NCBI RefSeq assembly: GCF_000341895.1
Contig: NC_020409.1
Location: 3,092,411-3,124,410, forward strand
DNA length: 32,000 bases
Direction: 5' to 3'
Source of the DNA: Pseudodesulfovibrio piezophilus C1TLV30
GTDB taxonomy: Bacteria; Desulfobacterota; Desulfovibrionia; Desulfovibrionales; Desulfovibrionaceae
Shown here: one piece after another, positions 1-32,000 of the stretch
How positions within the stretch are numbered: position 1 is the first letter of the stretch
Layout of the letters: every line of letters begins with the position of its first letter
The notes under the pieces: model-generated
What the model was told of the DNA's origin: nothing
The model's input: the letters and a program-made list of their open reading frames with translations, nothing else
Databases searched by the model: none
Made by a program: the position numbers and the translations under genes

Positions 1-2
1 TG

Positions 3-1085
3 TTTGCCAACAACCCGCTGACTGCCGTCTGTTCGTTGATCTGCCCGCACGAGAATTTTTGTGAGGGGCACTGTATCCTGGGAAAGAAAGGGGCACCTGT
101 TCAGGTGAGCAGTATTGAGCAGTATGTCTCTCGTTATTATCTGGAACAGTTCGATCCCGAACGGCCGGTGAACCAAAATAATGGCAAGCGGGTTGCTATA
201 GTTGGATCCGGCCCAGCTGGTATCACGGTGGCCTTTATCTTGGCAGCCCAGGGGTTTGATGTCACTGTTTTCGAGTCAAAAGAGCGCATAGGCGGCGTCC
301 TCCAATATGGTATCCCGGACTTTCGCCTGCCAAAGGATATTCTTGAAAAGCTCAAGGAAAAGCTCCAATCCCTCGGCGTGAAGATTCGCCCCAATATGCT
401 CATCGGACCTGTTGTCAGCATTGATGATCTGTTTCGGGACGACTACAAGGCTGTTTTCATCGGGACTGGGGTGTGGAATCCAAGACCGCTTCGGCTCAAG
501 GGTGAGACGCTGGGGAATGTGCATTATGCTATCCACTATCTCAAGAATCCCAAAGTTTACTCTCTTGGTCGCAAAGTCGCGGTTATCGGCGCGGGTAATG
601 TGGCAATGGATGTCGCACGGACAGCTCTTCGGGAGGGGGCGCAAGAAGTCACTATCCTTTACCGACGTGGTGAAGATGATATTTCTGCCACCAAATACGA
701 ATATGAATACGCCAAAATCGACGGTGTTCGGTTCAAATTCTATTCGTCACCGGTGGAAATCACGGAGAGAGGTGTTATTTGTGTGGAGACGCAGGTGGTC
801 CAGGGGGCGGACGGTCGAGCTGGAGTCGAACCTGTACCGGGGTCTGAATCGTTGTTTGAGGCCGACTCTGTCTTCATCGCTGTCAGTCAGGCTCCACGTA
901 ACAATCTGACCGGGTTGGAAGTTGGTAAGACCGGGCTGGTCATTACTGATGAAGATGGGCGTACCACGCGTTCCGGTGTCTTTGCATCGGGCGATGTTGT
1001 CACCGGAGCAAAAACCGTGGCGGAAGCCGTGAGTCTGTCCAAGCGGTCGGCACAAGCCATTATCGACTATATTGACGGTCTGTAG
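3..1085 (+). CDS. NAD(P)H-dependent oxidoreductase of the glutamate synthase small-subunit family (GltD/NfnB/SudA-like), 5' end outside window
   Basis: The frame stays open to base 3 (FANNPLTAVCSLICPHENFCEGHC, the Fe-S Cys cluster of GltD-like proteins). Two dinucleotide-binding motifs are present: VAIVGSGPAGITVA and VAVIGAGNVAMDVA. There is a C-terminal GVFASGDVVTG FAD motif and a TAG stop at 1083-1085. Confidence 0.85.
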   Translation, partial: FANNPLTAVCSLICPHENFCEGHCILGKKGAPVQVSSIEQYVSRYYLEQFDPERPVNQNNGKRVAIVGSGPAGITVAFILAAQGFDVTVFESKERIGGVLQYGIPDFRLPKDILEKLKEKLQSLGVKIRPNMLIGPVVSIDDLFRDDYKAVFIGTGVWNPRPLRLKGETLGNVHYAIHYLKNPKVYSLGRKVAVIGAGNVAMDVARTALREGAQEVTILYRRGEDDISATKYEYEYAKIDGVRFKFYSSPVEITERGVICVETQVVQGADGRAGVEPVPGSESLFEADSVFIAVSQAPRNNLTGLEVGKTGLVITDEDGRTTRSGVFASGDVVTGAKTVAEAVSLSKRSAQAIIDYIDGL

Positions 1086-1152
1086 GACGGTCGTTGCACT
1101 GAAGTTTCATGAGCGGTCCGGGGAGTTTGCTTCTTCGGGCCGTCCTTGTCAT

Positions 1153-1764
1153 TCAGTCTTGAAGGTCAGGCTCGGTTTCTTTGCTGTACAATTCTTCGAG
1201 TGATTTGGTGAAGTGGCGGACGATGGCGTTTTTGTCCAGTTGACTGCGGTTCTCTTCGGGCAGGAGGAAAAAACTCAGCGAAATGCCGACCAGGGAGGCC
1301 AATCCCAAAAAAGCCCTTGTGTCCCTGTCATCCCCTTTCATGAAACGGGCGCGGCGTTCTTTTTGCCGTAAGAAGTATTCGGACACCACATCGGAAACTT
1401 CTGGGTCCATGGCAGAGAGAAGAAGCAGTCGGAGTTTTTCTTTTCTCGGATTGTCATCCTCGGCAAGCAGCTCAGTCATGACCTCTCGAGCCAGGTTCTG
1501 TTCCCCGTGTGATGAGAGGACACTGTGCCCCATGGAGTGTACCACTTCATTGAAGAGTTTCTTCTTTGAACCGAAGTAGCGGTTGATCAGTGTGATATTG
1601 ACCCCGGCTGCTGCGGCAATGCTCCGCGTGCCGACGTTCTTGTAGATATCCTGTGAAAACAGTGTCCGTGCAGCGATGAGAATGCGTTTCTTTGTCTCTG
1701 CTGCGTTTCGCGGGTGGTGTTCAGGAGGCTTCTGGCTACTTGATGTGCCGTTCCGGACTGACAT
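1153..1764 (-). CDS. TetR/AcrR family transcriptional regulator
   Basis: The N-terminal HTH block TKKRILIAARTLFSQDIYKNVGTRSIAAAAGVNITLINRYFGSKKKLF is a TetR_N signature. ATG at 1764 is preceded by a GAAGGAA SD. Length is 203 aa. Confidence 0.9.
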   Translation of the reverse strand: MSVRNGTSSSQKPPEHHPRNAAETKKRILIAARTLFSQDIYKNVGTRSIAAAAGVNITLINRYFGSKKKLFNEVVHSMGHSVLSSHGEQNLAREVMTELLAEDDNPRKEKLRLLLLSAMDPEVSDVVSEYFLRQKERRARFMKGDDRDTRAFLGLASLVGISLSFFLLPEENRSQLDKNAIVRHFTKSLEELYSKETEPDLQD

Positions 1765-1820
1765 TTATGTAATTCCTTCTCTTTGTTCTTGACAGAAAGA
1801 ATCTTGTCACACTACTACTA

Positions 1821-1838
1821 TGTAGTCAACTGATTACA
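1821..1838. promoter_or_regulatory. Operator-like near-palindrome TGTAGTC-N4-GATTACA (candidate TetR site 1)
   Basis: The site reads tgtagtc aact gattaca, with 6 of 7 arm positions complementary. It has the same half-site as the perfect palindrome at 1965-1982. It lies 57 bp upstream of the tetR start and abuts the tandem repeat. Confidence 0.45.
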
Positions 1839-1840
1839 TA

Positions 1841-1910
1841 CGCCAATGCGGGCCAATGCGGGCCAATGCGGGCCAATGCGGGCCAATGCGGGCCAATGCG
1901 GGCCAATGTG
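1841..1910. repeat. Tandem repeat of seven 10-bp units (GGCCAATGCG)
   Basis: Read directly: cgccaatgcg, then ggccaatgcg five times, then ggccaatgtg, head to tail with no spacers. It sits in the 237-bp divergent tetR/mipA intergenic region. Confidence 0.97.
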
Positions 1911-1964
1911 GTTGACGTTGCTCGTGGTAGAGTGGTCAAAGAGTGTAGAAAATATTATACAAGC

Positions 1965-1982
1965 TGTAATCGTATGATTACA
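1965..1982. promoter_or_regulatory. Perfect palindrome TGTAATC-N4-GATTACA (candidate TetR site 2, over the mipA leader/promoter)
   Basis: ctgtaatc gtat gattacag has 8-bp perfectly complementary arms (1964-1983). It ends 19 bp upstream of the mipA ATG at 2002. Confidence 0.5.
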
Positions 1983-2001
1983 GAACGTCCGAGAGGGTCA
2001 T

Positions 2002-2766
2002 ATGACACAGGTAAAAAAGCTTTTTATTTTTGTTCTTATCAGTCTGCTGTTTCCTGCGATAGCGGCAGCGGAAGGATCATCCGAAAAGAATATCATCAGT
2101 CTGGGGGGAGGCATGCGCGTTTCCACATCGGAATACAAGGATGATGGCACCAGCATCTCCCCTGTTCCTCTTGTGAACTACGAGGGGGAATATTTTTTCT
2201 TGCGTGGGCTGACAGCCGGAGCGCACATTTACAAGGATGAGTTGAACGAATTGTCCTTGACCGTTTCCTATATGACGCAGAGTTTTGATGCGAGCGAAAG
2301 TGATAATAGTGCCATGCGGCAATTGGATGACCGCGATGCGAGCATGTTTGCAGGAGCCGCCTATAGGGTGAGTTCGGAGTGGGGGGTGGCCAAGCTGTCT
2401 TTGTCTGCAGATGTGCTTGATACCAGCCATGGTTTTATCGCTGATGCCTCATATGCTTATCCTTTCAAGATCTCCTTTCTCAAGCTCAGGCCCGTGGTCG
2501 GTCTTGAATGGACCAGTGAGGATTTCAACGACTATTATTATGGGGTCAGCGAAAAGGAGTCTCTGAAAAGCGGATTGGATCGATATCGGGCCGGGAGTGG
2601 GGTAAATCCTTATCTTGGGCTGAATTTGAAGATCAACCTTGCAGAAGATTTTGATCTGATGTTGAGTACCAAAGCTAAGAGCCTCAGTGAAGAGATTACC
2701 GATAGTCCCATGGTCGATCGGGATGTGAAGTATTCTTTTGGTGTCGGAATGAGCTATTCTTTTTAG
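2002..2766 (+). CDS. MipA/OmpV family outer-membrane protein
   Basis: Signal peptide MTQVKKLFIFVLISLLFPAIAAAEG. The block SLGGGMRVSTSEYKDDGTSISPVPLVNYEGEYFFLRG resembles the MipA family N-terminus. The amphipathic beta-strand pattern and C-terminal ..GMSYSF aromatic end are typical of OM barrels. Confidence 0.8.
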   Translation: MTQVKKLFIFVLISLLFPAIAAAEGSSEKNIISLGGGMRVSTSEYKDDGTSISPVPLVNYEGEYFFLRGLTAGAHIYKDELNELSLTVSYMTQSFDASESDNSAMRQLDDRDASMFAGAAYRVSSEWGVAKLSLSADVLDTSHGFIADASYAYPFKISFLKLRPVVGLEWTSEDFNDYYYGVSEKESLKSGLDRYRAGSGVNPYLGLNLKINLAEDFDLMLSTKAKSLSEEITDSPMVDRDVKYSFGVGMSYSF

Positions 2767-2960
2767 GAGCAGAGGGCCGCTTCCCTGGAGGAGGAGACGA
2801 CTGAGAGCGTACATTGGGCAGCTTTGTTGAATGATTTTGCTCCAACAAGTTGATTTTTGGGTTCGTTTGGGGCGACAGTAGGTTCCGAGTTCGGGGGGAT
2901 CATTCCCTCTCTTTGGGAGAGGGGAATGGTTCCGGGCCGTGTCACATTATCGGAGCTGAT

Positions 2961-4361
2961 ATGCAAGCACTCAAACTGAAAGTCTTTCTCCTTTTCATTG
3001 CCTACACCCTCTTCATGTTGCTCACCATGGGGATGTATTGGTGGAATATTGATGCCTTTCGTGAACGGTTGACCATTATGGACGAATTTCATGATGTGGT
3101 TTCGGATATTCTCGAAACACGGCGTTACGAAAAAAACTTCATGTTCTACCCTGAACCGAACAGCTTGAAAGAAGCTTTGGTCTACCTTGACAGAGCTGAA
3201 AAAACCGTTGGTTTGTTGCAGCCTAAAATTATCGCTATAGTCGGCCAGGAAACCTATGGCAATCTTGGGATCAGCATAAGCGAATACCGGGAACTTCTTC
3301 ACCAGCTTGCCCAGGGCGATAAATCGGTCGCTGTTCGGACGCGGCAATATGGAGCACGATTGGTGGAGTCGGCTCAGGATTTGCTCAAAAAGAAACAGCA
3401 AAGTGTTCATAATGCGCTGGACAGGATTTTGTTCCTGCCTATCGCGGTCATGCTAACAGTTCTGATCCTGATCACCCTCGTGTACATCTTGCAGGCCCGT
3501 AAGGTCTTGGAACATCTGAAGTATGTGCAGCGGGCTGCGGACGGGGTAGCCAAGGGTGATTACGAGGTCATTCAGAACCTCAGCAGTGAAGACCCGATAT
3601 CCATTTTGATGCGTTCTGCTTTTCGTAATATGGCCGATGAGTTGGATACCCGACAGGAACAGCTTGTGGAAGCGCGCAAGCTGGTTTCCATTGGAACTCT
3701 GACGTCCGGCATTGCCCATGAATTGAATAATCCTCTGAATAATGTTTCCCTGACAGCGGATACCCTGCTGGAAGAGTTGGATGATCTGCCTCGTGCCGAG
3801 ATGCGTGAACTTCTTCAGGATATCATCAACGAAACAGGCCGGGCCAGTGAAGTGGTTCGTAACCTGCTTGATTTTTCCCGTGAGGAACAACGTCCATTGG
3901 CTCGCTTGAGTATGGCGACGGTGGTGGGGCAGACTTTGCGACTGGTCGGAAATCAATTGGCGTTGCACGGGATCAAGGTCGAAGTGGACGTGCCGGAGGA
4001 TTTACCCAGTATTCGTGGCGATTTGCACTATCTGCAACAGGTTTTCATCAATCTCTTCCTCAATGCCGATCAGGCCATGGAGCAGGGAGGACTTTTACGT
4101 GTCGTGGGGAGACAAAATGATGAACACTTGTGCGTCGATGTCATTGATACCGGGTGTGGCATGGACAAGGCGACTCAGGAGCGAATTTTTGATCCGTTTT
4201 TCACGACCAAACCTGTTGGTGAAGGCACTGGATTGGGACTTTCCATTATCTACGGTATTCTCAAGAAGCACGGTGGGACCATCAGTGTGGAAAGTAAAGA
4301 AGGCAAAGGGACGACATTGACTGTTTGTCTGCCAATCATGAATGCTGATGAGGGAGTCTGA
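2961..4361 (+). CDS. Membrane sensor histidine kinase (2 TM, extracytoplasmic sensor, HAMP, HisKA, HATPase_c)
   Basis: Start moved from 2850 to ATG 2961, because MQALKLKVFLLFIAYTLFMLL is TM1. Motifs seen: H-box SGIAHELNNPLNNV, N-box NLFLNADQAM, G1 DTGCGM, F-box FDPFFTTK, G2 GTGLGLS. Confidence 0.9.
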   Translation: MQALKLKVFLLFIAYTLFMLLTMGMYWWNIDAFRERLTIMDEFHDVVSDILETRRYEKNFMFYPEPNSLKEALVYLDRAEKTVGLLQPKIIAIVGQETYGNLGISISEYRELLHQLAQGDKSVAVRTRQYGARLVESAQDLLKKKQQSVHNALDRILFLPIAVMLTVLILITLVYILQARKVLEHLKYVQRAADGVAKGDYEVIQNLSSEDPISILMRSAFRNMADELDTRQEQLVEARKLVSIGTLTSGIAHELNNPLNNVSLTADTLLEELDDLPRAEMRELLQDIINETGRASEVVRNLLDFSREEQRPLARLSMATVVGQTLRLVGNQLALHGIKVEVDVPEDLPSIRGDLHYLQQVFINLFLNADQAMEQGGLLRVVGRQNDEHLCVDVIDTGCGMDKATQERIFDPFFTTKPVGEGTGLGLSIIYGILKKHGGTISVESKEGKGTTLTVCLPIMNADEGV

Positions 4362-5722
4362 TGCAAGAATTTCGTGCAGCTGTCATTGATGATGAGACTC
4401 AGGCGGCGAAACTTGTCGGCCGGGCCTTGGAAAAGCTGGGATTTGAAGTCGAGACCTTCGGGCTCGGGCACACTTTTCTGGCGCGTATGGCCGAGGACCC
4501 GTTTCAACTCGCTTTTATCGATCTTAAATTGCCTGATGTGAGTGGCATCGCCGTTCTCGAGTCCATCAAAACAGGATTCGAAAATATAGAGGCGGTCATC
4601 ATAACTGGTCATGCCAGCATCCCCTCTGCCGTGGAAGCCACAGCCAAAGGTGCATCGAATTATATAGTCAAGCCGTTTCGCTTGCAGGAGGTCCGGTCCG
4701 TGGCGCGTGAAGCGCTGGAGAAGCTCGAGTTGCGGGAGGAGAATCTCCGTCTCAAGGAAGCTTTGCGGGAAACGCCCCCCCTCAAGGATTTTTTGGGGTC
4801 CAGTCAGGTCATGCTCGATGTTTTTGCCATGATACGCAAAATAGCCGGAGTGAACTGTAATGTCCTGCTTCAGGCGGATACCGGGACCGGCAAGGAGCGT
4901 GCTGCGCGGGCGATCCACGATCTCAGCCCGAGAAAAAACAAGACATTTGTATCGTTCAACTGTGGTGGCTTTACGGAAGAACTCATCTCAAGTGAATTGT
5001 TTGGTCACGAAAAAGGGGCGTTTACCGGGGCCACTGCCACCAAGATAGGACTGCTGGAATCCGCCAACGGGGGAACGGTTTTTCTTGATGAGATAGGAGA
5101 AATGCCTCCAAATATGCAGGTCAAGCTGCTCCATGTGATTCAGGAGAGAAGTATCCTGCGGGTGGGAGGTACCCAGCCCATTGAACTTGATATCCGTATC
5201 ATTGCGGCGACCAATCGGGATTTGCAGGAAGCAATGGCAGCCGGAGAGTTTCGTGAAGACCTTTTTTACCGATTGAATGTCGTAAGTATTTATCTACCAA
5301 CTTTGGCAGAGCGAAAGGCGGATATTCCCCTTCTGGCGAATCATTTTCTTGAAACCTTCAACGCCCGTTTCGGCAAGGGGGTGAAGTCCATTTCCTCTCA
5401 GGCCATGGAAGTGCTGACACAATATAATTATCCGGGCAATGTTCGAGAGTTGGAAAATATTGTGCAGCGGGCAGTCGCTTTGGCGGAAGGGGACGTCATC
5501 GGGACGCGGGAGCTGCCGCCGGATCTGCTCAATCTCGCTTTCAGCAGCATTGGTACACCGGGGCTTCTGCCTTTGGAAGTCGTGGAGCGGCGGCACATTC
5601 AGCATGTTTTGGAGGCCACGGGGTATAATAAGGGCTTGAGTTGTACTATTCTGGGTATCCCTCGGACCACACTTTGGCGTCGGATCAAACAATATGGGTT
5701 GGATGCCGGCGACGAAGAGTGA
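4361..5722 (+). CDS. Sigma-54-dependent response regulator (NtrC-family enhancer-binding protein)
   Basis: Receiver domain with D54 (AFIDLKLPD). AAA+ domain with Walker A GTGKE, the GAFTGA loop (EKGAFTGA) and Walker B FLDEIGE. C-terminal Fis-type [20 protein letters not shown]. The ATG overlaps the kinase stop (TGATG). Confidence 0.93.
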
Positions 5723-5759
5723 AATGTCGGATAATATCGACCTGTATCTGGTTTTTCTT

Positions 5760-5782
5760 GCGGCTACGGCCGCTTTTTTTTT
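5760..5782 (+). terminator. Rho-independent terminator after the HK-EBP pair
   Basis: Hairpin GCGGC-TACG-GCCGC followed by a run of 9 T, located 38 nt after the EBP stop. Confidence 0.75.
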
Positions 5783-5810
5783 GGCTTTTCCGCAGTGAGA
5801 AAACAATCCT

Positions 5811-5824
5811 GTTCATTCTGAAAC
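5811..5824. promoter_or_regulatory. Copy 1 of exact 14-mer GTTCATTCTGAAAC (candidate enhancer/UAS element)
   Basis: Identical 14-mer to 6019-6032. It contains TTCA-N3-TGAA dyad symmetry. Confidence 0.35.
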
Positions 5825-6018
5825 ATCATTAAGTGCATTTCAGCGATCATATGACCTGCAAGGTCCTCTTTTGTATTCCAAAATGAAACACCAAAGTTGT
5901 GTTTCTCCTCGATTTTCTTCTCTTTGTTTATAGTAAAGTGTAATATTATAATAAGTTAAGACTGAGCGGATGGGTTTCTGTGCTCGCCGAGTCCGTTACA
6001 AAGAGCACAAAGTCAATG

Positions 6019-6032
6019 GTTCATTCTGAAAC
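6019..6032. promoter_or_regulatory. Copy 2 of exact 14-mer GTTCATTCTGAAAC (candidate enhancer/UAS element)
   Basis: Identical to 5811-5824. It lies about 107 bp upstream of the -24 GG of the sigma-54 promoter, a typical EBP binding distance. Confidence 0.4.
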
Positions 6033-6124
6033 GATTTTTTTGAGAAAAAAGCCACACCAGAAAGTGATTTCTTCTTATATTCATTTATTCCAAATAGTTA
6101 TATTTTTATCGATCTTCTGAAGTC

Positions 6125-6140
6125 TGGCATTGGCCTTGCT
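6125..6140 (+). promoter_or_regulatory. Sigma-54 (-24/-12) promoter
   Basis: TGGCAT-tggcc-TTGCT compares with the consensus TGGCAC-N5-TTGCW. GG (6126-6127) and GC (6138-6139) are separated by exactly 10 nt. It sits directly upstream of the USP operon and downstream of an NtrC-type activator gene. Confidence 0.75.
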
Positions 6141-6164
6141 ATTGGGCTGATGACGGAAAGAATT

Positions 6165-6596
6165 ATGAAGAACGTACTTATAGTAGTGGACGAATCGGAA
6201 TCAAGCCTTTGGCTGGCCTATTACGCAATGGGATTGACTCATCGTATTGCCGCCAAGGTCTCTATACTGTTGGTCATGGACAAGGAATACACCGACGTGA
6301 ATGAGGGCTCCGACGAATGGATCGGTTCACCGGAAAAGCGGTTGGAATCTGTTCTGGCCGAGGACCATTCCGAGAGGACTCATATCGATTTCTATGTGGT
6401 GCGAGGCAGAATGGAAGAGGAAGTCCCGAAATTCATTCGGGAGAATACCATTTCCAAGCTCTTTATCGGGAGTCCGCCGACCTGTCGGGCCGAGAGTTAT
6501 GCAAAGCTCATGAAGTTGATTGATACGGTGAATACGACGACCCACTGCGATGTGGAGGTGGTGCAGAAAGTTTCTGCACACACCAAGAGACACTAA
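6165..6596 (+). CDS. Universal stress protein (UspA-fold) family protein, single domain
   Basis: MKNVLIVVDESESSLWLAYYAMGL is a typical USP N-terminal strand plus helix. Start moved to ATG 6165 (GGAAAG 5 nt upstream), because ATG 6150 would coincide with the predicted sigma-54 TSS. No G-x2-G-x9-G(S/T) ATP motif is visible. Confidence 0.6.
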   Translation: MKNVLIVVDESESSLWLAYYAMGLTHRIAAKVSILLVMDKEYTDVNEGSDEWIGSPEKRLESVLAEDHSERTHIDFYVVRGRMEEEVPKFIRENTISKLFIGSPPTCRAESYAKLMKLIDTVNTTTHCDVEVVQKVSAHTKRH

Positions 6597-6733
6597 ACAG
6601 ATCGCCCTTTCAGTCATGGTTGTGAGGTGGATGGGCTGGTGACGGTATGGGCATGGCTCAACGCCGTAGACCGGAATAAAACGGTCGGGCACGGGGTCTG
6701 GATGATAGAAATCAAACCGTGGAGGAGTTCTTA

Positions 6734-7663
6734 ATGTTTCATATGTATCTTCCCATCGCCGGGAACAGCGTCAACGTATTCCTGGTTTTCGCCCTGGGAG
6801 GGTTCGTTGGCCTGCTTTCCGGCATTTTCGGTGTTGGAGGTGGGTTCCTGATGACCCCGTTACTTATTATGTTCGGCATTCCGCCGACCGTTGCTGCCGC
6901 ATCGGATTCCAATCAGATAGTTGGGGCGTCCACCTCGGGCTGTCTGGCTCACTACCGGTTGGGCAATGTGGATTTCAAGATGGGATTCCTGTTGCTTATC
7001 GGTGGTGTTCTTGGCGGATTTGCCGGGGTTCAGGTCATCAAGGTGCTCAAGGCCATGGGGAATGCCGACTTTTTGATCAATATCACATACGTTCTGATGC
7101 TTGGTGGTGTCGGGTCGTATATGTTCATTGAAAGCGTGCAGAGCCTGCGCAAGAAGACACCTGAAGTTGAAGTCGCTGCACCGCCCAAGAAAAAATCCCG
7201 GTATACGGTCATGTTGGAACGGCTGCCTTTCCAGACTGATTTCGCCAAGTCCGGTGTCCGCCTTTCCATGCTCATGCCTCTGGTTCTGGGAGTGTTGGTC
7301 GGGATACTCGCGGCTATCATGGGAGTCGGTGGTGGATTCATCATGGTTCCGATCATGGTGTATCTGCTTCGTATGCCCATGCATGTCGTGGTCGGTACCA
7401 GCCTGTTCCAGATATTATTTACCTGTATCAACGTGACCATCCTCCAGTCATACACAAATCATACTGTCGATTTCGTGCTGGCTGTTCTGCTGCTGCTCGG
7501 CTCCACCCTTGGAGCGCAGTTCGGTACACGTATCAGCCGCAAGCTGAAAGGCGAGCAACTCAAGATTCTGCTGGCCTCGCTGGTGTTGATTGTCATGGTC
7601 AAGATGCTGCTCAACCTGCTGCTCACGCCTGATGTGTTGCTTGCATACGCCGGAGGTCATTAA
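6734..7663 (+). CDS. TSUP (TauE/SafE, DUF81) family anion-exporter-like permease
   Basis: Two 4-TM halves each carry a G-rich motif: GIFGVGGGFLMTPLLIMFGIPPTVAAASD and AIMGVGGGFIMVPIMVYLL. ATG 6734 is preceded by GGAGGAG; the track start at 6719 is an upstream GTG. Confidence 0.85.
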   Translation: MFHMYLPIAGNSVNVFLVFALGGFVGLLSGIFGVGGGFLMTPLLIMFGIPPTVAAASDSNQIVGASTSGCLAHYRLGNVDFKMGFLLLIGGVLGGFAGVQVIKVLKAMGNADFLINITYVLMLGGVGSYMFIESVQSLRKKTPEVEVAAPPKKKSRYTVMLERLPFQTDFAKSGVRLSMLMPLVLGVLVGILAAIMGVGGGFIMVPIMVYLLRMPMHVVVGTSLFQILFTCINVTILQSYTNHTVDFVLAVLLLLGSTLGAQFGTRISRKLKGEQLKILLASLVLIVMVKMLLNLLLTPDVLLAYAGGH

Positions 7664-7665
7664 TC

Positions 7666-8397
7666 ATGAAAAATATTCTCTTCAACTGCATGATGGTCCT
7701 GGCTGCTCTGGTATTGCTGTGTCCAGCCGCTTCCGCTGAAACATCCTTGACAATCAGGCCGAATCTGGTCGGTATCGGGACCAATTTCAACGGGACAGAT
7801 CTGTCCATCTCAGGCACGGTACCCGAAGGGACTGCCGCAGTGATTCGTCTCATGGGCGAGCCTCGCGATGAATTCTTCAAGGAGAAAGGCAAGGCCTTGG
7901 GTGTTCTGTGGATGAATCTCAAGACTGTCGAAATCAAAGGAGTACCGGATGTCTTTCTGATGGGGACAGATGGTGTCAGCACCATCGATTGGGAGCACTC
8001 CGACCTTGGCTTCAAGGCTGTGAAAGGCGAGACCGATGATCTTGTTTTCGATGAGTTTATCAAACTTATGGAGAATGACGGGTTTTATGAAGTAGAAAAG
8101 GATGTTGTTCAATACAAACCTGCGGCAAATAGACAGCGGGGCTTCACGGCGTCACTTTCCATTCCTTCAGCCATGCATCAGGGCATTTACAGGGTAGAAG
8201 TTCTGGCTGTCAAAGACGGTCAGGTCATGGGAGTCGCTTCGGAAGAATTGCATACCAAGTTGACAGGTTTGCCTGCCATGCTGTCTGTATTCGCATTCGA
8301 CCATTCCCTGTTGTATGGTGTCGCCGCCGTTCTTATCGCTATTCTGGCCGGTCTTGCCATGAGTCTGCTTTTCAAAGAACGCGGAGGCGCTCATTAG
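7666..8397 (+). CDS. Secreted, C-terminally membrane-anchored protein, probably TIGR02186 / Alph_Pro_TM (PF09608)-like
   Basis: Signal peptide MKNILFNCMMVLAALVLLCPAASAE and a single C-terminal TM LLYGVAAVLIAILAGLAMSLLF. The block GEPRDEFFKEKGKALGVLWMNLKTVEIKGVPDVF resembles the family core as I remember it. It starts 2 nt after the TSUP stop. The family call needs an HMM check. Confidence 0.6.
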   Translation: MKNILFNCMMVLAALVLLCPAASAETSLTIRPNLVGIGTNFNGTDLSISGTVPEGTAAVIRLMGEPRDEFFKEKGKALGVLWMNLKTVEIKGVPDVFLMGTDGVSTIDWEHSDLGFKAVKGETDDLVFDEFIKLMENDGFYEVEKDVVQYKPAANRQRGFTASLSIPSAMHQGIYRVEVLAVKDGQVMGVASEELHTKLTGLPAMLSVFAFDHSLLYGVAAVLIAILAGLAMSLLFKERGGAH

Positions 8398-8413
8398 CGC
8401 AGGGAGTTCATAT

Positions 8414-11005
8414 ATGAACAGGGTGTTCGACTATATTCGCACTCGATTGCTGCCGGGGCGGCAAAGGGAACGACGTTCCCTGGCCGCCCTGTTCAGCCAT
8501 TTTCAGCGTGTACTGGAATTGAACAATCGAACCCTGACGACGATCGCCTCGATGCACAGCAAACTCGGCGGTGGCTATATATTTGATCTGCAATATTTGC
8601 GCAGTTCCAAACAGTATATGGTGGACACGGCTCGTGAATTGCTTGATGCGTTCGATGCCATGGCACCCGGAAAGTATCCTGAATTGTACGCGAGTTTTCG
8701 GGATATCCGTTCCAAGCTGGAAAGCGAACTGGAGCGCCGTCCTATTCTCCCTGATGTCATGGTCATTCCATTTGAAGACATCGGTCCCAAAGACATGGAT
8801 GCTGTGGGAGCGAAGAATACCAGATTGGGGATAATCGCCAAAACCTCTTCGGTGACAGTGCCGTCCGGCTTCGCAGTGACCACTTCCGCATATCTTTTGT
8901 TCATGGAACATAATGGACTGGGAGAGACGATCAAAGGCTATGAAGAGGCTTGGCGCGCCGGTAATCTTCCGGCCAAGGATGCGTCCGATACAATTCAGGC
9001 ATTGATTCTGGCAGGGACAATTCCAACGCGGTTGCGAAGAGCCTTGAACAGGGAAAGTGATGCCTTGCGTCGGAAACTCGATGACAAGGATGTCCGGTTT
9101 GCCGTTCGTAGCAGCGCATGGGGAGAGGACGGAGCCCTGTCCTTTGCCGGTCAGTATGACAGTTATCTCAATGTGACGTCAGAGGGATTGCTTGATGCAT
9201 ACAAAAAGGTGTTGGCGAGTACCTTTTCCCCATCGGCCATGGAGTATCGGCGAGAATACGATTTCAAACCAGATGAAGTCTATATGGCTGTTTCGGTGCA
9301 GGGCATGGTTCAGGCCAGAACCAGTGGCGTGATGTATAGTCTGTCGCCGGTCAATCCCAAGATGAATTGTATAGACATCGCTGGAGTCTGGGGGCTGGGT
9401 GCCCCTGTGGTTTCGGGGAAGGTCAAGGTGGACCGATTTGCAGTCTCCCGAGACTCCGGCCATGCGGTTTTGTCCGAGTCGATCGCTGAAAAGCCTTTGG
9501 CTCAATATGGCCAGCCGGGTGGTTCCGTGGAGATGGAACCTGTGCCGGAGGATTTGCAGGCCGTTCCGAGTCTTTCTTCGGAGGAGATTCATTTATTGGC
9601 TGTCACAGCAATGCGGCTGGAGCAGTATTTCAAAAAACCGCAGGATATTGAATACGCCTTTGATCAGGATGGAGCGCTTGTTGTTCTTCAGGCCCGGCCT
9701 TTGAGGATTGCCGTATGTGATGATGCCCAGTCCCCGGAGTTGAGCGACGCACTGAAAGCGTACCCGGTCTTGCTCAGTGGTGAGGGAGATGTCGGACAGC
9801 AGGGAGTCGGCGCTGGTCCAGTCTTTGTCGCCTGGGAAGGACGAGACCTTGAGACTTTTCCTGATGGCGCTCTTCTTGTGGCTCATGTCTCATCGCCTCA
9901 ATATGCTTCGATTTTACACCGCGCTTCAGGGGTTGTTACTGACATAGGCTCCCCTTTGGGGCACATGGCAACCATTGCCCGCGAGTACCGCGTCCCGTCG
10001 CTGCTCAATGCCAGCCGGGCCACTATGGTTTTGCAGGAAGGGGAGATGGTCACACTCGATGCCGAGCAGAAGACCGTCTATCAGGGGTTGGTCAAAGAAT
10101 TGAAGCTCCATGATTTCATGTGTGACCGTATGGAGGAGACCTATGAGTATCGGTTATTGAGAAGAATGCTCAAGCTCATAGAGCCCTTGAACCTTTTTGA
10201 CCCGACCGCAGGGAATTTCACTCCTCAGGGATGTCAGACGCTCCATGATATAGCTCGATTCATTCATGAAAAATCAGTGGAAATACTGACAGATATCCCT
10301 AATGCATCCGCAGCTGGGGAAGCGTGTCCTGGCGGGCGTCTGGAGCTTCCGGTTCCACTGGATTTGGTGGTGCTTGATATCGGCGGCGGACTTGCTCCGG
10401 AGTGTGCCGGTGGCTTGCATGGCCTGAGGACTCGGCGGACCATCCGGCTGGATCAGGTGGAATCTACTACGCTGCATTCCTTTGTGAACGGAATGACTCT
10501 GGATGGTGTCTGGCAGTCGACCCCGGTGCCGGTGGATTTTTCCAGTTTCATGTCGAGTATGACCCGTACTTTTTCGACCGACACGACCGGGGCGCAAAGG
10601 ATTGGACAGAATCTTGCGGTTATTTCCAATCAATATCTGCACTTGAGTCTCAAGCTTGGATACCATTTTACCATGATTGATTGCTATGAAAGTGTTGATG
10701 GCGTGAGAAATGTTGTTCAATTCCGTTTTGCCGGGGGGGTCACAGGAGTGACCAGGCGATCTCGTCGTGCCAAATTCCTTTCAAATGTCCTGAAGACATA
10801 CGATTTTTCCGTGACTGTCAAAGAAGATCTGGTCGTGGCACGGGCCAAGGGACGAGTCGCTCAGGATGTTCACTGGCTGATGTATATTCTCGGCGTCGTG
10901 GTGGCATACACCCGGCAATTGGATGTCTCCATGGTCAATGACGCTCAGGTATTGGAACACTGCGAAGAATTTGAACGCATCGTCAATCAGGCGATAAGTA
11001 ATTAA
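8414..11005 (+). CDS. PEP synthase / pyruvate phosphate dikinase-like phosphohistidine enzyme with non-canonical N- and C-terminal domains
   Basis: About aa 126-440 is a PPDK_N ATP-grasp region (GAKNTRLGIIAK, VPSGFAVTTSAY, FAVRSSAWGEDGALSFAGQYDSYLNV). About aa 480-560 is a PEP-utilizer swivel domain with GSPLGHMATIAREYRVP (His517, codon 9962-9964). The first ~125 aa and last ~300 aa match nothing I recognise, and I saw no PEP/pyruvate TIM-barrel motifs. Confidence 0.85.
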   Translation: MNRVFDYIRTRLLPGRQRERRSLAALFSHFQRVLELNNRTLTTIASMHSKLGGGYIFDLQYLRSSKQYMVDTARELLDAFDAMAPGKYPELYASFRDIRSKLESELERRPILPDVMVIPFEDIGPKDMDAVGAKNTRLGIIAKTSSVTVPSGFAVTTSAYLLFMEHNGLGETIKGYEEAWRAGNLPAKDASDTIQALILAGTIPTRLRRALNRESDALRRKLDDKDVRFAVRSSAWGEDGALSFAGQYDSYLNVTSEGLLDAYKKVLASTFSPSAMEYRREYDFKPDEVYMAVSVQGMVQARTSGVMYSLSPVNPKMNCIDIAGVWGLGAPVVSGKVKVDRFAVSRDSGHAVLSESIAEKPLAQYGQPGGSVEMEPVPEDLQAVPSLSSEEIHLLAVTAMRLEQYFKKPQDIEYAFDQDGALVVLQARPLRIAVCDDAQSPELSDALKAYPVLLSGEGDVGQQGVGAGPVFVAWEGRDLETFPDGALLVAHVSSPQYASILHRASGVVTDIGSPLGHMATIAREYRVPSLLNASRATMVLQEGEMVTLDAEQKTVYQGLVKELKLHDFMCDRMEETYEYRLLRRMLKLIEPLNLFDPTAGNFTPQGCQTLHDIARFIHEKSVEILTDIPNASAAGEACPGGRLELPVPLDLVVLDIGGGLAPECAGGLHGLRTRRTIRLDQVESTTLHSFVNGMTLDGVWQSTPVPVDFSSFMSSMTRTFSTDTTGAQRIGQNLAVISNQYLHLSLKLGYHFTMIDCYESVDGVRNVVQFRFAGGVTGVTRRSRRAKFLSNVLKTYDFSVTVKEDLVVARAKGRVAQDVHWLMYILGVVVAYTRQLDVSMVNDAQVLEHCEEFERIVNQAISN

Positions 11006-11023
11006 ATACTGGAGGATTGCAGT

Positions 11024-11413
11024 ATGACCACCTCAACAAAGACGAGTATTCTCATCCTCGATGACGAACCAATCGTTTGCAAACGGCTTCAACCTGCACT
11101 GGAAAAGATGGGGTACGAAGTCGAAAGCTTTTATGAGAGTGCCAAAGCAATGGTCCGAATTCAGGAACGGGATTTTGACATTGTTGTCACCGACCTGAAA
11201 ATGGAAGGAATCGATGGGATGCAGTTTCTTGCCGAAGTGAAGAAACGTTCACCATCCACCGAGGTTATCGTTATTACAGGCTTCGCCACGATGGATACTG
11301 CCAAGGAATCCATGCGCAAGGGCGTTTTCGATTTTCTGGCAAAGCCGTTCAAGCTTGGTGAAATCCAGGAAGTCATTCGGAAGGCGGAAGAACACATCCG
11401 CAAAGGTGAATAA
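11024..11413 (+). CDS. Stand-alone CheY-like receiver domain protein
   Basis: 129 aa with DD13-14 (ILILDDEP), phospho-acceptor D57 (VVTDLKMEG), T in VIVITGF and K in LAKPF. There is no output domain. GGAGGA SD. Confidence 0.9.
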   Translation: MTTSTKTSILILDDEPIVCKRLQPALEKMGYEVESFYESAKAMVRIQERDFDIVVTDLKMEGIDGMQFLAEVKKRSPSTEVIVITGFATMDTAKESMRKGVFDFLAKPFKLGEIQEVIRKAEEHIRKGE

Positions 11414-11454
11414 GAAAAAAATTTCATGCTAAAAGAGAGAAGCGAGGTGCGCCC

Positions 11455-12252
11455 ATGGACATGCTGAAAGCCCTTGTCCCCGTGGAAATGACGTTGGCGT
11501 CCAACGTTGCCCTGCGGTACCTGTGCCAGAAATCCGACCTGCTCGGAATCGGTGTACAGCCTATTCATATTGAAGAACCGGATCACAAGCGGCATTCTTC
11601 GCAGACCGGTTGGATTCGCAAATCCTGGGAATCCGGGTTGCGACAGGCCGGGTTGGAGGAAGTCCGGCGTATCCTGAAGAGTGAGAAGCTGGATTGTTTT
11701 GTCCTTCCCAACCCTATCATTCGTGTTGGCTCCCGTGAAGATAAGATTCTCGAGGAACTGCGTCTTGGGTGGTATGACCTTTTTGTGGAAGGGGAGTTGG
11801 CCAATTTTAATACAGGGGAATTTCGCAAGCGCCTTCGGTCCCGCTTTTACAAGCAAATGCCATGTCCGGTTTTGATTGTTCGTAACATGATTCAATCAAA
11901 CAGACTGGTGGTGTTGCTGGATGAAAAGTCTGACATTGACGGGTTGATTTCAAAATTTTGTCGGTTTTTTGCCGATCAGTCGGTGGATTTTGATTTATGC
12001 GCTTATGCCATGGATGATCTACATCAGAATCCCCACCCAGATGAACTGCTTGCCGAAGCGTCACGGCTGCTGGAGGAAAAGGGATATATTCCAGCCAAGA
12101 CGTATTCTCTGCTCGGAGCACCGGACAGCGCTATCCAGGCCATGCATGAGTATGGCATGCTGATAGCTCACATCGATCGCAAGTCCAACTGCAAGTCCCC
12201 TCAGACCGAAGTGCTCGGCCTGGTTTCCTGTCCCATTCTCTTATGCTGGTGA
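11455..12252 (+). CDS. Hypothetical protein, possibly a degenerate tandem USP-like (adenine-nucleotide alpha-hydrolase fold) protein
   Basis: Two halves each end in a USP-like terminal strand (CPVLIVRN and CPILLCW), but no ATP-binding glycine motif is visible. GAGGTG SD lies 5 nt upstream. The gene is tightly packed in the operon. Confidence 0.5.
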   Translation: MDMLKALVPVEMTLASNVALRYLCQKSDLLGIGVQPIHIEEPDHKRHSSQTGWIRKSWESGLRQAGLEEVRRILKSEKLDCFVLPNPIIRVGSREDKILEELRLGWYDLFVEGELANFNTGEFRKRLRSRFYKQMPCPVLIVRNMIQSNRLVVLLDEKSDIDGLISKFCRFFADQSVDFDLCAYAMDDLHQNPHPDELLAEASRLLEEKGYIPAKTYSLLGAPDSAIQAMHEYGMLIAHIDRKSNCKSPQTEVLGLVSCPILLCW

Positions 12253-12273
12253 TTGAGCCAAGGGAGATTTTCG

Positions 12274-13140
12274 ATGAAATTACTCGTCGCCGTTGATGAA
12301 AATGCCTATAGCCGTTATGCGGTCAGCCAGGCAGCCAGATTGGCCGCCAATACCTGGCCGGATGTAGTCATGCTGGCTGTTGAAAAGAAACGTTCATACA
12401 TTGCTGAAGATGACTTGGAACAGGCTCAGGCTCATCCCAAGACCAGGCTCTTGCGTCGATACCGAGCTGATTTTCTGGAGGCTTTGGGGTCTGATGTCGA
12501 TCTGTATAGTCACGATGAAAACAGTCCTTTTACTCACACACAGCGAGCTGTTCTGGAAGAAGATACCTCCGGGCGCAAAGGTTTTTTTCTGCATGTCAGG
12601 AGCGGCAATCCGGTGAAGGCGATCATTACCGAGGCCAGGGAAGCAGAAAGTGATTGTATCATTATCGGGTGTCACCAGCACGAGGGAGGCTGGGGACGAG
12701 GCGCGGGTGTGCCGGGTAAGGTTGCGGATGCTGCTGACTGCTCTGTCTTTGTCATGCGTGAGAGCATGAATCCTTCCAAAGTCGTCTGCTGCCTGGATCA
12801 TGCCCATGTTACTCAGGAATCCCTTGAGCTTATCAATCAATGTGTGACTTTGTACGGTGCTCAATTAGAGGTCGTCGGCATCCTGAAGCGCGGAGAACTG
12901 CGAGAGGATGTGGAAGCAAAGATGGGCGAGGTTCTTGATTATTATCTGAGCCGTGGTGTGCAGGCACTGCTCCGAGTGGTTGATGAAGGTTCTTTGGAGG
13001 CATTTGTTGAAGCCGGAGGTCAGGATGATCTCATGGCTTTATGGTTGACTCACAAGTCTCCTTTGCAGCGGCTCTTGCCACGTCATCGAGTGGCTTCTCT
13101 GGTGAATCATTCTTCCTCTTCCATCCTGATCTTGCGCTGA
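12274..13140 (+). CDS. Tandem universal stress protein family protein
   Basis: MKLLVAVDENAYSRYAVSQAARLA starts domain 1, which ends ..CIIIGCHQHEGGWGRGAGVPGKVADAADCSVFVM. Domain 2 runs KVVCCLDHAHV... to ..HSSSSILILR. Start moved to ATG 12274 (GGGAG upstream); the track TTG is at 12253. Confidence 0.7.
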   Translation: MKLLVAVDENAYSRYAVSQAARLAANTWPDVVMLAVEKKRSYIAEDDLEQAQAHPKTRLLRRYRADFLEALGSDVDLYSHDENSPFTHTQRAVLEEDTSGRKGFFLHVRSGNPVKAIITEAREAESDCIIIGCHQHEGGWGRGAGVPGKVADAADCSVFVMRESMNPSKVVCCLDHAHVTQESLELINQCVTLYGAQLEVVGILKRGELREDVEAKMGEVLDYYLSRGVQALLRVVDEGSLEAFVEAGGQDDLMALWLTHKSPLQRLLPRHRVASLVNHSSSSILILR

Positions 13141-13227
13141 AGTTTTTTGGGCGGAAGTGAGCGGAATTTGGCAGGGAAGACGCTTTATCTGATGAGAGGG
13201 AGGGAGCTTGGAGAAGAGATGCCTTTC

Positions 13228-13268
13228 ACAAAGCAAGTGGGGCCAATCAATGGCCCCACTTGCTTTGT
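13228..13268. terminator. Bidirectional hairpin terminator between convergent operons
   Basis: Perfect 18-bp arms ACAAAGCAAGTGGGGCCA / TGGCCCCACTTGCTTTGT with a 5-nt loop. It sits between the stop at 13140 (+) and the stop at 13307 (-). Confidence 0.85.
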
Positions 13269-13306
13269 ATGAATCACTTTTTCATTTCCTGCGAGGGAAG
13301 ACGGCT

Positions 13307-14383
13307 CTATTTCTTGAGTGTTTTTAATCCCATCCGCATACCGTTGTTTTCGTAGAGAGATAAGACCTCCATATCATTGAACGCATTGCGTTCGGCGAAC
13401 TGTGTGGCTCGCCACCATGTTGCTTCCAGCAGGTTCTCGCGAGCCTCAAGGTGTTGCGCTGTTGTCATCGGGACGGAAGGAGTCTGCCAACTGATGCCCG
13501 TCTGATTGAGGTCATATATGGTGTAGCGCATGGGATGGGTGTTGACCGATGGCGAAACAAAATAATTGATTCCATTGAGTTCCTTGAGGTTCAAGGCGAT
13601 ATGGCGATGCCCGGAGATGACAACCTGGGCATTGGCATGTTTCTCCAGCATGGCTCGAACTTCGGCGGCGTTGTCAACGGTAAACCATTGCTTGGGCCCG
13701 CCTTGAAGTTCATCGGCGGACCAGCGAACCAGATTGTGATGAATAAAGATCACATGCATTGCATCTTTGTTGCTGGTAAGTTCTCTGTCGAGCCATTCGA
13801 GTTGATCGGCGCTGACAATCCCTCCCCATTTTTTGGGATCATGGGGCAGATTGGCATCCATGCCAATAATACGCAGGCCAGGAACTATTTCGTGCGCATA
13901 ATGGCGATTGCCTGATTCCTCATAGCCGTGTCCCTCGAAATAGCTCACAAAATCTTCTATGGGCATGTACGTGAACCCTGCACGATGCTTCTGTGTGTCA
14001 ACGGGGGCGAAGTCATGATTCCCGGCTATGACGTAGTAGGGAGCTTGCAGGGTGTCTAAAGCGGATTTGACTGCTCTCGCATTTTCCCATTCTCCATCCT
14101 GAAGCAGGTCTCCACAGACCATGACAAAAGCCAGATTTTCATCCAGGTTCAGGGCTTCCACCGTGTTTCGGACACAATCCATGCTACAGGCGGACATTTT
14201 CATTCCGTTTTTTCCCTTGATGTCGGCATGAGGGTCGGAGATGACCGCAAAACGAACTGCCCCGAAGTCTTTTGGGGCTGGGGTGGCGAATGAAGTGGTG
14301 TTGGTCAGCAATGTTGCTGCCCCTGCTGTCAGGGCCATGCCCCCCGTTTTCAGAAACGAGCGGCGGGATAGATCTTTCGTCAT
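13307..14383 (-). CDS. Tat-exported metallophosphoesterase (calcineurin-like)
   Basis: Twin-arginine signal SRRSFLKTGGMALTAGAATLL. Metallophosphoesterase motifs ISDPH, GDLLQDG, GNHD, IHHN and GHRH. Start moved to ATG 14383 (GGAG 6 nt upstream); the track start at 14395 is TTG. Confidence 0.85.
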   Translation of the reverse strand: MTKDLSRRSFLKTGGMALTAGAATLLTNTTSFATPAPKDFGAVRFAVISDPHADIKGKNGMKMSACSMDCVRNTVEALNLDENLAFVMVCGDLLQDGEWENARAVKSALDTLQAPYYVIAGNHDFAPVDTQKHRAGFTYMPIEDFVSYFEGHGYEESGNRHYAHEIVPGLRIIGMDANLPHDPKKWGGIVSADQLEWLDRELTSNKDAMHVIFIHHNLVRWSADELQGGPKQWFTVDNAAEVRAMLEKHANAQVVISGHRHIALNLKELNGINYFVSPSVNTHPMRYTIYDLNQTGISWQTPSVPMTTAQHLEARENLLEATWWRATQFAERNAFNDMEVLSLYENNGMRMGLKTLKK

Positions 14384-14644
14384 CACAATCTCCAAGGTTA
14401 AAGTTTACAACCATGGAAGATACGGTTTTTTCTTTTGGCCTGTGTGCCTATCCGTTGTCATTTTTGTTGGAATTGCGAAAATCAGAAAAGAGGTTTCACG
14501 TTTCAGAATATTTTCCTGCCGTGTTTTCACTGAGAGCGTGTTCTCGGAAACTATAATATCCAATCCCTTGTCGCTGTGTAGATTATTGGAGAGAGTTGAA
14601 GAGTCTTGTGGGTCATTAATATTCGCCGAGAGAAGGGAGTCGTG

Positions 14645-16207
14645 ATGCTGAATCTGACACTGAAAACCAAAATGAAAATAAGTTTGGCTGTATGTATTGG
14701 AGTCATTCTTGTTTCTCTGCCGATTATGGTCAACGCACTGAACAATATCCACACGCATTGGAGTTCGTATACCTCAAACGCGGTCGTTCGTCAGAAGTTG
14801 CTCATGCAGATCAAAGAGCAATTCGGATATGGTGGTATCATTCACAATTTCAAAAATTATGTTTTACGGGGACAACCCAAGTTCAAGGAGCGTATTCAGA
14901 ATAATCAAACCCAAATTCTCGGGTATTTGGACCAGTATCGTACCTTGGGGCTGACACCTGTGGAAGAAGAGGCTCTGGATAAGATCAAAGGGGTCATGCA
15001 AAACTATTTTTCCAATGTGGCCCTTGTGGAAACAATGTGGGCCGAAGGGAAAAGCCCTAAGGAAGTGGATGGCGTTGTCAAGATCAGCGATACCCCTGCG
15101 TTTGAGGGGTTCGAGGTGCTTAACAAAGGATTTAACTCCATGGAAGGCAGGCTTATCCTGGGTGTGGACAATTGTATTGCTCAAGTCACTTGGGCGAGCG
15201 GGATAACCATTGTCCTGTTGGTGCTTCTTGTCCTCGCTGCCAATCTTCTTCTACGGATTGTTGTTCGGGACATAAGACTTGTTTCTCTTTGGGCATCTCA
15301 GGTGGATAGGGACATTTACTATTCTGGTGAACTTGGTTTTAAACGCGATGATGAATTGGGAGATTTGGCGGATTCTGTTCGTGGGATGGCCTCCAAGCTC
15401 ACAGGAGTCATTCGTGATATTGTGGCAGTTTCTGAAAAAGTAAGCGCATGCAGTGACACTCTTTCTGTCTCAACTGAAGAGATTGCCAAGGGGGCGGATC
15501 AGCAAGCCGCCAGTGTTGAAGAGATATCTGCGTCAATGGAACAAATGACGGGAAACATCGGACAGAATGCGGAGAATGCGAAAAGCACGGATGATATAGC
15601 CAGAGATTCCGGAGGCAGGGCTCTTGAATGTGGAGAAGCAGTAGCCATGACCGTCAGTGCCATGAAAGAAATCGCTGAGAAAATATCCATCATCGAAGAG
15701 ATTGCTCGGCAAACGAACTTACTGGCGCTCAACGCAGCCATTGAAGCGGCCAGGGCAGGGGAGCATGGCAAAGGGTTTGCCGTGGTCGCGGCTGAAGTTC
15801 GCAAGTTGGCAGAGCGAAGTGGAGTGGCTGCCACGGAAATCAGCGAACTCTCGATCAACAGTGTGAATGTTGCGGATAAGGCCGGGCGCATGTTGTCCAC
15901 ACTGGTGCCTGATATTGAAAAGACCGCAGAGTTGGTGCAGGAAATTAATATCTCAAGCAATGAGCAGAACTCTGGTGCAGAGCAGGTCAATTCCGCCATT
16001 CAAATTTTGGATGAAGTGATCCAACGGAACGCGACTGTTTCAAAGCAAACAGCGGATACGGCTCAGGACCTTGTCGCACAGGCTGATTTGCTTGAGGATA
16101 TTCTTCAAAGGTTTGGCGGCGGTCAAAATTCCCGTCCTGCTCCCATTGTCAAGACGGTGCGAAATCCTGCGGCGTTGCCACAGGGAGGTATTGAAATCGA
16201 TATGTAG
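14645..16207 (+). CDS. Methyl-accepting chemotaxis protein
   Basis: TM1, a ~160-aa periplasmic region, TM2, HAMP, and the highly conserved signalling hairpin [44 protein letters not shown] 14645 follows GAAGGGAG. Confidence 0.95.
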
Positions 16208-16271
16208 TTTTTCTGTGTACGAATTGGTAGGTGTTTCCCTCGGCTGTCAATGAGAAATGAGATGGTTTGAG

Positions 16272-16315
16272 GAGAACCAGGGGAGACGTGTTCTGTTTCC
16301 CCTGGTTCTCTTCTT
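16272..16315 (+). terminator. Rho-independent terminator after the MCP gene
   Basis: Perfect 13-bp arms GAGAACCAGGGGA / TCCCCTGGTTCTC with a 13-nt loop, followed by TTCTT. Confidence 0.8.
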
Positions 16316-16380
16316 AGAGCGTGTATGGTTTGTGGAAGCGTGATTTTTTGGTCGAAGAAGGTGCTGAACTCGGGTGAATT

Positions 16381-17157
16381 TTACGCTTCCTTTTTGAAGA
16401 TGATCAGTGGACAGTTCTTGCAGATATCAGCGCCGGGGAACCCGTCTCCGGGGCGTGTGATGGAGCTGCTGCCTGCCTCGATACGTGTCATAAGTCGGTC
16501 AAAAGTCGCACCGAATTTTTTGCCGGGAATCATGACATTGATTTCACCACGCTCTGTTTTTCCTGCATTGTAGCTGCCGGAACAGGCAGGAAGCATATTG
16601 AACTCCTGTTCAAGGAGTGTGTAGACATTACCGCCGCAGGCTGATGAATTCATGGTGATGCTTGGGCGCAGGGGATGGGTATCGGTTGCTGCCATGTAGT
16701 CGACAGCCAGATGGTAAGCCTGCATATTGTCACAGTAGAAATGGACAGTGTCCGGTTCATACAGTCCATCAATCGCACCCAGTGGAGCGACTGCGACTCC
16801 CAGAAGACCTTCTTTGAGCTGGGACTTCGACAGTATGAAGCGCTCGGCCTGCTCCGGGTCCGTGGTATATTTTGCATGTCCTTTGATCTCGCCGTCATCA
16901 ATCCCTTTCCAGCCGAAACTGTACTTGGCATTGCTACAACCCAGTCCTTCTATACCGGAATAGACTATTTGTCCTTTCATGCGTGCGCCGATCTCCCATT
17001 GACAGAAGGTCATGGATTTGAGTGGCGTATGGATTTCAGGTGCAGCGTCGTGAAAGGCGTCCAGCTCGGATTGGTCAAAGAAGAATTTGATCGCGATAGG
17101 GTAGTGATAGAGTCGAAGCTCCTTCATCAATACGTCCTGCATTTCAGAATAGGTCAT
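16381..17157 (-). CDS. DUF169 (COG2043) family protein
   Basis: The N-terminal LRLYHYPIAIKFFFD and the ~250-aa size match my memory of DUF169. GGGAGG SD lies 7 nt upstream of ATG 17157. Recognition is weaker than for the enzymes. Confidence 0.65.
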   Translation of the reverse strand: MTYSEMQDVLMKELRLYHYPIAIKFFFDQSELDAFHDAAPEIHTPLKSMTFCQWEIGARMKGQIVYSGIEGLGCSNAKYSFGWKGIDDGEIKGHAKYTTDPEQAERFILSKSQLKEGLLGVAVAPLGAIDGLYEPDTVHFYCDNMQAYHLAVDYMAATDTHPLRPSITMNSSACGGNVYTLLEQEFNMLPACSGSYNAGKTERGEINVMIPGKKFGATFDRLMTRIEAGSSSITRPGDGFPGADICKNCPLIIFKKEA

Positions 17158-17520
17158 GGTAATACCTCCCGAAGGATTTTTGGGTGTTCAGGCGCGGCCT
17201 CGGACCAGATTGTTGAGGACGCTTTGTGTGGGTGCTGATTAGCCTTCCGCTTGCGTCGGGGCAATGGGCAATGCTTTTGTGAAAAAATGCACTCGAATTA
17301 TGTTTAAAATAACACAATCGAATTTGGAATAAAAAATGTTCGTGATACTTCTCTCAATTCTAAGGATGTGATTCTTGTTTTCATGAAAATGCCAAGCTGA
17401 TAAGATGAGGAGAATCCCATGGAAAAAAGGGAGCAGAGCATGGATCTTCCATCCTTTTTGGAAGCAGATTTATAGAAATATGTTTTTCCATGGGATTGAT
17501 TCATTGTACGGGATACTTTT

Positions 17521-18000
17521 TCACGCTTTCGAGGTGTGAGAAGAGGCCGGATTGTTTTTGCCGACCAGACGCTCAAGCTTGACCTTGATCACGGCTGTGC
17601 GGTTAAGTACTGCGGCATCGAATGCTCCACACGGGCCGTCATGCTGCCCCATGATTATATCAAGCCCGGCAGTCTTCTCTTCGATTGATTCCAAAATCTG
17701 CGCATGCCCGAAGCCGGTGACAGACGTATAATGTGTCGTATACCCACAAGCTTTTTCTGCTGTGACCACATTACTTTCAATGACTGATACGAAGCTGACC
17801 AGACCATTCTGCTTAATACAGTCCATCTTGCGACCTTCCTGGGCACTGTGAAAATAGATCGCTCCGTCTGCATATCCGAAGTTCACGGTGACGACATAAG
17901 GTTCTTTGCCATCCCAGAGGCCCAGTTGCATGGTACGACACCCGCAGAGAAGTTCTTCAACGGTTTTCTTGTCTTTGATTTCACGTTTTTCTTGTCTCAC
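17521..18000 (-). CDS. Pyridoxamine 5'-phosphate oxidase-like FMN-binding protein (NimA / general-stress-26-like)
   Basis: MRQEKREIKDKKTVEELL...PYVVTVNFGYADGAIYFHSAQEGRKM matches the split-barrel PNPOx family N-terminus. GTG 18000 has AAGGAG 8 nt upstream and overlaps the upstream stop (GTGA). Confidence 0.8.
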   Translation of the reverse strand: MRQEKREIKDKKTVEELLCGCRTMQLGLWDGKEPYVVTVNFGYADGAIYFHSAQEGRKMDCIKQNGLVSFVSVIESNVVTAEKACGYTTHYTSVTGFGHAQILESIEEKTAGLDIIMGQHDGPCGAFDAAVLNRTAVIKVKLERLVGKNNPASSHTSKA

Positions 18001-18701
18001 TTCATGATCTCCTTGGTGAGATTGTTGAGTAGCGTCTTGAGTAAAAAGTCCATGTCAGAGGGCTGATCGAAGGTTGAGCGCATGACTTCCGGCGTTTGTA
18101 CATGGTTTGTGAGCGGGGCCAACTCATCTGCGCAATTGTCAATGAGAAGTTCCATACTTTCCGGGGTCGTTTCCAGGTGGAATTGCAGGCCAACCATACG
18201 TGACCCCAGAGTGAAAGCCTGATGAGCGCATGCTTCGCTTGATGCTATAGCCTGAGCCTTGGGTGGGATGGAAAATGTCTCGCCATGCCAGTGGAAGGCG
18301 GTAAACGTGTCTGGCAATCCTTTGCAAAGGGGGTGAGCCTGTCCTTTTCTCGTCAATGTCACTGGGAACCAGCCTATCTCACGATGAATATTTCTGGTGA
18401 TTTGACCTCCCAAAACCTCGGCCATCAATTGGGCCCCGAGGCAAATGCCGAGAATGCCGAGCGCCGAATCCACCGCCTGTCGAAGGTATTCCTTTTCCAT
18501 GGCCAACCAGGGATACTGTTCTTCATCATGAACGCTCATGGGACCTCCCATGATGACGAGCAGGTCTATTTCACTCACGGGGGGAAGGGATTCCCCCATG
18601 AAAATGCGGCTTCTGCCAAGTGTATGGCCTTGTTCCTGTGCCCAGCTTGCGATGGCAGCAGGGCCTTCGAAAGGGACATGTTCAATGGTTTGTATTCGCA
18701 T
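17997..18701 (-). CDS. Class I glutamine amidotransferase-like protein
   Basis: LLVIMGGPMSV, nucleophile elbow GICLGAQL and the His/Glu region LQFHLE. Start moved to ATG 18701 (AAGGAG upstream); the track start is 18764. Confidence 0.8.
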   Translation of the reverse strand: MRIQTIEHVPFEGPAAIASWAQEQGHTLGRSRIFMGESLPPVSEIDLLVIMGGPMSVHDEEQYPWLAMEKEYLRQAVDSALGILGICLGAQLMAEVLGGQITRNIHREIGWFPVTLTRKGQAHPLCKGLPDTFTAFHWHGETFSIPPKAQAIASSEACAHQAFTLGSRMVGLQFHLETTPESMELLIDNCADELAPLTNHVQTPEVMRSTFDQPSDMDFLLKTLLNNLTKEIMK

Positions 18702-18961
18702 GTATGGGGCTCCTTGGGCTTTTCTTCCATTACTGGCGTATAGCAGGGACATCAAGATCTGCATCCTGAACGTTCCCTGTATTCTTTAAGCACTTTGCAA
18801 GTGAAGGGCCAGAACGGTTTTTCTTCTCTTTTGTTGTAAGAACAGGGGGTTATATTCGCCAAGAAAAAGTCGTGTAAAAAAATGAGAGTACGGTTTTTTC
18901 TCACATGTGCAAAAATGTGCCGGATGCGTGTGAAATTGTCAAAAGTGAGTACCGGCGGTTG

Positions 18962-19009
18962 CATGAACGAGAAGAGGCCGCTCCAGGGAGCGGCCTCTTC
19001 TCGTTCATG
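18962..19009. terminator. Long hairpin downstream of the catalase gene
   Basis: About 21-bp arms CATGAACGAGAAGAGGCCGCT / AGCGGCCTCTTCTCGTTCATG. It ends 12 nt from the catalase stop. The T-run is on the plus side only, so termination efficiency for the minus-strand transcript is uncertain. Confidence 0.55.
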
Positions 19010-19020
19010 CGTTGGCTTTT

Positions 19021-20532
19021 TTAGAGTTGTGTTGCAGCGACTCGTTCCTCTTGGGTCATGGAGGCAAGTCGTTTGACTTCGGTCATGTCAAGACCAAGCC
19101 CTTCCGCGACGCGGGTGCCATAGTCCTCATGGGTCAGATAAAAGAGAGCGCATTGTCTGAGTTGAATCGGGGTTGGCACGCTCTCCATGCTTCCCAGGAT
19201 GTTGTTTATCAGATGGGTTCTGTCCTGATCCGACATAACTGTTCCGTAAAGGGTGCCTGGTTGGACAAAATCGTCATTCGGATGGGTGAATTCATGGCGG
19301 CCACCGACTCCTTCCAACGGAATATAGGGCTCATTGGAGATGTTGTCCGGGGCAGGGCCATGATAACTGTTGGGCCAATAGTTGGGGCCGCCTCCGCCAT
19401 TGTGATCCACGCGCATGGAACCGTCGCGTTGATAATTCTGTTCCGGCGCATGCTTGGGCTGATTGACCGGTATCAAATGATAATTGGGACCAAGCCGGTG
19501 CAGGTGGGTGTCGTGATAGGAAAAGAGACGGCCCTGAAGCATTTTGTCCGGCGACACGCCTATGCCCGGTACGAGGTTGCTCGGGTTGAATGCGGCCTGC
19601 TCGACTTCTGCAAAATAATTTTCAGGGTTTCGGTTCAGGACCATCTTGCCAACCGTGATCGGCGGGACTTCCTTGTGGGGCCATACCTTGGTGATATCAA
19701 AGATATCCCACCCAAAGTCTGCAACGTCTTCCGGGCTGAGAATTTGCATTTCGAGTGTCCAGGACGGGTAGTCCCCGGCCTCGATGGCGTTGCGTAAATC
19801 GGCAGTGGCGTGGTCCGGGTTTTTGCCGCACATTTCGGCTGCTTCCGGACCAGATAGATTCTTGATACCCTGATCCGTCTTGAAGTGATATTGAACCCAG
19901 TAATATTCCCCTTTGGCATTATACCACTTATAGGTATGGCTGGAATACCCATTCATGTTGCGGAAGGTCGCTGGTGTGCCTCGGTCGGAAAAGAGGACGG
20001 TCACCTGATGCATGGATTCCGGTGTGAGCGACCAGAAATCCCAAGCCATGGTCGGGCTTTTGAGGTTGGTGGCCGGGTCCCGTTTTTGCGTGTGGATAAA
20101 ATCAGGAAATTTCAAAGGGTCGCGGATGAAGAAGACCGGAGTATTATTGCCGGTCATGTCATAATTGCCTTCTTCCGTGTAGAATTTTATGGCGAATCCT
20201 CTAGGATCACGCTCGGCATCAGCGCTTCCCTTTTCCCCTCCTACGGTTGAGAAACGGACAAAGAGGTCGGTCTTTTTGCCTATTTCAGAAAGAAATGCGG
20301 CCTTGGTGTATTGCGTCACATCTGCAGTGACTTCAAAATACCCGTAGGCTCCGGTTCCTTTGGCATGGACGACTCGTTCAGGAATGCGTTCCCGATCGAA
20401 ATGAGAGAGTTTTTCGAGCAGGTGGACATCTTGCATCAGTGCAGGACCGCGGGCACCCGCCGTTACCGTATTCAAGTCGTTTCCAATCGGTGCCCCGAAG
20501 GCACTGGTCAGAGTCTTTTTGTCTTTGGTCAT
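19021..20532 (-). CDS. katA: Monofunctional haem catalase (small-subunit type)
   Basis: [24 protein letters not shown] (distal His), [27 protein letters not shown] and [14 protein letters not shown] (proximal Tyr region). Start moved to ATG 20532 (GGAGGAG upstream), giving 503 aa. Confidence 0.97.
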
Positions 20533-21149
20533 GTCTCTCCTCCGCTGCTTGTATCTGCCAGTCAAATCCATGGACCAGCCTTCGACCACTGGCAAATTGT
20601 TTTGGAGCGACTTTACCATGAAATTCTGATGAGCGGTACAGATATTTGAAAGTACTTATGGCTCCTTGTGCACGAGTCTCTGTTGGGTTGATACCCTGTA
20701 ATTCAGGTGTATTGGGGGAGAATTATCGCTCCCATTAGTCTCATGTCTCATTCCTTTTGCAGATATTTTCCCAGAGTGTCAGACTCTATTTAAGTGTTTC
20801 CTTCTTTTTGGGGAATGGTGCTGTTTTGCCATTTGATAACACTTGCAGGAGCGTACTTGGACCTATAGGATAACTGTCTCGGACGGGACGACTGCGAGGT
20901 TCTTGCGGTCAATTTTTCGGATGGGATCATTGCTGCCTGGTCATACTTTTCTCCAGCTCTGTGGACTGCGTGCATGACCTCACTGCCTGATCATGGTGGT
21001 GAGACGGCTTGTCGTTTCCACGAGAGTGTTTTTTTGATCGGCAGATGTGATTGCTTCCATAATCGATGACGCATCAGTCAGAAGGCTGGAAATCATCGGC
21101 AACGACCCTGGAGTGGTTACCGGGGTCGAAAGGATAGTTTGGATCGAAG

Positions 21150-21470
21150 ATGGATAATTTAATGGAATTCACTCCTCTGGCCCCCATGAATGCTGCACCA
21201 GACAAGCCCGGTGGTGGCACTGAAACGTTTGCTCCAGAAAATGTTTGTGCCAAAATGATCCGGTACGCAGTCGAAGACGGCAAACTGGCTCAAGTTGATT
21301 TTGCCGGTGGTTGTGAGGGGAATCTTAAAGCTATCTCCACACTGTTGAAAGGCATGAAGGTTGATGATGTCGTTCGTAAGCTCCAAGGGATCACATGTGG
21401 ATCAAAAGGGACATCCTGTACGGATCAGCTGTGCAAGGCTCTCTCAGCACATATGCAAACGGGATCATAA
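21150..21470 (+). CDS. Small TSCPD-domain protein (TIGR03905-like)
   Basis: VCAKMIRYAVEDGKLAQVDFAGGCEGNLKAISTLLKGMKVDDVVRKLQGITCGSKGTSCTDQLCKAL follows the TIGR03905 pattern (GGC.GN...IS.L..G, CG.K.TSC.DQL). The start is ambiguous among 21150, 21162 and 21186, and none has a good SD. Confidence 0.65.
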   Translation: MDNLMEFTPLAPMNAAPDKPGGGTETFAPENVCAKMIRYAVEDGKLAQVDFAGGCEGNLKAISTLLKGMKVDDVVRKLQGITCGSKGTSCTDQLCKALSAHMQTGS

Positions 21471-21540
21471 GTCCATACGTGATCTTGGTGTTGTGCACGG
21501 TTTCACGACTTTTTTTTGTCGTGGCATCGGGAAGTTGAAG

Positions 21541-21568
21541 CCGGAGTCCCGGTAAAACAGGACTCCGG
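21541..21568. terminator. Hairpin between the convergent TSCPD and AstE-like genes
   Basis: 9-bp arms CCGGAGTCC / GGACTCCGG with a 10-nt loop. There is no clear U-tract on either side. Confidence 0.35.
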
Positions 21569-21626
21569 AAGGTTATATGCTTCTTTCAGGGGCGATACGG
21601 TGTCGGCTGTACCGATGTCTTTCGGT

Positions 21627-22655
21627 TCACGAGATGGGGGTTTCTTCCATCATGAGTTCCGAAAATTGGTCGACTGAAGCTTCAGCCTTGGCCAGGGCTT
21701 CAAAGCAGGCAATGTGGGTGACTGCATCTCCCTTATAGACCGAGGGCAACGACTGCACGCCGATGACAACGCCGTTTTTGGGGGATTCCAATGCGTAGCT
21801 CTGATTACTGAATGGGTCATAGATTGTCCCGAGTATCTCGCCTTTTCGCACTCGTTGTCCCAGTTTGGCCCCGGCTTTGAAGACTCCGCTTGCAGGGGCA
21901 CGGCACCATGTTCGGTCATGAGCTATCTGCATGGGAACTTTTTTTCTGCGGGCAGTTTTACGTGGGGTGAGCATCCCGAGATGTTCCATCAGTGAGGTCA
22001 GTCCGCGCACTCCGGCCCGAATGGAGAGTTCATCGAAACGAAGTGCTTCGCCTGCCTCATAGAGTAGGGTTTTGACCCCGCATTCTTCCGCTGAATAGCG
22101 CAGGGATCCTTCGGCCCCGGCAACATTCAATGCCAGTGGGGCACCATAGGCTTCGGCCATACCGAGCACGACCTCATCATCCATGTTCCCCCGCAGGTGC
22201 GGGAGATTGGTCCGGTGATTGGATCCGGTATGGAGATCCACGCCGAATTGGCATGGTGCTACCACGTTTTCAAAGAGTACCTTGGCAAGCTCGGAAGCCA
22301 GAGAGCCTCCAGCCTTGCCAGGAAAGAATCGATTCAAATCTCTTCTGTCCGGGAGATAGCGAGCATTGGCGATGAATCCGTATATGTTGACGACCGGGAC
22401 CGCATAGAGAGTCCCGCTCAATCTTTGCAGACGTTTCATGCCGACCAACCGCCGGACAATTTCAATGCCGTTCATTTCATCGCCATGAATGGCAGCTGTA
22501 ATGAATAGCGCAGGTCCTTCCCGACGGCCGTGAAAAACGTGAACCGGCATCCCTGCTCCCTGGCGAAGCGATGTATCGGGTACTGGAAGTACCACGGTTG
22601 CAGATTCACCGGGAGCAACGGTTTTGCCAGCAATTTCTACGGGCATTCTCTTCAT
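21627..22655 (-). CDS. Succinylglutamate desuccinylase/aspartoacylase (AstE/AspA, COG3608) family zinc deacylase
   Basis: Zn ligand motif AAIHGDEMNG (H-x-x-E) and second ligand VDLHTGS. Start is ATG 22655 or GTG 22661, about 30 nt after the rimK stop. Confidence 0.85.
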   Translation of the reverse strand: MKRMPVEIAGKTVAPGESATVVLPVPDTSLRQGAGMPVHVFHGRREGPALFITAAIHGDEMNGIEIVRRLVGMKRLQRLSGTLYAVPVVNIYGFIANARYLPDRRDLNRFFPGKAGGSLASELAKVLFENVVAPCQFGVDLHTGSNHRTNLPHLRGNMDDEVVLGMAEAYGAPLALNVAGAEGSLRYSAEECGVKTLLYEAGEALRFDELSIRAGVRGLTSLMEHLGMLTPRKTARRKKVPMQIAHDRTWCRAPASGVFKAGAKLGQRVRKGEILGTIYDPFSNQSYALESPKNGVVIGVQSLPSVYKGDAVTHIACFEALAKAEASVDQFSELMMEETPIS

Positions 22656-22687
22656 GACCACCAGCCCTTGTGTCTTTCGGGGAGCTT

Positions 22688-23593
22688 TTACCCTTTGCCC
22701 CGAGTCTGGGTCTTGCCGGGTTTGGCATTCTTTTCAATGAATTTGATAATCTTGGCGGCAATATTCAAGCCAGTGGCTTTCTCGATTCCTTCCAGACCGG
22801 GAGAGGAATTGACTTCCATGACCACTGGTCCATGATTTGACCGCAGCAGGTCCACTCCGCATATGTTCAGGCCCATGATTTTGGCCGCTCTGACAGCGGT
22901 GGACCGTTCTTCAGGCGTGATTTTGACCTGAGTTGCAGTGCCGCCTCTGTGGATATTCGAACGAAATTCGTCTTTTCCGGCTGTCCGTTTCATGGCAGCG
23001 ATGACCTTACCGCCCACCACAAAGCAGCGGATGTCCGATCCCTTGGCTTCCTTGATGTATTCCTGAACCAGAATATTCGCTTTAAGCCCCTGGAAAGCCT
23101 GGATGACACTTTCTGCTGCCTGGCGATTCTCGGTCAGTACCACGCCAATGCCCTGAGTTCCTTCGATCAGTTTGACAACCAAGGGCGCGCCTCCGACCAT
23201 TTCGATGAGGTCACCTGTGAATTGCGTTGAGCTGGCAAACCCGGTGATCGGCAGGCCTATGCCCTTTCTGGAGAGGAGTTGCAGGCTCCTGAGTTTGTCC
23301 CTGGAGCGGGTAATGGCAATGGATTCATTGACACAATGGACCCCCATCATCTCGAACTGACGGACTACGGCACACCCGAAAAATGTGATGGACGCGCCGA
23401 TACGGGGGATAACGGCATCGACATTCGTGACCTGCTCACCCTTATAGTGAATTGAAGGGTTATGGGATGTGATGTTCATGTAACAACGAAGAGGATTAAT
23501 GACTTGAATGTCGTGACCGGCTTCTCTGCCTGCATCAGCAAGGGCTTGAGTCGAGTAGAGGCTGCTCTTGCGCGATAAGATGACAATTTTCAT
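22688..23593 (-). CDS. rimK: RimK-type ATP-grasp alpha-L-glutamate ligase
   Basis: [18 protein letters not shown].., [49 protein letters not shown] and [30 protein letters not shown] 23593 lies 1 nt after the upstream stop (23595-23597). Confidence 0.92.
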
Positions 23594-23594
23594 G

Positions 23595-24080
23595 TTAGAT
23601 TTCCCCTTTGATGTGCTCTTTGTAAATAGCGGCGGCAGTCTTCCCGCCAGTCTGCATGGACAGATTGGGATCGACAATCAATCGTCCCGACATTGCGTTT
23701 CTTCCCAGAAGCATCCTGAACTTCATTTCATCTCGATTGGTGAGGGTCAGCTCTATGGGCCAGGTCCGGCCCGCGATTTGAAGAGTGGTGCCTATGACAT
23801 ACCGCTTTTGTGTTTGTCCACCGGAATTCGTGACCTTTCTGCGGTCAACCAGAGGAGCAGTACACGCGATGGAGACCTCGTCATTTCCCTGCAAGGGGTG
23901 AATGTTGAACGCCACGAAGTTGACACCGTTCTCCTCGAACGGAGTTATGTCGAAGGCGTGTAGGGCAGAGGTTCTCGCCCCTGTGTCCACCTTGGCTTTG
24001 ATAGCCGGTATTTCTAGATCCGGCAGAGCGAGCCATTCCCGCCAGCCGATGATCATTTTGGGCCCTTTGGCTTGCGTCAC
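23595..24080 (-). CDS. Retropepsin-like protein of the DUF785 / 'ATP-dependent zinc protease' (RimB-like, COG4067) family
   Basis: [32 protein letters not shown] carries a D-T-G-A aspartic-protease-like motif. Start proposed at GTG 24080 (AAGGAGGA 6 nt upstream); the track start at 24161 is a TTG that overlaps the MscS gene. Confidence 0.8.
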
Positions 24081-24141
24081 TCTCTGTCCTCCTTCTGTCT
24101 CTTCTCGTGATTGGATGAGCCGTGGCCCTTTGGCATCGTGT

Positions 24142-24981
24142 TTATGGTTGCTCATCAGCAAGTTCGACTCCGATTGTCTTCATTTCGAGAAGAAAGTTGG
24201 TAATAATGAAGTCCTGACTCTCTCTGGTCATGCGAGCCCTGCACAAATATCGTAATGTGATGCAGAGTCCTCCCGTGCTGATACTCATGTATGCCCTTGG
24301 GGTGAGCTTTCTGAAAAAGATATTTCTTTTTTCAAAGATATGCTTGACCCGGTTGAGGTCGATGGATTCTCCCCGATAATACATGTCAACGATCTTGAAG
24401 AGGGTAGCCCTGGCTTTTTCCCAATCACTCTGCCTTGTAATGGCGAACCTGACTTCATTCCAGAGGTATCCGGCCCCTCGGGTGGCATTGACCACTGGAT
24501 TGGTTACGGCCATGGCGTTGGGAACCTTGACCAGTCGCCCGGTACTGTGTCCTGTGGATTCTTTTTGGCCGACTTCGAGAAGGGTGAAGTAGAACAACCC
24601 CTTGTCAATGACATCGCCGGTAAAGTCTCCCAGTTGGACCCTGTCACCGATGGCAAAAAGTTCTCTCCAGAAAATAACGAAAGAGCCGAGAAAATTGAGT
24701 ATAAGTTCCTTGGCGACAATGGTCAGAGCCGCTGCGACAATCGTCAGGGCAGTGAGAACGGGACCGATACCCTCAAGCCAGATGAAAATGAGGGAGATGC
24801 CAAAAAAACAGAGGGCAGAGTATTTGATGGCAAAATGTGCTTCTGAGCTTGCCTTGCCTCCTTTGGTTGCAATGGATATGGCGAGCTTGGCGAGCAGGTA
24901 CACGATGACTGCCAGGGCAATGCTGTGCAGCGCTTTGACAAAATAGTGGTTATTCAGAAGTTCTGTTACGTCTATATTCAT
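24142..24981 (-). CDS. Small MscS-family mechanosensitive channel
   Basis: Three N-terminal TMs followed by the MscS beta-domain signature FAIGDRVQLGDFTGDVIDKGLFYFTLLE. Length is 279 aa. Confidence 0.85.
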   Translation of the reverse strand: MNIDVTELLNNHYFVKALHSIALAVIVYLLAKLAISIATKGGKASSEAHFAIKYSALCFFGISLIFIWLEGIGPVLTALTIVAAALTIVAKELILNFLGSFVIFWRELFAIGDRVQLGDFTGDVIDKGLFYFTLLEVGQKESTGHSTGRLVKVPNAMAVTNPVVNATRGAGYLWNEVRFAITRQSDWEKARATLFKIVDMYYRGESIDLNRVKHIFEKRNIFFRKLTPRAYMSISTGGLCITLRYLCRARMTRESQDFIITNFLLEMKTIGVELADEQP

Positions 24982-25087
24982 CTTGGTATCCGGTTCTTGT
25001 CTGTTGGTTGTGCTCTTTCGCGAGTATAGCGGAAAAGCGATATAAAAACGACATGAGAGTTATCTTGGCTTGTTGGAGGGAAACGGT

Positions 25088-26140
25088 ATGCTGCATTTTC
25101 TTCGTTGGAATCAAATCAAACTGGATGCTGCTCCGGGGAGTTTGGTCTATGCCGGAGCGCAGAGGGACTTTGTTCCTTCTTTGCAACACTACATGTATAA
25201 TACGAAAGAACTCATTGAGCGCTCCCTGAAGACAGTTGACGATATTCAGCTGAGTTCTGACCACATGAACCTGCTTGTGCTCATCGGAATTCACCAGTCC
25301 GAGATCATCCGTGACCTTGGGAGAACATTACGCCTTCCGACACTGCTCCTTGAAGATGTCCTGAACACGGGGCAACGGTCAAAATTCACATGGGCCGATG
25401 ACGAGACCGGATTTATTGTCATGCGGCATATGGAAGTCAAGGACGAAAAAGTACAGGACGAACAAGTCAGCATGTTTTGGCGTCAGAACATGATTGTGGT
25501 TTTACTAGAAGATGAGAGTGATATGCTCTCCGGGGTTCTGTCCCGCATCCGATTGGGTAAGGGGCGGATTCGTAGCGCCGACTCTGTCTATCTCCTTTGT
25601 GCCATTCTTGATTCCCTGGTGGATCACCATATGATGGTCCTGGCCAACTTCAGTGAGGCGGCTCAGGTGCTTGAAAGCAAACTGGCAACCAATGCTTCGG
25701 ATCAATTCCTTGGTCGTTTGTATGAATTGAAGCGGGAGACGATTCTTCTGAGAAACCTCTTGATGCCGATGCGGGAGATCTTCAAGGGACTCATGAGGGA
25801 GGATTCCGAAGTGCCGGAGTCTGTTCTTCCTTATCTTCATGATGTCGCAGGGCATTACGAACAGACAATGGAGGGAGTCACGTCCCTTCATGACATCATG
25901 AAGTCCATGATTGACTATCAGATTTCGCTCATAGGCATTCGTACTAACAAGGTCATGCAGTTCCTGACTGTCATTTCAACCATCTTCATTCCATTGACCT
26001 TCATTGTGGGCATCTATGGTATGAATTTTGATAACATGCCGGAATTGCACTGGCAGTATGGTTATTATGGTGTTCTTGTCATCATGGCCTTTGTGGCCGT
26101 TGCCATGTTCCTGTTTTTTCAGAGGCGAAGGCTTCTGTAA
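25088..26140 (+). CDS. corA: CorA magnesium/cobalt transporter
   Basis: YGMNF (GMN) motif between two C-terminal TMs (IFIPLTFIVGIYGMNFDNMPEL..., VLVIMAFVAVAMFLFF). ATG 25088 has GGAGGG 9 nt upstream. Confidence 0.93.
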   Translation: MLHFLRWNQIKLDAAPGSLVYAGAQRDFVPSLQHYMYNTKELIERSLKTVDDIQLSSDHMNLLVLIGIHQSEIIRDLGRTLRLPTLLLEDVLNTGQRSKFTWADDETGFIVMRHMEVKDEKVQDEQVSMFWRQNMIVVLLEDESDMLSGVLSRIRLGKGRIRSADSVYLLCAILDSLVDHHMMVLANFSEAAQVLESKLATNASDQFLGRLYELKRETILLRNLLMPMREIFKGLMREDSEVPESVLPYLHDVAGHYEQTMEGVTSLHDIMKSMIDYQISLIGIRTNKVMQFLTVISTIFIPLTFIVGIYGMNFDNMPELHWQYGYYGVLVIMAFVAVAMFLFFQRRRLL

Positions 26141-26148
26141 GCGAAAGG

Positions 26149-26976
26149 CTAGAGTGTGTTGGCTTGCCGGAACCACCCAATGATATCCTGTCGCCAACGG
26201 CCTCCGGCTCCTCCGAGTACAAGGAAGTATGGGTTGAGGATACTTTCTTTGCTGTTGTAGACAAGGGAGTGACCATTCTCGTCCACAAGGAAACCTCCGG
26301 CTTCGGTGACGACACAATGGGCCGCTGCCGTATCCCATTCACTGGTCAGACCTAGGCGTGGATATATGTCGGCGGTTCCGTCGGCCACAGCGCAGAGTTT
26401 GAGTGAACTGCCCATTGGGATCAGGGTCGGTTCTTCCAGGTTTCCGAGAAATGCTTTGATAGCCTGGCTCTGGTGGGAGCGACTTCCAACAATCTTGAGA
26501 GCAGCGAATGTCTCAGGCGATGACGCATGGATCGGCCGAGGACTGCCGGATATCCCATGCATCCGAAATGCTCCTTTGCCTTCTTCCGCATACCAGCAGA
26601 TGTCCTGGGCAGGGGCGTAGACTACACCCAAGGTGGGGATATTCTGTCGGATCAGAGCGATGTTGACCGTGAATTCCCCATTTTTTTTAATGAACTCCTT
26701 GGTCCCGTCCAGAGGATCGATGAGCCAATATTCTTTCCACCCCTTGCGTTCTTCCCATGGTATTTCCACTGATTCTTCTGAGAGTATAGGGATGTCCGGG
26801 GACAATTGTCCGAGTGCATGCACTATCAGTTCGTGAGATGCCCTGTCTGCCGCAGTCAAGGGGCTTTCATCTTTCTTGAAAACGACTTCGTAATCAGACG
26901 AATAGATTTCCATGATGCGGGAACCGGCGGAGCGGGCGATTGAAATAATGGATGCAAGGCGATCATGTTCGGTCAC
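26149..26976 (-). CDS. cysQ: 3'(2'),5'-bisphosphate nucleotidase (inositol monophosphatase family)
   Basis: SPLTAADRASHELIV, ILSEES and WLIDPLDGTKEFIKKNGEFTVNIALI are nearly identical to the E. coli CysQ core, and WDTAAAHCVV is also present. Start proposed at GTG 26976 (GGAGG 8 nt upstream), with ATG 27048 as the alternative. The track start at 27276 overlaps the upstream gene and terminator. Confidence 0.88.
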   Translation of the reverse strand: MTEHDRLASIISIARSAGSRIMEIYSSDYEVVFKKDESPLTAADRASHELIVHALGQLSPDIPILSEESVEIPWEERKGWKEYWLIDPLDGTKEFIKKNGEFTVNIALIRQNIPTLGVVYAPAQDICWYAEEGKGAFRMHGISGSPRPIHASSPETFAALKIVGSRSHQSQAIKAFLGNLEEPTLIPMGSSLKLCAVADGTADIYPRLGLTSEWDTAAAHCVVTEAGGFLVDENGHSLVYNSKESILNPYFLVLGGAGGRWRQDIIGWFRQANTL

Positions 26977-27102
26977 TGGGAATGCCTCCGGCTGGCAGGT
27001 AAAGGATTGCGTCCTGTTTTGCCTGTCTGGATTGTTCAGGCTGCACATCGTGTCTTTTTGCGTGATGATATCAAGTGATGGTTGAGAATCTGTCCCATTG
27101 CG

Positions 27103-27140
27103 AAAAAGCAGAGCCTTCCTTAATGAAAGGAAGGCTCTGC
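27103..27140 (-). terminator. Rho-independent terminator after the RTX-repeat gene
   Basis: 14-bp arms GCAGAGCCTTCCTT / AAGGAAGGCTCTGC with a 5-nt loop. On the minus strand it is followed by TTTTT. It lies 24 nt after the stop at 27164. Confidence 0.8.
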
Positions 27141-27163
27141 GGTCAAGGGCATTCGGATGTTCT

Positions 27164-28531
27164 TTAGAAGAAGTCGGTTTGCTGTGTGTGCTCGAGAATA
27201 TAGTCAGTCGGGTCCGGGGTTGATGTATCAATATTGGAATGCGTGGCAATGAAGGATGAAATATCCGACTGGTCAACGCCGTCCAGTATCAGCCATGTAT
27301 TTTGGTGACTGGCATCTGTGCCGATGAACAGGGCAGTATAGTCTGTTCCGGAATCGACATGAAGGATATCATATCCATTGAGTTGAATAGTGTCTTCAGC
27401 CGCATTGAAGTCAAGGACATGGACCAGGCTGTCGTTCCAGCCATCAGTCACATTGGTCGAGTTGATCACGATGGTATCAGCTCCATCGCCAAGGGTCACT
27501 TCGTCGTGGTATCCTGTGCCGGAATTGTATCGGTCGTCTCCGTCACCGAGATATGCTCGGTCATTGCCATCTCCGCCATAAATGGTGTCGTTGCCGCTTC
27601 CTCCATACAGAATGTCGTTGTCATGACCTCCGTAAAGACGATCATTGCCATCGCCGCCGGAAAGGACATCCTCGCCGTTTCCGCCAATGAGCGTGTCATG
27701 CCCGGTTCCACCGTTCAGCGTGTCGTTACCGACATTTCCCCAGAGAGCATCATGTCCTGCTCCACCATTGATTGTCACATCCTGATATGTCAGGGAATGG
27801 CTGCTCATATCGACCAAGTCGTCGCCGTCTCCTGCATTGATGACCTCGATGTTCACAAGCCCGGCTTCGGCCGTGCCGCTGTGAGTATACTGATCATCCA
27901 GAAAGAGTGCATTGGAGTCGTTTGTCAGGGAGAGAGTGTCGTGCCCTGTGCCACCTTCGTATGTTTCAAAGGTGCGGGTTTTGCCGTACAGAAAGTTTGT
28001 TTCATGGATGGGGTCCAATCCTGACGTGCTGGTATAATTTGCATATTGGAGCCCCCAGTATGCATCTATGACGTAGTTGTAGGAATCTCCGGTATCGATT
28101 CCCGGAGTATCCGGTCGATCGAGTTCAATCCCGGAGCTTCTGGGAATCCCGGAATTTCCGTCAAGGGCGTCAATACCATCAAACAACCCCCCGTTGTCAC
28201 TAAAGGCTTCCACAATACCGCTTCCACCATTGGCGGCCGCATCAGCCGCAGTTTCCAGCTGGGAGTCGGTGGTTCCCATCAAGGATGCCATGAAATCCGG
28301 CGCGGAAATATCCACTCCCCCTGGCATCTGAAATGCTTCGACAGAGACAGTGCCGTCTTCAGCGATGATATTGTTGAGAAAAATCTGTTTTCCATCGACA
28401 GTAATAATCAGGGTGTTGCCGACGACCTGCATTTGGTCCGGGTTGAGGTCAAACTGGAACCGGATGTCTTTTTCAGATGCGACATTATATGAAGCGGCAT
28501 CAACGCTCGGTATTGCTATTGATAGTGCCAT
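27164..28531 (-). CDS. RTX (haemolysin-type calcium-binding nonapeptide repeat) protein, probable T1SS substrate
   Basis: Nine consecutive GGxGxDxUx repeats: [81 protein letters not shown] (aa 256-336, nt 27524-27766). There is no N-terminal signal peptide, and the tail is acidic with a hydrophobic end (..QQTDFF). Confidence 0.9.
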
Positions 28532-28755
28532 GAAACACCTCGTCGGTTGTTTATAATGGGAATGGTCTCAATTCTCCTTGATATGAAAGAAACATGCCTT
28601 ATATCGTTAGGTGCATAATTCCGATGTGTTGTACTGTTCATAAAAGAAGTTCTTGCTGAAAAGATGCGGAGTCCGGAAAAAAAGGATTCCGTGTCACAAG
28701 ACAGTGAACGTTGACAGCAAAGCAGTCTCTCCGTGGCCAGTCAGACCTCAACTCC

Positions 28756-31125
28756 TTATAAGGTTTTCAGGAGCTCCTGCATCTTTTCACGTTCCGGGAA
28801 AGTGCCTTTTCCGGTCAAGGCAGATTGGGCAATGCGTCGGGCTTCAGCCGTATAGGACCATTTGGCCAGAACCGTGGCCAAATGATAGGCTATTGTTTTG
28901 TTCTCAGGCATTCCTTCAAACGCCTTACGCAGAGTTTCTATGGATTGTTCCCTGTTGCCGAGCAGGTGATATATCCATCCCAACGTATCCAGGGATTCCG
29001 GGGTGCCTTTAGCTGCCGCTGTCAGGGCCAGGCCAAGAGCTTTTTCAAGCGTTTGGGTGTCTGTGTGTGTTTCGGCATAGAGATAAGCCAGATTGTTGGC
29101 CGCTGGGCTGAAGTCGGCTTTTTTTTGCAAAACCGAGTTGTACGCCTCGATGGCTTTATCGGTTTTGCCTTGAATCTGATAGATTTGGCCGAGGAGAAAT
29201 TCTTCAATAAGAGCATCAGGATTTTTAGACAGGGCTGTCCTGCATTCTTGAATGACCTTGTCCATTTGCCCGGTTGCCAGGTAGACGCTGATCAGGCGCT
29301 GGTAGGGGACGCCCCAATCCGGTTCCATTGTGTTGGCGAGACGAAATTCTTTTTCCGCATTTTCCATATCCTTGTTTGTCAGGCTCAATCTTCCGAGTAT
29401 GTCGTGAAGAGCAGGACTGTTCGGCATGGTTTTGAGGAGGCTCGCCTCATAAGACACAAGGCGTTTCTTTTGGCCTGACGCACTGAGTGCGAAGAGTTTT
29501 CTTTCGATGGCTGCTGCGGATTTTGGGTGGAGCGCAAGTACCGTGTCATAATATGAGATGGCCTGGCTATACTGTTCGGCCGCTTCAGCCAGGAGTCCAA
29601 GTCGCAGCAGAGCGGGACCATGTCCGTCAGTCAAATTCAGTACTTTTCGATAGAGTTCGGCAGCGTGCTCATTTTCTCCACGCATCCTTTTGACATCCCC
29701 CAGAGCGATAAGCAGGGCTGGATCTTCCGGGGTTTGTTGTATGAGTTTGTGTAGCTCCTCTTCGGCGAGTGCCCATTGCCCGTATCGCGCATAATATTTG
29801 ACCAGAAGATTCCTGGAAGGTGAGTAGTCTGCATTTTTTGCAAGGATATCATGGAGTTCTTCAACTGCCATCAATCCTTTATCCTGCGCCAGGTAGGCAC
29901 GGGCCAAGAGGTCTCGGGCCTTGTAGTTGTTGGGCATGTCGTTTCGTACTATCCGCAGGTCGGAAATGGCTCCTTCGATATCTTTCAGGCCAAGACGGGC
30001 CTGGGCGCGCAGGAACATGAATTCGGGTGAAGGATTGCGTCCAATGGCCTCATCAAAATAGACGAGAGCCTGAACGAAATTTTTGTCCTTGCTTTGCAGG
30101 AATCCCAGTTTGGCCAAGGCCTGGGCAGTCATGGGATGATCAGGGAATTGTTCAATAATATGAGTGAGGGATGCCTTGGCCGTCGTAAAATCTTCCTTGG
30201 CAATGAGGATATCAACTCGAGCCAACTGAATACGGATGGCGTCGGGGTTATCATGCAACATGGCTGTAATGGTTTGCAGGCTTTTGTCAAATTGCTTGGT
30301 GCGAAGATAAAAGCCTGTCAAGGCAAGTCGGGTGTCTATGTTTGCAGGATCGGACCGCACGACATCAAGAATCGTTTTTTCAGCTTTTCGGATTTGTCCG
30401 GATTTTTCATACAACCGAGCAAGCATCATGCTGACGGGTGTTTTCTTTTCGGATATTTCAAGAAGCTTCAGGTAGTGTCCTTCCGCAGCGGTGAAGTCTC
30501 CCGCTTTCTCAGCCATGGTTGCGGCCTTGAACCTGAATGCGATGTTGGAAGGGTTTTCGCTGATTGATTGCTCAAGAATCTCATATGCCTTTTCCAGTTC
30601 ATTCTTTCGTTCATAGGCCGTCACCAGGCCAAGAGCGGCATCGGTATTGCTCGGTTCTTCCGTTAGAATCGCTTTGAGGATATGCATGGCTCCGGTGTGA
30701 TCTCCCTGTTGCAGGAGGAGTCCGGCATGGAGCAAATGGGCATCGGTATTGGTTGGCTCGTTTTCCAGCAGTTGTGTTACGAGAGTCTCCGCTTTGTCGT
30801 ATTGCCGGGAGAGCAGATAAAGCCGGCCAAGGCCTAGTTGCGCCTTGGTCAAATCCGGGTTGATTTCCACGGCCTGACCATAGGCTCCGAATGCGCTTTG
30901 CCAGTTTTGTTCTTGAATGGCACAATCGCCGAGCAGGAGATACGCAAGAGCGTTTTTCGGGTCCAGTTTGATGGCGTTTTTGGCCTCAATGCGTGCATCG
31001 GGAATGTTCCCCTCGGCATAATACGCCATGGCTTTTTGATAGACCTCGATACTTTTTTCTTCTGAAGAGGCGCACGCTACGCAAACGAGGCATATGAGAA
31101 AGACGAAAACTATTTTTTTCAACAT
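28756..31125 (-). CDS. Large TPR-repeat lipoprotein, PrsT-like (PEP-CTERM system TPR lipoprotein, TIGR02917-like)
   Basis: Start moved to ATG 31125, giving MLKKIVFVFLICLVCVAC|ASS as a lipoprotein-type signal. About 20 TPR units run throughout (..AYLLLGDCAIQEQNWQSAFGAYGQAVEINPD.. and similar). It lies immediately downstream of an EPS-type sugar transferase. Confidence 0.75.
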   Translation of the reverse strand: MLKKIVFVFLICLVCVACASSEEKSIEVYQKAMAYYAEGNIPDARIEAKNAIKLDPKNALAYLLLGDCAIQEQNWQSAFGAYGQAVEINPDLTKAQLGLGRLYLLSRQYDKAETLVTQLLENEPTNTDAHLLHAGLLLQQGDHTGAMHILKAILTEEPSNTDAALGLVTAYERKNELEKAYEILEQSISENPSNIAFRFKAATMAEKAGDFTAAEGHYLKLLEISEKKTPVSMMLARLYEKSGQIRKAEKTILDVVRSDPANIDTRLALTGFYLRTKQFDKSLQTITAMLHDNPDAIRIQLARVDILIAKEDFTTAKASLTHIIEQFPDHPMTAQALAKLGFLQSKDKNFVQALVYFDEAIGRNPSPEFMFLRAQARLGLKDIEGAISDLRIVRNDMPNNYKARDLLARAYLAQDKGLMAVEELHDILAKNADYSPSRNLLVKYYARYGQWALAEEELHKLIQQTPEDPALLIALGDVKRMRGENEHAAELYRKVLNLTDGHGPALLRLGLLAEAAEQYSQAISYYDTVLALHPKSAAAIERKLFALSASGQKKRLVSYEASLLKTMPNSPALHDILGRLSLTNKDMENAEKEFRLANTMEPDWGVPYQRLISVYLATGQMDKVIQECRTALSKNPDALIEEFLLGQIYQIQGKTDKAIEAYNSVLQKKADFSPAANNLAYLYAETHTDTQTLEKALGLALTAAAKGTPESLDTLGWIYHLLGNREQSIETLRKAFEGMPENKTIAYHLATVLAKWSYTAEARRIAQSALTGKGTFPEREKMQELLKTL

Positions 31126-31147
31126 GCTGACTCCGGCAATCAGAGGC

Positions 31148-32000
31148 TCAGGAAGCCCCGTCCTTATTGAGAATGACCCATATGGTCTTGAGGAGAATCC
31201 TGACGTCTCGCATAAAACGCCACCCATCAATGTAATCGAGGTCCATGCGGACAACATCCTCGAATTTATTTATTTTATTTCTGCCAGAGACCTGCCATAG
31301 ACCGGTGACACCCGGTTTCATGGAGATTCTGCGGCGTTCCCATTTCTCATAATGACTGACTTCGTCCACGGTTGGGGGGCGTGTCCCGACCAGACTCATT
31401 TCTCCGCGCATGACGTTGATGAATTGAGGAAACTCATCCAAGGATGTTTTTCTCAGGAATTTACCGACCTTGGTAATGCGAGGGTCATTTTTCATCTTGA
31501 ACATGTGACCGTCCATTTCATTGTGGGCCATGAGTTCCCGCTTCCGTGCTTCTGCATCAAGAAACATGGAGCGGAATTTGAACAGCTTGAATTTGCGATT
31601 GTTCTGGCCGACTCGGACCTGACTGAAGAGGATGGGGCCGGGGGATTCCATACGTATGGCGATGGCAACAGGTATATATATAAGACAAAAGATCAGGAAT
31701 CCTGCCGCACCACCGATGATGTCCAATATCCTCTTGTAGAAGAGGCCTGTCGCGTTGATGGTCGTTCCGGCAATACTCAGGGCCGGGACATTATCGATAC
31801 TGTCGATCCTGATGCCCCACCGTTCTTCCCCCGGAGTGAACATGGCTGGAACGATTCGACATGTCAGGCCCATTTTCTTGCATATATCCAGTCTGGATTG
31901 AAAGTCGAAGGGCAATGAGGGCGGCAAGGCAAAGACGACCTCGTCAATATCCTTTTCCACGGCAATATCGGAAAAAATAGTGGCGTCTCCTAGGTGTGGG
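31148..32000 (-). CDS. Bacterial sugar transferase (WbaP/EpsB-type undecaprenyl-phosphate hexose-1-phosphate transferase), 5' end outside window
   Basis: PF02397-type C-terminal domain: RVGQNNRKFKLFKFRSM, DPRITKVGKFLRKTSLDEFPQFINVMRGEMSLVGTRPP and KPGVTGLWQVSGR. The frame stays open upstream of GTG 31960 to the window end (..PHLGDATIFSDIAVEKDIDEVVFALP). Confidence 0.88.
   Translation of the reverse strand, partial: PHLGDATIFSDIAVEKDIDEVVFALPPSLPFDFQSRLDICKKMGLTCRIVPAMFTPGEERWGIRIDSIDNVPALSIAGTTINATGLFYKRILDIIGGAAGFLIFCLIYIPVAIAIRMESPGPILFSQVRVGQNNRKFKLFKFRSMFLDAEARKRELMAHNEMDGHMFKMKNDPRITKVGKFLRKTSLDEFPQFINVMRGEMSLVGTRPPTVDEVSHYEKWERRRISMKPGVTGLWQVSGRNKINKFEDVVRMDLDYIDGWRFMRDVRILLKTIWVILNKDGAS

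Follow-up and report, generated by a model that had tools for sequence, protein, structure and literature searches.

What does a gene set do that places a sensor kinase, a sigma-54 activator, a permease, a phosphohistidine enzyme, an isolated receiver domain and three USP-fold proteins side by side? In the stretch of Pseudodesulfovibrio piezophilus DNA analysed here (32 kb, the window), nine such genes follow one another on the forward strand. A preliminary description regarded them as a self-contained, undescribed sigma-54 module, and its nine genes, two terminators and sigma-54 promoter were all found as placed. The literature that we searched holds no description of the module. The gene set is real, widely conserved and unstudied, and it belongs to sulfur-cycling anaerobes. 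We suggest that the region is one lineage's form of a conserved unit of five genes for signalling and transport, made up of the kinase, a TSUP permease, its PF09608 partner, a PpsA-like enzyme and the receiver. Taken jointly with the rest of our best explanation, given below, we hold this with a confidence slightly short of even. The family searches proposed earlier gave Pfam matches for HisKA, Sigma54_activat, Usp, TauE, PF09608, PPDK_N, PEP-utilizers and Response_reg.

Databases call the 863-aa enzyme (8414-11005) 'phosphoenolpyruvate synthase', 'pyruvate, water dikinase' or 'pyruvate kinase'. If these names were correct, it would be an ordinary gluconeogenic PEP synthase beside unrelated genes, which is how the enzyme of Dissulfuribacter was taken in a proteomics paper (PMC13490349). 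The N-terminal two-thirds do align to PEP synthase. As in PEP synthase (PpsA) and pyruvate phosphate dikinase, an ATP-grasp domain (PPDK_N, residues 129-431) precedes a central swivel domain with the catalytic histidine (PEP-utilizers, 482-552; His517), and identity to N. meningitidis PpsA is 29% over 472 aligned columns. K134, R232, E413, Q426, R428 and H517 are invariant among 50 sequences with a mean identity of ~45%. In the structural model (pLDDT 79), ATP-grasp and swivel match PEP synthase 2ols, rifampin phosphotransferase (RPH) 5hv1 and HpeI 9goj. However, homology to solved PEP synthases ends at profile position ~566. The TIM barrel of PpsA is replaced by an unrelated alpha+beta domain of ~300 aa (~556-863), and a 3-helix bundle (~23-106) is added at the N-terminus. 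The C-terminal ~300 aa have no Pfam match, no PDB sequence match at E <= 10 and no Foldseek match at E <= 0.001. PF02896 is not matched by the enzyme in the Pfam search, and the domain is modelled as alpha+beta rather than as a beta/alpha barrel, in keeping with the lack of a PEP/pyruvate barrel noted in the preliminary description, which would have yielded to a recognisable barrel. Against NCBIfam the enzyme reaches 312 and 293 bits, far from the 598 and 739.75 that the equivalog models require, and only model positions 6-467 of 798 are covered. Since its last 300 residues take an alpha+beta fold that neither Pfam nor PDB sequences nor, at a significant score, Foldseek can match, the enzyme is, judging by sequence and model, not an ordinary PEP synthase. 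The gluconeogenic reading is contradicted by this evidence and by a gene context that is fixed in 70-80 loci, and we give it almost no chance.

What, then, might the enzyme phosphorylate? To our knowledge, its characterised relatives all phosphorylate a small molecule or a glucan, so that the earlier preference for a signalling module over a metabolic operon is no more than one possibility. RPH, PigC/RedH and the phenylphosphate synthase/HpeI-type phenol kinases belong to the same superfamily; in them the barrel is likewise exchanged for another acceptor-binding module, and ATP-derived phosphate passes from the histidine to a non-pyruvate acceptor. It may be supposed that the module deals with a toxic compound in the manner of RPH, with the kinase sensing it, the enzyme phosphorylating and inactivating it, and the TauE and PF09608 proteins exporting it. 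RPH and Rhodococcus HpeI are among the closest solved relatives, and the ATP domain of RPH is 31% identical to that of the enzyme. Enzymes of this kind phosphorylate phenolic compounds and, according to PDB entry titles, rifampin. The operon holds no further metabolic enzyme to use a phosphorylated product, and in some loci tandem paralogues have multiplied, which suggests that substrates have diversified. On the other hand, the His domain of RPH and PigC is C-terminal, with the acceptor domain in mid-protein, whereas here it is central (the NCBIfam matches are split in two); phenol kinases are multi-subunit; and the acceptor domain of the enzyme matches none in this group. Permease and receiver retain 77% and 72% identity across orders, a better fit to a housekeeping physiological substrate than to a variable xenobiotic, and such a module would leave the receiver without a role. 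We consider it unlikely.

The preliminary description would have lost its point had the neighbourhood been confined to a few close relatives, but it reaches beyond them. The C-terminal domain of the enzyme occurs in 485 species genomes and in 1,352 protein clusters at 50% identity (from a search of 1.84 billion representatives), nearly always at the end of proteins of ~800-890 aa. The proposed neighbourhood survey was made on 80 fetched loci, the denominator for each gene being the loci in which it was assessable. Virtually without exception these loci keep the order TauE permease, PF09608 protein, PpsA-like enzyme, receiver: TauE is present in 70/70 loci, the PF09608 gene in 73/73, and in 79/80 the gene after the enzyme is that of the receiver. 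The activator is at the equivalent position in 57/65, and the tandem USP-like genes are found in 63/77 (265-aa protein) and 62/71 (295-aa protein). Beyond the nine, no gene family recurs in more than 12 of the 80 loci, and the recurrent extra genes that we inspected lie on the opposite strand, overlapping genes of the module.

Could the genes nevertheless be adjacent by chance, or be transcribed separately? From TauE onward the gaps are short, as described earlier (2, 16, 18, 41 and 21 nt), but 137 nt lie ahead of TauE, and there are sigma-70-like and terminator-like consensus matches inside the region. These matches equal shuffled expectation (10 vs 9.3 and 11 vs 10.8, respectively), and conservation in the 137-nt gap is limited to the ribosome-binding region, where a GGAGGA Shine-Dalgarno sequence precedes the TauE ATG at 6734. 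Order and strand are also kept across several orders of Desulfobacterota despite differing flanks. The absence of any module is thus hardly credible.

Other MAG contigs show a second architecture, kinase-TauE-PF09608-enzyme-receiver. Inside this cluster there is no sigma-54 activator, no USP and no DNA-binding regulator; proteins of cytidylate-kinase-like/BON type are often encoded near it. Its kinase is orthologous to that of the window, sensor domain included (37% identity over 424 aa). Because the second architecture has neither the sigma-54 activator nor the USPs, the comparison indicates that the core is five genes and that activator and USPs are additions in the Desulfobacterota loci.

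Within the core, the TauE permease (6734-7663; Pfam TauE, 170.7 bits) is a clear PF01925 member, like the TSUP permeases TauE, SafE and TsaS, with ~8 hydrophobic helices and a central hydrophilic loop; its median identity is 77% where that of the enzyme is only 43%. Its obligate neighbour, the PF09608 protein (Alph_Pro_TM, TIGR02186-like; 7666-8397; 122 bits), has a signal peptide, a periplasmic domain of ~190 aa and a single C-terminal membrane helix. Against NCBIfam TIGR02186 it scores 59.7 bits, under the cut-off of 255. Sinorhizobium meliloti has this pair of genes too, with the stop of one overlapping the start of the other, and its TIGR02186-paired TauE is 47% identical to that of the window. 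The alphaproteobacterial pair stands alone, whereas here it is always joined to enzyme, receiver and kinase. As the pair stands alone in Sinorhizobium, gene content suggests that it is older than the rest of the module.

How is the unit controlled? The reading frame of the kinase (2961-4361; HisKA 51 bits, HATPase_c 91 bits) opens at 2850, the likely start being Met38 at 2961. Hydropathy gives two hydrophobic helices around an extracytoplasmic helical domain of ~130 aa, somewhat smaller than the ~150 aa first estimated, then a linker, the DHp domain with the His box GIAHELNNP, and the catalytic domain. The kinase stop and the start of the NtrC-type sigma-54 enhancer-binding response regulator (EBP; 4361-5722; Sigma54_activat 227 bits, Response_reg, HTH_8) overlap in TGATG at 4359-4363, which bears out the translational coupling claimed for the pair. 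The activator consists of REC, AAA+ with GAFTGA at residue 219, and a Fis-type HTH. The best-scoring named two-component systems are ZraSR and AtoSC, with scores far under all equivalog cut-offs. As previously noted, an intrinsic terminator stands behind the regulator pair at 5760-5782 (GCGGCTACGGCCGC followed by T9, with a 5-bp GC stem).

The sigma-54 (-24/-12) promoter at 6125-6140 (TGGCATTGGCCTTGCT) is the single match to the consensus in 32 kb, where 0.14 would be expected by chance. The strict pattern is at the equivalent place in 50/68 loci. It is present in 42 of the 54 with an adjacent EBP gene, the other 12 having no strict match, and of the eight loci that have no EBP gene next to the module on the same strand, five have no promoter either. 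There are three candidate enhancer sites upstream: an imperfect palindrome at 5810-5825 (TGTTCATTCTGAAACA), a half-site-like sequence at 5882-5896 (AATGAAACACC) and, ~100 nt upstream of the promoter, 6018-6033 (GGTTCATTCTGAAACG), which has a 14-nt exact repeat in common with the first. The palindrome GTTCA-N3-4-TGAAAC is conserved upstream across loci, and each of 47 regions upstream of the promoter in related loci contains the heptamer TGAAACA/TGTTTCA, arranged in palindromes of which a region usually has three. Promoter and candidate enhancer palindrome are thus kept, in line with a self-contained module associated with sigma-54 and the EBP. The 18-bp perfect hairpin reported to close the operon (13228-13268; arms 13228-13245 and 13251-13268) holds up in folding: -36.7 kcal/mol, z = -7.4, with 0/200 shuffles as stable. 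It is common to the operon and to a convergent gene ending at 13307.

Kinase, activator, -24/-12 promoter and upstream palindromes follow the plan of NtrB/NtrC-type sigma-54 two-component systems (HisKA kinase with REC-AAA+-HTH_8 activator). Unlike them, the kinase here appears also to serve a single-domain receiver, and in other lineages the same kinase has no transcription factor inside the cluster. The CheY-like receiver (11024-11413; Response_reg, 102.9 bits) has a complete phosphoacceptor set (D13, D14, D56, T84, K106) and a median identity of 72%. It is conserved on its alpha1 and alpha4-beta5-alpha5 faces. In ~45 of the best 120 sister-clade clusters a receiver is fused to the C-terminus of the enzyme. 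A signalling link between enzyme and receiver domain, as claimed earlier, is real because the genes adjoin in nearly every locus and because of these fusions. The fused receivers are 44-51% identical to that of the window, against 53-56% for the unfused class. Since they form a paralogous class, fusion speaks for control of the enzyme by receivers in general and not by the window receiver in particular.

The preliminary description envisaged the enzyme as an ATP-driven phosphodonor for the receiver, the USPs or both. Spelled out, this would be a relay independent of the kinase: the enzyme, phosphorylated on His517 by ATP, would hand its phosphate to these proteins (in the receiver, to Asp56), with its C-terminal domain as the docking site. 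Adjacency and a complete acceptor pocket would suit this, and the fusions are laid out like hybrid histidine kinases. Towards its C-terminus the new domain bears a weak likeness to the YbjN/type-III-chaperone fold (Foldseek E = 0.02, prob 0.90); this fold is protein-binding and would suit a protein acceptor, counting against a small molecule. A precedent is PTS Enzyme I, whose structurally similar swivel domain passes phosphate from histidine to a protein and which has a helical partner-binding subdomain. Enzyme I, however, is charged by PEP via a TIM barrel, and its acceptor is the HPr histidine; the present enzyme has an ATP-grasp. We know of no member of the superfamily that phosphorylates aspartate. 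Moreover, both architectures have an orthologous kinase, and the second-architecture cluster holds no other type of response regulator, which makes the kinase the obvious conventional donor for the receiver. The DHp helix of the kinase (53 loci) and alpha1 of the receiver are both near-invariant while alpha1 of the EBP varies. With such a donor at hand, and with the fused receivers of a different class, the relay is possible but not favoured, and we leave it a small share of probability. Most likely, the kinase phosphorylates both the activator, for transcription, and the receiver, for control of the enzyme.

Under this dual role of the kinase, events might run as follows. The membrane kinase would detect a signal through its extracytoplasmic domain, possibly with the permease pair, a potential co-sensor because it is encoded beside the kinase in the second architecture. 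Once phosphorylated by the kinase, the activator would bind the candidate palindromes and open the sigma-54 promoter, giving one transcript from USP1 to the closing hairpin. The same kinase would phosphorylate the receiver, which would in turn act at the post-translational level, on the enzyme and perhaps the permease too. The beta-phosphate of ATP would be transferred to His517, with release of AMP and Pi, and the swivel would carry it on to an acceptor bound in the C-terminal domain peculiar to this family. Judging from all characterised relatives, we favour as acceptor a small, probably anionic molecule that TauE and the PF09608 protein would move across the membrane, although the lack in the operon of any other metabolic enzyme that could take up such a product speaks against this. 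The physiological setting would probably be sulfur-oxyanion or envelope/ion stress. During thiosulfate disproportionation by Dissulfuribacter thermophilus, 'PEP synthase' (log2 3.40), 'TM protein co-occurring with TauE' (1.79) and TauE (1.56) are all up (PMC13490349); the three genes are adjacent and are tied to the module by synteny only.

The three USP-fold proteins would be accessories in the Desulfobacterota loci. USP1 (6165-6596, alternative start 6150; Usp 28.4 bits) is single-domain and was detected in 38/67 loci, low identity limiting detection. The 288/295-aa tandem protein (12274-13140, or from 12253, where the frame opens at TTG; Usp 45.3 bits) matches solved USP structures with both halves. 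Its 265-aa degenerate paralogue, encoded just before it (11455-12252), has no Pfam match itself; it is linked to the fold by aligned sequences, 10 of 21 of which match Usp (20 of the 21 are orthologues), and by its profile, which hhalign matches to that of the 295-aa family (93%, E = 2.5e-7, 244 columns). The two had been described earlier as degenerate USPs. The ATP motif G-x2-G-x9-G-[ST], described as not evident, is found in none of the three window proteins and is missing from 139/141 orthologues, among them the 33 of USP1. Missing from the second architecture, the USPs are poor candidates for the conserved target of the enzyme, contrary to the role once envisaged for them. One of the best matches of the 295-aa family among solved structures is TeaD (3hgm), a USP-fold regulator of the TeaABC TRAP transporter whose gene likewise lies in a transporter operon. 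TeaD binds ATP, whereas the window proteins have no ATP motif, two of them are tandem-domain, and all are dispensable in the second architecture. Occasional neighbours of the module encode SulP-STAS, CitMHS/Na-sulfate-type, MscS and TrkH transporters, HSP20 proteins and AprB.

The nine-gene set proposed earlier for this DNA is present with every one of its elements. A histidine kinase (2961-4361, HisKA and HATPase_c domains) and an NtrC-type activator (4361-5722, with REC, an AAA+ domain containing GAFTGA, and HTH_8) overlap stop to start in TGATG. A GC stem followed by nine T residues lies after the activator at 5760-5782, and a sigma-54 consensus, TGGCATTGGCCTTGCT, is found at 6125-6140; it is the sole match in 32 kb, against a chance expectation of 0.14. 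Then come seven genes on the same strand, separated by 137, 2, 16, 18, 41 and 21 nt, and the operon ends in an 18-bp perfect hairpin (-36.7 kcal/mol, z = -7.4). Pfam assigns their products, in order, to Usp (USP1, 6165-6596), TauE (6734-7663), Alph_Pro_TM (PF09608, 7666-8397), PPDK_N plus PEP-utilizers (the 863-aa PpsA-like enzyme, 8414-11005), Response_reg (11024-11413), no family (a 265-aa protein, 11455-12252) and Usp (a 295-aa protein, ending at 13140). The flanking genes, GltD-like, TetR and MipA upstream and metallophosphoesterase, MCP and DUF169 downstream, are all unrelated to the module. The parts are of known kinds; it is their combination, and the acceptor domain of the enzyme, that are new.

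Several of the parts can be placed with ease. The permease scores 170.7 bits against PF01925 (gathering cut-off 32.6) and has about eight hydrophobic segments with an internal repeat detectable by BLAST, in agreement with the 4+4-helix topology of TSUP proteins. It is followed directly, after the 2-nt gap, by the PF09608 protein, which passes the Pfam cut-off (122.3 bits vs 24.5) and falls short of that of NCBIfam TIGR02186 (59.7 vs 255.25 bits). By these scores it belongs to the Pfam family as a divergent branch, though RefSeq calls its orthologues TIGR02186. Our literature search returned no paper naming TIGR02186, PF09608 or Alph_Pro_TM. The receiver (129 aa, Response_reg 102.9 bits) has no output domain, and its residues D13, D14, D56, T84 and K106 identify it as a CheY-like single-domain response regulator with the acidic pocket, phosphoacceptor Asp, Thr/Ser and Lys all in place.

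The Pfam families anticipated in the preliminary description (PF01326, PF00391, PF00072, PF01925 and PF09608) were all recovered, with a partial result for PF00582: USP1 (28.4 bits) and the 295-aa protein (45.3 bits) exceed its cut-off of 24, and the 265-aa protein has no match itself, being linked to Usp through its orthologues and profile comparison. Both halves of the 295-aa family match solved USPs, and the 265-aa family is its paralogue. The same description saw no clear ATP motif in these proteins, which holds: G-x2-G-x9-G-[ST], the motif of the UspFG / MJ0577 class, is absent from all three window proteins and from 139 of 141 orthologues. In a published survey, CD-search found no functional sites in the P. 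mercurii USPs DND132_1371 and DND132_1376 (PMC8401546), which are probably orthologues of the window USPs, judging by the position of their locus tags next to DND132_1374.

The enzyme is the most unusual component. Its ATP-grasp nucleotide-binding domain (PF01326, 261.8 bits, residues 129-431) and central swivel domain (PF00391, 59.8 bits, residues 482-552) are easily recognized. The swivel motif GHMATIARE, which contains His517, is invariant in an alignment of 50 family sequences, as are the residues of the nucleotide site. About 70 positions are invariant in the C-terminal domain too, many of them Arg, with three His and one Cys. This domain, made up of the last ~300 residues, stands where a PEP synthase has its TIM barrel. 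Could the protein nevertheless be an ordinary PEP synthase? That reading is ruled out, the barrel being missing and the scores below cut-offs. The match to the PEP synthase NCBIfam model covers only model positions 6-467 of 798, and the whole-protein cut-offs of TIGR01418 and PRK06464 are missed (312.2 vs 598 and 293 vs 739.75 bits, respectively). Homology of solved PEP synthases to the profile of the 50-sequence family stops at position ~566, and PF02896, the TIM barrel, gives no Pfam match in 11 family members even at E = 10. The missing PEP/pyruvate barrel had been noticed in the preliminary description, and the predicted structure likewise contains none. Rifampin phosphotransferase and PigC differ in another way: their order is ATP-grasp, acceptor domain, C-terminal His domain, whereas the His domain of the window enzyme is central, and against their models (PRK06241, NF041857, NF052631) the enzyme scores 204-221 bits where the cut-offs are 883-1300.

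The C-terminal domain resembles little else. Among 11 diverse members, Pfam at E <= 10 gave just three unrelated matches, each in a single member, and a PDB profile search with the last ~300 residues gave no match at E <= 10. The full-length AlphaFold model (pLDDT 79) consists of an N-terminal three-helix bundle, the ATP-grasp and swivel domains and an alpha+beta C-terminal domain, in which helices, a short sheet, a four-stranded meander, a helix, a hairpin and further helices succeed one another with no beta/alpha barrel. The structures closest to this model are PEP synthase 2ols, the ATP domain of rifampin phosphotransferase, HpeI and PPDK, and Foldseek matches run through the N-terminal two-thirds only. 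A model of the C-terminal domain by itself (pLDDT 64) retrieved nothing below E = 0.001, with only a weak YbjN/chaperone-like resemblance. From sequence and model we conclude that the enzyme is a swivelling-histidine phosphotransferase, predicted to be active, whose acceptor module is new; the mechanism would thereby gain a new acceptor domain. The N-terminal helical bundle lacks an invariant histidine, and for that reason we do not take it for an Hpt domain. Residue 515 (window ~9956-9958), two before the catalytic His and where PpsA and PPDK have their regulatory Thr, is Leu here (SPLGH) and Thr in the family consensus (SPTGH). Public names such as 'phosphoenolpyruvate synthase', 'pyruvate, water dikinase' and, in P. 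cashew, 'pyruvate kinase' are misleading for this family.

How widespread is the module? A profile of the C-terminal domain finds it in at least 485 species genomes and in 1,352 clusters at 50% identity among 1.84 billion representatives, nearly always at the end of proteins of ~800-890 aa. The nine window proteins were then compared by tblastn with 80 fetched loci from Desulfovibrionales, Desulfobacterales, Desulfobulbaceae, Desulfatiglandales, Syntrophobacterales and a few MAGs labelled Nitrospirae. Gene order is the same in nearly all 80. Where presence could be assessed, TauE was found in 70/70 loci, PF09608 in 73/73, the receiver in 79/80, the tandem USP-like genes in 63/77 and 62/71, USP1 in 38/67 and the activator in 57/65; the kinase is at the same position in 47/61 and elsewhere stands at the operon end. 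In loci whose enzyme is less than 50% identical to that of the window, median identities are 77% for TauE, 72% for the receiver, 59% for the activator, 43% for the enzyme, 39% for the kinase and 30-36% for PF09608 and the USPs. Clustering of all other ORFs in the fetched loci revealed no additional recurrent family. D. inopinatus has the same set of nine genes within other flanks. This synteny, together with the spread of the domain, bears out the suggestion of an undescribed, self-contained and conserved module and takes it well beyond a few close relatives. The unit is found mainly in Desulfobacterota that reduce sulfate or disproportionate sulfur. In some genomes the enzyme is encoded as two to four full-length paralogues in tandem, all with the new C-terminal domain (fetched loci L048, 12270-17443, and L084, 761-3256 and 15187-20222; 35% and 28% identical to the window protein), and L084 has a second TauE besides.

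A search with a 987-aa family member led to a second architecture. Among the best 120 clusters inspected, about 45 have a receiver fused to the C-terminus of the enzyme. Loci with the fused enzyme, like those of unfused members of that clade, have the order kinase(HAMP)-TauE-PF09608-enzyme(-REC)-REC; a MAG contig, L086 (5723-11975), is an example. The fusions are 970-1003 aa long (L083 9001-11955, L084 9001-11979 and L085 9001-11985; also protein clusters P0146, P0341-P0362 and others). They are not gene-calling artefacts: dozens of clusters at 44-100% identity contain them, and a separate receiver gene is still present downstream. The kinase is orthologous to that of the window through the sensor domain (37% over 424 aa, same His-box helix). 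In the six loci whose genes were called (L001, which is D. inopinatus, and L084-L088), Pfam annotates TauE and PF09608 as an adjacent pair, and likewise in L083. Some second-architecture loci contain extra enzyme paralogues or a second TauE, and proteins resembling cytidylate kinase (PF13189), many of them with a BON domain, are common in the vicinity (L083-L088). No second-architecture locus examined contains the sigma-54 activator or the USPs, which are therefore additions in the Desulfobacterota form. By this comparison, the invariant unit is kinase, TauE, PF09608, enzyme and receiver. In Sinorhizobium meliloti, reached by tblastn of plasmid records, the TauE-PF09608 pair occurs alone with overlapping stop and start (TauE 47% identical), and by its distribution the pair is older than the five-gene unit. 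The unit joins three poorly understood things: TSUP permeases, PF09608/TIGR02186 proteins and a two-component pathway.

What, then, is the partner of the receiver? In second-architecture clusters there is no response regulator other than single-domain (or fused) receivers. The DHp helix of the kinase (GIAHELNNPLNNISLT) is almost invariant in 53 loci, in a protein that is overall ~39% identical; the alpha1 helix of the receiver (DDEPIVxKRLxPALEK) is nearly invariant in both architectures, and that of the activator is variable. This pattern fits an old kinase-receiver pair to which the activator was joined later as a second branch. The alpha4-beta5-alpha5 face of the receiver is also conserved, as would be expected if it binds a target, and from the fusions the enzyme looks to be this target. 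The receiver found in the fusions is of another paralogue class than that of the window, which qualifies the pointer for the latter. We favour a scheme with two branches, in which the kinase would phosphorylate the activator, to switch on transcription, and also the receiver, which would control the enzyme post-translationally. Through His517 the enzyme would pass an ATP-derived phosphoryl group to an acceptor, for which a small anion that the TauE/PF09608 pair handles is the likeliest candidate. If correct, the two-component output in many lineages would seemingly be an enzyme, not a transcription factor.

The preliminary description put the phosphoryl flow differently, with the enzyme as phosphodonor to the receiver and the USPs; we regard this as unlikely. 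Equally doubtful in our view is a related and more novel possibility, a new entry into two-component signalling in which the ATP-grasp/swivel-His enzyme charges the receiver Asp directly and the C-terminal domain serves for docking. Were it true, the fusions of enzyme and receiver would correspond to hybrid histidine kinases, and through the unit the TSUP permease would be coupled to the ATP/AMP status of the cell. Literature searches for links between dikinases and receivers returned nothing relevant.

The transcriptional branch can be followed in the regulatory DNA. In 50/68 loci the USP1/TauE genes are preceded by a strict -24/-12 pattern. Of the 54 loci with an adjacent activator 42 have it, and of the eight that have no adjacent same-strand activator five lack it. 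Each of the 47 regions examined upstream of a promoter contains the heptamer TGAAACA/TGTTTCA, within GTTCA/GTTTCA-N3-4-TGAAAC palindromes, usually three per region. In the window the candidate activator sites are 5810-5825, 5882-5896 and 6018-6033, and the first and third have in common an exact 14-mer absent elsewhere in the window. Together with the kinase and activator domains and the unique promoter match, this sustains the proposal of a sigma-54 system and is good comparative evidence, short of proof, for activator binding and sigma-54 dependence of the operon. A paper on the D. vulgaris sigma-54 regulome does not mention the module genes. The -12 element ends at 6140 and USP1 starts at 6165 (or 6150), so that the 5' UTR would be only ~15 nt, or the mRNA nearly leaderless. 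Of the 137-nt spacer (6597-6733), close relatives conserve only the last ~25 nt (GGAATnCAAACCGTGGAGGAG, the ribosome-binding stretch), and a spacer is nearly absent before TauE in more distant loci; leader and spacer had no Rfam match at E <= 1.

Published proteomics data give a hint of the physiology. In Dissulfuribacter thermophilus, three adjacent proteins, annotated as PEP synthase, 'transmembrane protein co-occurring with sulfite exporter TauE/SafE' and TauE, are up by log2 3.40, 1.79 and 1.56, respectively, in thiosulfate disproportionation vs H2 + sulfite, and the authors took the induced 'PEP synthase' as gluconeogenesis (PMC13490349). The trio matches the module by synteny, and on that ground the 'PEP synthase' would probably be a member of the C-domain family, which would make the gluconeogenesis interpretation wrong. 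The induction of these syntenic proteins in another species is an indirect hint that TauE may transport sulfite or organosulfonates. Sporadic neighbours (SulP-STAS, CitMHS/Na-sulfate-type, MscS, TrkH and amino-acid permeases, AprB, and two HSP20s replacing USPs) are compatible with anion or envelope stress and too infrequent to decide. A lead from the literature to a Burkholderia hypoxia locus proved irrelevant. Given this induction and its taxonomic concentration, the unit is a concrete candidate for an unassigned step, or a point of control, in the way anaerobes handle sulfur oxyanions.

A few observations concern the rest of the window. MCP and DUF169 genes lie 3' of the module both in P. 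piezophilus (14606-17157) and in D. inopinatus (L001 17750-21640), the immediate flanks otherwise being different. On the reverse strand, a full-length haem catalase gene (19021-20619, Pfam Catalase 645 bits) is present in this strictly anaerobic sulfate reducer, and at 21627-23677 a gene for a RimK-like ATP-grasp ligase adjoins a succinylglutamate desuccinylase/aspartoacylase-like gene.

Follow-up and report, generated by a model that had tools for sequence, protein, structure and literature searches.

The window analyzed here, a 32,000-nucleotide stretch of the Pseudodesulfovibrio piezophilus C1TLV30 genome, encodes a protein (ORF 8414-11005; 100% identity to a Pseudodesulfovibrio piezophilus protein) currently annotated as 'pyruvate, water dikinase' or 'PEP/pyruvate-binding domain-containing protein'. 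It carries the ATP-grasp and swivel-His domains of PpsA and PPDK together with a different third domain, which raises the question of what this protein phosphorylates. The protein probably serves signalling, as a kinase driven by ATP, and not metabolism, since its gene adjoins those of a small receiver and a sulfur-anion transporter, and the TIM barrel has been replaced by a conserved domain.

Domain layout of the PpsA-like protein

The following parts were distinguished:

8414-11005, + strand: PpsA-like dikinase-type protein, 863 aa (ORF starting with ATG; Pfam, NCBIfam and PDB sequence matches)
8414-8758, + strand: N-terminal extension, aa 1-115, predicted three-helix bundle, conserved, matching no family (full-length model; conservation)
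8798-9706, + strand: ATP-grasp nucleotide-binding domain PPDK_N, aa 129-431 (Pfam E 1.2e-77; invariant catalytic residues; Foldseek)
9857-10069, + strand: swivel phosphohistidine domain PEP-utilizers, aa 482-552 (Pfam E 2e-16; His517 codon at 9962-9964)
10106-11002, + strand: new C-terminal alpha+beta domain, aa 565-863, in place of the PEP/pyruvate TIM barrel (AlphaFold; conservation)

The preliminary description had proposed for 8414-11005 a protein that combines ATP-grasp and swivel-His domains with terminal regions of no recognisable family, and all of this was borne out; the ORF lies on the + strand, begins with ATG and has 863 codons for amino acids, as expected. A Pfam search at E ≤ 1 matched only PPDK_N and PEP-utilizers, while aa 1-125 and aa 560-863 matched no family. 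The phosphohistidine motif GSPLGHMATIAREYRVP is present and intact, its histidine being residue 517. Invariance was scored over 118 full-length homologues (41-77% identity; the homologue listings comprise the best 120-150 matches). The invariant residues include K134, R232-S233-S234, E238-D239, G246, D411/E413 and Q426/R428 in the ATP-grasp domain, and H517 and R523 in the swivel domain, the latter two also in paralogues with a degenerate ATP-grasp. This supports the earlier proposal that the ATP-to-His chemistry is retained; the loss of conservation at these positions that would indicate a pseudoenzyme was not seen for the window protein. Since His517, the ATP-grasp residues and 70 positions of the C-terminal domain (C-domain) are invariant in the homologues, the ORF represents a real, conserved gene. 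The two regions without a family are not junk but conserved domains.

In the full-length predicted model, the N-terminal extension forms helices at aa 23-52, 59-83 and 90-106, and its invariant residues are F30, L34, N37, L41, G53, F57 and D58. It had no match in Pfam, and a homologue search with this extension returned one fragment only. The three-helix structure would likely provide a regulatory or oligomerisation input.

The AlphaFold model of the C-domain (pLDDT 82, pTM 0.77) shows an antiparallel beta-meander with flanking helices. The earlier claim that a PEP/pyruvate TIM barrel is missing from the third position was upheld by this alpha+beta model, in which a canonical PEP-utilizers_C barrel was sought and not found, and by Foldseek, profile and Pfam searches. 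Foldseek produced no TIM-barrel match for the PpsA-like protein and, with the C-domain model, no PDB match at E ≤ 1e-3 (best query TM-score 0.23). There was no significant match to the model in BFVD, the C-domain profile found nothing among PDB sequences, and no Pfam family consistently matched members of the C-domain family. The PDB sequence alignments to PpsA (8a8e, 2ols) and RPH (5hv1, 5fbs) stop at aa 563-574 of the window protein, and the PDB chains run ~300 residues past this end.

The C-domain is the region of the protein richest in invariant positions, which include (i) a Cys/His/Asp/His/Glu helix (C607, H611, D612, H618, E619) and (ii) the arginines R771, R782, R784, R785, R810 and R834. 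Residues of this kind suggest a site for catalysis or for binding a ligand or metal. The family motifs following the swivel-His domain (YEYRLLRR, C-x3-HD-x2-R-x2-HE, FMSS.TR, LGYHF, FRF.GGV, RRSRRA and TRQLD) are all found in the window protein and are invariant or nearly so in the 118 homologues. It should be noted that 70 invariant residues over 300 aa are more than docking alone would call for, which counts against the phosphorelay proposed below. The C-domain profile matches at least 1,530 representatives (clustered at 50% identity) and the family occurs in at least 579 species genomes; whatever its acceptor, a 300-aa domain that spans 1,530 or more protein clusters is thus without a Pfam family or a structural relative.

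Relation to known phosphohistidine enzymes

PpsA and PPDK share with the window protein homologous ATP-grasp and swivel-His domains, arranged in the same order and with the catalytic residues kept, and 8a8e and 2ols were the best PDB sequence matches. The window protein differs from them by the 300-aa alpha+beta C-domain instead of the TIM barrel, by an additional 115-aa helical N-terminal extension, and by the transport and signalling character of its operon. NCBIfam PpsA models cover only aa 116-574, and PpsA identity was rejected (NF005057, 312 bits vs the equivalog cut-off of 598; TIGR01418, 293 vs 740; no PEP-utilizers_C barrel), as was PPDK identity (TIGR01828, 23.9 bits vs a cut-off of 843; no barrel in the AlphaFold model).

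The PEP site of PPDK and Enzyme I is composed of Cys, arginine and carboxylate residue types, which the invariant Cys, arginines and carboxylates of the C-domain resemble. The protein could therefore still be of PEP synthase/PPDK type, making or using PEP via a non-homologous pyruvate-binding domain, as its current annotation implies. In Dissulfuribacter, TauE-associated proteins and a 'PEP synthase' whose locus tag is adjacent were all more abundant during thiosulfate disproportionation, and the enzyme was interpreted as gluconeogenic (PMC13490349). However, such an activity is hardly to be expected, given the scores above, the absence of the TIM barrel by both sequence and fold, the location of the gene in a sigma54-controlled transport and signalling unit, and the phenotype of mutants in a similar Desulfovibrio cluster, which concerns oxyanion sensitivity and not carbon metabolism (PMC4001038). 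Whatever the acceptor, 'PEP synthase / pyruvate, water dikinase' annotations are wrong for several hundred species, and they have already been read as gluconeogenesis in proteomics.

In RPH and the two-component dikinases (HpeHI, phenylphosphate synthase type), the same cassette serves a non-pyruvate acceptor and is combined with a different third domain. The order of domains in RPH is ATP-grasp, RIF-binding domain, swivel, as opposed to ATP-grasp, swivel, C-domain in the window protein. Foldseek matched the ATP-grasp of the latter to those of RPH, PpsA and HpeI (RPH/HpeI at E 1e-20 to 1e-22). RPH identity was rejected (NF041857, 204 bits vs a cut-off of 999; swivel central in the window protein but C-terminal in RPH; well-fitting Foldseek alignments covering only the ATP-grasp), and Foldseek found no fold match between the C-domain and the RPH rifampin-binding domain.

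An ATP-grasp and swivel-His protein with a regulatory role outside central metabolism is known from M. tuberculosis: VadK (Rv1127c) is a PPDK-derived, autophosphorylating regulator that exerts its effect by contacting metabolic enzymes (PMC13400623). It is a truncated form in which the third domain is missing. The window protein carries the conserved C-domain of 300 aa, which rules out a VadK-type truncated regulator, and it also has the N-terminal extension and a dedicated receiver; for VadK, we found no receiver partner mentioned.

With hybrid histidine kinases and PTS Enzyme I (EI-Ntr included) the likeness lies only in the proposed logic, i.e. His autophosphorylation leading to a transport-regulating phospho-carrier, although some window homologues also bear a C-terminal receiver, like hybrid kinases. 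The window protein has no HisKA/DHp or HATPase_c core, no PEP barrel and no HPr-binding domain, and, unlike in Enzyme I, its donor would be ATP, via the ATP-grasp. Identity with PTS Enzyme I/EI-Ntr was rejected (NCBIfam PtsI models match the swivel segment only, at 18-20 bits; no barrel), as was that with sensor histidine kinases (no HisKA/HATPase_c by Pfam; hhalign probability of 0.3% for the C-domain vs the DHp-CA core). DesK appeared in the Foldseek listing for the C-domain at a non-significant level (E 0.6, TM 0.14). That the C-domain profile does not resemble that of the DHp-CA kinase core counts against a phosphorelay.

The putative sigma54-driven operon and its receiver

The features surrounding the PpsA-like gene are:

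2850-4361, + strand: sensor histidine kinase (HisKA + HATPase_c), part of the upstream regulatory pair (Pfam)
4361-5722, + strand: NtrC-type sigma54 enhancer-binding response regulator (REC, Sigma54_activat, HTH_8; Pfam)
5760-5773: intrinsic terminator downstream of the NtrC-type regulator gene
5812-5824, + strand: candidate enhancer (UAS) repeat TTCATTCTGAAAC, copy 1, 313 bp upstream of the -24 element
6020-6032, + strand: candidate enhancer (UAS) repeat, copy 2, 105 bp upstream of the -24 element
6125-6140, + strand: sigma54 -24/-12 promoter element TGGCATTGGCCTTGCT (consensus, conserved position)
6150-6596, + strand: universal stress protein, single Usp domain (Pfam Usp)
6719-7663, + strand: TauE/SafE (TSUP family) anion transporter (Pfam E 5.5e-50)
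7666-8397, + strand: Alph_Pro_TM / TIGR02186-like membrane protein, TauE-associated (Pfam E 3.4e-35; TIGR02186 match)
11024-11413, + strand: stand-alone receiver, CheY-like, NtrC-type REC, proposed phospho-acceptor or partner (Pfam E 1.5e-29)
11455-12252, + strand: divergent tandem-Usp-like protein, no Pfam match (hhalign to the downstream Usp family)
12253-13140, + strand: tandem universal stress protein, last operon gene (Pfam Usp)

Together these features describe a conserved sigma54-driven operon encoding Usp, TauE/TSUP, the TIGR02186-like protein, the PpsA-like protein, the receiver and the tandem Usp proteins; Pfam revealed no biosynthetic or catabolic gene among them. Of 70 eligible loci, 40 have a strict sigma54 consensus at the corresponding place, and these loci contain only two further + strand sites. 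The repeat TTCATTCTGAAAC occurs in two exact copies, compared to 0.09 expected by chance, and may function as an enhancer. The true start of the single-domain Usp gene is probably the ATG at 6165, which is preceded by a GGAAAG Shine-Dalgarno sequence.

Upstream, the PpsA-like gene is accompanied by TauE (67-94% identity) in 70 of 71 eligible loci and by the Alph_Pro_TM / TIGR02186-like gene in as many; downstream, 50 of 67 eligible loci contain a Usp-like gene. The divergent tandem-Usp-like protein was linked by hhalign to the family of the downstream Usp gene (probability 97.6%, E 4.6e-12, 254 columns). The NtrC-type regulator was found in 57 of 80 loci and a homologue of the sensor histidine kinase (at least 250 bits) in 56 of 80 related loci; this conventional kinase could be the donor for the receiver, which counts against a phosphorelay from the PpsA-like protein.

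In 74 of 78 loci, which represent several Desulfobacterota orders, the start of the receiver orthologue lies between -4 and +235 bp from the stop codon of the PpsA-like gene; the lack of an adjacent receiver in the other four counts against a phosphorelay. Residues D13, D14, D57, T85 and K107 are invariant in all 74 orthologues. Over 49 loci the alpha1 specificity helix of the receiver is almost invariant, while the helix in the cognate sigma54 regulator varies and is unlike it; the receiver thus does not track the neighbouring histidine kinase.

A similar gene set, i.e. TauE, a small membrane or hypothetical protein, a receiver and a protein with PPDK_N and a mobile domain, forms the 'nitrate cluster' of Desulfovibrio (DVU0246/Dde_0604; Korte et al. 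2014, PMC4001038), and the matching genes of the window lie at 6719-7663, 7666-8397 and 11024-11413. In D. vulgaris and D. alaskensis G20, transposon insertions in TauE, in the hypothetical gene next to it, in the receiver gene or in the PPDK-like gene each conferred nitrate resistance, and the G20 mutants were mildly sick on thiosulfate (PMC4001038). The order of genes in the nitrate cluster is different (TauE, hypothetical, PtxB-like, HK, REC, PPDK-like, phosphatase; PMC4001038). DVU0246/Dde_0604, with PPDK_N and a mobile domain but no annotated third domain, is likened to the window protein by gene set and description; since DVU0246 is only 744 aa long, it is probably without the N-terminal extension.

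Possible acceptors of the phosphoryl group

Some lineages carry 2-3 tandem paralogues of the PpsA-like gene with one receiver common to all copies. The middle paralogue has lost the ATP-grasp residues and kept His517 and the C-domain invariants, so the latter two constitute the conserved functional core, and the family includes pseudo-kinase relatives. The window protein, in view of its residues, is not one of them: together with the first paralogue of every locus, it keeps all ATP-grasp catalytic residues under strong constraint. The gene order PpsA-like/REC/paralogue was also observed in an Acidobacteriota MAG. In a Nitrospirota locus, two paralogues are followed by a histidine kinase gene with no receiver in between, and one C-domain stands alone in an unrelated context (L081); both cases count against a phosphorelay.

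In four homologues, P0266 (987 aa, complete), P0275, P0288 and P0071, a receiver is fused C-terminally to the C-domain, and in all four the receiver part still shows the acceptor residues and the LDDEPxVCxRL signature known from the stand-alone form. One hybrid locus (L083) also encodes a receiver on its own; the fusion there duplicates this receiver rather than replacing it, which again counts against a phosphorelay.

The C-domain may define a new acceptor, as the preliminary description proposed. The operon context and the receiver, which that description did not mention, offer the most telling clues. The genomic context points to a protein, the co-encoded receiver, rather than a small molecule, because of the tight adjacency of the receiver gene, the natural fusions and the near-invariant partner-specificity helix. 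We tentatively favour a phosphorelay from ATP via His517 to the Asp of the receiver, in which the C-domain serves docking or catalysis and the transporter is under the control of the receiver. In the first step, suggested by the conserved residues, the ATP-grasp would phosphorylate His517, presumably by the dikinase chemistry of PpsA, PPDK and RPH (ATP -> AMP + Pi + His~P). The swivel domain would then carry the phosphoryl group to the C-domain, which would dock the receiver for phosphorylation of Asp57; genomic linkage, fusions and conservation suggest the receiver for this role. Finally, the phospho-receiver, which has no output domain, would contact the TauE/TSUP and TIGR02186-like module and/or the Usp proteins, and thereby control the uptake of a sulfur oxyanion (possibly thiosulfate or sulfite), as the published genetics of the similar cluster suggest. 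The whole unit would be transcribed from the sigma54 promoter under the adjacent HK and NtrC-like pair, as a functional analogue of nitrogen-PTS Enzyme I or a hybrid histidine kinase built on a PpsA chassis. Besides the nitrate-cluster mutants, two published findings speak for this reading: the joint increase of the Dissulfuribacter proteins (PMC13490349), and the precedent of VadK as an autophosphorylating regulator of PPDK descent (PMC13400623).

With somewhat more reserve, this may represent a new class of response-regulator kinase, with a dikinase-type engine and a dedicated receiver, independent of HisKA/HATPase_c, gating a TSUP sulfur-oxyanion transporter widespread in sulfate-reducing and sulfur-disproportionating bacteria. 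If the phosphorelay is real, it would be a second, structurally unrelated route of receiver phosphorylation, in which an ATP-grasp and swivel His replace the Bergerat-fold kinase, and two-component censuses counting only HisKA/HATPase_c proteins would miss a widespread kinase class. Whatever the acceptor, the nitrate cluster, whose annotation is poor, gains a concrete explanation that can be tested; loss of the cluster renders Desulfovibrio nitrate resistant, a trait relevant to oil-field souring control and to the regulation of thiosulfate/sulfite transport in sulfate reducers.

A small-molecule acceptor remains a serious rival, even if we consider it rather unlikely. The protein would then be a dikinase whose C-domain binds an anionic metabolite or oxyanion tied to the TauE substrate and takes the phosphoryl group from His517, the HK-phosphorylated receiver being only allosteric. 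The C-domain invariants are enzyme-like (Cys/His/Asp/Glu and at least six arginines), and the characterised cassette members found with a replaced third domain (RPH; HpeHI, PMC12167813) all use small molecules. HpeH alone performs phosphoryl exchange (PMC12167813); an exchange of this type parallels the grasp-degenerate paralogues and would give a role to them and to the stand-alone C-domain. Loss of a futile nitrate-dependent ATP drain could also account for the nitrate resistance (cf. PMC4001038). However, there is no substrate candidate, the operon has no biosynthetic or catabolic genes, the C-domain fold is not like the rifampin-binding domain of RPH, and the near-invariant receiver alpha1 is unlike that of the regulator cognate to the HK. 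Moreover, hybrid kinases carry their receiver C-terminally, while regulatory receivers are usually N-terminal, and the fused receivers follow the former arrangement.

It is improbable that the kinase serves another operon product, with His517~P passing its phosphoryl group to the Usp proteins or to a cytoplasmic loop of TauE/TIGR02186-like, and the receiver acting as a regulator or phosphate sink. Three Usp-type genes appear co-transcribed with the kinase gene, one type recurring downstream in the 50 loci counted above, and the three-paralogue loci have no tandem Usp genes, as if these were interchangeable with the paralogues; VadK provides a precedent for contacts with other proteins (PMC13400623). 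Nevertheless, the Usp genes fall far behind the receiver in conservation (25-80% identity) and are not as constantly present, and among the representatives checked for architecture none joins the C-domain to Usp or transporter domains.

His-Asp transfers in known phosphorelays are reversible. The protein might therefore act as a phosphatase or sink that drains or buffers receiver~P by reverse Asp-to-His transfer, or as a scaffold of the transporter complex, and the grasp-degenerate paralogues, with their His517 and C-domain, would fit such an ATP-independent exchange. This role appears slightly more improbable still for the window protein, as the strong constraint on the ATP-grasp residues in it and in the first paralogues argues that ATP use matters.

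Domain architecture and conservation of the PpsA-like protein

The PpsA-like ORF (ATG start, 8414-11005, + strand) encodes an 863-aa protein that is 100% identical to the Pseudodesulfovibrio piezophilus entry 'PEP/pyruvate-binding domain-containing protein'. Pfam searches identified a PPDK_N domain (aa 129-431, E 1.2e-77) and a PEP-utilizers mobile domain (aa 482-552, E 2e-16), with the His of the phosphohistidine motif GSPLGHMATIAREYRVP at residue 517. Both domains had been recognized in the preliminary description, which had also regarded the N- and C-terminal regions as belonging to no known family, and indeed no further Pfam match was obtained down to E<=1. The NCBIfam PpsA equivalogs gave 312 and 293 bits (vs cut-offs of 598 and 740) over aa 116-574 only, and the RPH, PigC/RedH and PPDK models fell further under their own cut-offs. 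PDB sequence alignments with PpsA (8a8e, 2ols) and RPH (5hv1, 5fbs) end at aa 563-574, and the chains of these four structures run ~300 residues past that point. Homology places the protein in the superfamily of PEP-utilizing dikinases. Its scores lie under the curated cut-offs of PpsA, PPDK and RPH, and it does not pass the defining third-domain test. A genuine PEP synthase is a minor possibility, and the annotations 'pyruvate, water dikinase', 'pyruvate kinase' and 'PEP synthase' are misleading for this family.

The C-terminal ~300 aa (aa 565-863, C-domain) were modelled with AlphaFold2 using a 70-sequence alignment, which yielded a confident model (pLDDT 82.4, pTM 0.77). In the predicted order, N-terminal helices lead into a short beta-hairpin, a pair of helices and a four-stranded antiparallel meander, after which come one helix, another hairpin and the C-terminal helices; the modelled fold is thus different from a (beta/alpha)8 barrel. 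The proposed loss of the TIM barrel after the swivel His was borne out, since the model topology, Foldseek and HMM searches ruled out even a divergent barrel. No PDB structure was matched by Foldseek at E<=1e-3, the top sub-threshold match being DR_1245 (YbjN/T3SS-chaperone-like fold; E 0.019, query TM-score 0.23), and no match was found among the BFVD viral structures. Searches of PDB sequences with a C-domain profile HMM recovered nothing except the tail of the swivel domain, no Pfam family recurred consistently among the 70 alignment members, and a search of the PLSDB plasmid collection gave no match.

Local hhalign comparisons of the C-domain with the histidine kinase DHp-CA core, REC, ATP-grasp, N-domain and Usp each gave probabilities of <=0.3%, which rules out an internal duplication of ATP-grasp, REC, Usp or the N-domain. 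An HD..R..HE helix, a DIGGG loop and low-ranked DesK Foldseek matches had suggested a cryptic kinase core (DHp/H-box plus CA). This candidate was rejected because of the hhalign probability of 0.3% and zero Pfam signal, and the helix is therefore no evidence for kinship with histidine kinases, whose fold is not shared by the PpsA-like protein.

In the full-length AlphaFold model (pLDDT 80, pTM 0.71), the N-extension (aa 1-115) forms three long helices (23-52, 59-83, 90-106), and Foldseek aligned PpsA, RPH, HpeI and PPDK over the ATP-grasp and swivel parts only. The N-terminal domain had no Pfam match, and a homologue search with it returned a single fragment.

Conservation was analyzed in 118 full-length homologues (~860 aa, 41-77% identity). 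His517 and R523 are invariant, as are the ATP-grasp residues K134, R232-S233-S234, E238-D239, G246, D411/E413 and Q426/R428. Invariant positions are densest in the C-terminal 300 aa, where there are 70, the most of all regions. They lie in the motifs YEYRLLRR, C607-x3-H611-D612-x2-R615-x2-H618-E619, FMSS.TR and LGYHF (Y750, H751) and, towards the C-terminus, in FRF.GGV (R771), RRSRRA (R782, R784, R785), D805, R810, K812 and TRQLD (R834, Q835, D837). The N-terminal 115 aa are also conserved (F30, L34, N37, L41, G53, F57, D58). Because catalytic, C-domain and N-terminal residues are all retained, the protein is not a pseudoenzyme and its C-domain is not decaying, in agreement with the earlier view that the ATP-grasp and His517 are intact. 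The large size of the C-domain and its enzyme-like invariants (a Cys/His/Asp/His/Glu helix and many arginines) favour the binding of a small-molecule acceptor, with the neighbouring receiver acting as a regulator. This reading fits all the biochemically characterised third-domain swaps that we found and is the main rival to phosphotransfer to the receiver, to which genetic linkage and gene fusions point; we consider the small-molecule reading possible, though somewhat less likely than the receiver route.

When 1.84 billion representative proteins were searched exhaustively with a profile, the C-domain was found in 1,530 representatives at E<=1e-3, 764 of them at E<=1e-30. It is encoded in at least 579 species-level genomes. 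Among the best 150 of the 1,530 representatives, it sits C-terminally in a protein of typically ~860 aa. These proteins are best viewed as an unnamed, widespread family in which a novel acceptor domain is paired with a dedicated partner receiver.

Gene neighbourhood and the stand-alone receiver

The PpsA-like gene comes fourth in a unit of genes that lie on the same strand and are separated by short gaps.

Genes of the unit and the regulatory pair upstream
2850-5722, histidine kinase and NtrC-type sigma54 activator, upstream of the unit
6150-6596, +, Usp, first gene
6719-7663, +, TauE/TSUP, second gene
7666-8397, +, Alph_Pro_TM/TIGR02186-like, third gene
8414-11005, +, PpsA-like gene
11024-11413, +, stand-alone receiver (129 aa), directly after the PpsA-like gene
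11455-12252, +, divergent tandem-Usp paralogue of the next gene by hhalign (265 aa)
12253-13140, +, tandem Usp, last gene

Neither Pfam nor NCBIfam matched the 265-aa ORF, which aligned with the tandem Usp encoded at 12253-13140 with an hhalign probability of 97.6% (E 4.6e-12, 254 columns); as it is a divergent tandem-Usp paralogue, the operon encodes three Usp-type proteins. A protein kinase acting on the Usp or transporter proteins is a minor alternative for the PpsA-like protein.

A clean terminator at 5760-5773 closes the histidine kinase/sigma54-activator pair, and a sigma54 -24/-12 element (TGGCAT-N5-TTGCT, 6125-6140, +) lies ahead of the Usp gene, whose annotated start at 6150 is probably wrong, an ATG at 6165 with a GGAAAG Shine-Dalgarno sequence fitting better. 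Two exact TTCATTCTGAAAC repeats (5812-5824 and 6020-6032, +; 0.09 expected by chance) are located 313 and 105 bp 5' of the -24/-12 element and are candidate binding sites of the adjacent NtrC-type activator.

The comparison of gene context covered 80 related loci, which represent several orders of Desulfobacterota; fractions refer to eligible loci. TauE (67-94% identity) and Alph_Pro_TM each occur upstream of the PpsA-like gene in 70/71 loci, and Usp-type genes downstream in 50/67. The strict sigma54 consensus is found at the same relative position in 40/70 loci, and only two other + strand consensus sites are present within the scanned loci. The order PpsA-like gene, REC, paralogue was also found in an Acidobacteriota MAG.

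A receiver orthologue (56-97% identity) follows the PpsA-like stop codon in 74/78 loci, at -4 to +235 bp (median 41), and D13, D14, D57, T85 and K107 are kept in 74/74 orthologues. REC overlaps ('+0') that resembled fusions stem from tandem paralogues. A natural hybrid was found in P0266, a complete 987-aa protein comprising the N-extension, PPDK_N, PEP-utilizers, C-domain and Response_reg, and three further homologues (P0275, P0288, P0071) likewise end in a receiver. Like the stand-alone receiver, the fused ones carry LDDEPxVCxRL, VVVTDLKM and KPF signatures, and they share 38-44% identity with it vs 26-34% with the receiver of the sigma54 regulator. A separate receiver gene remains at the hybrid locus L083, so the fused receiver there duplicates it, an arrangement shared with hybrid kinases.

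The alpha1 helix is the classical partner-specificity determinant of receivers. In the same 49 loci, it is nearly invariant in the orphan receiver, whereas in the cognate sigma54 regulator it is variable and of different sequence. It follows that the partner of the orphan receiver is more constrained than the neighbouring histidine kinase. A role of the PpsA-like protein as a phosphate sink or scaffold is a minor alternative.

Metallophos genes near the window operon and near L083 were considered as a shared feature and dismissed as coincidence, the two proteins being unrelated. A DUF169 gene (16381-17157, -) lies ~5 kb downstream of the operon. The remaining part of the window has no relation to the operon. 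Its genes at 19021-20619, 22688-23677, 21627-22661 and 23595-24161 (all -) encode a catalase and, side by side, a RimK-type ATP-grasp ligase, a protein resembling succinylglutamate desuccinylase/aspartoacylase and a putative zinc protease of the ATP-dependent type. Farther along are CorA, an inositol monophosphatase, a protein with RTX repeats and a TPR protein of 833 aa.

Tandem paralogues, solitary C-domains and a possible phosphotransfer route

Two or three tandem PpsA-like paralogues surround one receiver at L056, L060, L061, L062, L067, L068, L069 and L073, and L041, L064 and L085 are also listed with this arrangement. The ATP-grasp of the middle paralogue is degenerate (15-23% identity): a full PPDK_N domain is no longer detected by Pfam, and K134, R232/S233, E238/D239 and G246 are mostly replaced. 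His517, R523 and nearly all C-domain invariants are retained, which identifies the swivel His and the C-domain, i.e. the second half-reaction, as the conserved core. HpeH, the swivel and substrate-binding part of a split dikinase, performs phosphoryl exchange without its ATP-grasp partner (PMC12167813). VadK of M. tuberculosis is a truncated PPDK that autophosphorylates and serves as a regulator (PMC13400623); the PpsA-like protein is not VadK-like, since its third domain is present. The three-paralogue loci do not contain the two tandem-Usp genes, as if extra paralogues and tandem-Usp genes were alternatives.

Only one stand-alone C-domain copy looks genuine, namely the 318-aa P0068 (L081, 7001-7957, on a 3.98-Mb contig), which has all the conserved motifs. 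It is flanked by an ABC transporter on one side and a DUF202 gene on the other; ATP-grasp, TauE and receiver genes are all absent nearby. P0068 may represent a self-sufficient form of the domain, or else a relic. P0018 was rejected as a stand-alone protein, being a frameshift artefact of the L082 assembly, in which every operon gene is split. The L072 gene at 6279-8870 is likewise frameshifted. Frameshifts in long-read assemblies account for several of the 'short' C-domain proteins found in databases, and counts of stand-alone C-domains call for caution.

Past the domain assignment, every functional step is one that we infer. Judging from the conserved residues, the ATP-grasp would autophosphorylate His517 using ATP. 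Linkage, fusions and conservation suggest that the receiver would then dock and that its Asp57 would take over the phosphoryl group brought by the swivel to the C-domain. Lacking an output domain, the receiver in its phosphorylated form might modulate the transporter (TauE with the TIGR02186-like protein), the Usp proteins or both, as the genetics of a similar Desulfovibrio cluster suggest, and the adjacent histidine kinase and sigma54 activator would set transcription of the unit. We put forward this whole route, from ATP through His517 and Asp57 to transporter and/or Usp, as the most probable of the mechanisms considered, though a tentative one.

Related clusters and thiosulfate

For D. vulgaris and D. 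alaskensis G20, a poorly annotated 'nitrate cluster' was described by Korte et al. 2014 (PMC4001038). Its genes encode TauE (DVU0251/Dde_0598), a hypothetical protein next to it (DVU0250), a PtxB-like protein, a histidine kinase (DvH has only a pseudogene), the receiver DVU0247 and the PPDK-like DVU0246 (744 aa, annotated with ATP-grasp and mobile domains only). The first gene of the G20 cluster is Dde_0597, a DUF169 gene like the one ~5 kb downstream of the window operon, a resemblance that may reflect coincidence or loose linkage; Dde_0597 mutants resist nitrate. Transposon insertion in the TauE, hypothetical, receiver or PPDK-like gene likewise conferred nitrate resistance, and the G20 mutants were mildly sick on thiosulfate (PMC4001038). 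The authors proposed a leaky thiosulfate transporter (PMC4001038), and the cluster was later cited as such (PMC9723548). Its gene set is like that of the window operon, the likeness being one of gene content. Within the literature searched, the DVU0246/Dde_0604 loci were mentioned by Korte et al. 2014 alone.

Another sigma54-controlled operon of D. vulgaris, DVU2956-DVU2964 ('transmembrane transport'), includes the highly conserved clade-B TSUP DVU2958 (PMC4641369, PMC5840216). This sigma54 operon (DVU2957-2964) may be a closer counterpart of the window operon than the nitrate cluster is. The TauE encoded in the window is unusually conserved (67-94% identity across orders) and may belong to the DVU2958 (clade-B) group, not to the DVU0251 lineage.

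During thiosulfate disproportionation by Dissulfuribacter thermophilus, TauE (DITHS69_1990) and a TauE-associated membrane protein (DITHS69_1989) were more abundant, as was the 'PEP synthase' A0A1B9F8F1, which the authors read as gluconeogenesis (PMC13490349). The locus tag of the latter is DITHS69_1988 in their table vs DITHS69_1161 in their text. If DITHS69_1988 is correct, the A0A1B9F8F1 gene adjoins the TauE pair, and it probably belongs to the C-domain family.
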